Part shown: in pieces, positions 1 through 64,000 of the stretch
Numbering within the stretch: the stretch's first letter is position 1
Layout: each line of letters begins with the position of its first letter
Source: an uncultured Gemmatimonadales bacterium
GTDB lineage: Bacteria > Gemmatimonadota > Gemmatimonadetes > Longimicrobiales > RSA9
Direction: 5' to 3'
DNA: 64,000 nucleotides
Assembly: GCA_963783305.1 (NCBI GenBank)
Contig: CAWAMW010000011.1
Location: 105,318 to 169,317 of the forward strand
The notes under the pieces: generated by a model
The model's database searches: none
What the model was told of the DNA's origin: nothing
Seen by the model: the letters and a program-made list of their open reading frames with translations, nothing else
Program-made: the position numbers and the translations under genes

Positions 1-202
1 GGCGGGCATCCTCGGACCGGTGGTGTTCGGTGTGGCCAGTCAGATCACGGGGACCGGTCGCATCGGGATCCTGGCGGTCATCGTGTTCTTCATTGCGGGC
101 ATCGTGCTGCTGAACCGCGTGGACGTGGATGAGGGACGTCGCGTGGCTCGCGCCGAGGATGCCGCCACGGAGGCGGCCGCCCTGGCCGCTACGGGAGCCT
201 GA
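1..202 (+). CDS. C-terminal end of a membrane transporter (probably MFS), truncated by the window edge
   Basis: Hydrophobic C-terminal helices (GPVVFGVASQITGTGRIGILAVIVFFIAGIVLL) resemble MFS TM11-12; frame is open from the window start. Confidence 0.6.
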   Translation, partial: AGILGPVVFGVASQITGTGRIGILAVIVFFIAGIVLLNRVDVDEGRRVARAEDAATEAAALAATGA

Positions 203-204
203 CG

Positions 205-1026
205 GTGCCGCCCTCTGCGCTGCTCGTCGTGCTGGCAGCCGCCCTGGCGGCCGCCCTCGTCGCCGCATCCCTATTCGGATGGCTCTGGTTGCGCGAGCGT
301 CGGCGCATCGTCGCGGTGGAAGAACGGGCACGGCAGCTGAGCGCGGATCTCGCCGAGGCCAGAACCGCTCGCGAGACCTTCTTCGACCTGGCCACCCACG
401 AACTGCGCTCCCCGCTCACCGTGATCCTCGGCTACCAGGAGCTTCTCGAGGACGGCGCGTACGGCCCACTCGACGAGAACGCCGCGGACGCAGTGGAGCG
501 CGTGGGACGCTCCGCGCACCACCTCCTGAACCTCATTGACGGCGTGGTGGAGCTCAGCCGGATCCGGTCCGGGACCGTCCGGCCCGATCTCGAGGACGTG
601 AACCTGGGCGTGCTCTTCGCGTCCGTGGCCGACGCCTTCCGCACCCACACCAGCGACCGCGGACTCGAGGCACGCGTCCAGCTGCCGCCGTCGCTCCCCA
701 CCGTTCGCTCGGACCAGGGCCGTCTCGTGCGCGCCCTCGACCTCCTGGTCACCTCCGCGGTGAAGAACCCGGCCGACACCTGCCTCGGGCTCGAGGTCTC
801 CGAGATCCCGGGCGGCGCCACCGCCCGCATCACCGGCACACGAATCCCCGTCCTCCACGAGATCGGCGCCCTAGAGCTCCAGCTGGGGATCCGCGTCGCC
901 GTGGCCGACGCCATCGCGCGCGTCCTCGGCGGAGCCCTCGACCTGGAAAAGGACGAGGCCGGGGCGGTTCGGACCCTCTCTTTCCGGGTCCAGGCGTTCC
1001 GGCCGGGTCCCCTCGAGCGGCTTTGA
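205..1026 (+). CDS. Membrane-anchored histidine kinase-like protein with a degenerate ATPase domain
   Basis: N-terminal TM helix, coiled coil, H-box LATHELRSPL; N and G boxes eroded. Confidence 0.75.
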   Translation: MPPSALLVVLAAALAAALVAASLFGWLWLRERRRIVAVEERARQLSADLAEARTARETFFDLATHELRSPLTVILGYQELLEDGAYGPLDENAADAVERVGRSAHHLLNLIDGVVELSRIRSGTVRPDLEDVNLGVLFASVADAFRTHTSDRGLEARVQLPPSLPTVRSDQGRLVRALDLLVTSAVKNPADTCLGLEVSEIPGGATARITGTRIPVLHEIGALELQLGIRVAVADAIARVLGGALDLEKDEAGAVRTLSFRVQAFRPGPLERL

Positions 1027-1051
1027 CGGCTATGGGGCCGACCCGTACTTT
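1023..1051 (+). promoter_or_regulatory. Sigma70-type promoter of rex
   Basis: TTGACG-17 bp-TACTTT. Confidence 0.6.
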
Positions 1052-1052
1052 C

Positions 1053-1070
1053 TTGTGAACGGGTTCACAA
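1053..1070. promoter_or_regulatory. Rex operator
   Basis: TTGTGAA-cggg-TTCACAA, perfect inverted arms matching the Rex consensus, 25 bp upstream of rex. Confidence 0.9.
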
Positions 1071-1095
1071 ACTATTCCGCACCGCAGTTCCCTAC

Positions 1096-1737
1096 ATGAA
1101 GAAGGTATCGGAGCCGACGATCGGTCGACTCTCCCTGTATCTCCGGCTGCTGATGGAGCTCTCGGACCGGGGCGTTGTCACGGTATCGAGCGAGGACCTG
1201 GCGGCTCGGAGCGGCACCACGGCCGCGCAGGTCAGGAAGGACCTGTCGCTATTCGGCAGCTTCGGCAAGCGGGGTCTCGGGTACGCAGTCGGCGAGCTGG
1301 AAGGTCGATTGCGCCGGATCCTGGGCCTGGAGCGGCGCTGGGGCGTCGCCCTGATCGGGGCGGGTCGGATCGGCTCCGCACTGTTCGGCTATGACAATTT
1401 CCGCCGGCAGGGATTCCTGATCGAGGCGGTCTTCGATGCCAATCCCGACAAGGTGGGCCAGCGCTGGAACGGTCTCGTGGTGGAGCCGGACAGTGCCATG
1501 GAGAAGATTGTGTCGGAGCGGGGTATCGAGATCGCCGTGATCGCGGTGCCGGCGGAGGCCGCGCAGCGTGTGGTGGACCGGCTGGTGGCGGCGGGGGTGC
1601 GCGGGGTTCTGAACTTCGCGCCCACGCGCCTTACGGTACCGTCCGAAGTGGAGGTGAAGGCGGTGGACATGGCATTGGAGATGGAAGGGTTGTCATACGC
1701 GTTGACGCGGGCGGACAGGCGATCGGGCGTCGCATGA
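1096..1737 (+). CDS. rex: Redox-sensing transcriptional repressor Rex
   Basis: wHTH motifs RLSLYLR and QVRKDLSLFGSFGKRGLGY; Rossmann GAGRIG; LNFAP. Confidence 0.97.
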   Translation: MKKVSEPTIGRLSLYLRLLMELSDRGVVTVSSEDLAARSGTTAAQVRKDLSLFGSFGKRGLGYAVGELEGRLRRILGLERRWGVALIGAGRIGSALFGYDNFRRQGFLIEAVFDANPDKVGQRWNGLVVEPDSAMEKIVSERGIEIAVIAVPAEAAQRVVDRLVAAGVRGVLNFAPTRLTVPSEVEVKAVDMALEMEGLSYALTRADRRSGVA

Positions 1738-1747
1738 GGAGGTGGGG

Positions 1748-2995
1748 ATGAAGGAGCAGCGGGTACGTGTCACCAGCGAGATCGGTGCTCTACGACGTGT
1801 GATCTGCCACACGCCGGGCTCCGAGCTGCTGGCGGTGACGCCGAGCACCAAGGAAGACTTCCTCTACGACGACCTCCTCGACCTGGAGGAGGCGCGGCGG
1901 GAGCACAAGCGGTTCAAGGCGGTGCTGGCGCGGTTCGCAAAGGTGGAAGAGGTAGCGGATCTCATTCGCGACCTCATGGAGCTGCCGGAGGCGCGGTCGT
2001 TCCTCGTGGAGCGCGTCATGGATGTCACGCGCTCGGAGCCGCTGGCGAAGTTCCTCGAGGCGCTCCCGTCGAGCGAGCTGGTCAGCATGTTCATCGAGGG
2101 ACGTGAGGTGGAGGAAGGCCCCCTCGCGCGGGTGCTGAACGTGGAGAGTTATGCCCTCCCACCGCTCCCGAACCTGTTCTTCACGAGGGACGCGGCCATG
2201 GTGGTGGGCGAGGGGGTCATGATCGGCTCCATGCGCTACACCGTGCGCTGGACCGAGGAGATCCTGATGAAGGCGCTCTTCACCTTCCACCCGGAGCTCC
2301 AGAACACCGGCCTCATCTACGACGGCAGCGAGGAGCGCCGCTCCGGCTACACGCTGGAAGGGGGCGATGTCCACGTGCTGCGTCCGGACACGGTCCTGAT
2401 CGGCGTGTCGCAGCGATCGAGCCCCGTGGCGTTCGACGCCGTGGCGGAGGAGCTGTCGAAGAACCACGGGATCAGGCACATCATCGTGGTGGTCCTGCCC
2501 ATCGAGCGCGCCATGATCCACCTGGACATGGTGCTCACGATGGTCGACCGGAACCACCTCGTGATCTACCCGCCGGCCTTCGTCGGACCCGACCGTTACG
2601 CCGTCCTCTACTACAAGGCGGGGGAGTCGGCGGCCATGCAGGAAATGCCGAACCTGTTCGCGGCGCTCCGGGAGGTCGACCTGCCCATGGAGCCCATTTT
2701 CTGCGGGGGCGAGCGGCGTACCTTCCAGGAGCGTGAGCAGTGGTCGAGCGGGTGCAACTTCGTGGCGGTGCGGCCGGGTGTGGTTGTCGGGTACTCCCGC
2801 AACGAGCGCACGTACGCGGAGATGGAGCGTGAAGCGGGCTTCCGCATCCTGAAGGGGCACGACTTCCTCACCGGCGAGGTGGAGCTGAAGCCAGACGACC
2901 GCGCGGTCATCACCTTTGAAGGCGCGGAGCTGGTCCGCGGCGGGGGCGGCGGCCGCTGCATGACGCTCCCGGTGATCCGCGAGGATATCTGGTGA
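1748..2995 (+). CDS. arcA: Arginine deiminase
   Basis: SEIGALRRV, PLPNLFFTRD, LEGGD, MIHLD, ELVRGGGGGRCMTLP; AGGAGGT RBS before ATG 1748. Confidence 0.92.
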   Translation: MKEQRVRVTSEIGALRRVICHTPGSELLAVTPSTKEDFLYDDLLDLEEARREHKRFKAVLARFAKVEEVADLIRDLMELPEARSFLVERVMDVTRSEPLAKFLEALPSSELVSMFIEGREVEEGPLARVLNVESYALPPLPNLFFTRDAAMVVGEGVMIGSMRYTVRWTEEILMKALFTFHPELQNTGLIYDGSEERRSGYTLEGGDVHVLRPDTVLIGVSQRSSPVAFDAVAEELSKNHGIRHIIVVVLPIERAMIHLDMVLTMVDRNHLVIYPPAFVGPDRYAVLYYKAGESAAMQEMPNLFAALREVDLPMEPIFCGGERRTFQEREQWSSGCNFVAVRPGVVVGYSRNERTYAEMEREAGFRILKGHDFLTGEVELKPDDRAVITFEGAELVRGGGGGRCMTLPVIREDIW

Positions 2996-3666
2996 GCGGA
3001 CCGGCGGAATACTATCCGCCCGTCGCGGAGGACCTGGCGCTCCACACCCTCGAGTACGCCGTGGTCGACTGCGAGACCACCGGCGGCTCGCCCGGCCGTG
3101 GCGACCGGATCACCGAGATCGCGGCCATCCGCGCCGACCGCAGCGGTCGCATCCTGGACGAGTTCTGCACGCTGGTGAACCCGGACCGCGCCATCCCCCG
3201 CGGGATTACGCGCATCACGCACATCGACGACGAGATGGTGGCCGAAGCGCCGTCGTTCCCGGAGATCGCACCCCGCGTCCAGGAGGTCCTCGCCGGCGCG
3301 GTGTTCGTGGCGCACAACGCGCCCTTCGACCTCCGCTTCGTGGAGTGGGAGATGCGCCGTGGCGACTTCGGCCCGCCCCGTGGGAAGGTGCTCTGCACCG
3401 CTCGCCTCGCGCGGAAGATGGCGCCGGAGATGCGCAGCCGATCCCTGGACGCGCTGATCCACCGCTGGGACATCCCGTGTGAGCCCCGGCACCGCGCCTA
3501 TCCCGATGCGCGGGCCACGGTCGACATCCTGGTCCGACTCCTCGACATCGCCGCGGAGCGCGGGATCGGCGGCTGGGCCGAGCTGGACGCGGAGCTGAAG
3601 AGGCGGAAGAAGCGGCAGAAGCGGTCCGCACTGCCGCGATCGATGGACTACCCGGAGTGGGCGTAG
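2992..3666 (+). CDS. DEDDh 3'-5' exonuclease (DnaQ/Pol III epsilon-like)
   Basis: VVDCETTG, AHNAPFD, HRAYPDA motifs. Confidence 0.9.
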   Translation: MSGPAEYYPPVAEDLALHTLEYAVVDCETTGGSPGRGDRITEIAAIRADRSGRILDEFCTLVNPDRAIPRGITRITHIDDEMVAEAPSFPEIAPRVQEVLAGAVFVAHNAPFDLRFVEWEMRRGDFGPPRGKVLCTARLARKMAPEMRSRSLDALIHRWDIPCEPRHRAYPDARATVDILVRLLDIAAERGIGGWAELDAELKRRKKRQKRSALPRSMDYPEWA

Positions 3667-3886
3667 GAGTCGGCCGCGCGCCGCGCGTCGACCGCGCTGA
3701 AGCGCGGCGTCGACCCGGCGGCCCACACCCGCCGCTCGCGCATGCCCCACTTCCCCTTTACGCTTCAGGTTCGACCCGTGAGGGCCACGCGGCCCGACCG
3801 ATCGACAGTCAGCGCGCAGCGCCGCAGTCGACCAGGGAGCGAAGCGACCGATCGATGGCGTACCCAGGACTCAGCCGGAGCGAACG

Positions 3887-4765
3887 ATGACGGACATCAC
3901 GGATCTGCCACTGGTGCGGACGCGGAAGGTGGGATCGTACACGATCCACGCCCTCGAGGCGGGGCTTCAGCGGCTGGACGGCGGCGCCATGTTCGGCGTG
4001 GTGCCGAAGCCGCTCTGGGAGCGGCGGATCCCGGCCGATGATCGAAACCGGATCCCTCTCGGCCTTCGCTGCCTCCTGGTGGAGACGCCGGATGCGCTCG
4101 TGCTCGTGGATACGGGCGTGGGCAACAAGGAAGATGCGAAGTTCCACGACATCTACGGTATCCAGAACGACGGCTCGCCCACCCGGCTCGAGGACGCGAT
4201 CCGGGCGGCGGGACACGCGCCGGCGGACGTGGACGTGCTCATCAGCACCCACCTGCATTTCGACCACGCGGGTGGAAACACCATGGCGGAGCCCGATGGA
4301 CGGATACGGCCGGCGTTCCCGGCGGCCCGGCACGTCGTGCAGAAGGCCGAGTTCGAGTTCGCGCAGATCCAGAACGAGCGGATCCGGGCCAGCTACATGC
4401 CGCAGAATTACATGCCGGTGCAGGAGGCCGGGCTGTGGGACTTCGTGGAGGGGGACGTGGAGGTCGTGCCGGGCATACGCGTCATGCGGACCCCGGGCCA
4501 CACGCCCCACCACCAGTCCGTGGTGATCCGCTCCGAAGATGAGACCGCCTGTTTCCTGGCGGACCTCATTCCCACGGCCGCTCACCTTCCGCTCCCCTGG
4601 ATCATGGGCTACGACCTGGAGCCGCTGGTCACACTCGAGAGCAAGCGGTCGCTCATCGGGCGGGTCCGCGAAGAGGAGTGGCTGCTGATCTTCGAGCACG
4701 ATCCGACCGTCCCCTGGGGGCGCCTGGACCCCTCCGAGAGGCGGCCCACGCTCATCGATCCGTAG
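3887..4765 (+). CDS. MBL-fold metallo-hydrolase (YtnP-like)
   Basis: LDGGAMFGVVPK, THLHFDHAGG, GHTPHHQ. Confidence 0.9.
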   Translation: MTDITDLPLVRTRKVGSYTIHALEAGLQRLDGGAMFGVVPKPLWERRIPADDRNRIPLGLRCLLVETPDALVLVDTGVGNKEDAKFHDIYGIQNDGSPTRLEDAIRAAGHAPADVDVLISTHLHFDHAGGNTMAEPDGRIRPAFPAARHVVQKAEFEFAQIQNERIRASYMPQNYMPVQEAGLWDFVEGDVEVVPGIRVMRTPGHTPHHQSVVIRSEDETACFLADLIPTAAHLPLPWIMGYDLEPLVTLESKRSLIGRVREEEWLLIFEHDPTVPWGRLDPSERRPTLIDP

Positions 4766-4800
4766 TCGCCCAAGCGTACATCCCGGGGGCGTCTCGGCGA

Positions 4801-4830
4801 TTGGCCAGCCGGTCGCCGGCTCGCTATAAT
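4801..4830 (+). promoter_or_regulatory. Putative sigma70 promoter upstream of thiolase
   Basis: TTGGCC-18 bp-TATAAT. Confidence 0.5.
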
Positions 4831-4894
4831 ACCGCGGCTTGTCGGCCCTCCCGGAGGGCCGCGAAAAACCGGACGCCTCGCGGGAGAGTGATAG

Positions 4895-6106
4895 ATGAGT
4901 GACCCGGCACGGACAGCCGTCATCGTATCGGCGGCACGCACCCCCATCGGACGCTTCCTCGGCGGGCTCAGTCCGCTCTCGGCCACGGAGCTCGGCGCGC
5001 GCGCCATCCGCGCTGCGCTCGACCGGTCCGGCGTCGATCCATCGGATATCGGCGATGTCATTCTCGGGAACGTGATCTCTGCCGGGCTCGGCCAGGCGCC
5101 GGCGCGCCAGGCGGCCATCGCGGGCGGTGTGCCGGAGAACGTGGGCGCCATGGCCGTGAGTCGCGTGTGCGGCTCGGGGCTCCAGGCGGTGATGTCGGCG
5201 GCGCAGGCGATCCGCGCGGGCGACGAGCGGGTCATGCTGGCGGGCGGGATGGAGTCCATGTCGAACGCGCCCTACTACCTGTTCGGCCACCGGACCGGTG
5301 TGAAGTTCGGGACGCAGCAGCTGGTGGACGGGCTGATCCACGACGGCCTCTGGTGCGCGTTCGGACAGTGCCACATGGGTGGACACGCCGAGTACACCGC
5401 CGACAAGGCGGGCATCAGCCGCGAGGACGCAGACCGCTTCGCCTACGAGTCGCACCAGAAGGCGGTCAAGGCGCAGGACGAGGGATGGTTCGAGGCCGAG
5501 ATGGTCCCGATCGATATCAGCTCACGGAAGGGGACCACCACCATAGCGGCCGACGAGTCGCCGCGCCGCGACACGTCCATGGAGGCGCTGGGCAAGCTCC
5601 GGCCGGCCTTCACGGGCGACATGCCCGAACACATCACCGAGCCGGTGGTGACGGCCGGCAACGCGCCCGGCCTGAACGATGGCGCCGCCGCGCTGGTGGT
5701 CACGAGCGAGGAGTACGCCCGCTCCAACGGGCTGGAGATCCTGGCCCGGATCAACGCCTACTCGAGCGGCGCAGTCACGCCTCAGGAGCTCTTCTTCGCA
5801 CCCGTGCGGGCCGTTCGCCGGGTCATGGAGAAGGAGGGCACGTCCATTGGCGACTACGACCTGATCGAGGCCAACGAGGCCTTCGCCGTTCAGGCGCTCG
5901 CCGACGGCCGCGAGCTCGGCTGGGACTGGGATCGCGTGAACGTCCACGGAGGCGCGGTCGCCCTCGGCCACCCCATAGGCGCTTCCGGCGCTCGCGTCCT
6001 CGTCACGCTCATCCACGCCATGCGCGAGCGCGACGCCCGGACCGGCCTCGCCACCCTCTGCCTCGGGGGCGGGGACGCCGTCGCCCTTTCCGTAGAGAGG
6101 ATCTGA
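4895..6106 (+). CDS. Acetyl-CoA C-acetyltransferase (thiolase)
   Basis: [24 protein letters not shown] motifs. Confidence 0.95.
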
Positions 6107-6107
6107 T

Positions 6108-6695
6108 ATGCAGGAGACCATTTTCCGAATCCGGAACGCCGCTGCCCTCGAGCTTGTCCCGGACCGGAACGCCCGCCGCGTGCTGGCGGTGAGCGCCTTC
6201 GCGCTGGCCACGGCCCTCGGCGCCCACGTGGCCGTGCCTCTGACGCCCGTGCCCGTGACGCTCCAGACGCTCTTCGTGATCCTCGCCGGCGCCATGCTCG
6301 GACCGTCGCTGGGGGCGGCCTCCCAGATGGCCTATCTGGCCATGGGCGTGGCCGGAATGCCGGTCTTCGCCGGCGGCTTCGGGCTCGCGTACCTGGCCGG
6401 TCCCACCGGCGGGTACCTCCTGGCGTTCCCCGCCACCGCCTTCGTGGCCGGGATCGTCGCCCGCCGCGTCGCCGGACGCGGAGTCACGGCCGGGCTGGCC
6501 CTGTTCGTGGGCCTCTTCCTGGCGTCGCTGGTCACGCTGGGCGGCGGGACCGCGTGGCTCGCCGTCTACACGGGCGACCTGTCCGCCGCCGCTGCCGCGG
6601 GGCTCATTCCGTTCCTGGCGGGGGACGTGCTCAAGGTCGGGATCGCGACGCTCCTCGCCTGGCGCGGCCGCCATCGGACGCGCCGGCTGCTCTAG
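6108..6695 (+). CDS. bioY: Biotin transporter BioY
   Basis: PVPVTLQT, G(M)[22 protein letters not shown]. Confidence 0.92.
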
Positions 6696-6704
6696 CCGTC
6701 GACC

Positions 6705-7634
6705 TTGAACGACGGGTGGCGCCCATGGTTCGTTCGAGAAGGCCGGCTCCGCACTCTGTGGCGTGTGCTGCTGTTCATTCTCGGCGTGATGGCCATCCTG
6801 CAGCTGGAGATGCTGCTGCTGCTCCCGGCGATAGGCCCGATCACCATGGAAGAGGACCGGCTCTCCGCCGGGCTGATCCTGCAGAGCGCACTGCTGCTGA
6901 CCGCGGCCGTTCTGGCCGGCCGCGCCATGCTGCACTGGGTGGATCGGCGTCCCGGGGTCCGGCTCGGGTTCCCGCTGGACCGTCGCGCACCGCTGGAGCT
7001 CCTGGCGGGCGTCGGAGTGGGCGCGGGGATCGTGGCCGTGGTCGTGGCCATCCTGGCGCTGGCGGGCGCCTACCGCTACGTCGCCGAGGCCGGCTCACTC
7101 CTCGGCTGGATGAGCGTGGCCGGGGTCAGCCTGACGGCCCTGGCCATTCCCGCGGCCGCCGAGGAAGCGCTGTTTCGCGGCTACATGCTCCGGACGCTCA
7201 CCGAGGGCGCAGGCACCGCTACCGCGGTCGTGGTCACGAGCGTGCTCTTCACGCTGGTCCATGGCGCCAACCCGAACGTCACGATGTTCGCCCTGCTCAA
7301 CATCCTGCTGGCGGGAGTGCTCCTGGCGCTGGCGGTCCTGCGAACCGGCACTCTCTGGTTCGCTACGGCGCTGCACCTCGGGTGGAACTGGGTCATGGCC
7401 GGGCCGCTGGACCTGCCGGTCAGCGGGATCGGCGGGTACGATGTGCCGCTGTACGACGTGGCGGGAACCGATCCCGCATGGCTTACGGGTGGAAATTTCG
7501 GACCCGAGGGAGGATTCGCCGGCACGGCTGCGGCGCTGCTCGGGATCGCGCTGGTGATACGCCTGACCCGGCCCGGCGCCACGCTGGCCGGACACTACGT
7601 GAACGGGAGACATGAGCATGTCGAAGATCGATAG
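6705..7634 (+). CDS. CPBP (CAAX/Abi) intramembrane metalloprotease
   Basis: EEALFRG, FTLVH, HLGWN, GPEGG; multiple TM helices; start uncertain. Confidence 0.88.
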   Translation: MNDGWRPWFVREGRLRTLWRVLLFILGVMAILQLEMLLLLPAIGPITMEEDRLSAGLILQSALLLTAAVLAGRAMLHWVDRRPGVRLGFPLDRRAPLELLAGVGVGAGIVAVVVAILALAGAYRYVAEAGSLLGWMSVAGVSLTALAIPAAAEEALFRGYMLRTLTEGAGTATAVVVTSVLFTLVHGANPNVTMFALLNILLAGVLLALAVLRTGTLWFATALHLGWNWVMAGPLDLPVSGIGGYDVPLYDVAGTDPAWLTGGNFGPEGGFAGTAAALLGIALVIRLTRPGATLAGHYVNGRHEHVEDR

Positions 7635-8466
7635 AATTGGCGTCGTGGGCGGCGGAACCATGGGGAACGGCATCGCCCACGTCTTCGCGCAGAACGGGCA
7701 CGCGGTCACCCTGGTGGACGTGGACCGGGACAGGGTGGACACCGCGCTGGCGACGATCCGGAAGAATCTCGACCGGCAGGCGAAGAAGGGGATCATCGAA
7801 GAGTCCGCGGTCCAGGAGATCGTCGGGCGGATCCAGGGCGCTACGGAGATGTCGGCGATCGAGGGCGCCGACCTGGTGGTGGAGGCCGTTCCCGAGAAGC
7901 TCGAGCTGAAGGCCGGCATTCTCGAGAAGCTGGACGACATCGTCGGCGACGGGATCCTCGCCTCCAATACCTCCTCCATCTCCATCACCGCCCTCGCCGC
8001 GCGGACGAAGCGGCCCGAGCGCGTCATCGGCATGCACTTCATGAACCCGGTGCCCGTGATGAAGCTGGTGGAGGTGATCCGCGGCCTGCAGACCAGCGAT
8101 GACGTGACCCGCCGCGTGATGGAGGTCTCGGAATCCCTCGGGAAGACGCCCGTCGAGGTGAACGATTTCCCTGGCTTCGTGTCGAACCGGGTCCTCATGC
8201 CCATGATCAACGAGGCCGTGTTCGCCCTCATGGAGGGCGTCGCCGAGCCCGAGGCCATCGACACCGTCATGAAGCTGGGGATGAACCACCCCATGGGCCC
8301 CCTGGCACTCGCCGACCTCATCGGTCTGGACACGTGCCTCAACATCCTCGAGGTGCTCCACCGCGACATGGGCGACGACCGCTACCGCCCCTGTCCTCTT
8401 CTCCGGAAATACGTGGACGCCGGCTGGCACGGCCGGAAGAGTGGGCGTGGATTCTATGGATATTGA
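7612..8466 (+). CDS. hbd: 3-hydroxybutyryl-CoA dehydrogenase
   Basis: GGGTMG, ASNTSSISIT, GMHFMNP, NHPMGPL. Confidence 0.93.
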   Translation: MSMSKIDRIGVVGGGTMGNGIAHVFAQNGHAVTLVDVDRDRVDTALATIRKNLDRQAKKGIIEESAVQEIVGRIQGATEMSAIEGADLVVEAVPEKLELKAGILEKLDDIVGDGILASNTSSISITALAARTKRPERVIGMHFMNPVPVMKLVEVIRGLQTSDDVTRRVMEVSESLGKTPVEVNDFPGFVSNRVLMPMINEAVFALMEGVAEPEAIDTVMKLGMNHPMGPLALADLIGLDTCLNILEVLHRDMGDDRYRPCPLLRKYVDAGWHGRKSGRGFYGY

Positions 8467-9571
8467 CCTGGCCGAAATTACCGCCCTGGCGCAGCAGTTC
8501 GCGGAGGGCGAGCTGCGCCCGCACGTGGAGCGCTGGGACCGGGAGGCCGCGCTGGAGCCGGCGGTGCTGGAGCAGCTGGGGGAGCTCGGCTTCTTCGGCA
8601 TGCTGGCGCCCGACGAGCATGGCGGCATGGACTTCGACCGCGAAACATACCTGGCCGTGCTGGAGGCGCTCTCCTGGGGCGAGCCCTCCATCGGGCTCAC
8701 CCTGTCGATCCATAGCGCATTCGCCGTCTCCCTGCTCGTCCGCCACGGCACGCCCGAGCAGCGTGAGCGGTGGCTGCCCGAGCTCGCAGCGGGGGAGCGT
8801 CTGGGCTGCTTCGCCCTCTCCGAAGAGGGCGCCGGCTCGGATGCCGCGGCGGCGTCGGCCACGGCGGAGCGAGTGGACGCGGGCTGGGTCCTGAACGGCA
8901 CGAAGAAATGGGTCACGAACGGTCGCATCGCGGGACTGGCGGTGGTGGTCGCCCGGACCGGTGGCGGGGGGGCGGCGGGACTGAGCGCCTTCCTGGTCCC
9001 TACGGACTCGAATGGATGGGTCGTCGAGGGTCGGGAGAACACGATGGGTATGCGGCCCGTCGAGGTGGTGACGGTCCGACTGGACGCGCTTGAGCTGCCC
9101 GGCGATGCGCTGCTGGGCGAGGAGGGTGCTGGCTTCACGCTGGCGATGGAGGGGTTGGACCTGGGGCGGCTGGGGATCGCCGCCCAGGCGGTGGGGATCG
9201 CACGGGCCGCGCTGGACCACGCGGTGGCGTACGCGGACGAGCGTGAGCAGTTTGGTCACGCGCTGCGCGAGTTCGAGGCGATCCAGTTCAAGCTGGCGGA
9301 CATGGCGACGAGGATCGCCGCCGCACGGTCGCTCCTCTACTGGGCGGCCGAACAGGGCACGACGCAGGCGTCCTCCATGGCCAAGCTGTTCTGCAGCGAG
9401 ACGGCCATGGCGGTGACAACGGAGGCGGTGCAGATATTCGGCGGCTACGGCTACATGCGGGATTACCCCGTGGAGAAGCTGATGCGGGACGCCAAGGCCA
9501 CGGAGATCTACGAGGGAACCAACGAGATCCAGCGCGTGATCATCGCGCGGGACCTTTACCGGAACGGATAG
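8456..9571 (+). CDS. Acyl-CoA dehydrogenase (short/branched chain)
   Basis: [38 protein letters not shown]. Confidence 0.93.
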
Positions 9572-9579
9572 AGGAGATC

Positions 9580-10635
9580 ATGGAGATATTCGACAAGATC
9601 GAGAAGCACGGGCACGAGCAGGTCGTCTACTGGTACGACCCGGCTTCCGGCTACCGGGGGATCATCGCGATCCACAATACCACCCTGGGACCGGCGCTCG
9701 GTGGCACACGCTTCTGGAACTACAAGAGCGATGCGGAAGCGCTCACGGACGTGCTCCGTCTTTCGCGCGGCATGACCTACAAGTCCGCAGCGGCCGGGCT
9801 CAACCTGGGCGGCGGGAAGTCGGTGATCATCGGCGACCCGAAGGCCAAGCGCCGGGAGATGATCTTCCGGGCCCACGGTCGCTTCGTGGAATCGCTGAAG
9901 GGCCGCTACATCACGGCGGAGGACGTGGGCACCAGTGTCGAGGACATGGACTACGTCCACATGGAGACGGAGTACGTGACCGGTCTGGCCGGCCGGAGCG
10001 GCGACCCGTCCCCCGTCACCGCCTACGGCACCTACCGCGGTATCAAGGCCGCCGCCAAAGCCAAGTACGGCAGCGATGACCTCGATGGCGTGACGGTCGC
10101 GGTGCAGGGCACCGGCCACGTGGGGTACTTCCTCTGTGAGGACCTGGCCGCCGAGGGTGCCAAGCTCATCGTCACCGACATCGATGACGAGCGGGTGAAG
10201 CGCGTGGTGGACGAGTTCGGTGCGAAGGCGGTTGGCCCCGATGAGATCTACGGGGTCGACGCCCAGGTCTTCGCCCCGTGCGCGCTGGGAGCCGTGGTCA
10301 ACGATGAGACGCTCCCACGCTTCAAGTTCGATATCATCGCCGGCGCGGCCAACAACCAGCTGGGCGAGGAGCGTCACGGCAAGGAGCTGAAGGAGAAGGG
10401 CATCCTCTACGCCCCGGACTATGTGATCAACGCCGGCGGCGTGATCAACGTCTACGGCGAGCTCAACGGCTGGAGCCTGGAGCGCTCCAAGCGGAAGGCC
10501 GGCGAGATCTACGACACCCTCGACCAGCTCTTCGAGCTCGCGGAGGAGGAGGGGCTGCCCACGAGCGACGCGGCCGACCGGGTCGCCGAACGGCGAATCG
10601 ACCAGGTCGGGTTGATGCACCGGACCTGGCTGTAG
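9580..10635 (+). CDS. Glu/Leu/Phe/Val dehydrogenase (leucine dehydrogenase-like)
   Basis: [39 protein letters not shown]. Confidence 0.93.
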
Positions 10636-10644
10636 GGCGGATCC

Positions 10645-11913
10645 ATGGACGCACTCAGGTCGACCGACCCGGAGATCTTCGATACGGTCGCGAGGGAGGC
10701 CCGTCGTCAGCATGAGACGCTGGAGCTCATCGCGAGCGAGAACTTCACCTCGCCCGCCGTCCTCGAGGCGATGGGCACGGTGCTCACGAACAAGTACGCC
10801 GAGGGGTATCCGGGTCGCCGGTATTACGGCGGCTGTGAGGTGGTGGATGATACCGAGCGGCTCGCCATCGATCGCTGCAAGGCGCTCTTCGGCGCCGAGC
10901 ACGCGAACGTCCAGCCCCATTCCGGGGCTCAGGCCAACATGGCGGCGTACATGGCGCTCATGCAGGCTGGCGACGGATTGCTGGGCATGAGCCTCAGCCA
11001 CGGTGGCCACCTCACCCACGGCTCACCCGTAAATTTCAGCGGGCAGCTGTACGATGTGTCGGCGTATGGCGTGGACGAGGCCACGGGCCGGATCGATTAC
11101 GACCAGGTGCGGGATCTGGCGCGCGAGCGCCGGCCACGGGTGATCGTGGCCGGCGCCAGCGCCTATCCGCGGATCATCGACTTCGAGGCGTTCGGCGAGA
11201 TCGCGCGCGAGGTCGATGCGGCGCTGGTGGTGGACATGGCGCACATCGCCGGCCTCATCGCCGGTGGGGTACACCCGAGTCCCGTGCCCCACGCCGATAT
11301 CGTGACCTCCACGACGCACAAGACCCTGCGCGGACCGCGTGGTGGGATCGCCCTGGCGCGGGAGGACCACGCCAAGGCGCTGGACAAGGCGGTGTTCCCC
11401 GGGATGCAGGGAGGTCCCCTGATGCACGTGATCGCCGCCAAGGCCGTGGCCTTGAAGGAGGCGTCCACCGAGGAGTTCCGCGACTACGCTAGCCGGGTGG
11501 TGGCGAACGCCGCCGCACTGGCGGAAACCATCATGGAGCGTGGCTTCCAGCTCGTGAGCGGCGGGACGGACAACCATCTTCTGCTGCTGGACCTGAGCGA
11601 CAGTGAGCTCACCGGCAAGGCGGCGGAGGCCGCGCTGGAGGCGGCGGGAATCACGACCAACAAGAATACGGTGCCCGGTGAGAAGCGCTCGCCCTTCGTT
11701 ACGTCGGGTGTGCGGATCGGGACGGCCGCGCTGACCACGCGGGGAATGGATGAGGCGGACATGCGGCGGATCGGCAGCTGGATGGCCGATGTGCTGGACG
11801 CCCCGGAGGACGAAGGAGTGCGCCGCAGGGTCAGGGAAGGGATCCGGGAGCTGACCGAGGCCTGGCCTCTCTATCCCGGCTGGCGCGCGGCACATTTCGA
11901 GGCGGCCGGCTGA
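10645..11913 (+). CDS. glyA: Serine hydroxymethyltransferase
   Basis: [33 protein letters not shown]. Confidence 0.98.
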
Positions 11914-11979
11914 CACGTTGCGTCCGGCGCGACCTTCCGCCAAATTTCTGTCGGAGTTTGACTTGCGCCATTGTAGATC

Positions 11980-12363
11980 ATGAACGAGAGCATGGCATTT
12001 GCCGACGAGGTGATCGACCGTCTCCGTGAACGCCACCCGCGTTACCACGAGACGGCCTACCTCTTCATCCTGTCGGCCCTGCACCACGTGCTGGAGCAGC
12101 TCGACCAGCCCCGGCACATCAGCGGGCGGGAGCTCGCCGAGGGCATGCGTGACCTGGCGCTCCGACGCTACGGGCCCATGGCCCGCACCGTTCTGGAGCA
12201 CTGGGGCATCGAGCAGACCGCCGACGTTGGAGCGATCGTGTTCGCTCTCGTGGACGCCGGGATTCTCCTGAAGCAGGACGACGACTCGCCCCATGATTTC
12301 GACTCCCTCTTCGATTTTGAGGAGGAGTTCGAGGAAAACTACCCATGGGGCGCCAGCATCTGA
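11980..12363 (+). CDS. Minf_1886-family conserved protein
   Basis: AYLFILSAL, HISGREL, YGPMARTVLEHWGI, DVGAIVFALV pattern. Confidence 0.75.
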   Translation: MNESMAFADEVIDRLRERHPRYHETAYLFILSALHHVLEQLDQPRHISGRELAEGMRDLALRRYGPMARTVLEHWGIEQTADVGAIVFALVDAGILLKQDDDSPHDFDSLFDFEEEFEENYPWGASI

Positions 12364-12399
12364 TCGGTCGGGGCGTACCAGAGACCCACACGGGAGGGG

Positions 12400-12600
12400 A
12401 TGAAGATGACTGAGGCGAGCTGGCCGGAATGCCAGAAGTGCGACTCGGGACGCATGCTGCCACTTTCGGACTATGGGCGGGAGGGTGCCGCCATTCGCTA
12501 CAAGGCCTGGGTCTGTTCGAACCCGGAGTGCGGCTTCAACATCCGGATCGACAACGGCGAGATCAGCTTCGGGCGCGCCATCGGCCCCAGCTACAAGTAG
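12400..12600 (+). CDS. Small putative zinc-ribbon protein
   Basis: CQKC and CSNPEC cysteine pairs; GGGAGG RBS. Confidence 0.7.
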   Translation: MKMTEASWPECQKCDSGRMLPLSDYGREGAAIRYKAWVCSNPECGFNIRIDNGEISFGRAIGPSYK

Positions 12601-12613
12601 CCCGGGAAGGCTC

Positions 12614-14158
12614 GTGACCCGCTCGGTCTACGGTCGGGAGCACGTCGCCCTCCTCACCGCGGCAGAGTCCGCGGCCCTCGACGAACGGTCCGACCTGGAG
12701 GGCATCCCCGGCCGCGCTCTCATGGAGAACGCCGGCCGGGCAGCTGCGCAGGTGATCGATCGGCTGTACCCGCACGGCCGGATCGTGGCCGTGGTCGGTG
12801 GCGGCAGCAACGGCGGCGACGCCCTCGTCGCGCTCCGCTGCCTCCGGCTCTGGGGCCGCGAGGTGGCCTACCTTCCCCTCGGCTCAGGCGACCCGGATCC
12901 GGACCTCCTCTGCGGCCACCCGCTCGCTCGCATCCCCGACGCACAGATCGACGCGGCCTTCGCCGGCGCCGCGGTCCTGGTCGACGGGATCATGGGCACG
13001 GGCGCCCGCGGCGCGCCCCGCGCCCCCGCCGCGGACATCATCGAGCGCATGAACCGCGCTGGCCCACCGATCGTGGCCCTGGACATCCCGAGTGGCGTGG
13101 ATCCCAGCACCGGAGAGGTCCCGGGCATGGCCGTCGAGGCGGACGTCACCATCATGTTCGGCTGGCCGAAGACGGGGGCGCTCTTCCAGCCGGGTCGCTC
13201 GCTCTGCGGCCGTCTCCTGGCGGTGGAGATCGGGTTCCCTCCGCTGAGGGATGGGCAGGCCGCGGCCGCGCTGATCACGCCCGACTGGGCGCGCGCGCGG
13301 CTCCCCGTCCGGACGCAGGATGCACACAAGAACTCGGTCGGCAGGGTGACCGTGGTGGCAGGGCGGAAGGGAATGGCGGGCGCCGCGGCCATTGCCGCCC
13401 AGTCGGCGATGCGGGCGGGAGCGGGCTACGTGCGCATCGTCACGGAGGAAGCGAACCGCGTGATCGTCCAGGGGGCGGTGCCCGAAGCCATCTTCGTGGA
13501 CCGCTCAGACCAGGGCGCGGTGGTGGGGGCGGTAACGGACTGCGATGCGGTGCTGATGGGGCCCGCCATCGGCACGGGCCCGGACGCGGAGTCACTCTTC
13601 GACACCGTCCTGGATGCCCTCGACGGCCGCGGCTGCGTCCTCGATGCGGATGCCCTCACCATCCTCGCCGGCCGGGGCACGGCCACCATGCACCGCCTGC
13701 CCTCCCGCGCCATCCTCACACCGCACCCGGGCGAGATGCAGCGGCTCACCCAGCGCTCCGCCGATTCCATCAGGACCGACCCCATGGCAGCCGCGCAGTC
13801 CCTCGCCCAAGCCACCGGCGCCGTCGTCCTGCTCAAGGGAGCGCCCTCGGTCGTGGCCGCGCCGGGCGCACCGGTTCTCGTCTCCACCGTGGGGTCCTCC
13901 GATCTGGCCACCGCCGCCATGGGCGATCAGCTCGGAGCGGAGACCGTGGCGTTCCTCGCCGCTGGCGTGCCCGTCGCCGACGCGGCCGGGCTCGCGCTCT
14001 TCTACGGCGGGCGCGCCTCCGAGCTCGCGGACCGCGGGCGGTCGCTCACGCCGCACGATGTAGCCGACGCCCTCGGCTCGGCCTTTGCCGACCCGGGACC
14101 GCCACGCTCTACGCTCCACCTCCCATTCGTGATCTTCGATCAGCCGCCTCGATGGTGA
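12614..14158 (+). CDS. nnr: Bifunctional NAD(P)HX epimerase/dehydratase
   Basis: LMENAG, GSNGGD, DIPSG, LDADAL, LTPHPGEM; GTG start 12614 chosen. Confidence 0.92.
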   Translation: MTRSVYGREHVALLTAAESAALDERSDLEGIPGRALMENAGRAAAQVIDRLYPHGRIVAVVGGGSNGGDALVALRCLRLWGREVAYLPLGSGDPDPDLLCGHPLARIPDAQIDAAFAGAAVLVDGIMGTGARGAPRAPAADIIERMNRAGPPIVALDIPSGVDPSTGEVPGMAVEADVTIMFGWPKTGALFQPGRSLCGRLLAVEIGFPPLRDGQAAAALITPDWARARLPVRTQDAHKNSVGRVTVVAGRKGMAGAAAIAAQSAMRAGAGYVRIVTEEANRVIVQGAVPEAIFVDRSDQGAVVGAVTDCDAVLMGPAIGTGPDAESLFDTVLDALDGRGCVLDADALTILAGRGTATMHRLPSRAILTPHPGEMQRLTQRSADSIRTDPMAAAQSLAQATGAVVLLKGAPSVVAAPGAPVLVSTVGSSDLATAAMGDQLGAETVAFLAAGVPVADAAGLALFYGGRASELADRGRSLTPHDVADALGSAFADPGPPRSTLHLPFVIFDQPPRW

Positions 14159-15113
14159 CACGACTGGCATCCGGTCGCGAGTTCGACCTGATCCGCTCGT
14201 TCCTCGACGGCCTGCCGGCCTCGGGCCCCGGCGTCCGCGTCGGGCCGGGCGATGACTGCGCGGTCGTCACCGGTCAGGGGATCGCGGTCTCCGTGGACAT
14301 GGCCGTGGAGGACGTGCACTTCCGCAGGACGTGGTTGCCCGCCCCCGACATCGGGTATCACGCGACGGCCGGCGCCCTCAGCGACCTCGCCGCGGTGGCG
14401 GCCCGGCCGATCGGGGTCCTGGCCTCACTGGCTCTCGGGCCGGGCGACGAGAACGGACTGGGCCGGCGACTCATGGGCGGCGTGGCCCGCGCCGCCGCCG
14501 ATGCCGGCGGCATCCTTCTGGGGGGGGACCTGACTCGCTCTCCCGGTCCGCTCGTGATCGACATCACCGTGCTCGGCGAGGCCGCCTCCCCGGTCCTCCG
14601 AAGCGGCGCCCGCCCCGGCCACGAACTGTGGGTCACCGGCCGTCTGGGCGGGGCGGCCGCGGCGGTGAAGGCGTGGCTGGCGGACCGTACGCCGGAGCGG
14701 AGCGCCTTCGATGCGTACGCCCTCCCGTCCCCCAGGATCCGCGAGGCGATCTGGCTCGCGGAGCGGGGGATCCCCACGGCCATGGTCGATCTCTCCGATG
14801 GCATTGCCGGCGACGCGGGCCACATCGCCGCCGCCAGCGGCGTGCGCGTAGTGGTGTGGGCGTCGTGGTTGCCGATCGCCAACGCCGCGGCCGGCTCCGA
14901 CGGAGTGACCCTGGCCGCCGCGGGCGGCGAGGACTACGAGCTCTGCTTCACGGCGACTCCCGGGGCGGTGACGGCGGTTCGTGCCGAGTTCCAGACCACA
15001 TTCGGCGTCCCGCTGACGCGGGTGGGCGAGGTGGTGGACGGGACGGGGGCTGTCGTGCTGGACGAAGATGGTGAGCCGTTGGAGCTGGACGCGTTCCAGC
15101 ACTGGAGGAGCCG

Positions 15114-15117
<4 letters not shown>
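14152..15117 (+). CDS. thiL: Thiamine-monophosphate kinase
   Basis: EFDLI, GPGDDCA, LSDLAA, GGD, DLSDG, GGEDYEL. Confidence 0.95.
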
Positions 15118-17537
<2,420 letters not shown>

Positions 17538-17579
17538 CGGGCGCCGCCACCGTCGTATGCTCTACAATGGTGTAACACC

Positions 17580-17629
17580 CCGGAACCGAACCGTAACGCG
17601 TGAGTGACGCGCCGACCCATCTTACACGG
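17580..17629 (+). promoter_or_regulatory. Motif shared by both pilin-like gene upstream regions (copy 1)
   Basis: CCGGAAC-n5-CGTAAC-n6-GTGACG-n8-CATCTT-ACACGG; matches 23764-23814. Confidence 0.6.
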
Positions 17630-17712
17630 CAGCAACGGCGGGGCCGCTCCCCGTCCCATAGTCAGACAGTAAACGTCACCGCGGCCTGCCGCGGGCCACA
17701 CGGAGAGAGAAT

Positions 17713-18399
17713 ATGATGCGCAACGCACTCAGGGCCGGCTTCACGCTGATCGAGCTTCTGGTGACGCTGATCCTGCTGGGCCTCCTGACCGCAGTGGTGT
17801 TCCCGGTGGTCGTGCAGCAGATCGACGACGCCGAGCCCACCAAGGCCGCAAACGATTTTGCCAACATCAAGACCGGGATCGAAGTCTTCCACCTGAACCT
17901 CCGGCCCACCTGGCCGGGCGACCTGGAGGACCTGGTGCACCAGGTGGACGGGACCTTCGACAACGACGTGAACGCGAACAACTTCTCCAACCCGAACAAG
18001 TGGAACGGTCCATACGTCGATGCCGCCGTGGTACTCGGCACTGTTGGGGGGACGGGCGCCCAGGAGACCGGCGCCGCCGTCACGACCGGCTTCGGGATGA
18101 GCATTCTCAACCAGATCGTCTGCTACAATGCGACGGCGAACACCTTCCAGCCCGCCGACGGCACCCAGAGCTGCACGGCCGGAACGGACTTCGTGGCGCT
18201 CCTCGTGGACGGGTCGTTCTCAACCGCGGCTACCACCGACATTCCCAGCGAGTTCACCACGATCGACGAGCTCATCGACAACGAGGCTGACGGCTGGAGC
18301 ACCGGCAAGGTACGCATGGCCAAGGCCACGGGCGCACTGTTTGATGGGACCGGCGCCCCCTCCTACATCGTCTACCTGGTGGCGCCGTACACCAGCTGA
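17713..18399 (+). CDS. Type IV pilin/GspG-like protein 1
   Basis: Class III signal G|FTLIELLV; WNGPY motif; one Cys pair. Confidence 0.88.
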   Translation: MMRNALRAGFTLIELLVTLILLGLLTAVVFPVVVQQIDDAEPTKAANDFANIKTGIEVFHLNLRPTWPGDLEDLVHQVDGTFDNDVNANNFSNPNKWNGPYVDAAVVLGTVGGTGAQETGAAVTTGFGMSILNQIVCYNATANTFQPADGTQSCTAGTDFVALLVDGSFSTAATTDIPSEFTTIDELIDNEADGWSTGKVRMAKATGALFDGTGAPSYIVYLVAPYTS

Positions 18400-18422
18400 T
18401 CCCGAACAGCGGAAACCTGAGA

Positions 18423-18464
18423 GAGGGGCCGGCCGCGATTCGATCGCGGCCGGCCCCTCGTTTT
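18423..18464 (+). terminator. Intrinsic terminator
   Basis: 17-bp stem GAGGGGCCGGCCGCGAT/ATCGCGGCCGGCCCCTC followed by GTTTT. Confidence 0.85.
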
Positions 18465-18478
18465 CACCCCGTCGCCGG

Positions 18479-18506
18479 TTGACACCCCCGCCCTTTTCGA
18501 TAGTTT
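18479..18506 (+). promoter_or_regulatory. Sigma70 promoter of tRNA-Met
   Basis: TTGACA-16 bp-TAGTTT. Confidence 0.7.
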
Positions 18507-18524
18507 TACCCGTCTGGCCAGCAT

Positions 18525-18596
18525 GGCAGGGTAGCTCAATCGGTAGAGCAACGGAATCATAATCCGTGCGTTGGGGGTTCGAGTCCCCCCCTGCTA
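18525..18596 (+). tRNA. tRNA-Met (CAT), probably elongator; CCA not encoded
   Basis: D arm GCTC/GAGC, anticodon arm ACGGA-atCATaa-TCCGT, T loop TTCGAGT; the C-run is one base short for a canonical acceptor stem. Confidence 0.9.
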
Positions 18597-18602
18597 CTGG
18601 AA

Positions 18603-18640
18603 ACAGAAGCGCCCCGGCGGTTTACGCGGGGCGCTTCTGT
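18603..18640 (+). terminator. Hairpin terminator after tRNA-Met
   Basis: 14-bp stem ACAGAAGCGCCCCG/CGGGGCGCTTCTGT. Confidence 0.7.
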
Positions 18641-18868
18641 CGTGTCGGGACTTCATCGCCGCTCCAGCGGCCACGAGTGTCGTGGCAGCGCGACAACGTG
18701 GGGGATCCGTACAGCGACCGCTCAGGACACACCGGCGGCACGACCTTCCCGGAGGCGTTGTCGCAGAGGCATATCCTGCGGACGAGCCGCCCGACCTGGA
18801 TTGGGAACGGTTCTTACAGTGAATGATGGGTCGATCGGTTGTGTTCCTGCCCCCGGGAGAATGGATCG

Positions 18869-19564
18869 ATGCCTATCAGAGCCGCAGCTGCACTCCTCGC
18901 CCTCGCGCTGAGCGCGAACGTCGCCCCCGCCCAGGTCTGGACCGACTGGCTGGTGGAGAGTCCGGGCACCGTGACGGGCGAGATGGTCTTTTCTCAGGTC
19001 GTCGATGTGACATACACCGGGAACCACTATGGGGACCGGACCTACACCGACGATCCCGCGACCCCCTGGAGCTGGAACTACTCGGTCTACGAGATCGCGG
19101 GAGCAGGCAGCCAGCCCCCCACGACGGACCAGATCGGCTTCAGCGCGGCTTCCACGAATCGGCTGGTCTTCTCCCGGCCCGTGGTCGACCCGTTCATCGC
19201 GATCATGAGCCAGGGCCAGAGCGGATTACCCGTCCGCTACACGTTTACCGACCCCTTCACCGTCATCTCCGAAGGGGCCGGCTACTGGGGCGACGGGACG
19301 TACATGACCGACGCCGGCTGCGGCCCGAACGGCGCGTGCGGCTCTCTCAGCAGCTGGATCGAGGGCAGGGAGTTCCACGGCATGATCCAGTTCTCGGGGA
19401 CGTACTCGGAGCTGAACTGGGTTTCCACCGCGGAGAACTGGCACTCGGTCACCGTGGGCGCCCACGGCGTAGTCCCGGAGCCCGCTACCCTGCTTCTGCT
19501 GGGCACCGGCCTGATCGGTTTGGCCGGATTGGCCTGGCGTCGCAAAGAGCGTGACGAGGAGTAG
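18869..19564 (+). CDS. PEP-CTERM sorting domain protein
   Basis: Signal peptide; C-terminal VPEPATLLLLGTGLIGLAGLAWRRK. Confidence 0.9.
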   Translation: MPIRAAAALLALALSANVAPAQVWTDWLVESPGTVTGEMVFSQVVDVTYTGNHYGDRTYTDDPATPWSWNYSVYEIAGAGSQPPTTDQIGFSAASTNRLVFSRPVVDPFIAIMSQGQSGLPVRYTFTDPFTVISEGAGYWGDGTYMTDAGCGPNGACGSLSSWIEGREFHGMIQFSGTYSELNWVSTAENWHSVTVGAHGVVPEPATLLLLGTGLIGLAGLAWRRKERDEE

Positions 19565-19597
19565 CCGGCACGCTTCCTCAGAGCCGGTCCAGGAGGC

Positions 19598-19630
19598 ACG
19601 GGCGCCCTGCTGGGAGGGGCGCCCGTTTTC
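19598..19630 (+). terminator. Intrinsic terminator
   Basis: ACGGGCGCCC/GGGCGCCCGT stem followed by TTT. Confidence 0.7.
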
Positions 19631-19701
19631 CACTCCGTCCGTTCCGGATCGTAGTTGACGGCCGCGGCACCCCCCGCAGCAAACCCCTCGGAGAGAGAAC
19701 T

Positions 19702-20307
19702 ATGACCTGGCTTCGACAATGGCGCGTACTGGTGGCAGCAGTGGCAGCCACGCTGGCGATCGTGAATTCTCCCGCGCGTGCCCAGGTCTTTGTGGGCGAT
19801 CTCGAAGGCGCTCAGGAGGTGCCTTCCAATATCTCGCCCGGAACGGGAACGGCGACGGTCACGCTCAGCGGCGACTTCCTGAACGTCCAGGCCGTGTTTT
19901 CCGACCTCATTGGCACCACGGTGGCGGCGCACATCCACTGCTGCGCTCCGGCGGGCGCCAACGCTGGAGTGGCCAGCCCCGTGCCGAGCTTCCCTGGATT
20001 CCCGCTGGGCGTCACGAGCGGCATATACTCGCAGATCTTCGATCTGAGCCTGGCGAGCGCCTACAATCCTTCCTTCGTCACCGCCCAGGGGGGTCTGGCC
20101 GGAGCCCAGGCCGCATTCGTGGCGGGGCTGATCAGCGGGAACGCCTATTTCAACATTCACACGACCGCGTTCGCGGGTGGTGAGATCCGCGGCCAGCTCC
20201 TCCAGCAGACCACCGTCCCGGAGCCCGCGACACTGGTTCTGCTCCTGACCGGGCTGCTGGGCCTGGGCGTGGCGCGCAGGCGACGCCGGGTTACAGACGA
20301 CGAGTGA
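19702..20307 (+). CDS. CHRD domain PEP-CTERM protein
   Basis: Signal peptide; GAQEVP, AAHIHCC, YFNIHT, GEIRGQL; VPEP-TM-RRRRR tail. Confidence 0.9.
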   Translation: MTWLRQWRVLVAAVAATLAIVNSPARAQVFVGDLEGAQEVPSNISPGTGTATVTLSGDFLNVQAVFSDLIGTTVAAHIHCCAPAGANAGVASPVPSFPGFPLGVTSGIYSQIFDLSLASAYNPSFVTAQGGLAGAQAAFVAGLISGNAYFNIHTTAFAGGEIRGQLLQQTTVPEPATLVLLLTGLLGLGVARRRRRVTDDE

Positions 20308-20443
20308 GGTGGGGCGGCCCGCGAGGTCGCTCCCACGATCGGATCGCGTGGCGGAGGAATCCGTGGCTCTGGGGGAAGCGCTTCGGGTCGGCTCCCCCGA
20401 TGAACCCCGGGGCGTCCGCGTCGGTCCGGCAACGCGCCCGCGC

Positions 20444-21988
20444 TCAGTCCCTGAGCTCCCTGTCGATCCAGCTCATCAGCGCGGCGGCGGCCGCTTCCGA
20501 GTAGAGGACCGGCGTGCCCCCCATCTCGCGGATCCACGCCGCGTCTGCCTCCTCGAATACGCGGACGATAGTCGGCACCCCGCGCGCGTACTCCAGCAGC
20601 CGACGGTTGTCCTCCGGGCGGCGGATCGTTGAGGTGATGATGCGGGCCTCTCGCGCGCGCGCCTCGTGCAGCACCGCGAGGTCGCTGGCGTCCCCGCGGA
20701 TCACGTGGAGATCCGCGTCCCGGAGTCGCGCCACCACGTCGGGGTCGTCATCCACCACCACCACCTCGTAGTCCGCGCCGAGGAGCGTCTCCAGGAGGGG
20801 CATCCCCGTGGCGCCCGACCCGAGCACCAGCACGTGGCCGGTGAGAGGGGGCATGGTGCGCGCCCGGCGCCGCACCGGGTGAAGGTGCATGAGCGCCCAG
20901 GCCACGCGGTCGGTGGCGAGGATGGGCGTCAGCAGCATGGTCAGGAGCGTCATCAGCGCGATCACCGTGAATACGCTCTGGGAGATCTGTCCCTCCATCA
21001 TCCCGTGGAGCCCGACGACCAGCGAGAGCTCACTGGCCTGGGCGAGGAGGAGTCCGGACTCGATGGCCGGCCGCGCCGAGAGCCCCGCGCGCTCGGCGAC
21101 GAGGGTCACGAGCGGAGGGGTCAGCACGATGAGCAGGGCGGCCAGGACCAGGGCCTGGAATATCTCCAGCGAGCTCGGGATCCCGATGAGGGCGCCCAGC
21201 GCCGTGAAGAAGATGGCCGAGAAGAAGTCGCCGATGGACGCCAGCTGCGGCCGGACCAGCGCGTCCACGGGGAACCCGGAGAGCGCCACGCCGGCCAGCA
21301 GTGCGCCCACCACCAGCGGGAGCCCGAGCCAGCCGGCGAGGGCGATGAACACGAACAGGAGCGCGAGCGTGGCGAGCAGGAGGGCCTCGTCGTCGCCGTC
21401 CAGCCGCACGAGCTGCGGCCCGACCCAGCGCCAGGCGGCGGCGGCCAGCAGCAGTAGCGCCGCCACTGATCCGAGCCCGTAGACCAGCGCGCCGGGGCCC
21501 TCGGGTGTCCGGGTCATGAGCGGGATGAGCAAAATGACGAGCAGGTCCTGAAGCAGGAGCACGCCAATGACCAGGCGAGCGAAGGGCTCGAACATGCGCC
21601 GACGTCGCCGCAGCAGCCGCACGACGACGAGGGTGGAGCTGGCGGTGAGGGCCAGCGCCACGTAGGCGGCGCTGAGTGGATCGAGGCCGAGCAGCAGCGC
21701 CACGCCCAGGCCCGCGAGTCCGAGAATCGTGAACTGCACGAGACCTACGCGCAGGGCCGCGTCCCGCTGCCCGCCGGTCCGGCGCGGGCTGAGCTCGATC
21801 CCGGTGATGAAGAGGAGGAACGTGATCCCGAGGATCAGTGCCTCCTCCAGGAACTCGCCGGAGAGGCGGCCGGTCTGCGCGAGCGCCACCCCGGCGAGGA
21901 GGAGGAGCGGGACAGGAGGGGCATGGATCGCCTTGGCGAGGGCGTAGGCGACGGCGGCCGCGGTGAGGAGGAGCGCGATGGCCGTCAT
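20444..21988 (-). CDS. CPA2 cation:proton antiporter with RCK/TrkA-N domain
   Basis: SSTLVV, LLLQD, QASE, multiple TM helices; C-terminal VLVLGSG...GDAS. Confidence 0.88.
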   Translation of the reverse strand: MTAIALLLTAAAVAYALAKAIHAPPVPLLLLAGVALAQTGRLSGEFLEEALILGITFLLFITGIELSPRRTGGQRDAALRVGLVQFTILGLAGLGVALLLGLDPLSAAYVALALTASSTLVVVRLLRRRRRMFEPFARLVIGVLLLQDLLVILLIPLMTRTPEGPGALVYGLGSVAALLLLAAAAWRWVGPQLVRLDGDDEALLLATLALLFVFIALAGWLGLPLVVGALLAGVALSGFPVDALVRPQLASIGDFFSAIFFTALGALIGIPSSLEIFQALVLAALLIVLTPPLVTLVAERAGLSARPAIESGLLLAQASELSLVVGLHGMMEGQISQSVFTVIALMTLLTMLLTPILATDRVAWALMHLHPVRRRARTMPPLTGHVLVLGSGATGMPLLETLLGADYEVVVVDDDPDVVARLRDADLHVIRGDASDLAVLHEARAREARIITSTIRRPEDNRRLLEYARGVPTIVRVFEEADAAWIREMGGTPVLYSEAAAAALMSWIDRELRD

Positions 21989-21990
21989 GC

Positions 21991-23625
21991 TCAGCCTATT
22001 ACTCCTGCATCCCGCAGCGCTCCCGCGACCTGCCGGATGCCGTCGTACTTCGAGACCATGACGTGGGTGGCCCCCTCAGCGAGCAGCTCTTCCGCCAGGC
22101 TCGGGTCGAAGGCGTGGATGCTCGACGGTACCCCCGCCTGCCTGGAGCGGTAGGCGAGCAGCTTGTTGGCGTCCTCGATCTGGAGCGCCGAGACCAGCAG
22201 CCGCGCCCGGGGCAGCCTCGCCTCGGCCAGGACCGACGGGTGCTCGGTGCTGCCCTGGAGCGTCGGGCAGGGGAGGTCCGAGAGCTTCGCTGCGTCCACA
22301 TCCAGTGCCAGAACCGTCTCCCCTCGCGCCACGAGATCCCGGACGATCCGACGGCCCAGCGAGTTCATGCCCACCACGATGACGTGGTCCGCCAGCTCCG
22401 GCTCGCCCGCCGGCTCGGACGTGGGGGCTGCACGGAAGACGGCCAGGGCACCTCTCTTCCACAGCCGCTGGTACCACACATCTCCCGACTGGATCAGCGC
22501 GGCCGAGGTCCCCATGGTCACCAGACCGACCATGCCCACGACCGAGAGGAAGAGCTCGTCCACGAGACCGGCGCTGAACGCGAGCGCGGCCACAATGAAG
22601 GAGAACTCGCTGATCTGCCCGAGCGTGAGCGACGCCAGGAAGGCGGTGCGCTCGCCATAGCCGAAGCGGGGGATGAGCGCCATGAGGATGGCGGGCTTCC
22701 CGATGAGCACGAATGCGGACAGCACGAGCACCATCGGCCACCGCTCCATCGCGGCGGCCGGGTCCATGTGGATCCCCAGCGTGACGAAGAATACCGCCAG
22801 GAAGAAGTTGACGAGCGGGTGGACCCGGCGGATGAGCTCGTGATTGTAGCTCAGCTGCGCCAGACCGACGCCGGCGACGAACGCGCCGATCTCCACCGAG
22901 AGGCCGAGCGCCTGTGCCGCCAGGATGAATCCGAAGCACCACGTCAGGCTCCAGATGAAGAGCGCCTCCAGCGATCCGCTCAGCCAGCCGAACAGCGACG
23001 GCAGGACGAATCGGACCCCCAGATACGCCGCGACCACGAGCGCCGCCATCCCTACAGACGCCTGCAACAGGCCGCGACCGAGTGTCGCGACGCTCACCCC
23101 GCCCGCCGCCGGATCCTCCAGCCCCGCCAGGAGCGTGAGAGCCACCACGACCGCCACGTCCTGCACGAGGAGAATCCCCACGGCGATCCGGCCGTGCGTC
23201 GAGTCCAGCTCTCGGCGCCGGTCGAGCAGCTTCACAACCACCACCGTGCTGCTGAACGTCAGCCCCAGCGCCAGCAGCGCCGCGGGGAGTGCGTCGAGCC
23301 CCAGCACGAGGGCGAGCCCCCAGCCGATGAGCCCCGTGAGGACCAGCTGGGCGCCGCCGCCAAGGAGCGCGACTCGACCCACATCACGGATCTTCTGAAG
23401 CGACAGCTCCAGCCCCACCAGGAAGAGCAGCAGCGCGACCCCGACCTCGGAGATCAGCTCCAGGCCCTCCGTCTCGTGCACCCACCCGGTGAGTGGACCG
23501 AGGATGAGACCCGCCACCATGTACGCGATGATGAGCGGCACGCGGGCCGCGCGCGCCACGAGCCCTACCACCGCGGCGGCGGCCAGGATCAGCCCGAGGT
23601 CCAGAAGGAGGGGGAGGTCGGCCAT
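21991..23625 (-). CDS. CPA2 cation:proton antiporter with RCK/TrkA-N domain
   Basis: LLFLVGLE, FSSTVVVVK, LLVQD, GQISEFSFI; start ATG 23625. Confidence 0.9.
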   Translation of the reverse strand: MADLPLLLDLGLILAAAAVVGLVARAARVPLIIAYMVAGLILGPLTGWVHETEGLELISEVGVALLLFLVGLELSLQKIRDVGRVALLGGGAQLVLTGLIGWGLALVLGLDALPAALLALGLTFSSTVVVVKLLDRRRELDSTHGRIAVGILLVQDVAVVVALTLLAGLEDPAAGGVSVATLGRGLLQASVGMAALVVAAYLGVRFVLPSLFGWLSGSLEALFIWSLTWCFGFILAAQALGLSVEIGAFVAGVGLAQLSYNHELIRRVHPLVNFFLAVFFVTLGIHMDPAAAMERWPMVLVLSAFVLIGKPAILMALIPRFGYGERTAFLASLTLGQISEFSFIVAALAFSAGLVDELFLSVVGMVGLVTMGTSAALIQSGDVWYQRLWKRGALAVFRAAPTSEPAGEPELADHVIVVGMNSLGRRIVRDLVARGETVLALDVDAAKLSDLPCPTLQGSTEHPSVLAEARLPRARLLVSALQIEDANKLLAYRSRQAGVPSSIHAFDPSLAEELLAEGATHVMVSKYDGIRQVAGALRDAGVIG

Positions 23626-23763
23626 GCGGATATGGTAGCGGTCGGTCGCTCCCGGCGGTATCCGCCGGCTATTCCCCCAGCTGCGGACCCCGCCCCGGCT
23701 TAAAGGGTAGATACCGACCGAGAAACGGCCCCGAGGGCCTTGCAACCTCCGGGATAACGCGGT

Positions 23764-23814
23764 CCGGAACGAGCGTAACACCAGTGTGACGGCCTGGCTG
23801 TAGCTTCCACACGG
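23764..23814 (+). promoter_or_regulatory. Motif shared by both pilin-like gene upstream regions (copy 2)
   Basis: CCGGAAC-n3-CGTAAC-n6-GTGACG-n9-TAGCTT-cc-ACACGG. Confidence 0.6.
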
Positions 23815-23872
23815 TCGAAGGAGACGGCGGCAGTGTGCTCGCCGCACGAACTGATAGAGGACGGAGATAGAG

Positions 23873-24484
23873 ATGCCGAAGAGGATCATCAACGCACGGC
23901 GCGGCGGGTTCACGCTGGTCGAAGTGCTCGTCACCCTCGTGCTGATCGCGCTGCTGGTGGGAGTCGTCCTGCCCTCGGTGGTGAACCAGCTCGACCGCGG
24001 CGAGCCGACCCGGGTCACCGCGGACCTCGAAGCGATCCGGGCGGGCGCGAAGATGTTCCGGATCGACGTCAAGCGGTATCCGGCCACGCTCGAACAGCTG
24101 AGCGAGGCGCCGGACGCGTCGGGTGCGGCCTGGACCCGCACCACCGACTTCAATGGCGCGCAGATCGGCCCTGGCCTGCTCACGAACTGGGGCGGGCCGT
24201 ACATCGAGGGCTCCAGTGTCGCTGATGAGTCCACCACCCTCTCCACCGTGCTCGGCGGCGAGATCCAGCCGATCTTCATCGACTCCCTCACGATGGCCGG
24301 TGTGCCCTACCTGGCCGTCGAGGTCACCGGGCTCGATTCGGCGTCCATCGCCCGGATCAATGAGGCTGTGGATGGACTGGCCGCCGCGTCCATGACCAAC
24401 CCGGACATAGAGGGACGGATCCGGATGGCCGAGGATGTGGCCGACGATTTCCGGCTCTACTTCATGGCGCTGCCGATCAACTGA
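23873..24484 (+). CDS. Type IV pilin/GspG-like protein 2
   Basis: G|FTLVEVLV class III signal; RYPATLEQL, WGGPY. Confidence 0.88.
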   Translation: MPKRIINARRGGFTLVEVLVTLVLIALLVGVVLPSVVNQLDRGEPTRVTADLEAIRAGAKMFRIDVKRYPATLEQLSEAPDASGAAWTRTTDFNGAQIGPGLLTNWGGPYIEGSSVADESTTLSTVLGGEIQPIFIDSLTMAGVPYLAVEVTGLDSASIARINEAVDGLAAASMTNPDIEGRIRMAEDVADDFRLYFMALPIN

Positions 24485-24550
24485 TCCGCGCCTGTCCAAC
24501 CGGTGCCGGGGTCGCGTGATCCTGGCAACCGGGACGCGGATGGTGCACCA

Positions 24551-24584
24551 GAAGGGCCCTGCGGCTTCTGCCGACGGGCCCTTC
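24551..24584 (+). terminator. Hairpin, possible terminator
   Basis: GAAGGGCCC/GGGCCCTTC stem with inner CGGC/GCCG; no strong U-tract. Confidence 0.45.
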
Positions 24585-24679
24585 GCCGTCCGGTCCGGTG
24601 GTCGGCCTTTCGGGACGTCGGCGAGGCCCGTATCGTACCCGAAGCGAAGTGCACTGCCTCGACCAGCCGAGCCGATACC

Positions 24680-25207
24680 ATGGAACAGCCTCCGCGTGAG
24701 GCCCTCGAGAGAGGGCAGCGATTCCTGGCCCGCCGCCGTGAGCGGCTGGCGCACCTGATCCAGGGACCGCTGGACCTGCCCACGGGGCGGGGCGACCTGC
24801 CCGCCGACCGCCGCCAGTTCCTGCTGGAGGAGGCCGAAGAGCTGTACTGGAACGAGCTCTCCTGGGAGCAGGTGACGGAGGAGGAGGGGCTGGCCGACCG
24901 GGGGCTCGTGGAGCTGACGTTCCCGGGGTTCCTCGCATTCATCGAGGGACTCCTGTTGAAAGAGGTCATGCCCGACTCCCTCGCTCCCGCCAGTCCGCGC
25001 CCGGAGGTCGTGGAGGACATCCTGCTCTTCCTCGCCGCACGGTCGGTGCAGCTGGACGAGAACGAGGAGCCGGACGCCCGGATCGAGCGGGAGGTAACGG
25101 TCCGGCTCATCGACCTGGTGCTCTACCGTCAGCACGACATCGACGTGGAGGAGTTCGAACGACTGGAGGAGGAGGGGACCCCCAGCCCGGACCTCGACGG
25201 GCCGTGA
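24680..25207 (+). CDS. Acidic hypothetical protein
   Basis: Protein-like composition; stop overlaps next start (GTGA). Confidence 0.7.
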   Translation: MEQPPREALERGQRFLARRRERLAHLIQGPLDLPTGRGDLPADRRQFLLEEAEELYWNELSWEQVTEEEGLADRGLVELTFPGFLAFIEGLLLKEVMPDSLAPASPRPEVVEDILLFLAARSVQLDENEEPDARIEREVTVRLIDLVLYRQHDIDVEEFERLEEEGTPSPDLDGP

Positions 25208-26049
25208 GGCCGACGCCGGACCACGACTCCCTGCGCGGCGGCCCGCTCCTGATCGGCCATCGCGGCGCTGCCGGTCTCGCCCCCGAAAACACGATGCCCT
25301 CGTTCCGTGAGGCAGTGGAGCGCTGGGCGGTGGACATGATCGAGCTGGATGTCCGCGCCACCGCCGACGGCAAGTGCGTCATCATTCACGATGAGACCGT
25401 GGACCGCACCACGGACGGTACCGGAGCGGTCTCCCGGCGCACGCTGGCGGAGCTCAGGGATCTCGATGCCGGGTTCCGCTTCAGGGACGAGCGCGGGGAG
25501 CACCCGTTCCGCGCTCAGGGCATAGCGATCCCCACGCTGGACGAGGTCCTCACCACGTTCCCCGACACGCGCTTGACCGTGGAGATCAAGGACGGCGCGG
25601 TGCAGGAGGTGCTTCGGGACACGCTGCGGCGACACGACGCGGCGGACCGGGTCGTCGTCGCAGGGATGAACTACCGCGATCAGGCCCTCTTCCGGGACTA
25701 TCCCGGCGCCCGGAGCGCTCCCATGCTGGTCGCCGGCATCTTCTACGCCCTCCACCGGATCCACCTGTCCCGGCTCTGGCCACGCCTCGCCGACGTGTTC
25801 CAGGTCTCAGAGCTGCACCCGCACGACGGCAGCGAGGACCAGGGCGCCCGGCGGATCGTCACGCGGCGATTCGTCCGGGACGCGGCACGGCGCGGGGTTC
25901 CCGTCCACGTCTGGACCGTCAACGATGCCGGGGACATGTGGCGGCTCCTGGACTGGGGGGTGGACGGGCTCATCACGGATCGACCGGACATCGCCGCCGG
26001 TGTGCTCGCGGAGTTCGCCGGTCGGCCGCTGCCCCCCGGCCACAGCTAG
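25204..26049 (+). CDS. Glycerophosphodiester phosphodiesterase
   Basis: GHRGAAGLAPENT, IELDV, IHDETVDRTT, WTVN, GLITDRPD. Confidence 0.93.
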   Translation: MRPTPDHDSLRGGPLLIGHRGAAGLAPENTMPSFREAVERWAVDMIELDVRATADGKCVIIHDETVDRTTDGTGAVSRRTLAELRDLDAGFRFRDERGEHPFRAQGIAIPTLDEVLTTFPDTRLTVEIKDGAVQEVLRDTLRRHDAADRVVVAGMNYRDQALFRDYPGARSAPMLVAGIFYALHRIHLSRLWPRLADVFQVSELHPHDGSEDQGARRIVTRRFVRDAARRGVPVHVWTVNDAGDMWRLLDWGVDGLITDRPDIAAGVLAEFAGRPLPPGHS

Positions 26050-26050
26050 C

Positions 26051-27415
26051 ATGGCCCGGCCGCCGACCGATGCCGGCCGCCTCCCGGAACACGTCCGGCG
26101 TCACCTGGAGGAGGGCGACCTGCTGCGGCGCGGGCAGGCGGTCGTGGTCGCGCTGTCGGGCGGGCTCGACTCCATGGTGCTCCTCCACCTCCTGCGCTTC
26201 CCCCTGAACCACCTCGGGCTCCGCCTTACCGCGGCGCACCTCGATCACGCCATGCGACCCGGGAGCGGCGCCGATGCCCTGTGGGTGAGCGGCGTCTGCA
26301 CCGCCTGGGGGGTCCCGTGCCATCAGCGACGCCTCGACCCGGCAGCCCGGTCGGAAGCGGACGCCCGTGACCGCCGATACGCATTCCTCGAGGATGTCGC
26401 GGGGGCGGATGCCACGGCTGCCATCGCCACCGCTCACCACCAGGACGACCAGGCCGAGACGGTGCTCTTCCGAGCGATCCGGGGAACCGGCATCCGCGGC
26501 CTCCGCGGGATCGCGCCCCGGCGCGGCCGTGTGATCCGGCCCCTGCTGCCGTTCGGACGCGCGGAGCTGGCCGGGTATGCGGAAGCGGTCGGTCTGCGCT
26601 ATCGCGTGGATCCCACGAACCGGGACCTTTCCTACGCACGAAACCGGATCCGCCACGAAGCGCTCCCGGTCCTGGAGGCCGCGCACCCCGGAGCCGCCCG
26701 GTCGCTCGCCCGCCTCGCCGATCGGGCGCGCGCGGAAGAACGCTCCTGGCACGCGGTCCTGGAGCGGCTCGAGGCCGAGGTCGTCATCGCGAGCGATTCA
26801 ACGGGCGCCGTCCTTGCCCGCCCGGTGCTCCACTCCTATCATCCCGCCCTGCGGGTCCGGGTGGTGCGCCATCTGCTGCGCCGCCATGGGAGCGCGCCCG
26901 GGCGGGCGGGAACCCATGCGGCGTTGAAGTTTATTAGCTCCGGACGGAGCGGGGGGGAGCTCCACCTGACCAGTGGGGTGCGCCTGGTCCGGGACTTCGA
27001 TGAGATCCGGATCGTCTCCGGGGAAGCGCCGTCGGAGCCGGATCAGCCGCTGACGATCCCCGGGCCGGAGCCGGGAACGGGACGCGCCCGGATCGGGGGG
27101 CGCCGGGTGGAGGTGGTATGGGGCGGGGCGGTCGCGGGATCGGATCCCTGCCGGATCTCGCTCGCCGATCCGTCGTTCCCGCTCACGATCCGGGGATGGC
27201 GTCCCGGCGATCGTATCCGCTTCCAGTACGGTGGGAAGAAGCTGAAGGAGCTGTTCCGGGAGCGCCGGCTGGATCGGCGCGCTCGACGGGCGGCCCCGGT
27301 GGTGGTGGACGGGACGGGCAGGATCGTGTGGGTTGCAGGTGTCGCGCGCGCGGAGGGCGTGGGCGAGGATGGCGTGGGCTTCCATATCGCGGTGAGTGAT
27401 GCGCGACAGCGTTGA
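26051..27415 (+). CDS. tilS: tRNA(Ile)-lysidine synthetase
   Basis: ALSGGLDS PP-loop, TAHHQDDQAET, RPLL, RNRIR. Confidence 0.95.
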   Translation: MARPPTDAGRLPEHVRRHLEEGDLLRRGQAVVVALSGGLDSMVLLHLLRFPLNHLGLRLTAAHLDHAMRPGSGADALWVSGVCTAWGVPCHQRRLDPAARSEADARDRRYAFLEDVAGADATAAIATAHHQDDQAETVLFRAIRGTGIRGLRGIAPRRGRVIRPLLPFGRAELAGYAEAVGLRYRVDPTNRDLSYARNRIRHEALPVLEAAHPGAARSLARLADRARAEERSWHAVLERLEAEVVIASDSTGAVLARPVLHSYHPALRVRVVRHLLRRHGSAPGRAGTHAALKFISSGRSGGELHLTSGVRLVRDFDEIRIVSGEAPSEPDQPLTIPGPEPGTGRARIGGRRVEVVWGGAVAGSDPCRISLADPSFPLTIRGWRPGDRIRFQYGGKKLKELFRERRLDRRARRAAPVVVDGTGRIVWVAGVARAEGVGEDGVGFHIAVSDARQR

Positions 27416-27965
27416 GACGAGAGCACGGACAGGCGGGGCGGAGCTGGAGCGGGTCGTCTATACCGCTGAGGACATCGCGGTTCGGGTCGCCGAGATGGGC
27501 CGGGAGATTGGCGCGTCGTACCCGGCGACCGAGCCGATCCTGGCCCTCGGGCTGCTCAAGGGCTCGTTCATCTTCATGGCCGACCTGGTTCGGGATATCG
27601 AGAGACCCGTTACATTGGACTTCCTGGTCGCGTCGAGTTACGGCTCGGGGACGGTCACGAGTGGGGACGTGCAGCTTCTGTACGATCCGGAGAATACGCT
27701 CGAGGGAAAGCACGTGATCCTGGTGGAGGACATCGTGGACAGCGGCACCACCATGAACCGTCTCATCCCGATGCTGGAGCGGCGCGGGCCCCGGTCCCTC
27801 GAGATCTGTGCGCTGCTCCACAAGCACTTGGCGCCGAACCTGGTCAAGGAGCCTCGTTGGGTGGGTTTTGACGCACCCCACGAGTTCCTGATCGGGTACG
27901 GCCTTGATCATAGCGAGAACTTCAGGAACCTGCCGTTCATCGGCAGCCTGAAGACACCCGAGTAG
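27399..27965 (+). CDS. hpt: Hypoxanthine phosphoribosyltransferase
   Basis: LKGSFIFMADL, LVEDIVDSGTT, GYGLD. Confidence 0.96.
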   Translation: MRDSVETRARTGGAELERVVYTAEDIAVRVAEMGREIGASYPATEPILALGLLKGSFIFMADLVRDIERPVTLDFLVASSYGSGTVTSGDVQLLYDPENTLEGKHVILVEDIVDSGTTMNRLIPMLERRGPRSLEICALLHKHLAPNLVKEPRWVGFDAPHEFLIGYGLDHSENFRNLPFIGSLKTPE

Positions 27966-27974
27966 CAGGAGCCG

Positions 27975-30050
<2,076 letters not shown>

Positions 30051-30057
30051 GGCGGTC

Positions 30058-30987
30058 ATGAGGAGCGATCTGCTTCCGTCCGCGGCGAAGTACGGCCCCG
30101 AGAGCACGGGGATCGGCTCCACATCCGGAGCCGATCCCCGTTCTGCTATGTGGGCCACGGCGGTGGCGCCGCTCGACCTCGGCCGGCCGCGGATCATGGG
30201 GATCCTCAACGTCACCCCCGACTCGTTCTGGGACGGCGGGCGTTACGAGGGCGTGGACGCGGCGCTGCGGCGGGCGGAGCGAATGCTCGATGAGGGCGCC
30301 GACCTCCTGGACGTGGGCGGGGAGTCCACGCGCCCGGGAGCGGTCCAGGTCCAGGGCGCTGCCGAGCGTGATCGGGTAGTGCCGGTCGTGGAGGCGCTCG
30401 TGCGCGAATGGCCCCGGGTGCTGGTGTCCGTCGATACCGTCAAGGCCGAGGTGGCACGCGCGGCCCTCGATTCGGGTGCCGCGGTGGTGAACGACGTTTC
30501 TGGGTTCCGGCTGGACCCCGACCTGGGACCGCTCTGCGCCGATCGCCGCGCGGGCGTGGTTCTCATGCACTCGCGCGGCTCCATGGAGCAGATGGCGAGC
30601 TACGACACGGCCGTGTACGGGGCGGACCCCGTGGGAGAGGTGGTGGCCGAGCTGGAGGCGGCGCTGGCGCGTGCCCGGAGGGCGGGCGTGGACGACCAGG
30701 CCATCGTCCTGGATCCGGGACTGGGGTTCTCCAAACGCACGGCGGACAGCGCCGCGGTCCTGCGGTCGCTGGACCGGCTCCTGGCGTTGGGCCGACCCGT
30801 GCTCCTCGGTCCGTCTCGGAAACGCTTCATCGGGGAGCTGGCGGGGGGCGTTCCCCTGGAGGAGCGGCTGAGCGGGACGGTGGCCGCGTGTGTGGTGGGG
30901 TATCTCGCCGGCGCACGGATCTTCCGGGTCCATGACGTGGCGCCCGTACGGCAGGCGCTGGCCGTGGCCGAGGCGGTGCGCCCGTGA
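30058..30987 (+). CDS. folP: Dihydropteroate synthase
   Basis: MGILNVTPDSF, GGESTRPG, DPGLGF, SRKRF, RVHDV; start uncertain. Confidence 0.95.
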   Translation: MRSDLLPSAAKYGPESTGIGSTSGADPRSAMWATAVAPLDLGRPRIMGILNVTPDSFWDGGRYEGVDAALRRAERMLDEGADLLDVGGESTRPGAVQVQGAAERDRVVPVVEALVREWPRVLVSVDTVKAEVARAALDSGAAVVNDVSGFRLDPDLGPLCADRRAGVVLMHSRGSMEQMASYDTAVYGADPVGEVVAELEAALARARRAGVDDQAIVLDPGLGFSKRTADSAAVLRSLDRLLALGRPVLLGPSRKRFIGELAGGVPLEERLSGTVAACVVGYLAGARIFRVHDVAPVRQALAVAEAVRP

Positions 30988-31775
30988 GCGACCTGTTCGA
31001 CGTCCTCTACCGCTACGAATTCCTGCTGCCCGGCCTCTGGGACATCTTCCAGATCGTCATTGTCGCGGTAGGCATCTTCTACATCCTGAAGCTGCTGGCC
31101 CGGACCCGGGCCATGCAGATGCTCTTCGGACTCCTGCTGCTGGCGGTCATCTACTTCGCCGCGCAGTTCCTCGGACTCGACCTCCTGCGTACGATCCTGG
31201 AGGCCGGGTTCCAGTACGGGGTCATCGCCGCGCTCATCGTGTTCCAGCCGGAGCTGCGGAGCGCGCTGGCCCGTCTCGGTCAGAGCCGGATGCTGCGACT
31301 CTTCAACAAGATGGAGGAGAGCGAAGTGGTGGAGGAGCTCGTGGAGGCCGTCGAGCGCCTCTCCCGGGCCAAGATCGGCGCGATCATCGCCATGCAGCGC
31401 GATGTGGGCCTCGATGAGTATGCCGACACGGGGACGCGGATCCAGGCCCGGGTCTCCAGCGACATCATCCTCAGCATTTTTGCGCCCTACGGCCCGCTCC
31501 ATGATGGCGCCGTACTGGTCAGTGGGGATACATTGATCGCGGCAGGCGTGATCCTCCCGCTCACGCAGTTCCCCGTGGCGGATCGGAGCCTGGGCACCCG
31601 GCATCGGGCGGCGATCGGGCTGTCCGAAGAGACCGACGCCCTGGTGATCGTGGTGAGCGAGGAGACCGCGCAGGTCTCCATGGCTCAGAGGGGTCGGCTG
31701 GAGCGAAACGTGTCCCCGGAACGCCTTCGCGCCACCCTCGCCGGGGTGGCCGGCACAGTGCCGGTACCCGAGTGA
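30984..31775 (+). CDS. cdaA: Diadenylate cyclase CdaA/DacA
   Basis: Three TM helices, VFQPELR, LHDGAV, GTRHRAA, VSEET. Confidence 0.95.
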   Translation: MSDLFDVLYRYEFLLPGLWDIFQIVIVAVGIFYILKLLARTRAMQMLFGLLLLAVIYFAAQFLGLDLLRTILEAGFQYGVIAALIVFQPELRSALARLGQSRMLRLFNKMEESEVVEELVEAVERLSRAKIGAIIAMQRDVGLDEYADTGTRIQARVSSDIILSIFAPYGPLHDGAVLVSGDTLIAAGVILPLTQFPVADRSLGTRHRAAIGLSEETDALVIVVSEETAQVSMAQRGRLERNVSPERLRATLAGVAGTVPVPE

Positions 31776-31782
31776 CTTCGCG

Positions 31783-31811
31783 TTGACATGATTCAGGGCG
31801 CCCGGTACATT
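31783..31811 (+). promoter_or_regulatory. Sigma70 promoter of the exbB operon
   Basis: TTGACA-17 bp-TACATT. Confidence 0.7.
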
Positions 31812-31887
31812 CACCCCGATTCCGGCCAAAATAAGCAGACGGAACGGCTCATGGAGTCGCACACCTCGGCCTTAGCTGGCGAATGAA

Positions 31888-32697
31888 ATGAACCAAGAAG
31901 CAGCTCAAGCAACTCAGGATGGGTTCAACTTCCTGAATCTGTTCGCGGATGGTGGGGCCATGATGTACCCCCTCATCATCTCGTCGCTCCTGGCTTTCGG
32001 GGTCATTATCGCGAAGGCGTGGACCCTCTGGGTCGCGCACAAGGAATCGCGCGGTCTCCTCGATGAGGTCGAGGGACTCACCCGTGAGGGCCGTATCGAT
32101 GACGCGCTGCGCCTCGCCGAAGAGCGGCCGGGTCCGGTCGCTGCGATCCTCTATGCGGGGCTTCGCCGCGTGCGGGACCAGCGCAGCACGGGCGCCACGG
32201 TGGACAAGGCGATTCAGACCACCGGCGTCATCGAGCTCGGATTCCTCGAGCGCGGCCTGATCGTCCTCGCCACTATCGCGAACGTGGCGCCACTCATGGG
32301 CTTCCTCGGCACCGTGGCCGGCATGATCTCGGCTTTCGGCGCCATCGCCGAAGCCGGACAGGTCGATGCCACCCTCGTGGCCGGCGGGATCAAGGTGGCG
32401 CTGATCACCACGGCGGCCGGCCTCATCGTGGCCGTGCCCGTCAACATCGCCTACAACTTCTTCGTGACGAGGATCGACAAGCTGATCATCGACATGGAGG
32501 AGGGGACCGGCGCGGTGCTCCGCATGACCTGGGCGCTCGGCGCCGACATGGCCCCCGCCACCGCGGGTGGAACCACGCCCGCACGGCCGGTTACCAAGAG
32601 GCACGAGGTCGCCGAGTCCATTCACGATACGGATCCGGAGGAGCGCCCGTTCCGCGAACCGCGCTCACACCCGCCCGAAGACACACAGATCGACTGA
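31888..32697 (+). CDS. exbB: MotA/TolQ/ExbB proton channel protein
   Basis: APLMGFLGTVAGMI, ALITTAAGLIVAVP. Confidence 0.92.
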   Translation: MNQEAAQATQDGFNFLNLFADGGAMMYPLIISSLLAFGVIIAKAWTLWVAHKESRGLLDEVEGLTREGRIDDALRLAEERPGPVAAILYAGLRRVRDQRSTGATVDKAIQTTGVIELGFLERGLIVLATIANVAPLMGFLGTVAGMISAFGAIAEAGQVDATLVAGGIKVALITTAAGLIVAVPVNIAYNFFVTRIDKLIIDMEEGTGAVLRMTWALGADMAPATAGGTTPARPVTKRHEVAESIHDTDPEERPFREPRSHPPEDTQID

Positions 32698-32706
32698 GGA
32701 GCATCC

Positions 32707-33129
32707 ATGTCAATACTGAGAAGGCGCTCTCGGGCGTCGGGTGAGATCTCCACGGCGGGAATGGCGGACATCTCCTTCCTGCTGCTGGTCTTCTTCCTCG
32801 TCACCACCATCTTCGACGAGGAGAAGGGACTGAGCATCGTGCTGCCGGAGACCGGCAATGAGGCCGAGGTGTCTCAGAAGAACGTCCTCCATCTCGCGAT
32901 CCAGCCCAACGGGATCGTGCAGGTGCGGCGCGGTGAGAGCCCGCAGGTGCAGCCGGTGAACGCGTCGGAGATCGGGACTCTGTGGCGGCTCGAGGTGAGC
33001 CAGAATCCGAACCTGATCGCCGCGGTCAAGACGGCGCCGAACGCGCCGTACCGCTACATGGTGGACGTGCTCGACCAGCTGCAGGCGGTCGGCGCTGAGC
33101 GTGTGAACCTGGCACTCCTGGAAGAATAG
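32707..33129 (+). CDS. exbD: ExbD/TolR family protein
   Basis: MADISFLLLVFFLVTT TM helix with Asp. Confidence 0.9.
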   Translation: MSILRRRSRASGEISTAGMADISFLLLVFFLVTTIFDEEKGLSIVLPETGNEAEVSQKNVLHLAIQPNGIVQVRRGESPQVQPVNASEIGTLWRLEVSQNPNLIAAVKTAPNAPYRYMVDVLDQLQAVGAERVNLALLEE

Positions 33130-33132
33130 CCG

Positions 33133-33576
33133 ATGATTACGGGTGGAGGACTAGAACGGAAGTCGAAGGCATCGAGCGAGATCCCCTCATCGTCGCTCGC
33201 GGACATGGCCTTCCTGCTGCTCATCTTCTTCATGGTGAGCACCACGTTCCCACAGGAGCAGCCGCGCCGCATGCCGTGGCCGGAGGCCCAGGCCACGGAA
33301 AAGCTGGACGAGCAGCGGAAGAACATCCTGCACGTGTTCGTGACCGAAGATGGCAACATCTTCATCAACGATCAGCTGATCCCCATCACACAGGTGTCCA
33401 ACCTGATCGCACCGTTGTACCGGGACAACCGCCAGCTCCTGATCTCGCTGCGCGCTGATCGGAACACTCCGTACAGCACGATTTACAACATACAGGAGGA
33501 GTTGCAGGAGGCGGGCGCGCTGCGCCTCACCTTCTACACCGACCTCGAAGAACGTGTGACCCGGGAGCGGAGGTAG
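33133..33576 (+). CDS. exbD: ExbD/TolR family protein (second copy)
   Basis: LADMAFLLLIFFMVST; LRAD. Confidence 0.9.
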   Translation: MITGGGLERKSKASSEIPSSSLADMAFLLLIFFMVSTTFPQEQPRRMPWPEAQATEKLDEQRKNILHVFVTEDGNIFINDQLIPITQVSNLIAPLYRDNRQLLISLRADRNTPYSTIYNIQEELQEAGALRLTFYTDLEERVTRERR

Positions 33577-33579
33577 AGC

Positions 33580-34266
33580 ATGGCGGCCATAAACACGGGG
33601 AAGACGGAGAACACCGCCGTCCACGAAACGGAGAACGATCGGTTCAAGCGGGGCTTCAACGATTGGTTCTGGATCGCGCTGAGCCTCGCTACGCTGCTCC
33701 ACTTTGCGCTGTTCCTCGCCTCGCCTACGTTCGGCACCCAGGACTACAGCTTCGCGGCATCCGAGCTGGAGTCCATCGAGCTCCCGGACGAGATCGAGAT
33801 TCCGCCGCCACCCGAGGCCATCGCGCGGCCGGCGACGCCCGTGATCACGGACGCCACGATCGACGAGGACATTACGATCGCGCCGACCACGTTCGAGGAC
33901 AATCCCATCGAGAACCTCCCGCCGCCGCCCAGCGGCGAAGGTCAGGACATCGCGGCGGCTCCGACCTTCACGCCCATGACGGTGCGGCCTCAGCTGAAGA
34001 ACCAGCGCGAGGTCTCGCGCGCTCTCATGCGCTACTACCCGCCCATGCTGCGGGACGCGGGGCTGGGGGGTACCGTGAAGGTGTGGTTCTTCATTGACGA
34101 GAACGGCCGGGTCCAGGACACGCGGATCAACACATCGAGCGGCTACGACGCCTTCGACCAGGCGGCGCTGCAGGTGGCGGATCTCATGGAGTTCTCGCCG
34201 GCGTACAACCGGGAGCAGAGGGTGCCGGTGTGGGTGGCGTTGGACGTGACCTTCGAGGTTCAGTAG
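33580..34266 (+). CDS. tonB: Energy transducer TonB
   Basis: TM helix with SxxxH-like motif, Pro-rich linker, YP..L...G..G.V, SSGY..FD..A. Confidence 0.9.
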   Translation: MAAINTGKTENTAVHETENDRFKRGFNDWFWIALSLATLLHFALFLASPTFGTQDYSFAASELESIELPDEIEIPPPPEAIARPATPVITDATIDEDITIAPTTFEDNPIENLPPPPSGEGQDIAAAPTFTPMTVRPQLKNQREVSRALMRYYPPMLRDAGLGGTVKVWFFIDENGRVQDTRINTSSGYDAFDQAALQVADLMEFSPAYNREQRVPVWVALDVTFEVQ

Positions 34267-34303
34267 GCCGCTTCTGGCGAATACGGCCGCGAGAGCGGCC
34301 GGA

Positions 34304-34340
34304 GAGGGACGGGGCCCGGCGCGAGCCGGCCCCGTCCCTC
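34304..34340 (+). terminator. Hairpin terminator after tonB
   Basis: GAGGGACGGGGCC/GGCCCCGTCCCTC stem then GTTCGTT. Confidence 0.6.
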
Positions 34341-34413
34341 GTTCGTTCCACCACGCCGCGCGGCCGCTCCGGACGTTGCCCTTTGCCTTCATCTCGCCTA
34401 ACATTGCGCCGTC

Positions 34414-35115
34414 ATGTGGGATAGCCGATTGAAAGAAACGCTCCCCGATGTGCGAGAGCGCATCCAGCGGGCTCTGGAGCGCGGCGGTCGGGACGAGGAG
34501 GTCCAGATCGTCGCGGTCACGAAGGGGCACCCGGTGGAGGCTGTGGAGGCCGCGATCCGCGCGGGTCTGCGGGTGGTGGGGGAGAACCGGATCCAGGAGC
34601 TCGAGGACAAGATCACGATCCTCGGTCGCGAGGCCGCGGAGTGGCACATGATCGGCCACCTCCAGCGTAACAAGGCGCGTCTGGGAGTGCCGCTGTTCGA
34701 CCGGATCCATTCCCTGGACTCGGTCCGTCTCGCCCGCACGCTGTCGAAGGAGGCGGGGCGGGCCGATCTGGTGGTCCGGGGGTACGTGCAGGTGAACGTG
34801 TCCGGGGAGGACTCGAAGGGCGGGATCGATGGCGACGCGGCTGTCGATGCCCTGGGAGCCATGGCCGAGCTGGACCGCCTGCAGGTGCACGGCCTCATGA
34901 CCATGGCGCCGTTCACCGACGATGAGCACGTACTCCGCCGGACGTTTCGCGAAATGCGGCGGCTGCTGGAGCGGCTGCGCCGGGAAGTGCCGCAGGCACT
35001 CCACGCGCATGAGCTGTCCATGGGCATGAGTAATGATTTCGAGATCGCGATCGAGGAGGGCGCCACCAGCGTCCGACTCGGTACGGTCCTCTTCGGGGAC
35101 AGGAGCTACACATGA
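34414..35115 (+). CDS. yggS: YggS/PLP homeostasis protein
   Basis: VAVTK, GENRIQE, WHMIGHLQRNK, LSMGMSND. Confidence 0.95.
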   Translation: MWDSRLKETLPDVRERIQRALERGGRDEEVQIVAVTKGHPVEAVEAAIRAGLRVVGENRIQELEDKITILGREAAEWHMIGHLQRNKARLGVPLFDRIHSLDSVRLARTLSKEAGRADLVVRGYVQVNVSGEDSKGGIDGDAAVDALGAMAELDRLQVHGLMTMAPFTDDEHVLRRTFREMRRLLERLRREVPQALHAHELSMGMSNDFEIAIEEGATSVRLGTVLFGDRSYT

Positions 35116-35753
35116 TCGATCTGACACCTCTCGAGGTCCGTCAGAAAAAGGGAGACTTTCGCCGGGCTGTTCGCGGATACGACGCGGAGCTGGTGAACGA
35201 CTTTCTGGACCTGGTGGCCGACCGGATGGAGGAGCTCGTCAAGCAGAATATGGGGCTTCGGGACTCCGTGGAATCGATGGAGGGGGAGCTGGAGGAGTAT
35301 CGCAAGAAGCAAGGGGCACTCTCGGACGCGCTCATGACGGCGCAGAAGCTCCGCGAGGACGCCCGGAGCCACGCGGAGAAAGAAGGCGAGCTTCTGGTGA
35401 GGGAAGCGCACCTGGCCGCCGAGACGGCGCGGCAGGATGGGGCGCGGGCGCTGCTCCGCGAGGAGGATGCGCTCCGACAGGTGCGGGCACGGCGGGCGCA
35501 GCTCGTACAGTCGTTCCGGCGGCTGTTGGAGCGGGAGCTCAGTGAGCTCGAGGCTGTCGAGGAGACGCTGGAGCTCGAAAGGCCGCAGCCGTCCCGGCGC
35601 CCCCGGGTGCCGGAGGGCGGGAAAGCTGCGGGGACGAAGACCGCCAGACCCCACTCTCCTCCGCCGGAGAAGCCGGCTGTGGAGGAGAGGCCAGCGCAGG
35701 CCGCGGATGAGGACGAGGAGGAGGACTGGTTGAAGTCGCTGGTGGAGGAATGA
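35112..35753 (+). CDS. divIVA: DivIVA domain protein
   Basis: LTPLEV...F...VRGYD...V..FLD followed by coiled coil. Confidence 0.88.
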   Translation: MIDLTPLEVRQKKGDFRRAVRGYDAELVNDFLDLVADRMEELVKQNMGLRDSVESMEGELEEYRKKQGALSDALMTAQKLREDARSHAEKEGELLVREAHLAAETARQDGARALLREEDALRQVRARRAQLVQSFRRLLERELSELEAVEETLELERPQPSRRPRVPEGGKAAGTKTARPHSPPPEKPAVEERPAQAADEDEEEDWLKSLVEE

Positions 35754-35781
35754 GCGGATCGAGTCGAGGACGAAGAGCGGA

Positions 35782-38700
35782 ATGAGATACCCGGAGTTCC
35801 CGGAAACCCACCGAGCGCTGGAGGAGGACGTTCTCCAGCGTTGGCGCGATGAAGAACTGTTCGCCCGCACGTTGGAAGCCACGGCGGAGGGGGAGCCGTT
35901 CGTCTTTTATGAGGGTCCGCCCACGGCGAACGGACGGCCGGGGATCCATCATGTCTTCGCGCGCACGCTGAAGGACCTCGTCTGCCGGTACCAGACCATG
36001 CAGGGCCGGCACGTGACGCGGAAGGCGGGGTGGGACACGCACGGCCTCCCTGTGGAGATCGAGGCGGAGAAGAAGCTCGGGATCAGCGGCAAGCGGGAGA
36101 TCGAGGAGCTGGGCGTCGCCCGCTTCAACGAGGTCTGCCGGGAGAGCGTTTTCACGTACAAGGAGGAGTGGGAGCGGCTGAGCGAGCGGATCGGGTACTG
36201 GCTCGACTACTCCGATCCCTACGTCACGTTCGAGCCCGAGTATATCGAGACGGTCTGGTGGCTGCTCAAGCAGCTGGACGACCGGAACCTCATCTATCGC
36301 GGCTACCGCAGCGTGCCGTACTGCCCACGGTGCGGCACGGCGCTCAGCTCGCACGAGGTAGCGCAGGGCTATCGCGAGGTGGAAGATCCCTCCGTGCATG
36401 TCCTCTGCCGCGTCCTCGGCCTCGACGGCGAGCCGACGGACCGCGCGCTCCTGGCCTGGACCACGACCCCGTGGACGATCCCGTCCAACTCGGCGCTGGC
36501 GGTGAACCCCGATCTCACGTACGCGGAAGTCGAGCACGATGGGCTGCGCGTGGTGGTCGCCGATGCCCTCGTGGAACGCGTGTTCGGAGAGGGGGCCGAG
36601 CCGGTCCGGCGCCTGCCTGCGTCCGAGCTCATCGGCCTGCGCTACCAGCGCCCGCTCGACCTGATCGATGTGGACGACGCCCAGCGGGAGGCCGGCTGGA
36701 AGGTGGTCCCCGCCGATTTCGTGAGCGATGAGGACGGCACCGGGGTCGTGCACATTGCACCGGCGTTCGGTTCCGACGACTACGCGGCCGGGCAGACACA
36801 CAGGCTTCCCATGCTGCGGCCCATCGACGATGCGGGGCGTTTCGAGGAGGGCATCCCGCGGGTGGGCGGGATGTTCGTGAAGGACGCGGACCCGCTCCTG
36901 CTGGCCGCCATGGAAGAGGAGGGAGTCCTGTTCCGGAAGGGTCGGGTGAAGCACTCCTATCCGCACTGCTGGCGCTGCGACAGCCCGCTCATCTACATGG
37001 CCCGGGACTCCTGGTACATCCGGACCACCGCCGTGAAGGAGGCGATGCTCGCCAACAACCGGCGGGTGGGGTGGAACCCGCCGGAAATCGGCACCGGCCG
37101 GTTCGGCGAGTGGCTGGAGGGCAACATCGACTGGGCGCTCTCCCGTGACCGCTACTGGGGCACGCCCCTCCCGGTCTGGCTGTGTGACGCGAACGCGGAG
37201 CACCGCGAGGTGGTGGGATCGTTCGCGGAGCTGGCGGAGCGCGCCGGCGAGCTGCCTTCGGACTTCGACCCGCACAAGCCGTTCATCGATGAGCTGACGT
37301 GGCCGTGCCCCGCGTGTGAGGGCACCATGCACCGCACGCCGGAGGTGATCGACGCGTGGTTCGACTCGGGCGCCATGCCCTTCGCACAGTGGCACTACCC
37401 GTTCGGGGACCCCGACGCCTGGGAGCGCCACTACCCCGCGGACTTCATCGCCGAGGGGCTCGACCAGACGCGCGGCTGGTTCTACAGCCTCATGGCCATC
37501 TCCACGATGCTGGATCCGGAGCCACAGGGGCCGGTCTATCGGAATGTCCTGGTGAACGGACTGGTTCTGGATCGCGACGGGCAGAAGATGTCGAAGTCGC
37601 GCGGCAACACGGTGAACCCATGGGACGCCATCGAGACGTTCGGTGCCGATGCCATCCGCTGGTACCTCGTGACCGTGAGTCAGCCGTGGGCGCCCAAGCG
37701 ATGGGACGAGGAGGCGCTGGGCGAGACTGTTCGGCGCACGTTCGACACCCTGGCGAACACGTACCGGTTCTTCGCCATGTACGCCAACCTGGAGGAGTGG
37801 TCCCCGCCCGAGAGCCCGCATGGCGCCGACCGACCGACCGCTCATGGATCGGTGGCTCCTGTCCAGACAGGCGGAGCTGGTGGGCGAGGTGCGTCGCGCC
37901 CTGGACGGCTATGACCTCACGCGGGCCGCCCGGCTCATCGCGGATTTCGTGGTGGATGATCTGTCCAACTGGTACATCCGCAGGGGCCGCGACCGCTTCT
38001 GGGGATCGGCGGACGCCACCGATACGCGCTCCGCGTTCCAGTCGCTCTGGGAGGCGCTGGTGACCGTGAGCCGGCTCATGGCCCCGATCACGCCCTTTCT
38101 CTCCGACTGGATCCACCGGGCGCTGGGCCTCGAGTCGGTCCACCTCGCCGCGTACCCCGAGCGCCACCAGGGGCTGCGCGACGAGGCGCTGGACGCCGGG
38201 ATGGAGGGTGTGCGCACCCTGGCCAGCCTGGGACGCGCCGCGCGCGAGCAGGTGCAGATCCGCGTCCGGCAGCCCCTCGCCACCCTCTACGCCGTCACCC
38301 CGCGGAAGCTCGATCTTTCCCCGGAACTGCTGGCGGTGCTGAAGGACGAGCTGAACGTGAAGACCGTGGAGTTCCTGGACGTGGCCGAGGAGCTGGTCAC
38401 CCTGGAGGCGAAGCCGAACTTCAGGCTTCTGGGTCAGAAATTCGGCAGCCACACGCAGGAGGCCGCGGCGGGCATCCGCGCGTTGAGCAGCGACGCCCTC
38501 TGGGCGTTCCAGTCCGGGGAGCAGATCGTGATCGAAGTGAACGGCGAGTCCCACGACCTCCAGCCGGACGACCTCGAGATCCAGAAGGTGGCCAGGGGAG
38601 AGCTGGTGGTGGAGACGGGGGACGGCTTCACGGTGGCCCTGGACCCCACCCTCGACCGAGACCTGCGACTCGAGGGACTGGGCCGGGAGCTGGTGAACCG

Positions 38701-38956
38701 AACGCAGCGGCTCCGTCGCGACGCCGGGCTCGAGGTGAGCGACCGGATCGAGCTCTGGATCAGCGGCGACGAGGACGCGGTCACGGCCGCCCGGCTCCAC
38801 GCCGACTACATCACGGGCGAGACGCTCGCCACGACCCTGGAGGTCGCGGCGCCGCCGGAATCCGACGCGATCCATACCCGCGACGTGGAGCTGGACGACG
38901 TCGCGGCGTCCATCGCGCTGCGGCGATCCGGGGGTGGCGATGCCGCTGACGGCTGA
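35782..38956 (+). CDS. ileS: Isoleucyl-tRNA synthetase (type 2), frameshifted near 37826-37840
   Basis: FYEGPPTANG, GWDTHGLPVE, WTTTPWT, KMSKS in 35782-37914; DRWLLS and LSNWYIRR anticodon-binding domain continue in the +1 frame to 38956. Confidence 0.93.
37826..37840 (+). repeat. (CCGA)3.75 tetranucleotide repeat at the ileS frameshift
   Basis: ccgaccgaccgaccg. Confidence 0.85.
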
Positions 38957-39311
38957 GCAGCGCGAGACGCTGGGCGCAATCCTCGACCGCGAGCGCCGTA
39001 AGCTCGTGCGTCGGCTTCGCCGTTTCGGTGAGGAAGTGGGCGAGCGGGAGGCGGCAGGATTCTCGCAGCACATGGCGGACGCCGCGGCGTCCATGACCGA
39101 GCGGGAGACCGCCGCGCTCATGGCGAGCGAGGAGGGGCGTCGTCTGGTGGAGGTGGACCGCGCCCTCGACCGGTTGACCCGGGCGCCGGAATCGTTCGGC
39201 GTCTGCCGGTCGTGTGAAGACGAGATCGTCTTCGAACGGCTGGAGGCTCTGCCATACACGGATCTGTGCATCGACTGCAAGCGCGGCGAGGAGAGGGGAG
39301 ACGGCCGGTGA
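38940..39311 (+). CDS. TraR/DksA C4-type zinc finger protein
   Basis: HMADAAS, FGVCRSC...RLEALPYTDLCIDC. Confidence 0.88.
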   Translation: MPLTAEQRETLGAILDRERRKLVRRLRRFGEEVGEREAAGFSQHMADAAASMTERETAALMASEEGRRLVEVDRALDRLTRAPESFGVCRSCEDEIVFERLEALPYTDLCIDCKRGEERGDGR

Positions 39312-39850
39312 ACGGAGGTGAAGCGGGGGCGGACCCCGTGCGCATCGGCAACTGGGGCCGCGGCAAGGTGGGACTCCTGGCCGGGGTCCTGACGGCCGTC
39401 GTGGCCTTCGACGTGGTCACAAAACTGATGATCCAGCGCACGTTCCGGCTGTATCAGCAGGTGGATCTGGTGGGCGACTATGTGCGCCTCACCTACATCT
39501 ACAATCCCGGTGCGGCATTCGGGATCCATGTCGGTGACTACTCGCGCGCCATCTTCCTCGTACTCTCTGTCGTCGCCCTCGCCGCGCTCCTGGGAATGTA
39601 CTGGGCGACGCCCGCCCGCGACCGCGTACGGCTGACCTCCATCGCGCTCATCTGCGCGGGTGCCATTGGCAACCTCATCGATCGGGTCCGCTCGGAGGCG
39701 GGAGTGGTGGATTTCCTGGACGTGGGCGTGGGCGACATGCGCTGGCCCGTGTTCAACGTGGCCGACATCGCGGTGACGACCGGGGCCATCTTCCTGGCCC
39801 TCTCGCTCTGGCGGGAGGACCAGCGGCCGCGACGGAAACGCAGTGGGTAG
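39308..39850 (+). CDS. lspA: Lipoprotein signal peptidase II
   Basis: NPGAAFG, GAIGNLIDR, VVDF, FNVAD. Confidence 0.96.
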   Translation: MNGGEAGADPVRIGNWGRGKVGLLAGVLTAVVAFDVVTKLMIQRTFRLYQQVDLVGDYVRLTYIYNPGAAFGIHVGDYSRAIFLVLSVVALAALLGMYWATPARDRVRLTSIALICAGAIGNLIDRVRSEAGVVDFLDVGVGDMRWPVFNVADIAVTTGAIFLALSLWREDQRPRRKRSG

Positions 39851-40808
39851 CGCGCGGCGGCTGGAGGTGGACGAGGCCGCTGTCGGCGAGCGCCTCGACG
39901 CCCACGTAGCGGAGCGGGTACCGGAGCTCTCGCGGAGTCGCGTCGTGCAGCTCATCGGGGACGGCCGGATCCGCCTGAACGGCGCCGAAGCCCGGAAGAG
40001 CGCGCGGCTGGAGCCGGGGGACGTCATCAATGTTGAGATCCCGGACCCGGAGCCGAGCGAGGTCGAGGCGGAGGACATTCCGCTGGAGATCGTATTCGAG
40101 GACCGGGACCTGCTGGTGGTGAACAAGCCGAGCGGCCTGGTGGTTCACCCGGCACCCGGTCATCGGAGCGGGACCATGGTGAACGCGCTGCTGCACCACG
40201 TGGACGACCTGTCCGGCATCGGTGGCGTGAAGCGGCCCGGCATCGTGCACCGGTTGGACAAGGACACGTCCGGTCTGCTCATCGTGGCAAAGCACGACCG
40301 CGCCCACCGCAAGCTGTCCGCGGCGCTGAAGCGGCGCGACATCCACCGGATCTATCTCACCGTCTGCTGGGGCCACCTGGAGGAGGACCGGCTGAGCGTG
40401 GAGGCGCCGGTCGGCCGCTCGAACCGCAACCGGAAGCGGATGGCGGTCGTGGAGTCCGGACGCCGGGCGCTCACGCACTTCGAGCGGGTCCAGCGCTGGG
40501 TCGCCGCCGACCTGCTGCGCGCCCGCCTGGAGACGGGTCGCACGCACCAGATCCGCGTCCACCTCGCCCATATCGGCCACCCGGTCGTGGGCGACAAGCA
40601 GTACGCCGGCGGCGGCGCTCGCGGGATCAGCGGGACGGGACACCTCTGGGCGCGCGAGCTGGAGCGCCGGGTGCCAACCCACTTCCTCCACGCCCATCGC
40701 CTCGAGTTCGAGCACCCCAGGACGGGGCAGCCGATGGAGTTCGAAGCGCCGCTCCCTTCCACCCTGGCGGGGGCGGCCGAATGGGCGGCCGAGACGAGCG
40801 CGCGTTGA
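39843..40808 (+). CDS. rluD: RluA-family pseudouridine synthase (RluD-like)
   Basis: S4 domain, NKPSGLVVHP, HRLDKDTSG, GRTHQIRVH. Confidence 0.92.
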   Translation: MGSARRLEVDEAAVGERLDAHVAERVPELSRSRVVQLIGDGRIRLNGAEARKSARLEPGDVINVEIPDPEPSEVEAEDIPLEIVFEDRDLLVVNKPSGLVVHPAPGHRSGTMVNALLHHVDDLSGIGGVKRPGIVHRLDKDTSGLLIVAKHDRAHRKLSAALKRRDIHRIYLTVCWGHLEEDRLSVEAPVGRSNRNRKRMAVVESGRRALTHFERVQRWVAADLLRARLETGRTHQIRVHLAHIGHPVVGDKQYAGGGARGISGTGHLWARELERRVPTHFLHAHRLEFEHPRTGQPMEFEAPLPSTLAGAAEWAAETSAR

Positions 40809-40834
40809 CCCGTTCCCGTCCGTCGGGATATCTT
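40805..40834 (+). promoter_or_regulatory. Putative sigma70 promoter of the Mgl operon
   Basis: TTGACC-18 bp-TATCTT; same hexamers occur at 51769-51796. Confidence 0.5.
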
Positions 40835-40869
40835 CCATCCTCTCCCCCCGCACACGCACCCGACCGCCC

Positions 40870-43479
40870 ATGATCCAACGGCCCGAGGCCGTCACAGGCG
40901 CCGGACCCGAGGCCGGGGGCCGTCCCCGAGCGGCTCGTCGCTCGGCCATGTCCGAACGCGACGTGTCCATTCTCCGCTCGTTGGCCGACCGCATCGACCC
41001 CGGGGACGCTGGCGCCCACAACAACCTCGGAGTCCTCTTCTTTCAGAAGGGGCTCTTCGACGACGCGGTGGCCGCCTTCGAACGGGCGCTCGAGCTCGAT
41101 CCGCGACTGGAAGTGGCGCGCCAGAACGCCGAGATCGCGTTCAAGGAGAGCGGCCATTTCGAAGAGCGCGTGCGCTCGCTTCGCGAGGCTCTCCGCGCCG
41201 ACCCCGCCAGCGCCGACAGCCGCGACGCCCTCGCCCGCACCTACCTGATGGGCGGCGACCCCGCGAGTGCGGCGGCCGAGTGGACGGCGCTGCTCCGGCA
41301 GTACCCCCAGAGTACTCCGCTCCACATGAAGCTGGCGTACGCGGAAGCCGAACGCGGCCGCGTGCAGGTGGCGGTCCACCTGCTGGAGGAGGCCGCGCGC
41401 CTCTCCCCGGAGTTGGCCGCCGTCCGGCTCCAGCTCGCCGAGCTGATGCTGGACACCGGAATGCCCGTCCGGGCCGAGCGCGAGGTGCGGCGCGCCGTCG
41501 CACTGGATCCGATGGCGTCGCGGGCGCAGCAGTTCCTCGCTCGCCTGCTGGAGGAGACCGGCCGGACGGAGGAGGCCACGGAGGCGCTGGAGCGGGCGAA
41601 GGAGCTGGACCCGGCGGCGGGCAGCTCGACCGGGCATCTGTCCCTCGACCGGTACCGCTCCGCGGCGCGGGCAAAACGCAGGCGCGAGGGTCGGCCCGAG
41701 CCGGTGACAGAGGCGGGGCTCGGCGGTCTGGCACGCGCGACGGAGCTCCGCCGGAACGGCAACCTGCGGGGCGCCGCGGAGGAGCTGGAACGGGAGCTGA
41801 CGGCCGGCGACGCGTCGCTGGAGGTCCGGCAGGCGAGCGCCGAGATCCACCTTCTCATGGGCGACCTCGAGGCGGCGGCCGACGCCTACGGTGCTCTGGT
41901 GGCGGAACGGGAGGACAGCCCCAAGCTCTGGAATGAGCGCGGGGTCGCCGTTCACCGTCTCGCCCGGTTCGATGAGGCCGTGCACGCGTACCGCCGCACC
42001 GTTGCCCTCGACCACGCCTACTCCCTCGGCTGGAACAACCTGGGGGTGGCGCTGGCTCAGAGGGGGGAAGAGGGAGCGGCCGAGCGAGCGCTCCGACAGG
42101 CGACCGCGGGGACGGCGCCGCCCGAGATTCTGTGGAATCTGGGGTTGTTCCTCACCCGCTTGGAGCGTCCTGATGAGGCGGTGGAGACCTATCGGGAGGC
42201 GCTTGAGATCGACCGCTCCTCCGCCGAGTCGTGGGCACGCCTCGGGAGCGCTCTCTTCCAGGCACGAGAGCCGGCGGGCGCACGGGACGCGCTGCTCCAG
42301 GCGCTGGAGCGCGATCCGGATCTGGCGGACGCCCGCTATCAGTTGGGCTTCGCCCTCTCCGCCCTCGGAGACTTCCGCGGCGCGTTGAGGGAGACACAGC
42401 GCGCGCTGGAGCAGGCGCCCGTCATCCCTACCCCACAGTACCAGCTGCTCATCGACGCCCAGTTCGAGGACGGCACGCTCCCAGCGCCCGAGACTACCGA
42501 GGGGGAGCGGGTTCCATCCGGATCCCCCGTGGCCGGGTTCGATTTCGAACCGAAGTCTCTCGACAATGCCTTCGCCGGGTTCAGGCCCCGGGACCCCTCG
42601 CCGGGCACCGCGGAGATCCAGACGTTCGTCGACGAGGGCCGGACCGCGCTCCGCCGTGGCCAGCTCAGGAAGGCCGCGGCGGCGGCAAGCCGCGCGGTGC
42701 GGGCGGCGCCAGAGGCGCTGGATCCGCGGCTGATCGAGGGGGAGGTGCTCCTCCGACAGGGGCTGGCGGGCGAGGCGCTCGAGCGATTCGAGGGCGTGCT
42801 CAGGGGCGAGGCCGATACCCGGCAGGTGCGGGAGGCGCTCACCGGCCGCGCCCGTGCGCTCCTCGACCTGGGTCGAGCCAAGGACGCGATTGCGGCCGCG
42901 CGTGCGGTGGAGGACGCCGGGGGCGGGGGATCGTTCACGGCGCGGGCGCTCCTCGCCGCCGAGCGGTGGACGGACGCAGTGTCGGCGTTCGAGCGGGCGG
43001 TCCAGAACGGCGAAGTGGACGCTACCACCCTGGCAGGGTACGGCAGTGCGCTGCTCGGCGCAGGCCGACCGGCGGACGCGCGAAAAGTGTTTACCCGATC
43101 GCTGGCCACCAGCCCCTCCGTAGCCGCGCGGGTGGGTCTGGGGCAAGCTCTCGAGGCCCTGGGCGACCGCCCTGGCGCCATGAGGGCGTACCGGGAAGGA
43201 GTCACCGCGCTGCCGAGTTACGGCCCGGCCGTCCTGAGGCTCGCCATGGCGGAGTGGCGATCGGGGAAGGCCCAGGACGCCGTCCGATCACTGGTCCAGT
43301 TCCTCGACCTCGACCCGACGCACGTGGCCGCGCTGGTCCAGCTGGGCACCTGGCTCGGAGAGCTCGGACGGGTCGAGCAGGCGCTGCGGTCGCTCCATCG
43401 AGCGTTGAGCCTCGATGCGGGGAACGCAGAGGCGCGCCGGGAGCTCGAGCGCTTGAGCGCCGCCGGAAGGGGGGGCTGA
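40870..43479 (+). CDS. Large tetratricopeptide-repeat protein
   Basis: Many TPR units (AHNNLGVLF...AFERALELDP; WNNLGVAL; ARYQLGFAL); alternative start 40948. Confidence 0.9.
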   Translation: MIQRPEAVTGAGPEAGGRPRAARRSAMSERDVSILRSLADRIDPGDAGAHNNLGVLFFQKGLFDDAVAAFERALELDPRLEVARQNAEIAFKESGHFEERVRSLREALRADPASADSRDALARTYLMGGDPASAAAEWTALLRQYPQSTPLHMKLAYAEAERGRVQVAVHLLEEAARLSPELAAVRLQLAELMLDTGMPVRAEREVRRAVALDPMASRAQQFLARLLEETGRTEEATEALERAKELDPAAGSSTGHLSLDRYRSAARAKRRREGRPEPVTEAGLGGLARATELRRNGNLRGAAEELERELTAGDASLEVRQASAEIHLLMGDLEAAADAYGALVAEREDSPKLWNERGVAVHRLARFDEAVHAYRRTVALDHAYSLGWNNLGVALAQRGEEGAAERALRQATAGTAPPEILWNLGLFLTRLERPDEAVETYREALEIDRSSAESWARLGSALFQAREPAGARDALLQALERDPDLADARYQLGFALSALGDFRGALRETQRALEQAPVIPTPQYQLLIDAQFEDGTLPAPETTEGERVPSGSPVAGFDFEPKSLDNAFAGFRPRDPSPGTAEIQTFVDEGRTALRRGQLRKAAAAASRAVRAAPEALDPRLIEGEVLLRQGLAGEALERFEGVLRGEADTRQVREALTGRARALLDLGRAKDAIAAARAVEDAGGGGSFTARALLAAERWTDAVSAFERAVQNGEVDATTLAGYGSALLGAGRPADARKVFTRSLATSPSVAARVGLGQALEALGDRPGAMRAYREGVTALPSYGPAVLRLAMAEWRSGKAQDAVRSLVQFLDLDPTHVAALVQLGTWLGELGRVEQALRSLHRALSLDAGNAEARRELERLSAAGRGG

Positions 43480-44598
43480 GTGCCCATCGAGGGACCGCTG
43501 AAGGAGCTCGGGATCCAGGACGTGCTCCAGATGCTCGACCTGGCGCAGAAGACCGGCATCCTGACCGTGCGCTCGCAGCGCATGATGGATGAGGCGGTGG
43601 TCCATATGCTGGACGGTGAGCTCGTCTTCGCAAGCCGTCGTCGGTCCATGCGCCTTCTCGGTCAGCAGCTGCTCCGGGACGGGAAGCTGACGGAGAAGGA
43701 GCTCGAGCGGGCGCTCGAAATGCAGCGTCGCGACTCGAAGCAGCGGCTGGGAGCCATCCTCGTGGAGATGGGGAGCGTGGATCGGAGCGAGCTCGACCGG
43801 CAGCTCCGGTTCCAGATCGAGGAGACGATCTACGACCTGCTGGCGTGGGATGAGGGCTATTTCCATTTCGAGGAGACCGACGAGACGCCACCGGGACCCG
43901 TGCGGGTCCGGGTGGATTCGCTCCTGATGGAAGGCGCTCGCCGGATCGACGAGTGGACGCGGCTGGAATCGCGGGTCCCCAGCTCCGACGCCGTGCCCGT
44001 ACTCTTCGCGAAGGAAGGGGACAGCGGGCTCATCGACCTCCGCCCGGAGCAGTGGGAGGTGCTGGCGGAGATCGACGGAGAACGGGACCTCCGCCTGATC
44101 GCCAGCGAGCTGGGGCGGAGCGCGTTCGACGTGGCCAAGATCGTGTACGGGCTCGTGACCATGAACGTGGTCAGCGTCAGCGAGCGCCCGCTGAAGATCA
44201 AGGACGAGGCCCTGATCCCGATCCTCGACGAGCTGGAGCTCATGCTGGCCGATGGCGAGCTGGAGGCGGCCGAGCGGCGCGCAAGGGAGATCCAGAAGGA
44301 GTACCCCGATCGCGTCGAGCTGCCGCTCCTGACGGGCCGCGCCCTCGCCGCTCAGGGCCGGCTGAGGGCCGCCGCCGAATCCTTCGATCGGGCGGTGACC
44401 CTCGACCCGCTGTCCCCGGACGCCCATTATCAACTGGGACTCGCCGCAGCCAGAGCGGGCGAGATCGACCGCGCCATGGAGGCATGGTCCACTTTTCTAC
44501 GGCTGAACCTGGGCGGCGACCGACGCACGTTCGTCGAGGCCGCCTTCGATGCGATGACCGATCTGAAACACGCCCTCGACGCCGCGCCCACGGAATGA
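43480..44598 (+). CDS. DUF4388 domain + MshEN-like motif + TPR protein
   Basis: G.L....I.DVLQML....KTG.L, W.EG.F.F, LLMEGARRIDEW; C-terminal TPR. Confidence 0.8.
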   Translation: MPIEGPLKELGIQDVLQMLDLAQKTGILTVRSQRMMDEAVVHMLDGELVFASRRRSMRLLGQQLLRDGKLTEKELERALEMQRRDSKQRLGAILVEMGSVDRSELDRQLRFQIEETIYDLLAWDEGYFHFEETDETPPGPVRVRVDSLLMEGARRIDEWTRLESRVPSSDAVPVLFAKEGDSGLIDLRPEQWEVLAEIDGERDLRLIASELGRSAFDVAKIVYGLVTMNVVSVSERPLKIKDEALIPILDELELMLADGELEAAERRAREIQKEYPDRVELPLLTGRALAAQGRLRAAAESFDRAVTLDPLSPDAHYQLGLAAARAGEIDRAMEAWSTFLRLNLGGDRRTFVEAAFDAMTDLKHALDAAPTE

Positions 44599-45461
44599 CT
44601 GAACGCGATCTGCAGCGCTGGAGCAGGGAGGTGGCCGAGGACCCCGGCGCCCCCTCGTTCGTCCGCCTGGCCCGCGCGTGTCGCCGGCAGGGCCGGCACC
44701 AGGCCGCACGCGACATCGTGCACGGCGGCCTCACCCGGCATCCCGAGCACGTGGACGCACACGCGCTCCTCGCCCTCATCCATATCGATGGCGGCCAGCG
44801 TCAGCAGGCACGCGACGAGTGGGAGACCGTTCTCCGCCTCGATCCCGGGAACTTCGATGCCAGCCGCGGACTCGGGTTCCTGGCTCTCGAGCGCAACGAT
44901 CTGATCGCCGCCCGCCGTCACCTGGATGCCGCCGCCGCCGCGCGCCCCGATGACCCGGCGGTCTCTCAGGCGCGGCAGGTGCTCGATCGGCGGGAGGACG
45001 CCGCCGCTCCCTCCGACCTCCCGGGCGCGCGCGTCCACACCGGCGCCCGTGACCCCGCGCGCACCGGAGCCCGTGACCCCGCGCGCACCGGAGCCCGTGA
45101 CCCCGCGCGGCTCTTTACCGCCCTCGCCGCGGAGGCCCCCTTCAAGGGCGCCCTCGTGCTCGACGACCAGGGAATGGTCCTGGCCGGAGGACTGGACAGC
45201 GATGCCCTGTCCGATGACCTCCTCGGCGCGCTCCTCACTACCACGGTCGCGGAGGCCAGCCGAACGACCGGAATGCTTCAACTCGGCGATTGGAACGAAA
45301 TGCTGATCGAGACGGATTCGGCCACACTCCACCTTACCGCCCTCCCCGGCGCCGCGGTCCTGGTGGTCGTGGCGGAGCCGGACACGCCCGCCGGATGGGT
45401 GGTTCGGGCCGCCGGCAGGGCGGCGGAGATGGCCCGGCGCTTCATGGAGGTGGGGACATGA
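44595..45461 (+). CDS. TPR + Roadblock/LC7 fusion protein
   Basis: N-terminal TPR; C-terminal GALVLDDQGMVLA...LQLGDWNEMLIE Roadblock pattern; ATGA overlap start. Confidence 0.78.
   Translation: MTERDLQRWSREVAEDPGAPSFVRLARACRRQGRHQAARDIVHGGLTRHPEHVDAHALLALIHIDGGQRQQARDEWETVLRLDPGNFDASRGLGFLALERNDLIAARRHLDAAAAARPDDPAVSQARQVLDRREDAAAPSDLPGARVHTGARDPARTGARDPARTGARDPARLFTALAAEAPFKGALVLDDQGMVLAGGLDSDALSDDLLGALLTTTVAEASRTTGMLQLGDWNEMLIETDSATLHLTALPGAAVLVVVAEPDTPAGWVVRAAGRAAEMARRFMEVGT
45038..45109 (+). repeat. 24-bp coding tandem repeat, three copies (TGARDPAR)
   Basis: caccgg(c/a)gcccgtgaccccgcgcg x3. Confidence 0.95.
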
Positions 45462-45808
45462 ATGGAGCCGTAGAGCGGGCGCTGAGTACGCTGACCCGGA
45501 TCGATGGGGTGCGGGGTGCCATGGTAGTGGACAGAGAGGGAGGGGTGCCCGTCCTGGCGAAGCTGACCACCGGGGTGCCCGAGACGGCGCTGGCGGCCAT
45601 GTCGGGGCTGCTCTTCGGCCGGACCACGGAGGCTTCACAGTCGGCGGGATTCGGCCGACTGGGTGTGCTCCAGCTTCAGGCGGACGGGGGGCATATGGTC
45701 CTGGCGGGGGCGGGACCGCTCCTGGTCGTGGTTTTGACGGAGGCCGACGCGCGACTGGGTCTGGTGCGGGTCCAGGCGGCGCGGGCCGCGGGCGAGCTGA
45801 GCGAATGA
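45458..45808 (+). CDS. Roadblock/LC7 protein (MglB/MglC-like)
   Basis: GVRGAMVVDREGG...LAAM...ARLGLVR; ATGA overlap start. Confidence 0.82.
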   Translation: MNGAVERALSTLTRIDGVRGAMVVDREGGVPVLAKLTTGVPETALAAMSGLLFGRTTEASQSAGFGRLGVLQLQADGGHMVLAGAGPLLVVVLTEADARLGLVRVQAARAAGELSE

Positions 45809-46290
45809 GACGCGAAGATGTGAAGCGCGTGGCCGAAGCACTTGCCGAGCCGATGAAGACGTTCGTGCGGGACTCCCGTGTCCGAACGGCCGTGCTCGTC
45901 AACCGGAGTGGGCAGGTGCTGGCGCACCACGGGTTTGGTCAGAGCTACGACATCGGGAACGTGGCCACACTGGCGGCGGCTGCGCACTCCTCCGCGCACG
46001 CGCTGGCACAGCTCACCGGCGCTGGCCGCTGGATGCACCTCCATCACGCCGGCAAGGAGAACCAGCTCTTCCTGGCGCCCTTCGTCGCCGGCTCCGAGGA
46101 GCTGGTGCTGGTGGCCATCTTCGACAACGATTCCACGCTGGGCCTCGTCCAGCTCTTCTTCGACCGCCTCGCCGAGGCCATCCAGCAAATACCCGAGCTC
46201 GGGGGCGCCCTCGTGCCGGGCGATGTCGAGGCGTTCGAGAGTGATCTCGAGGCGGGGCTCGACCGACTGCTGCCCGAGAGCGGCGACTGA
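45805..46290 (+). CDS. mglB: Roadblock/LC7 protein MglB
   Basis: AVLVNRSGQVLA, ATLAAA, IFDNDSTLGLVQL; directly upstream of mglA. Confidence 0.8.
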   Translation: MRREDVKRVAEALAEPMKTFVRDSRVRTAVLVNRSGQVLAHHGFGQSYDIGNVATLAAAAHSSAHALAQLTGAGRWMHLHHAGKENQLFLAPFVAGSEELVLVAIFDNDSTLGLVQLFFDRLAEAIQQIPELGGALVPGDVEAFESDLEAGLDRLLPESGD

Positions 46291-46892
46291 TGCCCGTGGT
46301 CCAGTACTCTTCTCGGGAGATCCTGTGCAAGATCGTGTACTACGGTCCGGCCAGGAGCGGCAAGACCACCAACCTGCAGTGGGTCCACCGTTCACTCCCC
46401 GATGGGCGGAGCAGTGAAATGGTCTCCCTGGCCACCGAGAACGATCGCACCCTCTTCTTCGACTTCCTGCCCCTCGACCTGGGCGAGATCTCGGGCTTCC
46501 GCACACGGCTCCAACTCTACACCGTCCCCGGCCAGGTCTACTACAACGCTACACGTCGGCTGGTACTGAGGGGCGCCGATGGCGTCGTCTTCGTGGCGGA
46601 CTCGGAGCCACGGCGCCGGCGAGACAACATGGAGAGCCTGCGCAACCTCCAGGAGAACCTGCTGGAGAACGACTTCGACATCCGGGAGCTTCCGCTGGTC
46701 CTCCAGTACAACAAGCAGGACCTGGAGGGGGCCCGGCCGAAGTCCGAGATGGACGACGAGCTGAACTTTCGCGACGTCCCGTCGCACGGGGCGTCCGCCG
46801 TCCAGGGTGTGGGGGTCATTCCCACGCTGCGCTCGGTGAGCGAGATGGTGCTCCACAGCGTATCACGGCGCTTCGCCTCGCCCACGGCCTGA
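46290..46892 (+). CDS. mglA: Ras-like small GTPase MglA
   Basis: KIVYYGPARSGKTTN, DRTLFFDFLP, YTVPGQ, DGVVFVADS, NKQD. Confidence 0.95.
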   Translation: MPVVQYSSREILCKIVYYGPARSGKTTNLQWVHRSLPDGRSSEMVSLATENDRTLFFDFLPLDLGEISGFRTRLQLYTVPGQVYYNATRRLVLRGADGVVFVADSEPRRRRDNMESLRNLQENLLENDFDIRELPLVLQYNKQDLEGARPKSEMDDELNFRDVPSHGASAVQGVGVIPTLRSVSEMVLHSVSRRFASPTA

Positions 46893-46899
46893 CCGCAGC

Positions 46900-48723
46900 A
46901 TGCCCCTAGACCTGGATCCGCGCTTCACCTTCGACTCCTTCGTGGTCGGCCCCGCCAACCGTCTGGCGGTGGCCGCCGCCCGCCGCGTCTCGGACGCACC
47001 CGGCACCACGTACAACCCGCTCTTCATCTACAGCGGGTCGGGGCTCGGGAAGACCCATCTCCTCGGCGCCATCGGTCACCAGATCGAGAGGGTCCATGGG
47101 ATGAAGGTGGTCTCTGACACGATGGAGCACCTCATGGAGGCCATCAGCGCAGCCGTCGAAGCCGGAGAGCGCGACGCCTTCCGGGGGGCGCTCCGGGAGG
47201 CGGGGCTCCTGCTCCTCGACGATGTACAGTTCCTGGCCGGTCAGCGGCAGATCCAGGAAGAGCTGCTCCGCATCTGGGATGCGCTGGCAGCCCGCGGCAC
47301 ACAGGTGGTTCTCACCAGCGATCGCCAACCGCAGGAGATCGACGGAATCGATGACCGCCTCCTGAGCCGGCTCTCCGGCGGCCTCATTGTCGACATCAGC
47401 GCCCCCGACTACGAGACGCGGGTCGCCATCGCCCGGCGAAAGGCCGAAGAGCGCGGGAGCATCCTGGCCCAGGGAGTGTTTCAGTCGCTGGCGCGGATCG
47501 CGTTCACGAACGTGCGGGAGCTCCAGGGTGCGCTGAACCGCATCATCGCCGTGCAGGAGCTCGAGGGCAGGGAAGTCACGCCCGACGACGTGCCGGAGCT
47601 CCTGGGATCCGCCGCCGACCGCGGACGGGACGAGTTCGGCGAGTTCCTCTCCGACATCACCGGCTCGGTGGACGACGTGGTGCAGCGGGCCGACCGCTAC
47701 ATCGCGGACGCCATCCTGGCGTGGGAAGGAGAATCCTACCGCACCCGGCGACTCGACAGCGCTCTCACCGGCCATGTCACCGGGGCGGAGGCGCAGGAGG
47801 TGGTGCGGCGGTTCGAGCAGGACATCGTTCGGCTCCGGGAGATCGAGAACGAGATACGGCAGCTGGACCCGGCAGCCCGGGAGCTCGAGAGTTCCGTGTT
47901 GCGGGACCCCGACCGCGTGGCCGAAGCCGAATCGCTCCTCAGCACCGTCCGTGAGCGCCAGTCACCGCCCCCCGCTCCCCCCGAGGGTCTCGCCCTGGGC
48001 GAGCTGGATGGCGCGGAGACGCTCGCAGTTCGCGCGGCCCTGTCGGTCGCCGACCAGCCGGGCAGCGCGTTCAACCCGCTGTACGTGCTCGGGCCGGCCG
48101 GCTCCGGGCGCTCGACCCTGCTGATCGCCCTGGCCAATGCCCTCGTGGGACGGGGGTTGACGGTGGCGTACATGGACGGCGCCACGTTTGCCGAGGAGCT
48201 GATTGACGCGCTGGAACGGAGCCGCCTCGAGGCATGGCGCGCCCGGCTCAGGGGAGCCGACGTGCTGGTCCTCGACGACCTGCACGAGCTGGCCGGCCTG
48301 GAGCGCGGGTACGAAGAGCTCTTTCACCTCATCGACGGGCTCCACCGGGAGGGCCGCCAGCTGGTGTTCTCCGCCAACGTGCCGCCGCAGGCGCTGCCGT
48401 TCCCATCACGTTTGCAGAGCCGCCTCGAGGCCGGGCTCGTCGTGGAGCTCCAGCCGCCGACCCAACGGCAGGCGCCGACCCCGGACGCGGTGTACGCCGG
48501 ATCCCCGGAACCCGCGGTGGGGGCGGTGGACGGCATGGGGGCGGCTGAGCCGGGTTCCCAGAAGGCCGCGGACCGGCCGGACGCGACGGCAACGAGCGAG
48601 ACCGCGCCTGCCGGCGAACAGGGCCGCTCGGCAAGACACGCCGCGCACTGGATTCTCAGCCGCGAAAAGGTCCTGTGGGAATGGCCCTACTCACAGGACT
48701 GGATCGAGGAGGACCCGGACTGA
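46900..48723 (+). CDS. Tandem DnaA/Hda-like AAA+ protein lacking DnaA domains I and IV
   Basis: Domain 1: FTFDSFVVG, YNPLFIY.GSGLGKTHL, LLLDDVQF, NVRELQGAL. Domain 2: FNPLYVLGPAGSGRST, LVLDDL, RLQSRL. Confidence 0.88.
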   Translation: MPLDLDPRFTFDSFVVGPANRLAVAAARRVSDAPGTTYNPLFIYSGSGLGKTHLLGAIGHQIERVHGMKVVSDTMEHLMEAISAAVEAGERDAFRGALREAGLLLLDDVQFLAGQRQIQEELLRIWDALAARGTQVVLTSDRQPQEIDGIDDRLLSRLSGGLIVDISAPDYETRVAIARRKAEERGSILAQGVFQSLARIAFTNVRELQGALNRIIAVQELEGREVTPDDVPELLGSAADRGRDEFGEFLSDITGSVDDVVQRADRYIADAILAWEGESYRTRRLDSALTGHVTGAEAQEVVRRFEQDIVRLREIENEIRQLDPAARELESSVLRDPDRVAEAESLLSTVRERQSPPPAPPEGLALGELDGAETLAVRAALSVADQPGSAFNPLYVLGPAGSGRSTLLIALANALVGRGLTVAYMDGATFAEELIDALERSRLEAWRARLRGADVLVLDDLHELAGLERGYEELFHLIDGLHREGRQLVFSANVPPQALPFPSRLQSRLEAGLVVELQPPTQRQAPTPDAVYAGSPEPAVGAVDGMGAAEPGSQKAADRPDATATSETAPAGEQGRSARHAAHWILSREKVLWEWPYSQDWIEEDPD

Positions 48724-50342
48724 TGGCGATCAAGGGCAGTCTCCGCGAGGCGGGGCTGGCGGACGTGTGCCAGCTCCTCTCCATGGGCCAGAAGACGGGG
48801 CGGCTATCGGTCACCGACGGCTCTCGCTTCGGACAGATCTATTTCGACCGCGGCCGCATCAATTTCGCCACCATCGTGAACCGGCGCGACCGACTCGGCG
48901 ACCTCCTGGTGCGCGACGGGGCCGTGCGGCACGACCAGCTCATGGAAGCGGTGGACGCGCAGGCGGAGCGGCCCGACCGGCGCCTGGGCGAGATCCTGCT
49001 CGAGCGCGGCCTCATCGACAGCGCCACCCTCACGGCCTCGATCGAGCGGCAGATCGAGGAGGCCATCTACTACCTGTTCACCTGGAAGCAGGGCAGCTTC
49101 TACTTCGAGCCGGGGAAGGCGCCGGAGAGCGGTGAGATCCTGATCCGCGTGAATCCGGAGAACCTGCTGCTCGAGGGCGCTCGCCGAGTCGATGAGTGGG
49201 GCGTGATCGAGAAGAAGGTCCCCTCCATGAACCTCATCTTCGGCCTGGACCGTGAGCGCATGGAGGATGCGGACGTGCAGTTGACGCCGAGTCAGCGCGC
49301 CCTCGTGCCGCTGATCGATGGCGACCGTACGGTGGAGGACCTGGCAGAGGAATCTGGGCTCGGGGAGTTCGCCACGGGAAAGGCCCTCTACGGGCTGATC
49401 CAGGCCGGCTTCGCGTTCCGCGTGGGCCGCCGGGCCGGCGCGGAGCCGGTGGAGGCCGGGGATGTGGACGAGGCTCGAAACCTGGGCGCCGCGTTCTACG
49501 AGACGGCGATGCTCGATGACGCCGAGCGCGAGTTCCGCCGGGCGCTGCGGAGTCGCCCGCACGACGTCACCGCCCGGCACTTCATGGCGCTCATCGCGCT
49601 GCGGAAAGGTGAGGCCGCCGAGGCGATCCGGCGCCTCTCCGCCCTCCTCGAGGACGCCGGACCACGGACCGGCGTGTTCCTGAACCTGGCCTTCGCACTC
49701 CGACTCGAGCGTCGGTACTCCGATGCACTCCGCGTCCTCGACGCGGCTCAGAAGTCCGCGCCGAACGATCCGCGGGTCCGGCTCGCGCGGGGCGCGACCC
49801 TGCTCTTCGCGGGCGAGATCGCCGCCGCCGCCGAAGCGCTCGACGAGTACCGCACCATGCTCCACCCCGACACGCTCCCGCCCGCGCCCTACTACTACTG
49901 CGTCGGGCTCGCCGCCACCGTGGCCGGCCGCATGGAGGACGCCGACGCTCTCCTCGATGAGGCGCTCGGGGCCCATCCCGCATCGCCGCCGCTCCACCTC
50001 CTGGCCGGGAACCTGGCGGAGAGGCGGGCCGATATGGCGGCGGCCGAGCGCTCCTACCAGCAGGCCGCCGAAGAGGACCCGGCGCTCGCACAGGCGCATC
50101 GAAATCTCGGCGACCTGGCAAGCCGGCGGGGCGTGGACCGAGAGGCCCTCGAGCACTATCGCCGGGCCGCCGAAGTGGACGCCTCGCTGGGGGACGAGCT
50201 CTACATGCGGCTCGCCGACCTGCACTACCGCCACAACGCCCGGGAGGAGGCGATCCGCTGCTGGAGGCGTGCCCTGGAGCTGAACCCCGGGAACCAGGTG
50301 GCTCGGAACCACCTCGAGCTGGTGGCCCGTGCCGCCCGCTGA
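48723..50342 (+). CDS. DUF4388 domain + MshEN-like motif + TPR protein
   Basis: IKGSL....LADVCQLL....KTG.L, WKQGSFYF, LLLEGARRVDEW; long TPR tail; TGATG coupling. Confidence 0.82.
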   Translation: MAIKGSLREAGLADVCQLLSMGQKTGRLSVTDGSRFGQIYFDRGRINFATIVNRRDRLGDLLVRDGAVRHDQLMEAVDAQAERPDRRLGEILLERGLIDSATLTASIERQIEEAIYYLFTWKQGSFYFEPGKAPESGEILIRVNPENLLLEGARRVDEWGVIEKKVPSMNLIFGLDRERMEDADVQLTPSQRALVPLIDGDRTVEDLAEESGLGEFATGKALYGLIQAGFAFRVGRRAGAEPVEAGDVDEARNLGAAFYETAMLDDAEREFRRALRSRPHDVTARHFMALIALRKGEAAEAIRRLSALLEDAGPRTGVFLNLAFALRLERRYSDALRVLDAAQKSAPNDPRVRLARGATLLFAGEIAAAAEALDEYRTMLHPDTLPPAPYYYCVGLAATVAGRMEDADALLDEALGAHPASPPLHLLAGNLAERRADMAAAERSYQQAAEEDPALAQAHRNLGDLASRRGVDREALEHYRRAAEVDASLGDELYMRLADLHYRHNAREEAIRCWRRALELNPGNQVARNHLELVARAAR

Positions 50343-50757
50343 CAAGAGCGGCTCGGGCCGGCCCAGGGAGGGCCCGCAGAACGAACGGGCCCGCGCCCTC
50401 GTGTGGAGGAGCGGAGATGCCCTCCTGGCCGTTCCTCTGGCCGCGGTGCTGGAGATCGCCGCCCCCGACGCCGACGGGCGCGTTCGGAGCCGCGTCGGGT
50501 CCCTCCCTGTCAGCACGGTCCCCGGATTGCCGCCGGCCGCGAACCCACCCCGCGCGGTCGTGATACGGGCGGGAGGCGCCACCGTGGCTCTCGCCGCGGA
50601 TGATGTGGAAGGGGTTCGCGAGTACACCGCGCGCGAGAGTGCCCGCACACCGCCCTGGCTCCGGCTGCTCAACATTGACCATCTCGCGGGTCTGGTGAGG
50701 CTCGACGAGGGTCGTGTCGCCGCCCTGCTCGCCGTCGAAACCCTGCACCCGTCGTGA
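50329..50757 (+). CDS. CheW-like domain protein
   Basis: LAVPLAAVLEI, VALAADDVEGV, LAGLVRL...ALL.VE.L pattern. Confidence 0.65.
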   Translation: MPPADKSGSGRPREGPQNERARALVWRSGDALLAVPLAAVLEIAAPDADGRVRSRVGSLPVSTVPGLPPAANPPRAVVIRAGGATVALAADDVEGVREYTARESARTPPWLRLLNIDHLAGLVRLDEGRVAALLAVETLHPS

Positions 50758-51785
50758 ATCCGCCGCGACGCGGTCGTTGCGCCAACCGGCGGCTCGTTCC
50801 CGCCGCGCTGCTGCTCACCGCCTTCTGTGCCCTCGCGACCTCCTTCGCCCCTGTGTCCGCCCAGGATGCGGTCCGGGCCGGAGAAGTGACGCTCCACTTC
50901 TGGCCACAGCAGCGGGCGCTCGCGACGCAGATCGTTACGCGGATGGCGGAGCAGCTTCCGCTCCCCGCACTGCCCGATTCGGTCCTCGTCGGCGGCACCG
51001 TCGACGTGTACCTGGCCTATGATGCAGCGCGGTGGGACAGCCTTACCGGCGGTGCGGCACCGGAGTGGGGCGCGGGTGTCGCCGACCCGGCCGCGGGTCT
51101 CATCGTCCTCCCGACCTTCGACTGGGAGCGCACCCCGCCGCACACGATCTACCGCACGCTCCGGCACGAGCTCGCCCACGTGGCGCTCCAGCGCTACCTC
51201 GGCGAGGCCAGAATCCCGCGGTGGTTCAGCGAGGGGTACGCGCAGTGGGCGGCGGGGGAGTGGCGCTGGGAATCCGCATGGCAGCTGCGGATGGCCTTCG
51301 TCCGCAGCGACTCGCCGCCCCTCGACTCCCTGACCCTCCACTGGCCCGTCGCGGAGACCGACGCTCGCCTGGCGTACCTGCTGTCTGCCAGCGCCGTGGC
51401 CTACCTGGTGGAGCGAAGCGGTGAGCGGGGCATTCGCATCCTGCTGGAGCAGTGGCGGGAGGATGTCGACTTCGATGCCGCCTTCCGCTCCGTCTACGGC
51501 CTCACGATCGGCCAGTTCGAGGAAGACTGGCGGGCGTACGTGAAGCGCACCTACGGCTGGACCGTCGTCCTCGGCCACTCCCTCTTCTTCTGGGTGATCG
51601 CCGCCGTCCTTCTGCTGGTCCTCTTCTTCATTCGACGACGACGCGACCGCGCCCGACTCGACACGCTCAGGGCCACCGAGCCCCCGGACGATCCCGCCTA
51701 CTGGGAGATCGACTTCGACCCGCCGCTTCCGCCCCGCCCCGGCGAACCCGCGCCGCCGGGTCCGCACGTTGACCCGGGCGGATGA
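50754..51785 (+). CDS. Peptidase MA-like (gluzincin) metallopeptidase, membrane anchored
   Basis: Signal peptide, HELAH...PRWFSEG, C-terminal TM helix followed by RRRR. Confidence 0.82.
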   Translation: MNPPRRGRCANRRLVPAALLLTAFCALATSFAPVSAQDAVRAGEVTLHFWPQQRALATQIVTRMAEQLPLPALPDSVLVGGTVDVYLAYDAARWDSLTGGAAPEWGAGVADPAAGLIVLPTFDWERTPPHTIYRTLRHELAHVALQRYLGEARIPRWFSEGYAQWAAGEWRWESAWQLRMAFVRSDSPPLDSLTLHWPVAETDARLAYLLSASAVAYLVERSGERGIRILLEQWREDVDFDAAFRSVYGLTIGQFEEDWRAYVKRTYGWTVVLGHSLFFWVIAAVLLLVLFFIRRRRDRARLDTLRATEPPDDPAYWEIDFDPPLPPRPGEPAPPGPHVDPGG

Positions 51786-51796
51786 TCGGCTATCTT
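51769..51796 (+). promoter_or_regulatory. Putative sigma70 promoter, probably giving a leaderless mRNA
   Basis: TTGACC-16 bp-TATCTT, 6 nt before ATG 51803, no SD sequence. Confidence 0.55.
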
Positions 51797-51802
51797 TCCC
51801 CC

Positions 51803-52003
51803 ATGATTCAACAGAAAACGCACGTACAGAAGCACCTCCCCCCGTCTCTCAAGTGGACCTCGGTCAACTACGGTCTCATGGGAGCGGGGCTGCTGTCCCT
51901 GGTCGGGGGGTTCTTCCTGCTGGCGAACGCCTCGACCGTGGCCGCGCCCCTGCTGCTGGCCCTCGGATACGTGGTGCTGATCCCACTCGGGATCGTCCGG
52001 TAG
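51803..52003 (+). CDS. Small two-TM membrane protein (DUF3098-like)
   Basis: NYGLMGAGLL...APLLLALGYVVLIP. Confidence 0.6.
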   Translation: MIQQKTHVQKHLPPSLKWTSVNYGLMGAGLLSLVGGFFLLANASTVAAPLLLALGYVVLIPLGIVR

Positions 52004-52018
52004 ACACAACCCGGTTTC

Positions 52019-52093
52019 GGGCGCGTAGCTCAGCTGGTCCAGAGCGCCTGCTTTACACGCAGGATGTCGGGGGTTCGAATCCCTCCGCGCCCA
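52019..52093 (+). tRNA. tRNA-Val (TAC); CCA not encoded
   Basis: GGGCGCG/CGCGCCC acceptor stem, CCTGC-ttTACac-GCAGG, TTCGAAT. Confidence 0.96.
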
Positions 52094-52124
52094 CTTCTCC
52101 CTCCACCCTGACACTCAGGCGACC

Positions 52125-52517
52125 ATGCCGTTCAAGGTCCGGCTCATAGAGCAGGGGGCGGTCCTCCTCGTCCGCGCCGTGGGCGTAGCCGAACCCCGAG
52201 ACTGGTTCGACCTCGCCGACCGCGCACGCATGGATGGGCGTTCCCCTCGTGGTCTCATCATTGACCTGCGACGCAGGGAGACCCTGCCCTCGGCCGACCA
52301 GGCGCGCGAAACCGGCAGCGGGCTCGCCGGTGTGGCCGTGCACCGATTCGACGCCATCGCGCTCGTGGCTCGCCCCGGCGCCCAGTTCGGACTCGCCCGC
52401 ATGGTGGCCCTGTTGACGGAGCTCGAGGAGCTGTCCACAGCTGCGTTCCAGGAGCCGAAGCCGGCGCTGGAGTGGATCCGGCAGCGACTCGAGGAACGGG
52501 CGGTGGGCGGCTCCTGA
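52125..52517 (+). CDS. Hypothetical protein, STAS/SpoIIAA-like
   Basis: LIIDLR, IALVA...FGLARM, F.....ALEWI pattern. Confidence 0.55.
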   Translation: MPFKVRLIEQGAVLLVRAVGVAEPRDWFDLADRARMDGRSPRGLIIDLRRRETLPSADQARETGSGLAGVAVHRFDAIALVARPGAQFGLARMVALLTELEELSTAAFQEPKPALEWIRQRLEERAVGGS

Positions 52518-52679
52518 GGGGCTGAGCCATACCCCCTGCGGAGGGGACCACCCGTCACCCGGGGCAGGGGTCTCACCGACGCCCGGATGGGGGTTTTCCC
52601 CCCTTGTTGTGCGTCATGGCTCGTGCGAGGTTTCCCCCGTCGCAAGGAACGACTCGGACGGGCGGGGAAAAGGGAAATA

Positions 52680-53792
52680 ATGGCGACGAACGAGGCCAGG
52701 GCGTCGGGTGGAACCGGAATCGTGCTGCTGAACCTCGGCGGTCCGGAGACCGTCGAGGATGTCGGGCCGTTCCTCCTGGAGCTGTTCGCGGACCGCGAGA
52801 TCATCCAGCTCCCCTTCCAGGGTTTCCTCGGACCGTTCATCGCGAAGCGGCGGACGAAGGGGGTCCAGGAGCTGTACGAGGGGATCGGCGGCGGCTCTCC
52901 CATCCTGCACTGGACGCGACTTCAGGGTGAGGGGATGGTGGAGCGGCTGGATCGGCTGAGCCCGGATACGGCCCCTCACCGGTTCTACGTCGCGTTCCGC
53001 TACGTCCAGCCCACGAGCGAGGACGCGCTGCGGCAGATGAAGGCCGACGGGGTGGAGCGGGCGGTGGCGTTCACGCAGTACCAGCAGTTCTCCTGCGCGA
53101 CCACGGGCTCCAGCCTGAACGAGCTCTGGCGCGCCGCCGCTCGCGTCGGAATGGCGGAGGACTTCACCTGGAGCGTGATCGACCGCTGGCCCACCCACCC
53201 CGGCTTCATCCAGGCCATGGCCAAGAAGGTCCGGGAAGGGTTGGAGCAGTTCCCCGAAGAGGAGCGTGACGACGTCCTCCTCCTCTTCAGCGCGCATTCG
53301 CTGCCGCTCTCGGTGATCGAGCGCGGGGACCCGTACCCGCAGGAAGTGGGTGCGAGTGTTCACGAGGTCATGAAGGCCGGCGGCTTCGATAACCAGTTCA
53401 TCCTCTGCTATCAGTCAGAGGTGGGGCCCGTGCGCTGGCAGGGGGCCAGCACTGAGCAGGTGATCAAGGACCTGGGCGCCCGGGGCACGAAGAACGTGCT
53501 CGTGGTGGGGATCGCGTTCACCAGCGACCACATCGAGACCCTGAGCGAGATCGACATCGAGTACGCGGAGCTGGCGCACGAAGTGGGAATCGAGCGCTTC
53601 GAGCGGGCGCCGTCGCTGAATGGCGATGAGGACTTCCAGGACGCACTGGCCGATATCGTCCTGAGACACCTCCAGAGCGGCGAGGCGTGCAGTCGACAGT
53701 ACGGGCTGAGGTGCCCCGGCTGCGAGAACCCGCAGTGCCGGAACATCCTGAATCCCGTCGCACCCTACGACAGGACGCCGCTGAAGGCCTGA
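52680..53792 (+). CDS. hemH: Ferrochelatase, animal/myxobacterial [2Fe-2S] type
   Basis: LLNLGGP, GGGSPI, FSAHSLP, FTSDHIETL; SCATTGSS and C-terminal CPGCENPQC. Confidence 0.95.
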   Translation: MATNEARASGGTGIVLLNLGGPETVEDVGPFLLELFADREIIQLPFQGFLGPFIAKRRTKGVQELYEGIGGGSPILHWTRLQGEGMVERLDRLSPDTAPHRFYVAFRYVQPTSEDALRQMKADGVERAVAFTQYQQFSCATTGSSLNELWRAAARVGMAEDFTWSVIDRWPTHPGFIQAMAKKVREGLEQFPEEERDDVLLLFSAHSLPLSVIERGDPYPQEVGASVHEVMKAGGFDNQFILCYQSEVGPVRWQGASTEQVIKDLGARGTKNVLVVGIAFTSDHIETLSEIDIEYAELAHEVGIERFERAPSLNGDEDFQDALADIVLRHLQSGEACSRQYGLRCPGCENPQCRNILNPVAPYDRTPLKA

Positions 53793-53801
53793 GGAGAACC
53801 C

Positions 53802-54641
53802 GTGCAATCTACGCTCGCGATCCTGAACGGCTTTCTCCCACTGGGCTACCTGCTGGGTCTCGTGGCGTATCTCGGAGTGTTCGTGGAGCGCACGGGCCGG
53901 ATGGAGCGCGTGGCCACCCCGCTGGCGTGGGGGGTCGTGGTAATCCACGGCGCTTACCTGGTCCTCGGTGCCCTGGCGTTCGGCCATGTCCCCACCGCCA
54001 ACACGTGGGAGAGCCTGACGTTCATTGCGTTCTGTCTGGCGCTCGTCTACCTGGTGCTCGAGTGGCGCCAGGGGGAGCGTTCCACGGGGGTGTTCCTGCT
54101 TTCCGTCTCACTCCTGCTCCAGACGCTGTCCAGCGCCTTCATCAGCCACACCCGTGATGTGCCGGACATCCTGCGCTCGCCCATGTTCGGCGTGCACGTG
54201 ACGGCTGCCCTCATGGGCTATGTCGCGCTCGCCGTCTCGGCCGTCTACGGCGTCATGTACCTGATCCAGTACCGGCAGCTCAAGAAGCAGAAGGTGGGAT
54301 TGCTCTTCCAGCGACTGCCGAACCTCGAAACGTTGTCGCGGCTGAACATCGGCGCCCTCGCGTTCGGATGGCTCGGACTCACGGTGGCGATCCTGGCCGG
54401 AGCGACGTGGGCCACCACGCTGGAGGTGCAGGGGCGGATCGAGGGGAATTTCCTGACCGACCCCAAGTTCCTCCTGACCGTGGCTCTATGGCTGCTCTAC
54501 GGGATCTGCCTCGGCGGACGCTACGTGTTCCGGTGGGCGAACCGCACGCTCGCTACCGCATCGATCCTGGGGTTCGCTCTCATGCTCACGTCCTCGCTGA
54601 TGGTCGCGCTCGCCCTGCGCACCTTCCACGACTTCAGTTAG
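53802..54641 (+). CDS. CcsA/HemX-family cytochrome c assembly membrane protein
   Basis: About eight TM helices, HV..AL.GY, LPNLETL, DPK; upstream of hemA. Confidence 0.85.
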   Translation: MQSTLAILNGFLPLGYLLGLVAYLGVFVERTGRMERVATPLAWGVVVIHGAYLVLGALAFGHVPTANTWESLTFIAFCLALVYLVLEWRQGERSTGVFLLSVSLLLQTLSSAFISHTRDVPDILRSPMFGVHVTAALMGYVALAVSAVYGVMYLIQYRQLKKQKVGLLFQRLPNLETLSRLNIGALAFGWLGLTVAILAGATWATTLEVQGRIEGNFLTDPKFLLTVALWLLYGICLGGRYVFRWANRTLATASILGFALMLTSSLMVALALRTFHDFS

Positions 54642-54645
54642 CGTC

Positions 54646-55938
54646 ATGGAGCTAATCGTCCTCGGGTCCAGTCACCACACGGCGCCGGCCGACATCCGGG
54701 ACCGCGTTCAGATGACCGCGGGCGAGGTGGAGGTGTTCTGCGGTCGGCTGAGGAAGGAGCGGGACCAGATCCTGGAGCTGGGCGTCCTCTCGACCTGCAA
54801 CCGCACGGAGATCTATTCGCTGGTCTCCAGCCAGGAGACCGCCGACCCGCTGATTCGCCGCGCCATCGAGGAGCTGAAGGGCGTTCCCCACATGGGGAAC
54901 GGGAAGTACACGTACCTGCTCCAGGGCCGCGACATGGTCCGGCACCTTTTCCGGGTGGCGTCGGGCGTCGATTCGCTGATGGTGGGCGAGCCCCACATCC
55001 TCGGCCAGGTCCGCGATGCCTTCAAGCTCGCCGATCACACGCGCGCCACCGGCGCGATCCTCACGCGGCTCTTCAATTCGGCGCTGCACGTGGGCAAGAG
55101 GGCGCGGACGGAGACGGAGATCGGCGCCGGAACCGTGAGCGTGGCGTACGCCGCGGTGGAGATGGCGCTGAAGGTCTTCGACGGGCTTGAGAAGCACACG
55201 GTGGCGGTGATCGGCGCGGGAGAGACGGGAGAGCTCGTCGCCACGCACATGGCCGCGCAGAACGCCAGGCGGATCCTGGTGCTCAACCGCACCATGGAGC
55301 GAGCCGAGGCCGTCGCCGCGGCAGTAGGCGGGGAGGCGCGACCCCTCGAGTCGCTGGCCGACGTGATCGCCGAGGCCGACGTGGTGGTGACTGCCACAGG
55401 GTCGCCGGAGCCGCTGATCTGGAGCGACCAGCTGGAGTCCATCGCCCGGAAGCGGCGGGGACGGCCGCTGGTGGTCGTGGACATCTCCAACCCGCGGAAC
55501 GTGGACCCGGCGGTGGGGAAGATCGACAACGTCTTCCTCTACGACCTGGACGCGCTGGAGGAGATCGCCGACCAGAACCGGGCCCGGCGGGCGCGTGAGA
55601 TCCCGAGGGTCGAGGCGATCGTGGACGAAGAGGTGACCGCCTTCTTCGACTGGTACGACGCCCTGCACGTGGTCCCGGTGCTGAGGGCGCTACGGGACCA
55701 GTTTCACGACGTCGGGCGCGCGGAGGTGGAACGACAGAAAGGGCTCAGCCGGGAAGAGCGCGAGGCGCTCCAGGCGTACACGCGCGGGCTGATCAACAAG
55801 CTCCTCCACGAACCGACCACCCGGATCAAGGGCGTGGACGCGTTGACGGGCAGTGGCATGCGCAAGCTGGTCGCCATCCAGGAGCTGTTCGAGCTGGAGA
55901 TCGATCGCTACACCGATTCGAAAGAGGGCGGGGAATGA
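54646..55938 (+). CDS. hemA: Glutamyl-tRNA reductase
   Basis: STCNRTEIY, HLFRVASGVDS, GEPHILGQ, GAGE. Confidence 0.96.
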   Translation: MELIVLGSSHHTAPADIRDRVQMTAGEVEVFCGRLRKERDQILELGVLSTCNRTEIYSLVSSQETADPLIRRAIEELKGVPHMGNGKYTYLLQGRDMVRHLFRVASGVDSLMVGEPHILGQVRDAFKLADHTRATGAILTRLFNSALHVGKRARTETEIGAGTVSVAYAAVEMALKVFDGLEKHTVAVIGAGETGELVATHMAAQNARRILVLNRTMERAEAVAAAVGGEARPLESLADVIAEADVVVTATGSPEPLIWSDQLESIARKRRGRPLVVVDISNPRNVDPAVGKIDNVFLYDLDALEEIADQNRARRAREIPRVEAIVDEEVTAFFDWYDALHVVPVLRALRDQFHDVGRAEVERQKGLSREEREALQAYTRGLINKLLHEPTTRIKGVDALTGSGMRKLVAIQELFELEIDRYTDSKEGGE

Positions 55939-56882
55939 CGAGGACGAACGGGGAGGTCCGGATCGGCACGCGCAGCTCGGAGCTTGCGCGCTGGCAGGCG
56001 AACCACGTGGCCGGGCGGCTGCGGTCCCATCCGACGGGGCCCACGGTCGAGCTGGAGTACATCCAGACCGAGGGCGACAAGATCCTCGATGTGGCGCTGT
56101 CGCGGCTGCCGGGGAAGGCGTTCTTCACGAAGGAGCTGGAGCAGGCGATCCTCGATGGCCGCGTGGACCTCGCGGTTCACAGCATGAAGGACGTGGAGAC
56201 CGAGGTGCCCCAGGGCCTCACCCTCGGCGCCGTCCTCGAGCGGGAGGACCCCCGCGACGTGCTGATCGCCCGCGAGGGCCTCCGTCTGGAAACGCTCCCC
56301 GAGGGCGCCGTCGTGGGCACCAGCAGCCTGCGACGGTCGGCGTTTCTGCGCCGCTGGCGACCCGACCTCCGCATCAAGGACCTCCGGGGGAACGTGCCCA
56401 CCCGACTCGACAAGCTGGACTCGGGTGCCTACGACGCCATCGTGCTGGCCGCGGCCGGCGTCAAGAGACTCGGCCGCGACGACCGGATCACCGACTATTT
56501 CACCCCGGAGATCCTGCTCCCGGCCGTGTCGCAGGGGGCCATCACCGTGCAGTTCCGTTCTGGCGACGAGCGGGTGGGTGCCCTCGTGAGCACGCTCGAG
56601 CATCCGGCCACACGGGCCGCCACGACCGCGGAGCGCGCGCTCCTGCGCACCGTGGAAGGCGGGTGCCAGATCCCCGTGGGTGCCCATGCGACCATGGACA
56701 ACGGCACCCTCAGCCTCGACGCCGTCATCTGCTCTCTCGACGGCCGCGAGTCCGTGGCCGGTACGACTCGCGGTTCCGCAACGGACGCGGAGGCCCTCGG
56801 CGAGGCGCTCGCCCACGACCTCCTGGGCCGCGGCGGCGACTCGATCCTGGCCGCGATCCGCGCCGGCTCCGCGAACGGTTGA
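55935..56882 (+). CDS. hemC: Hydroxymethylbilane synthase
   Basis: IGTRSSELA, AVHSMKD, GTSSLRR, GGCQIP. Confidence 0.97.
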   Translation: MTRTNGEVRIGTRSSELARWQANHVAGRLRSHPTGPTVELEYIQTEGDKILDVALSRLPGKAFFTKELEQAILDGRVDLAVHSMKDVETEVPQGLTLGAVLEREDPRDVLIAREGLRLETLPEGAVVGTSSLRRSAFLRRWRPDLRIKDLRGNVPTRLDKLDSGAYDAIVLAAAGVKRLGRDDRITDYFTPEILLPAVSQGAITVQFRSGDERVGALVSTLEHPATRAATTAERALLRTVEGGCQIPVGAHATMDNGTLSLDAVICSLDGRESVAGTTRGSATDAEALGEALAHDLLGRGGDSILAAIRAGSANG

Positions 56883-57670
56883 TGGCCGGACCGGCGGCCG
56901 TCGTGGCGGGGGTGGTCGTGACCCGGGACGAGGAGCGGGACGGCCCGCTGACCGCACTGCTCCTCGATCGCGGCGTATCCGTCCACCACTGGCCCGTCGT
57001 CCGGACCGCGCCGCCGTCGGACCCGGCGCCGCTCCGGTCGGCCCTCGACCAGCTGGACGCCTTCGACTGGGTGGTCTTCACGAGCCCCAGGGCCGTGGCG
57101 GCGGTCGTGGATCAGGTGGCAGCACCCCTGGCAGCGCGGCCTCGCTGTGCCGCCGTGGGGGAGGCAACGGCGCGCGCGCTGGAGGAGGCCGGGTGGCCCG
57201 TCGAGCTGGTGCCGGAGACGCAGACCGGCCAGGCGCTGGTGCACGCGCTGCTGAGGGCGGGCCTGGGATCGGGATCCCGGGTGCTCTTCCCGGCGAGCCA
57301 GATTGCGCGGGACGCGGTCCCGGACGGGCTGGGCGAAGCGGGCGTGGTGGTGGCGCAGGTGGAGGCGTATCGGACGGAAGCGGCGGCGCCGGACCGGGAT
57401 GCGTGCCGCGCCGCGCTGGATCGTGGGGCGGTGGCGCTCGTGACGTTCACGAGCCCCTCGACGGTGGTGAACCTGGAGCGCGGGCTGGGGCGGGAGCTGT
57501 TCGAGCGGGTACGGACCCAACTGGCTGCGGTGGCGATCGGGCCCACCACGGGAGAGGCCGCCGAGCGGGCGGGCTTCGAGGTGTTTGTCGCGGAGCCTCA
57601 TTCATTGGAAGGACTGGCTGATCGGGTCGCCGAGGTGGCGTCCACAACGAGAAGAGGGAAGCATAGATGA
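56882..57670 (+). CDS. hemD: Uroporphyrinogen-III synthase
   Basis: VVTR, WVVFTS, AVGEATA, FTSPSTV, IGPTT. Confidence 0.92.
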
Positions 57671-58671
57671 CATTTCCAATTCAACGGCTCCGGCGTCTGC
57701 GTCGGACCGAGACCTGGCGGAGGGCCGTGCGGGAGACCGTGCTGTCGGTCGACGACCTGGTGTATCCGCTTTTCGTGGTGAACGGTGAGGGTGTGCGGAA
57801 CCCGGTGTCCAGCATGCCGGGAGTCGAGCAGCTCTCGATCGACGAACTGGTGAAGGAGGCCGCGGAGGTCCGGGCGCTGGGAATCCCGTCGATCATCCTG
57901 TTCGGCGTCCCCGATGACGAGGAGAAGGACGCGACGGGCAGCGTCGGCTACGATCCCGAGGGCCTCACCGCCCGCGCGATTCGCGCCATCAAGGAGGCCG
58001 AGCCGGAGCTCCTCGTCTGGGCGGATGTCTGCCTCTGCGAGTACACCGACCACGGCCACTGCGGCGTCCTCAGCGACTCGGGCGAGGTCCGGAACGACGA
58101 GACCCTCACCCTCCTCGCACGCGCCGCCGTCACGTACGCCGACGCGGGCGCCGACGCCATCGCGCCCAGCGACATGATGGACGGCCGCGTGGCCGCCATC
58201 CGCGAGGCCCTCGACGACGCCGGCCACGAGATGATCCCGATCGTCTCCTACGCCGCCAAGTTTGCTTCCGCGTACTACGGCCCGTTCCGCGATGCGGCCC
58301 ATTCGGCCCCGAGCTTCGGCGACCGCCGCGGCTACCAGATGGACCCGGCCAATGGCGCCGAGGCCCTTCGCGAGGTCGAGCTGGACGTGCTGGAGGGCGC
58401 GGACGTGGTCATGGTCAAGCCGGCGGGTCCGTACCTGGACATCATCCAGCGGGTCAAGGAGACGTTCGCCATGCCCACCGCGGCGTACCAGGTGTCGGGT
58501 GAGTTCGCCCTGATCAAGGCCGCGGCCGAGCGCGGGTGGGTGGACGGCGACCGGGTCGCAATGGAGAGCCTGATCGCCATCAAGCGCGCGGGTGCCGACA
58601 TGATCCTGACATACTTCGCCAAGGACGTGGCGCGGGCGCTCGCCGGTTCGACCCCGGGGAGGACGGGATGA
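57667..58671 (+). CDS. hemB: Porphobilinogen synthase
   Basis: [33 protein letters not shown]. Confidence 0.97.
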
Positions 58672-59954
58672 GAGGGAGCGAAAAGCTCTTCGGAGAGGCG
58701 AAGAGGCTGATCCCCGGTGGCGTGAACAGCCCCGTTCGGGCGTTCGGGTCCGTGGGCGGCAGCCCCGTCTTCTTCGAGAGGGCCGAGGGCGCTCGGATGT
58801 GGGACGTGGACGGGGCCGAGTATATCGATTTCGTCGGGTCGTGGGGCCCCATGATCCTGGGGCACAACCAGCCGGAGGTGCGGCGGGCTCTGGAGAAGGC
58901 GCTGGCGGGCGGCACGTCCTTCGGCGCGCCGGCTCCCGGCGAGGTGGAGTTGGCGAGACTCGTGACGGAGATGGTGCCCTCGGTCGAGCTGGTCCGGCTC
59001 GTCAGCTCGGGGACCGAGGCGACGATGAGCGCGCTCCGGCTCGCCCGCGCCGCCACCGGGCGCGACGGGATGATCAAGTTCAGGGGTGGGTACCACGGCC
59101 ACTCCGATGCGTTCCTCGTGGAGGCGGGCTCCGGCGCGGCCACGCTGGGCGTGCCCTCCAGCCCGGGCGTCACCGACGGCGCCGCCCGGGATACACTGGT
59201 GGCGGAATACAACGACCTCGACTCCGTCCGGGCGTTGTTCGAGGACGATCCGCAGGGGATCGCGGCGGTGTTCGTGGAGCCGGTCGCCGGGAACATGGGG
59301 TGCGTGCCGCCGGAGCCGGGTTTCCTCGAGGGACTGCGCGGCCTGTGCGACGAGTTCGGCGCGCTGCTCGTGTTCGACGAAGTGATGACGGGGTTCCGGG
59401 TGGCCATGGGCGGCGCCCAGGAGCGCTTTGGCGTCAAGCCGGACCTGACCACCCTCGGGAAGGTGATCGGTGGCGGTCTCCCCGTGGGCGCCTTCGGGGG
59501 TCGTGAGGACCTCATGCGGCAAGTGGCGCCGGACGGCCCGGTGTACCAGGCGGGAACGCTCTCCGGCAACCCGCTGGCCGTGGCGGCCGGCGCGGCGACG
59601 CTCGAGCAGCTGCGCCAGAACCCCGGGATCTACGAGGAGCTGGAGCGCCTGGGGGCCCGCCTCGAGGCCGGGATGATGGACGTGCTCGAGAACGGAGGGT
59701 ACCCGCTCTCGTGGAACCGGGTCGGCGCCATGGCCACGCTGTTCTTCACACCCGAGCGGGTGACCGGGTGGAGCACCGCGGTCGGTCAGGACCGCGAGCG
59801 GTTCGGCGCGTACTTCCACGGCATGCTGGAGCGCGGGATCTACCTCCCGCCGAGCCCCTTCGAGGCGCTCTTCCTTTCCGCCGCCCTCACCGACGATGAC
59901 ATCGACCGGACCGTGAGCAGCGCGGCCGACGTACTGGAAAAGGTGTTCGCATGA
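58668..59954 (+). CDS. hemL: Glutamate-1-semialdehyde 2,1-aminomutase
   Basis: [32 protein letters not shown]. Confidence 0.97.
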
Positions 59955-60979
59955 GCCAGACGCCTCCCTTCCTCGCCGCCTGCCGGGGTGAGCCCGTGCC
60001 GCACACGCCCATCTGGGTCATGCGACAGGCGGGCCGCTACCTCCCCGAGTATCGGGCGATCCGGGAAGAGGTCGATTTCCTCACCCTGACCAAGACGCCC
60101 GAGCTGGCCGCCGAGGTCACGCTCCAGCCCATCCGGCGCTTCGGCATGGACGCGGCCATCCTCTTCAGCGACATCATGACCCCGCTGGAGGGCATGGGGC
60201 TCGAGCTCGAGTTCGCACCCGGACCCGTCATCGCGAATCCCGCGCGCTCAGCCGCGGATGTGGATGCGCTCCGGGTCGCCGACCCGGATGAGACCGTGCC
60301 GTTCGTCATGGAGACGATCCGGATCCTCCGGCGCGAGCTCCCGGCCTCCGCTCCGCTGATCGGGTTCGCGGGCGCGCCGTTCACCACTTTCTGCTACGCG
60401 GTGGAGGGGAAGGGGTCGAAGACGTTCCGGGAGGCGAAGGCGTTCCTGTTCGGGGAGCCGGTCGCCGCCCATCGCCTGCTGGACAAGATCGCGGACACCA
60501 CCGTCCGTTATCTGGGCGCCCAGGCGGAGGCGGGGGCCCAGGCGCTCATGATCTTCGATTCGTGGGCCGGTATCCTCGCCCCGGACACGTACCGCGAGTT
60601 TGCGCTCCCAGCCGTGCAGCGGGTGGTCGCCGGACTGAAGGAGCACGGGGTGCCGCTGATCTATTTCCCGAACCAGGGCGCCACGCTCCTGACCGCGGCC
60701 CGCGAGGCCGACGTAGACGTCATGGGCGTCGACTGGCGCACCCCGCTCTCCGCCGCCCGCGCCGCACTGGGACCGGAGCTTACGCTCCAGGGTAATCTAG
60801 ACCCGGCGGCGCTCTTCGCGCCCCGCGCCGAGCTCGCCCGTCAGGTGGACCGCGTGCTCGAAGAGGCGGGGTCGGGACCCGGTCACATTTTCAACCTGGG
60901 GCACGGAATCGAGCGCACGACCGACCCGGACGCACTGGCCTTCCTGGTGGACTACGTGCACGACAAGACGGCGCGTTGA
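59951..60979 (+). CDS. hemE: Uroporphyrinogen decarboxylase
   Basis: [27 protein letters not shown]. Confidence 0.97.
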
Positions 60980-61007
60980 AGAGCCCGGATCAGCAGAGGT
61001 AGAACAC

Positions 61008-62432
61008 ATGAGCGACCACAGAGTAGACATCGATACCGTCCGGCGCTTCGATCGCCCCGGCCCGCGATACACCTCCTATCCCACGGCGGTGGAGTTCACC
61101 GGGGAGATCGGCGAGGCCGAGTACCTGGAGAAGCTCGCGCGGTCGAACGCGGAGGGGGACGCTCCGCTGAGCCTGTACGCGCACCTGCCGTTCTGCGAGC
61201 ATCGCTGCCTCTTCTGTGGCTGCCACGTGGTGATCACGCCCCACATGCCCGTGGCCGAGAAGTACCTGTCCTATCTGAAGAAGGAGATCGACCTGCTCGC
61301 CGAGCGGCTGCCCGACCGCCGCACACTCGTACAGATGCACTGGGGTGGCGGAACGCCCACCTACTACGCCCCTGCGCAGCTCCGGGAGCTGTTCGAGCAC
61401 GTGCGGAAGTACTTCGACTTCGCCGACGGGGCGGAGATCGCGCTGGAGGTCGACCCGCGGGTCACCACGCGCGACCACCTGGAGACCCTCTCGGAGCTGG
61501 GATTCAACCGCCTGAGCATGGGCGTCCAGGACCTCACGCAGGAAGTGCAGGTCGCCATCGATCGGAACCAGAGCTATGACCAGACCGCGGATCTGATCCG
61601 CACCGCCCGTGAGCTCGGCTTCACCGAGGGGATCAACGTCGACCTCATCTACGGGCTGCCCAAGCAGCGGCCGGAGACGTTCGCGACCAACCTCGACAAG
61701 ATCATCGAGCTGCGGCCCGATCGCGTCGCGGCCTACTCGTTCGCCTACGTCCCCTGGATCCGCGGGCACCAGAAGAAGCTGAACCAGGACGAGCTGCCCT
61801 CACCCGAGGTGAAGCTGGAGCTCTACATGATGGCCATGGACCGGTTCCTGGCCGCCGGGTACGAGCCCATCGGCATGGACCATTTCGCCCTGCCCGAGGA
61901 CGAGCTCAGCGTGGCCGCAAGCGAGGGCCGGCTCTACCGCAACTTCATGGGCTACACCGTAATGCCCGCCTCCGACATGGTGGGGATCGGCATCTCCGGG
62001 ATCGGCGAGGTCCAGCACGCATTTTTCGCCAACGAAAAGAAGCTGTCGCGCTACTACGAGGAGATCGACGCTGGACGGCTCCCGGTGCAGCGCGGCTACC
62101 TGCTCAACCGCGACGACGTGATCCGTCAGTACGTGATCCAGCAGATCATGTGCAATTTCCGGGTCTCGAAGTCGGACGTGAGGGAGCGGTTCGATATCGA
62201 CTTCGACGACTACTTCGCCGACTCCCTCCAGCGGCTCGAGGCGGTCCGCGAGGCCGGCTTCGTCGTGGAGACGCCCGACGAGCTGCGCGTCACGACTCAG
62301 GGGCGGCTGTTCGTCCGCAACGTCTGCATGGAGTTCGACCGATACATGGCCGACAAGCAGCAGCCCGCGGAGGCCGACGACTCCGAGGACGCCGGGAAGA
62401 AGGGCACGCCCGTGTTCTCGCGCACCGTGTAG
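61008..62432 (+). CDS. hemN: Oxygen-independent coproporphyrinogen III oxidase
   Basis: GPRYTSYPTA, CEHRCLFC, GGGTP, RNFMGY. Confidence 0.96.
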   Translation: MSDHRVDIDTVRRFDRPGPRYTSYPTAVEFTGEIGEAEYLEKLARSNAEGDAPLSLYAHLPFCEHRCLFCGCHVVITPHMPVAEKYLSYLKKEIDLLAERLPDRRTLVQMHWGGGTPTYYAPAQLRELFEHVRKYFDFADGAEIALEVDPRVTTRDHLETLSELGFNRLSMGVQDLTQEVQVAIDRNQSYDQTADLIRTARELGFTEGINVDLIYGLPKQRPETFATNLDKIIELRPDRVAAYSFAYVPWIRGHQKKLNQDELPSPEVKLELYMMAMDRFLAAGYEPIGMDHFALPEDELSVAASEGRLYRNFMGYTVMPASDMVGIGISGIGEVQHAFFANEKKLSRYYEEIDAGRLPVQRGYLLNRDDVIRQYVIQQIMCNFRVSKSDVRERFDIDFDDYFADSLQRLEAVREAGFVVETPDELRVTTQGRLFVRNVCMEFDRYMADKQQPAEADDSEDAGKKGTPVFSRTV

Positions 62433-62441
62433 CGAGGCGGT

Positions 62442-62524
62442 TCACAGATCACAGATCACAGATCACAGATCACAGATCACAGGTAACAGGCTGCGGGTCA
62501 CGGTTTCGGGTGACGGGTCACAGG
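62442..62524 (+). repeat. Intergenic heptamer tandem repeat: (TCACAGA)5 plus degenerate units
   Basis: Five exact copies at 62442-62476, then TCACAGG, TAACAGG and further decayed units. Confidence 0.95.
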
Positions 62525-62535
62525 GCGGTGGACGG

Positions 62536-64000
62536 ATGAAGCGGGTTGTGATTGTCGGGGGCGGCATCACGGGGCTCGCCACGGCCTTCGAGATCGCCGA
62601 GGCCGCGGACGGGGCGGACTTCGAGGTCGTCGTCCTCGAGGGGCGGGACCGGCCGGGGGGAACATCCGCACCGAGCGCACCGGCGGCTACACCATCGAGA
62701 ACGGCCCCAACGGCTTCCTCGACAACGCGCCGAAGACCGTGGACCTGGTCCGGCGGATCGGGCTGGAGGACGAGCTCCAGCGCGCCGACGAGGCCGCCGC
62801 CACCCGCTTCATCTACCGCGGCGGCACGCTCCACGAGGCGCCCGCCGGTCCCGGCAGCTTCCTGACGAGCCCGCTCCTCTCCCTCCGCGGCCGGCTCCGC
62901 GTCCTCGCCGAGCCCTTCGCGAAGTCGCGACCCGACCACGACGAGACCATCTACGACTTCGCCGCCCGCCGCATCGGGCCCGAGGCCGCATCCGTCCTCG
63001 TCGACGCCATGGTCTCCGGCGTCTTCGCCGGCAACGCCCACGCCCTCAGCCTCCGCTCCAGCTTCCCGAAGATGGCCGCCATGGAGGCGGAGCACGGCGG
63101 GCTCGTGAAGGCCATGGTCGCCCGGATGAAGGGGAAGAAGGCCGCGAAGAAGGAGGCCGCCGAGCGACGCGCCCGCGGCGAGGACACCGAGGCGATGACC
63201 CGGCCGGGCGGACCCGCCGGCCCCGGCGGCACCCTCACCTCCTTCCGCGACGGCCTCGACCGCTGGATCGACGGCCTCGTCGCCGCCCTCGAGGACCGCG
63301 GCGTCACCGTCCGCACCGGCGCACCCGTGGCCGGGATCGAGCCCGACGGGGCGGGGGACGGCGGGGCGGGGAACGACGGGGCAGGCCGTCGCTGGACCGT
63401 GAAGCTGGAGTCCGGCGAGGCCATCGACGCCGACGCCGTCGTCGTCACCATCCCGTCCCCGAGGGCCGCGCCGCTCCTGGAGCCCGCGGACGAAGCGCTC
63501 GCCGCGGCCGTGGCCGAGATCCCGACGGCGGGGCTGTCCGTCGTCGCGCTGGCGTTCGACGCAGCCGCGCTCGAGCGAGACGGCGTGAACGTGGACGGCT
63601 TCGGGTTCCTCGTCCCCCGGGGCCAGGACCTCCGGATCCTCGGCTGCCTCTGGGACTCCTCCGTCTTCCCCGGCCGCGCGCCCGACGGGAAGGTGCTGCT
63701 CCGCGCCATGATCGGCGGCGCCCACGACCCCGCGGCCGTGACCGAGGCCGAGGAGACGCTCGTCGCCCGCGTCCGCCAGGACCTCGAGACGTCCATGGGC
63801 ATCACCGCCGACCCCGAGCTCGTCCGCGTCTACCGCTGGCCCCTCGGCATCGGGCAGTACGAGGTCGGCCACCAGGACCGCCTCGACCGCATCCACGAAC
63901 GTCTCGCCGCCAACCCCGGCCTGTGGGTGGCCGGCAGCTCCTACTACGGGATCGCCATGAACGCGTGCATCGAGAAGGCCGCCGAGCAGGGGCCCGAGAT
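62536..64000 (+). CDS. hemY: FAD-dependent protoporphyrinogen oxidase (HemY type), frameshifted at a G run and truncated by the window end
   Basis: VVIVGGGITGL...LEGRDRPGG, then NIRT...ENGPNGFLDN, GFGFLVP, GQYEVGH in a shifted frame. Confidence 0.9.

Follow-up and report, generated by a model that had tools for sequence, protein, structure and literature searches.

A conserved MglA-PATAN operon with a tandem DnaA-like ATPase and a predicted tail-groove contact in Gemmatimonadota

Genes of the operon

The window is a 64,000-nt stretch of DNA from an uncultured Gemmatimonadales bacterium (assembly GCA_963783305.1, contig CAWAMW010000011.1). Ten open reading frames (g1 to g10) lie on its + strand, at the positions proposed in a preliminary description. 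The junctions are tight: g1 and g2 meet with a gap of 0, ATGA overlaps occur at 44595, 45458 and 45805, TGATG at 46290 and 48723, and GTGA at 50754, while g6 and g7 are separated by 7 nt upstream of 46900. An additional 14-nt overlap between g8 and g9 was absent from the earlier list of junctions. A sigma-70-type promoter-like site (TTGACC-N18-TATCTT, 40805..40834, + strand) overlaps the stop of rluA; two promoter-like sites were found, against 0.4 +/- 0.6 in shuffled sequences. Among 25 distinct sequences in which this junction is in view, 5 have the site at the rluA stop (the window, L031, L049, L050 and L046; L083 was dropped as a duplicate of L031), and in L046, a che-containing relative, it precedes cheW. 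The coupling of ten genes and the promoter-like site, both proposed previously, are borne out by coordinates, overlaps, domain searches and recurrence in relatives, and gene order and coupling support the prediction of a conserved operon. DNA contigs of run X1, which may be the source sample, span portions of the operon and differ from it at few positions.

The first gene (g1, 40870..43479) encodes a TPR-only scaffold of 869 aa without a transmembrane segment. The third (g3, 44595..45461, 288 aa) joins TPRs to a Roadblock/LC7 domain (Robl_LC7), the fourth (g4, 45458..45808, 116 aa) is a stand-alone domain of the same family, and the fifth (g5, 45805..46290, 161 aa) is an MglB-like Roadblock (Robl_LC7) and presumed GAP. 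This last protein matches solved MglB at E 2e-11 and scores 47.9 against the NCBIfam MglB equivalog, under its cut-off of 200. Neither g4 nor the g3 Roadblock has a PDB sequence match to MglC up to E 1. The sixth gene (g6, 46290..46892, 200 aa) encodes a group-1 MglA paralog in which the motifs previously read, DRTLFFD, TVPGQ and NKQD, are all present. A gap-free alignment to 5ymx/6hjh also shows the Arg53 finger and the catalytic Gln82, whose roles in MglA are described in PMC3199381 (excerpts), and judged from its motifs g6 is apparently an active GTPase. The P-loop carries Arg22, a signature of the cluster, and Ala21 in place of Gly21, the equivalent of Ras Gly12. Ala21 is found in the window and in L031, L036, L047, L049, L084 and L104-L106; the other cluster copies shown have Gly. 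A Myxococcus-like canonical mglBA, which could itself do a pilus job, occurs elsewhere in the genome, and the closer MglA ortholog lies behind dnaX-recR. The copy on contig C16 scores 290 bits against M. xanthus MglA and g6 228 bits; on this comparison, g6 is a second MglA paralog and not the closest Myxococcus ortholog.

Two of the genes encode DUF4388, which is the PATAN domain, with an MshEN insertion and TPRs: g2 (43480..44598, 372 aa; match at 1.3e-31) and g8 (48723..50342, 539 aa; 1.6e-36). In g8 the insertion spans residues 57-110 and a TPR superhelix residues ~245-538. The c-di-GMP motif NF053729 scores 41.5 bits in g2 and 46.4 bits in g8, with a cut-off of 38. Both tandem RLGxxL..LxxxLxxQ motifs (defined in PMC5013675, excerpts) are intact in g8, with a spacer of 6 residues instead of 5, and the Arg of the first is present in 52 of 56 rows, the remaining 4 being deletions. 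The best PDB match of this insertion is MshE (5htl). In g2 the corresponding Arg of the first-half motif is Leu in the window and is present in 19 of 40 rows. Of the two MshEN-DUF4388 proteins proposed earlier, g8 has an intact motif and g2 a first motif that lacks its Arg. The g8 insertion would be expected to bind c-di-GMP, and the genome of the window contains 14 GGDEF matches. No Response_reg match was obtained in the PATAN and TPR proteins of the operon. A Foldseek search with the g8 model returned only TPR proteins, leaving the PATAN fold without a solved-structure match.

The gene between g6 and g8 (g7, 46900..48723, 607 aa) encodes two DnaA domain-III modules with a helical linker. Two Bac_DnaA stretches (6.9e-84), the first with an intact AAA+ site, agree with the double DnaA-like protein recognized at the outset. 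Module 1 keeps Walker A and B, sensor I, arginine finger and sensor II (K51 and D107 each in 38 of 38 rows, R157 in 34 of 38, R206 in 31 of 36), motifs that suggest ATPase activity; module 2 is degenerate and lidless in the window (K404R). Both modules conserve the arginine finger, the first in 34 of 38 rows and the second in 28 of 32. With the genome's DnaA, module 1 shares 46% identity; it can be superposed on domain III of B. subtilis DnaA at 1.5 A, and the fold matches 8bv3 with a TM of 0.95 over the target. Domains I and IV were not found in g7, Bac_DnaA being the only one of the DnaA Pfam models to match, and in an alignment with the 460-aa DnaA of the genome both ends remain unmatched. 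A full dnaA is present on contig C2. By sequence, g7 derives from DnaA domain III without the DNA-binding part of DnaA. It nevertheless passes the TIGR00362 DnaA model (384.9, summed over two stretches, versus a cut-off of 343.9), and several homologs carry the name DnaA in public sets. A search of the ESM Atlas with the g7 linker gave no usable match. An EFxxF-type helix (residues ~244-254, 47629..47661, + strand) is conserved.

The operon ends with a degenerate CheW (g9, 50329..50757), whose match is weak and partial (33 bits, residues 66-139), and a membrane-anchored HExxH zinc peptidase (g10, 50754..51785, 343 aa; Peptidase_MA_2) with HELAH at residue 138 and hydrophobic segments near residue 14 and at residues 269-296. 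CheA, CheY, CheC, CheD and CheR are all absent from the window's operon.

Chemosensory flanks and their loss

The gene order claimed for the window is kept in relatives. In 32 of 40 relative loci g1-g8 form an uninterrupted block, including L031, where g7 is reduced to a tail remnant. In 32 of 40 loci cheA-cheC lie upstream of this core, and in 32 of 40 cheR, cheD or cheB lie downstream. The typical order is cheW-cheY-cheA-cheC before the core and cheR-cheD-cheB-cheW-cheW-TPR after it, with rluA directly preceding cheW wherever that junction is in view. No MCP was found among the scanned flank proteins of the relatives. In contrast, CheC is present in 0 of 7 genomes of the window's genus (72-96% complete) versus 16 of 18 other genomes of the family, and the two CheAs of the window's genome fall outside the 14 cluster CheAs (support 100/99). 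Gene content shows that the window's genus lost the che genes of these flanks, with g9 as the CheW remnant. The ten-gene operon is a trimmed form of a larger chemosensory cluster.

Other variants occur. A Roadblock-less form of the cluster is found in L046, L068, L069 and L100, and an AAA_22 gene lies inside the cluster in L063 and L065, 2 of 60 loci. MshEN, MglA, Roadblocks, ATPase modules and che genes have each disappeared from one lineage or another, so no single input is essential.

The g7 tail and its predicted g8 partner

The last ~25 residues of g7 (residues 584-607, 48649..48720, + strand) form a tail with conserved E589, K590, W595, P596 and E604. Of 151 phylum genomes, 106 have it as a single copy, and each of these is among the 109 that have g8 (carrier lists compared by eye; neighbouring genes co-occur through linkage alone). 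g8 is the constant companion of this tail. Both are kept where the two AAA+ modules are gone (L031, L067, L096-L099 and L102; 7 genomes), where the cluster MglA is gone (L091, L096, L097 and L102; 4 loci) and where g1-g2 are gone (L067, L091, L096 and L097), and in G032 and G034 g7 and g8 have relocated together, apart from g1-g6. Some lineages replace g7 with mini-proteins of 60-100 residues without any ATPase, 6 of 7 of which keep the EFxxF-type helix. A new observation is that the tail survives the loss of both ATPase domains and of MglA, beside g8.

The terminal Glu-Glu codons of g7 may double as the ribosome-binding site of g8. Conservation of the tail solely as such a site is rejected: the Pro codons of the tail are split 18/18 and the motif persists in 4 loci with 22-48 nt between the genes, so the constraint acts at the protein level.

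A structure model places the tail in the TPR groove of g8 with an ipSAE of 0.86, where the best of 3 controls, which were unrelated proteins and not other peptides or the g1/g2 TPR regions, reached 0.02 (custom alignments). Of 157 solved pairs 116 reach the mark applied to this score, and of 215 mismatched pairs 2 do. Contacts agree between runs to at least 94%, and the partner pLDDT is at least 69. TPR-peptide complexes are common among solved structures, and therefore generic likeness may add to the score. In the short g8 forms that are paired with mini-proteins, residues 55-107 and 483/489-539 are deleted and the predicted groove is nearly all kept. Conservation does not differ significantly between predicted interface and other TPR residues (0.57 versus 0.56, p 0.28); for polar interface residues only, the values are 0.59 versus 0.51 (p 0.07). 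Deletion patterns and the structure model together argue for the prediction that the g7 tail docks in the g8 TPR groove.

Relation to known systems and possible output

The closest known systems include the polarity module of Myxococcus xanthus, MglA/MglB with SgmX and Frz (PMC3199381 and PMC7519303, excerpts). Shared features are a group-1 MglA with Arg53 and Gln82, an adjacent MglB-like Roadblock, TPR proteins and, in most relatives, chemosensory input. Unlike in Myxococcus, the parts stand in one operon with three Roadblock domains, an MglA paralog with Arg22, PATAN-MshEN-TPR proteins and a tandem DnaA-type ATPase, and the che system of the relatives has CheC, CheD and a receiver-less CheA. 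Two candidate precedents were rejected: binding of the FrzS C-terminal peptide to the SgmX TPRs is contradicted by PMC9811614 (abstract), and MshEN or PATAN domains in SgmX or SopA find no support in the portions of the literature available. The actinobacterial conservon has the CvnA histidine kinase, CvnC and a group-2 MglA (PMC4316618, excerpts), whereas this operon has no kinase.

MglA-MglB-PATAN neighbourhoods have been reported by Wuichet and Sogaard-Andersen (PMC4316618, excerpts, citing Makarova 2006), and supplement file 3 of that paper contains the row 'PATAN>MglA>-PATAN>' for Gemmatimonas aurantiaca GAU_1409. This layout equals the Roadblock-less form noted above, with a group-1 MglA beside PATAN in both; the intervening gene, che flanks, TPR/MshEN parts and function are unnamed in the excerpts of that source. 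Among the literature matches listed, neither the whole cluster nor the tandem DnaA-like protein is described. Within those matches, the earlier statement that no characterised system of this composition is known holds for the cluster as a whole; the MglA-PATAN link was already in print.

Cyanobacterial PixE/PixG likewise combine a PATAN domain carrying an alpha-helical insertion with a chemosensory gene context and a proposed pilus output (10.1101/2021.06.11.447907, excerpts), but PATAN is here fused to TPRs instead of a receiver, and the c-di-GMP motif is complete in the g8 insertion. By itself, the PATAN domain binds PilB1 and PilC (same source), and MglA-GTP acts on pili via the TPR protein SgmX (PMC7519303, excerpts). 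No pilus genes occur in any locus examined. The g8-carrying module is present in 109 of 151 Gemmatimonadota genomes sampled, 42 having no g8 match, and a scan of genome contigs with g8 gave 8 loci, of which 7 bear a Gemmatimonadota title and one that of an uncultured bacterium. PilM is found in 105 of 109 carriers, but this does not discriminate because 37 of 42 non-carriers also have it. The window's genome has PilB, two PilT and PilM over cut-off.

We favour, at slightly better than even odds (about 0.55), the view that the operon is the core of a signalling hub in Gemmatimonadota which places or switches a machine of the cell surface, most probably type IVa pili. In most relatives this core is bracketed by a chemosensory pathway without a receptor (CheW, CheY, CheA and CheC; CheR, CheD, CheB and two CheW), which was deleted in the window's genus, leaving the vestigial CheW. 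The output protein would be g8: its PATAN domain may engage the PilB/PilC motor in the manner of cyanobacterial PATAN domains, its MshEN insertion would bind c-di-GMP, and its TPR groove would hold the g7 tail. With ATP, g7 may oligomerise via its intact first module and so cluster g8; given the ATPase-less mini-proteins, g7 would tune the output and not create it. The MglA paralog, MglB, the two further Roadblocks and the TPR proteins g1-g3 would form a GTP switch setting where and when g8 acts. The GTPase, ATPase and c-di-GMP activities of the module are those suggested by motifs. More tentatively, and with clearly less confidence than in the hub itself, a duplicated, DNA-blind DnaA ATPase domain may have been co-opted for signalling at the cell surface as a polymeric scaffold switched by ATP, its C-terminal peptide clipped into a c-di-GMP-sensing PATAN-TPR protein so as to cluster that protein at the pilus motor, with a dedicated Arg22 MglA paralog in control and the ATPase cut to a docking peptide of 60-100 residues more than once.

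A different output would be that of a pathway like the Myxococcus Dif system, in which attachment and the exopolysaccharide or biofilm matrix are controlled and pili serve as an input and not as the target. The W-Y-A-C order of the relatives' che flank presumably matches difC-D-E-G. The flanking CheW, CheY, CheA, CheC, CheD and CheR are the set listed for Geobacter Dif-like clusters (PMC2577667), and MshEN-type c-di-GMP sensing would fit biofilm control (PMC5013675, excerpts). However, Dif-like clusters carry a 44H chemoreceptor (PMC2577667), and here no receptor gene is found, rluA stands directly before cheW where visible, and eight genes forming an Mgl/PATAN/ATPase block are inserted. The loci contained no visible polysaccharide gene, the precedents for PATAN and MglA favour the pilus motor, and the core persists in the window's genus with only the CheW remnant. 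We regard this pathway as unlikely, while giving it some weight.

The hub could instead position another type IV-filament machine (type II secretion, Tad-like or MSHA-like) in secretion, adhesion or contact-dependent behaviour. The window's genome has four PilB/GspE-like ATPases, of which one, on C17, is over the PilB cut-off and the other three could be targeted by PATAN in its place, and the closest match there to the AAA_22 gene of L063 and L065 lies on contig C14, ~5 kb from one of the four. That gene is confined to just 2 loci, and PilB1 and PilC are the targets of PATAN demonstrated by experiment, which makes such a machine rather improbable.

Cell-cycle coupling, raised in the preliminary description beside polarity and pili, would follow if g7 acted like Hda, co-polymerising with or inactivating DnaA and tying polarity to replication initiation. 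The identity and superposition of module 1 and the two conserved arginine fingers fit this. The AAA+ fold is of the initiator clade, as in DnaA and Hda, from which g7 differs in its two tandem modules, helical linker and peptide tail. Against the coupling, g7 lacks domains I and IV and has lost both modules in 7 genomes with the tail retained; G003 has no full-length g7, 42 of the phylum genomes have no g8 match, and the neighbours are che, PATAN and Roadblock genes and not replication genes. With no DNA-binding domain in g7 and a true dnaA in the genome, this coupling is unsupported and we hold it to be quite improbable; polarity or pili remain the best guess, type IV pili being a likelier output than DNA replication and the most likely one overall. 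Control of flagellar swimming is the least credible option: flagellin and FlhA occur in the window's genome, but no FlhA was found in 80 of 109 carriers (29 have it), 10 FlhA genomes lack the module, and a separate che cluster adjoins the flagellar genes on contig C7.

Gemmatimonadota are common in soil and their surface behaviour is little known. Since g7 scores above the threshold of the DnaA model and frequently bears that name, it is an annotation trap. The natural deletions of cluster parts reveal which parts depend on which. If true, the tail-groove contact would be the first direct and easily tested link in the system, requiring a 25-residue peptide and one TPR domain, and the cluster would exemplify how a domain of a replication initiator came to serve in signalling.

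The operon and its counterparts in the phylum

The operon consists of ten genes on the forward strand (window positions 40870..51785), encoding a TPR protein (g1), a PATAN-MshEN-TPR protein (g2), a TPR-Roadblock protein (g3), a Roadblock (g4), an MglB-like Roadblock (g5), MglA (g6), a tandem DnaA-like ATPase with a C-terminal tail (g7), a second PATAN-MshEN-TPR protein (g8), a CheW-like protein (g9) and a zinc peptidase (g10). PATAN is the domain otherwise known as DUF4388 (10.1101/2021.06.11.447907). The genes, overlaps, motifs and promoter-like site of the preliminary description were all recovered, and the gene order, for which it had proposed a survey of mglA neighbourhoods, is conserved within Gemmatimonadota. 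Among 40 loci surrounding the top-scoring MglA matches, taken from longer contigs and several families, g1-g8 are contiguous in 32 (counting L031, where g7 is only a remnant). A g8 match is present in 109 of 151 phylum genomes, and several close g7 homologs are assigned by name to Longimicrobiales. cheA-cheC lie upstream in 32/40 loci (three loci stop too early for that stretch), and cheR, cheD or cheB downstream in 32/40. The full order, by Pfam, is cheW, cheY, cheA, cheC, g1-g8, cheR, cheD, cheB, cheW, cheW, TPR, g10; none of the scanned flank proteins of relatives' clusters is a chemoreceptor. In two loci an AAA_22 ATPase gene sits between cheB and cheW (L063, 15161-15958; L065, 14638-15717).

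In the window g1 comes immediately after rluA, an arrangement shared with L031, L049, L050, L084 and L109. The promoter-like site that overlaps the rluA stop is found ahead of cheW as well in L046, which is compatible with a deletion downstream of a retained promoter. CheC is found in 0/7 genomes of the window's genus (72-96% complete) versus 16/18 other genomes of the family. The two CheA proteins of the window genome show 35-40% identity to a cluster CheA and, in a small tree with no other outgroups, branch outside the 14 cluster CheAs included. Because g9 matches CheW weakly and in part, and has itself no match in L031, L049, L104 and L106, where there is scant or zero space for the gene, it is read as a CheW remnant. 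Judged by gene content, the ten-gene operon is a trimmed form of the chemosensory cluster.

Upstream, ileS (35782-38956) is split into two overlapping frames with a break near 37820. This is probably an assembly error, since the gene reads through in four relatives and the base at 37818 is missing from one contig of sequencing run X1. A second promoter-like site, TTGACC-N16-TATCTT (51769-51796), has the same hexamers as the first and overlaps the g10 stop. It is followed by a ~66-codon hydrophobic ORF, read from sequence, and tRNA-Val (51805-52094), and then by heme biosynthesis genes (52587-56882: ferrochelatase, cytochrome c assembly protein, glutamyl-tRNA reductase, porphobilinogen deaminase).

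GTPase, c-di-GMP and ATPase modules

The window genome has two MglA copies, g6 and one on contig C16 after dnaX-recR-mglB; Myxococcus MglA is nearer to the latter (290 vs 228 bits). Both catalytic residues of MglA, Arg53 and Gln82 (PMC3199381), are retained in g6. Position 22 is Arg in 51/51 cluster copies matching the P-loop pattern versus 0/12 other MglA loci, a count that leaves out five divergent cluster copies missed by the pattern (L092-L095, L107). All five belong to a single genus, and their MglA has decayed to 33-38% identity, has lost its Arg53 and Gln82 motifs and is possibly a pseudo-GTPase; g1-g5, g7 and g8 are retained. Position 21, Gly in the remaining cluster copies displayed, is Ala in the window and eight other loci; a Gly21-to-Val change in MglA blocks GAP-stimulated hydrolysis. 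In families f4 and f5 (L077-L080) the canonical MglA has a ~33-residue insertion close to the C-terminus. g5 is MglB-like; g4 and the Roadblock of g3 match generic Roadblocks only, and all three Roadblocks are absent in L046, L067, L068, L069 and L100. The g3 linker between TPR and Roadblock parts (~45040-45110) contains three tandem 24-nt copies encoding a repeated 8-residue unit.

g8 carries both halves of the MshEN motif (as defined in PMC5013675) and matches the MshE structure 5htl; the g2 MshEN has lost the first Arg. The window genome has 14 GGDEF matches. A third PATAN-MshEN paralog (860-980 aa; 46-49% identity to the g8 N-terminus) lies outside the cluster in Gemmatimonadales (L085, L086, L088, L089).

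The predicted structure of g7 (pLDDT 86, pTM 0.48) has two AAA+ modules with a helical linker between them, and its best match is domain III of B. subtilis DnaA (rmsd 1.5 A, 42% identity). Module 1 retains every ATPase motif. In module 2 the arginine finger is retained in 28/32 aligned homologs, and Walker A is intact in 7/14 own-family sequences versus 17/18 others; the window copy has a Lys-to-Arg change and no lid. In L060 and L061 g7 is spread over two frames (an error or a real split), and the final ORF ahead of g8 still carries the tail.

The g7 tail and the g8 TPR groove

The last ~25 residues of g7 (584-607) are conserved (E589 50/56, K590 49/56, W595 55/56, P596 49/56, E604 49/56). 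The tail profile finds one copy each in 106/151 genomes, every one of which belongs to the set of 109 that carry g8; the remaining 42 genomes have no copy (by-eye comparison of the lists; ten tail/g8 coordinate pairs inspected by eye abut). Linkage alone would explain this co-occurrence, and the deletion patterns are more telling. Seven genomes from four genera and two families lack both ATPase modules and retain the tail on a short ORF, no longer than about 100 residues (L031, L067, L096, L097, L098, L102 and L099, the last spotted by eye and scoring under the profile threshold). Six of these seven mini-proteins retain an EFxxF-type linker helix, and the MshEN insertion is deleted in four g8 copies, every one adjoining mini-proteins. 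Tail and g8 also persist without cluster MglA (L091, L096, L097, L102), without g1-g2 (L067, L091, L096, L097) and, in the window, without che genes; in G032 and G034 g7 and g8 lie together on a contig separate from g1-g6. Among 150 library matches examined of 304, the motif lies <=6 residues from the C-terminus in 145, 55/63 long proteins match the g7 body, and four short ones are further helix-plus-tail mini-proteins. One library protein, P0213 (195 aa; a single record, possibly misassembled), joins a g8-type PATAN-MshEN N-terminus straight to a g7 tail.

Complex prediction, which the preliminary description had called for, was run for the tail and g8 with custom alignments, leaving out L060 and L067. 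It places the tail in the g8 TPR groove (residues 259-493) with a score of 0.86 against 0.02 for the best of three controls, peptide-in-TPR being a common type of solved complex and g8 the sole TPR host modelled. The score mark was reached by 116/157 solved complexes and 2/215 mismatched pairs. Contact agreement between runs is at least 94% and partner pLDDT at least 69. The conservation excess of predicted interface residues over the rest is not significant (p 0.28; polar p 0.07); g8 N321, Q457, N461 and D464 are conserved at 86-95%. The model supports binding of the tail in the groove, and this predicted contact is a new point of the analysis, concrete and testable.

Output of the cluster

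Gene content, losses and motifs are observed, and the contact of tail and groove is modelled. In the scheme proposed beyond these, g7 would cluster in an ATP-dependent manner, c-di-GMP would be bound, a GTP switch would act on g8, and the target of this hub may be pili. The pilus reading, to which we give a probability of roughly 55%, draws on two precedents: PATAN by itself binds PilB1 and PilC in Synechocystis (10.1101/2021.06.11.447907), and MglA-GTP acts on pili via the TPR protein SgmX (PMC7519303). PilM occurs in 105/109 carriers and also in 37/42 non-carriers, so that pili are compatible as output and are not singled out by this co-occurrence. The window genome encodes PilB, two PilT and three further PilB/GspE-like ATPases. 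Dif-like control of matrix is a less probable output. Another filament or secretion machine is a somewhat weaker candidate still. Replication coupling through the DnaA-like g7, in line with the cell-cycle role suggested earlier, is improbable and not supported: g7 has neither domain I nor IV, a complete DnaA (460 aa) is encoded on contig C2, and module 2 is lost in five relatives. Flagella are very unlikely as a general target, FlhA occurring in just 29/109 carriers.

Group-1 MglA genes near PATAN genes have already been published (PMC4316618), and supplement file 3 of that work gives G. aurantiaca GAU_1409 as 'PATAN>MglA>-PATAN>', the same layout as the Roadblock-less form here. For the cluster as a unit, for the tandem DnaA-like protein and for its tail, no account was found among the top literature matches (subscription journals and Makarova 2006 being outside that scope); other papers cited are PMC2577667, PMC11580455 and PMC9811614. 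One component of the cluster is without a described function. The cluster is a phylum-wide, uncharacterised variant of the MglA/Roadblock/PATAN theme, whose chemosensory input is absent in the window.

Follow-up and report, generated by a model that had tools for sequence, protein, structure and literature searches.

Locus and gene architecture

The window is a 64,000-nt stretch of DNA from a soil metagenome. It contains an operon of MglA, roadblock, TPR, and CheW-like genes (Table 1), and one member of the operon encodes a 607-aa protein made up of two DnaA-type AAA+ domains. The initial annotation placed this gene directly after mglA, and the mglA stop codon is indeed separated from its start by 7 nt. 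Its own stop codon overlaps the start of the next gene, which encodes a PATAN-MshEN-TPR protein (hereafter, the partner). A promoter scan finds a sigma-70-like consensus match at 40805-40834, before the TPR gene.

Table 1. Genes and sequence features of the operon, with positions in the window.
Feature	Position	Strand	Basis
869-aa TPR protein	first gene within 40870..44598	+	domain search
Second PATAN-MshEN-TPR gene	43480-44598	+	domain search
TPR-roadblock gene	44595-45461	+	domain search
Roadblock gene	45458-45808	+	domain search
MglB-like gene	45805-46290	+	domain search
mglA paralogue of the operon	46290..46892	+	domain search
Tandem DnaA-domain-III gene, 607 aa	46900..48723	+	ORF, Pfam, AlphaFold2
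Domain 1, DnaA AAA+ core and lid (residues 1-236)	46900..47607	+	sequence/structure comparison
Acidic amphipathic helix motif (residues 244-257, EFxxFL)	47629..47670	+	kept in mini-proteins
Single copy of a helical repeat of ~97 aa (WxxEGY type; residues 266-355)	47695..47964	+	profile search
Domain 2, DnaA AAA+ core (residues 375-516), no lid	48022..48447	+	alignment
Disordered linker where a second lid would be	48466..48657	+	pLDDT <50; mean column conservation 0.24
C-terminal tail (residues 587-607, REKxxWxWP...DxxxEE), predicted TPR-groove ligand	48658..48723	+	conservation and complex model
GAGGAGG in tail Glu codons, Shine-Dalgarno-like site of the next gene	48706..48712	+	codon bias
Downstream partner, 539 aa, PATAN (DUF4388) with MshEN insert and TPR array	48723..50342	+	NF053729
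Partner TPR groove (residues 282-493) touching the tail in the model	49566..50201	+	complex model
Lone CheW-like gene and peptidase-MA gene	50329..51785	+	domain search

Pfam finds two Bac_DnaA stretches in the 607-aa protein (E ≤ 0.01) and, at the same threshold, no match to the DnaA N- or C-terminal families. Domains I and II are absent, as domain III begins already at residue 5, and there is no domain IV (PF08299), in agreement with the first description of the gene. A purpose-built domain-IV profile has no match among the family members listed. Every motif that had been quoted for the two domains is present in the translation. Domains 1 and 2 are 36% identical over 151 columns.

The AlphaFold2 model (mean pLDDT 83.5) has two AAA+ cores, and its pTM of 0.47 leaves the packing of the domains unsure. 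From the N terminus, a core with lid (1-236) is followed by a helical part (246-354), a lid-less second core (375-516), and a disordered stretch (523-590). The best structural matches are domain III structures of DnaA.

Fusion of the two domains by an assembly error is rejected, since a search with residues 230-607 returns 295 homologous proteins. A frameshifted second lid hidden in the DNA is rejected as well. The lid profile, built from lid-bearing homologues, detects the lid of the first domain at E 1.6e-8 and finds nothing in three frames of 48400-48730.

The genome has a separate canonical, full-length dnaA on contig C2, which carries the only Bac_DnaA_C match of the genome. This gene, and not the 607-aa gene, takes the origin-cluster position with dnaN (dnaN recognised by eye). 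Domain 1 is ~46% identical to the DnaA of the same genome. The window holds no match to the DnaA-box consensus (0 found, 0.15 expected). The coexistence of canonical dnaA supports the earlier proposal of a repurposed DnaA paralogue. In sequence terms, the 607-aa protein arranges a known domain in a new architecture, and its function would be of a new kind.

The MshEN insert occupies residues 57-110 inside the PATAN domain of the partner and scores 46.4 bits with NF053729 (cut-off 38). Tandem RLGxx is the c-di-GMP motif of MshEN domains (PMC5013675). Partner homologues carry a tandem RLGxx...Q pattern, with the strict first motif in 33 of 50 and RLG in 45 of 50. By this motif the partner is a putative c-di-GMP receptor.

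Related loci are richer in chemosensory genes. CheB and/or CheR lie downstream in 10 of 14 related loci scanned, CheA and CheC are confirmed upstream in one, and relatives carry CheR, CheD, CheB, or CheW at the position of the lone CheW. In the genome studied here, most Che genes are lost from the operon and one CheW is kept; two other Che clusters and a PilB are found elsewhere. A second mglA of this genome is located on contig C16 after dnaX-ybaB-recR-roadblock, and most genomes of the family also have a second mglA elsewhere.

The two AAA+ domains and their natural deletions

The family alignment is composed of 173 sequences, of which 12 partial ones were set aside. Two full modules with lids are present in 42 homologues, 115 lack the second lid like the 607-aa protein, and four lack domain 2. 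The 157 two-domain homologues span 40-85% identity.

Domain 1 is intact, with K51, D107/D108, D141 (sensor I), R153 (box VII), R157 (arginine finger), and R206 (sensor II). K51, D107/D108, D141, and R206 are kept in all 157 two-domain homologues, R153 in 155, and R157 in 152. In more divergent members of the family, domain 1 is also degraded.

Domain 2 has the Walker A sequence GSGRST (Arg404) and lacks both the sensor I Asp and the lid. It retains box VII R504, arginine finger R508, I435, R447, R469, and E473. R504 is present in 157/157 and R508 in 155/157 two-domain homologues, while the P-loop drifts: all 42 lid-bearing forms have GK, and the 115 lid-less forms have GK (63), GR (23), or another or lost motif (29). 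The sensor I Asp is missing nearly everywhere in the family. With the P-loop Lys, sensor I, and sensor II lost, domain 2 has the marks of a pseudo-ATPase and is probably dead as an ATPase in this lineage.

The Lys to Arg change in Walker A of domain 2, which the initial annotation had singled out, is real in the 607-aa protein. A fixed Lys to Arg pseudo-ATPase design is rejected as a family trait, with Arg confined to one sub-lineage. The pairing of one active and one pseudo-ATPase domain likewise fits this lineage and fails as a general design. The 42 lid-bearing homologues keep the Lys and the lid of domain 2, and in four short forms from Longimicrobiales domain 2 is lost and domain 1 degraded.

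Mini forms are found in six genomes from three genera. They are 55-85-aa open reading frames that consist of the acidic helix and the Trp tail only, and they sit directly before the PATAN-MshEN-TPR partner gene. Loss of the gene in G072, G083, and G141 is rejected, as the mini-ORF is present in each. A split form in G153 is likely a sequencing frameshift, since it falls at a G run and a neighbouring gene is broken too. The family thus offers a natural deletion series of two ATPases, one and a half, one, and none. The MshEN insert is present in all 50 partners of ATPase-bearing forms and is cleanly deleted in four of five aligned partners of mini forms. In two genera, loss of the ATPase domains is accompanied by that of MshEN.

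Distribution and gene neighborhood

The named proteins among the 120 matches listed from the search with residues 230-607 belong to Longimicrobiales or other Gemmatimonadota and are filed as DnaA or DnaA/Hda, a label that calls for caution in annotation. The partner gene is present in 93 of 131 genomes drawn from the phylum. A 607-aa-type protein or a mini form is found in 92 of these 93; in the remaining one, G111, contig ends interrupt the locus. The 92 include two unpublished genomes (G026 and G093), which, along with G020, G021, and G024, supply a few rows in the alignments and in one tree; nothing claimed here depends on these rows. As judged from sequence searches, the 607-aa protein belongs to a class-wide family of Gemmatimonadetes, an abundant class of soil bacteria with cultured members.

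Neighbors were tallied in 80 genomes with coordinates, leaving aside the genome studied here, unpublished genomes, and those broken by contig ends. The partner gene is directly downstream in 80/80 and mglA directly upstream in 74/80, counts that show conservation rather than statistics because the genomes are kin and independence is overstated. A diverged mglA is found in two more, G039 has no mglA, and three lay outside the check. In G034, which is outside the tally, the gene pair is kept with no mglA within 20 kb. The linkage to mglA noted in the first description holds as adjacency, and mglA is rejected as the tightest partner (74/80 vs 80/80 for the PATAN-MshEN-TPR gene).

In two other families of the phylum, five of six genomes encode a protein with one DnaA-III domain, an acidic linker, and a tail of similar look. 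The gene lies upstream of a TPR-only gene that resembles the TPR array of the partner, and it has no adjacent mglA. These relatives get no score from the tail profile, and the likeness of the tails was judged by eye.

Gemmatimonadetes possess Group 1 MglA (PMC4316618), and "DnaA" has 0 occurrences in the main text of that paper. The literature searched holds no description of the family; the supplements of PMC4316618 and PMC5013675 might list its genes.

The C-terminal tail and its predicted contact

The initial annotation described a Trp/acidic tail and suggested a scaffold whose tail binds TPR proteins. Conservation of the tail bears out the Trp part: W595 is invariant in 161 full sequences, and E589 and K590 are nearly so. 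The acidic end is weaker. In the last six codons GAG:GAA is 87:3, compared with 2165:507 in gene bodies (52 loci). The Glu-Glu codons serve in part as ribosome-binding site for the following gene, and the acidity of the pair therefore proves little.

Residues 576-607 were folded with the whole 539-aa partner, using alignments built for this analysis. Of the operon's four TPR proteins, only the partner was folded with the tail. The complex model scores 0.74 (best of three controls, 0.02), above a mark passed by 116 of 157 solved complexes and by 2 of 215 mismatched pairs, rates that apply only roughly to such alignments, although TPR-peptide complexes are common among solved structures and a pass may reflect likeness to them. 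Contact agreement between runs is at least 77%, and the partner has pLDDT of at least 67. Modelled contacts are confined to the TPR array (282-493): N321 with I602 and E603; Q457, R460, and N461 with K590; Y392 and P423 with W595. Conservation is not significantly higher at the predicted interface than in the other TPR columns (0.58 vs 0.55, p=0.18), and one mini-form partner retains three of ten key interface residues. The tail is predicted to lie in the TPR groove of the downstream partner. The model score and the survival of the tail after loss of both ATPase domains, in six genomes, lend support to the proposal of a TPR-binding tail. The acidic helix 244-257, the other element kept in the mini forms, by itself has low pLDDT in AlphaFold2.

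Comparison with known systems

Domain 1 matches DnaA domain III (8BV3) at E 2e-54. It shares the fold, at 1.9 Å over 232 columns, with domain III structures from Bacillus subtilis (8BV3/8BTG), Thermotoga maritima (2Z4R), and Aquifex aeolicus (1L8Q/2HCB/3R8F). The P-loop, Walker B, sensors I and II, box VII, and the arginine finger are those of DnaA. Unlike DnaA, the protein lacks domains I, II, and IV, its AAA+ module is duplicated, the H- and B-motif residues for single-stranded DNA (ssDNA) are lost in domain 1, a repeat, a docking helix, and a tail are added, and its gene is away from the origin cluster. TIGR00362 exceeds its cut-off (384.9 vs 343.9) only when the scores of the two domains are added.

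Hda and HdaA are also DnaA-type AAA+ proteins without domain IV, and domain 2 shares with them an arginine-finger face, which in domain 2 has outlasted nucleotide chemistry. In PDB matches the 607-aa protein is nevertheless much nearer DnaA (E 1e-54) than Hda (E 3e-4). It falls below the cut-offs of TIGR03420 (155.3; cut-off 194.8) and NF005982 (59.5; cut-off 268), and it differs from Hda in having two domains, no N-terminal clamp site, and a place in a signalling operon. These comparisons assign it neither to the DnaA initiators nor to Hda.

The Myxococcus MglA-MglB-SgmX system and the Bdellovibrio MglA hub are polarity hubs with TPR adaptors and c-di-GMP input. We know of no report of a DnaA-type ATPase in either. 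The operon resembles them in its MglA, roadblock GAP-type, TPR, and chemosensory genes (PMC7519303, PMC3983030) and differs in that the parts are united in one operon. MshE/PilB-type systems likewise pair MshEN with an ATPase. Here the pairing is in trans, MshEN is inserted in PATAN, and the ATPase is an initiator-clade AAA+ rather than a traffic ATPase.

Proposed function and alternatives

The 607-aa protein is probably an ATP-switched adaptor or scaffold of a c-di-GMP, MglA, and Che polarity-chemosensory module and not a replication protein. Without domains IV and I, it cannot read DnaA boxes or recruit the helicase. Its tail would dock in the TPR groove of the co-translated partner, as the complex model predicts. 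The acidic helix is probably a second docking site, with MglA, a roadblock protein, or a further TPR protein from the operon as candidate partners. By analogy with DnaA biochemistry, ATP-bound domain 1 would self-assemble head to tail through the arginine finger. Such an assembly would display many tails together and so cluster the c-di-GMP receptor, presumably beside the MglA/MglB switch and the Che proteins; hydrolysis would dissolve the cluster. Domain 2 of this lineage may be a poor ATP binder that still offers its finger face, and could therefore extend or cap the assembly or trigger hydrolysis in domain 1. The docking motifs would then be the core of the adaptor, and the ATPase part a losable element that tunes it.

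To our knowledge, the initiator-clade AAA+ proteins (DnaA, Hda, DnaC/DnaI, IstB, and Orc1/Cdc6) all act on DNA. If the adaptor reading is true, the operon contains a DnaA engine without a DNA job, fixed among polarity and chemosensory genes. The deletion series and the predicted tail-TPR contact offer a short list of direct tests.

A role in replication is unlikely. Domain 1 or 2 would dock on ATP-DnaA filaments as an Hda-like finger donor or cap, and the tail would tie initiation to MglA and c-di-GMP polarity. The intact box VII, finger, and sensor II, the closeness of domain 1 to the DnaA of the genome, the annotation of homologues as DnaA/Hda family, and the lack of an Hda-like gene in the genome by PF00308 are compatible with such a regulator. 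However, six genomes lose both ATPase domains yet keep the rest of the gene pair, and several lineages lose finger or sensor residues of domain 1. A clamp-type motif, searched with a pattern that we take to be that of clamp binding, is found near either end in 1 of 173 sequences, that one truncated, and in none of the other 172. Similar modules without domain IV are also encoded in proteins named Thermoplasmata archaeon, and Thermoplasmata initiate replication with Orc1/Cdc6. Co-assembly of the 607-aa protein with true DnaA, which had been raised at the outset, is less likely than a role as adaptor.

It is improbable that the protein is a nucleic-acid or guanine sensor, in which the base-capture surface of domain 2, and partly that of domain 1, binds ssDNA, RNA, or a guanine dinucleotide and signals to the TPR, c-di-GMP, and MglA components. 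B. subtilis DnaA captures bases with Asn187, Ile190, Ile193, Arg202, Lys222, and Glu228, and the Arg202/Glu228 pair reads guanine (PMC10721633). Domain 2 of the family keeps the columns of Ile190 (I/V, 153/157), Arg202 (156/157), and Glu228 (154/157), and that of Lys222 in 39 of 41 lid-bearing forms. The Asn187 column is not kept, and the Lys222 column is lost in lid-less forms; the 607-aa protein itself retains I435 and R469 and has lost the K and N columns. Several lineages lose domain 2 outright. The kept columns also line the protomer interface and may be conserved for assembly.

Domain 1 fails the H/B motif test, with Ser83 (H-motif), Gln117 (B-motif), Gln115, and Glu80 at the ssDNA columns. 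In canonical Gemmatimonadota DnaA, the Asn, Ile/Val, and Lys columns are kept in 17/17. Escherichia coli DnaA, whose residue numbers were mapped by a constant offset on alignment columns, contacts ssDNA through Val211 and Arg245 and oligomerizes through Arg281 and Arg285 (PMC5742627). Its binding of ssDNA is much weaker without anchoring by domain IV (PMC5742627), which argues further against a sensor.

Equally improbable is a pure adaptor, in which only helix and tail matter and the AAA+ domains are spacers or static dimerization modules with ATP turnover of no signalling role. In its favour, domain 1, domain 2, or both have decayed repeatedly and independently. Against it, the catalytic residues of domain 1 hardly vary across 157 homologues, which would not be expected of passive spacers, and ATPase loss accompanies MshEN loss in two genera.

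Linker repeat and wider relatives

The region before domain 2 also connects the 607-aa protein to a wider set of proteins. A profile of residues 244-355 gives 462 matches among 1.84 billion representatives, and the best 150 of these include long proteins with 4-25 copies of the repeat. The reciprocal repeat profile matches the 607-aa protein at E 1e-8, and profile-profile comparison of linker and repeat gives a probability of 98.8% (reversed control, 1.9%). A fold search with the linker returns generic helical bundles, with a best Z of 6.3 and none at Z ≥ 8, and an Atlas search yields no usable match. Five of 29 repeat proteins scanned have a DnaA AAA+ domain after the repeats and no domain IV, and four of these five end in zinc ribbons. 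Other scanned repeat proteins carry DUF835 or KaiC-like domains, and one repeat protein is named Ca. Wallbacteria.

A search with one repeat-DnaA protein yields 45 proteins. Among them are a repeat-DnaA-DUF835 form and a DnaA-pilus-ATPase fusion named Thermoplasmata archaeon. Eight proteins of 1867-1999 aa are composed of MshEN followed by two DnaA modules, and a relative is named Ca. Fermentibacteria. The literature searched holds no description of either the MshEN-DnaA-DnaA or the Thermoplasmata-type fusions. The archaeal-type proteins' N-terminal domain gives only leads to PATAN (hhalign E 0.09; Atlas DUF2226 0.88 and PatA_N 0.84). In the search for loci of the archaeal-type and MshEN-fused genes, the genome scan yielded one canonical DnaA locus and the metagenome scan 80 loci, 79 of them with domain IV. 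Independent fusions have combined DnaA modules without domain IV with MshEN, with a pilus/secretion ATPase, and with the repeat.

A tree was built from 42 of 120 rows, with Hda sequences left out. One starred group (98/95) unites the archaeal-type with the MshEN-fused modules. Another grouping, at 87/83 and with long branches, takes in domains 1 and 2 together with the single-domain forms. Domain 2 forms a group of its own (100/98), and the duplication therefore predates the split of the orders sampled. In AU tests, an origin of the family with the archaeal-type modules (p=0.43) and one with canonical Gemmatimonadota DnaA (p=0.50) are both retained.

Tentatively, the DnaA AAA+ module may be a mobile, ATP-controlled polymerizing scaffold that serves c-di-GMP (MshEN), PATAN, small-GTPase, and pilus-ATPase systems in Gemmatimonadota, Ca. 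Fermentibacteria, and Thermoplasmata, with the repeat as a stalk. In Gemmatimonadetes, the tail-TPR contact would cluster the c-di-GMP receptor and set where MglA and Che proteins act. The shared helical repeat ties the 607-aa family to the archaeal DnaA-like modules. The Thermoplasmata-type and MshEN-fused proteins have in common with the 607-aa protein a domain III without domain IV, a repeat before the ATPase, and signalling-type partner domains, and in the MshEN-DnaA-DnaA proteins the pairing of MshEN and ATPase is a fusion. They differ from it in that no tail or docking helix is detected in those longer than 720 aa, and their modules keep the ssDNA residues of DnaA better than the 607-aa family does.

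Remnants and variants of the operon

At six loci, all that remains of the tandem DnaA domain III (DnaA-III) gene is a small ORF of 55-85 aa, made up of the acidic helix and Trp tail and located directly before the PATAN-MshEN-TPR partner gene. Remnants of this size are readily overlooked in annotation.

Mini-ORF remnants of the tandem DnaA-III gene in related genomes
Locus	Position
L076	8927-9148
L077	~9827-10042
L078	~8778-8987
L204	1398-1655
L205	3403-3585
L206	1447-1626

The operon is broken by GntR and hydrolase genes between the partner gene and cheR in one complete genome (L068), and an AAA_22 gene lies amid the Che genes at L084. The other mglA of the source genome (contig C16, L085, 6468-10669) is preceded by dnaX, ybaB, recR, and a roadblock gene. 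Loci L198-L202, from two further families of the phylum, have a degenerate gene for a single DnaA-III domain, together with a TPR gene, beside dapF and glycosyltransferase genes; one of these loci has GGDEF, CheR, and CheW genes close by.

DnaA-III and the helical repeat in other proteins

Database proteins P0289-P0296 and P0309 are 1.9-2.0 kaa in size and are ordered MshEN, DnaA-III, a long helical region, and a second DnaA-III, with domain IV absent. The tree indicates that their tandem duplication is an independent event. P0300, named Thermoplasmata archaeon, joins a type II/IV secretion ATPase to DnaA-III.

The WxxEGY-type helical repeat of ~97 aa, present once in the gene under study (residues 266-355), reaches up to 25 copies per protein (P0121-P0151 and others) and is fused to domains of the DUF835, KaiC-like, zinc-ribbon, or DnaA type. 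No Pfam family matches this repeat, and it is without a name.

Other genes in the window

The ileS gene (35782-38956) is in two overlapping frames, the break near 37815-37835 adjoining a short ccga repeat, whereas two relatives encode it as one ORF. The split is probably an assembly indel. The diadenylate cyclase gene cdaA (30984-31772) follows ftsH-folP, 9 kb upstream of the mglA/tandem DnaA-III operon.
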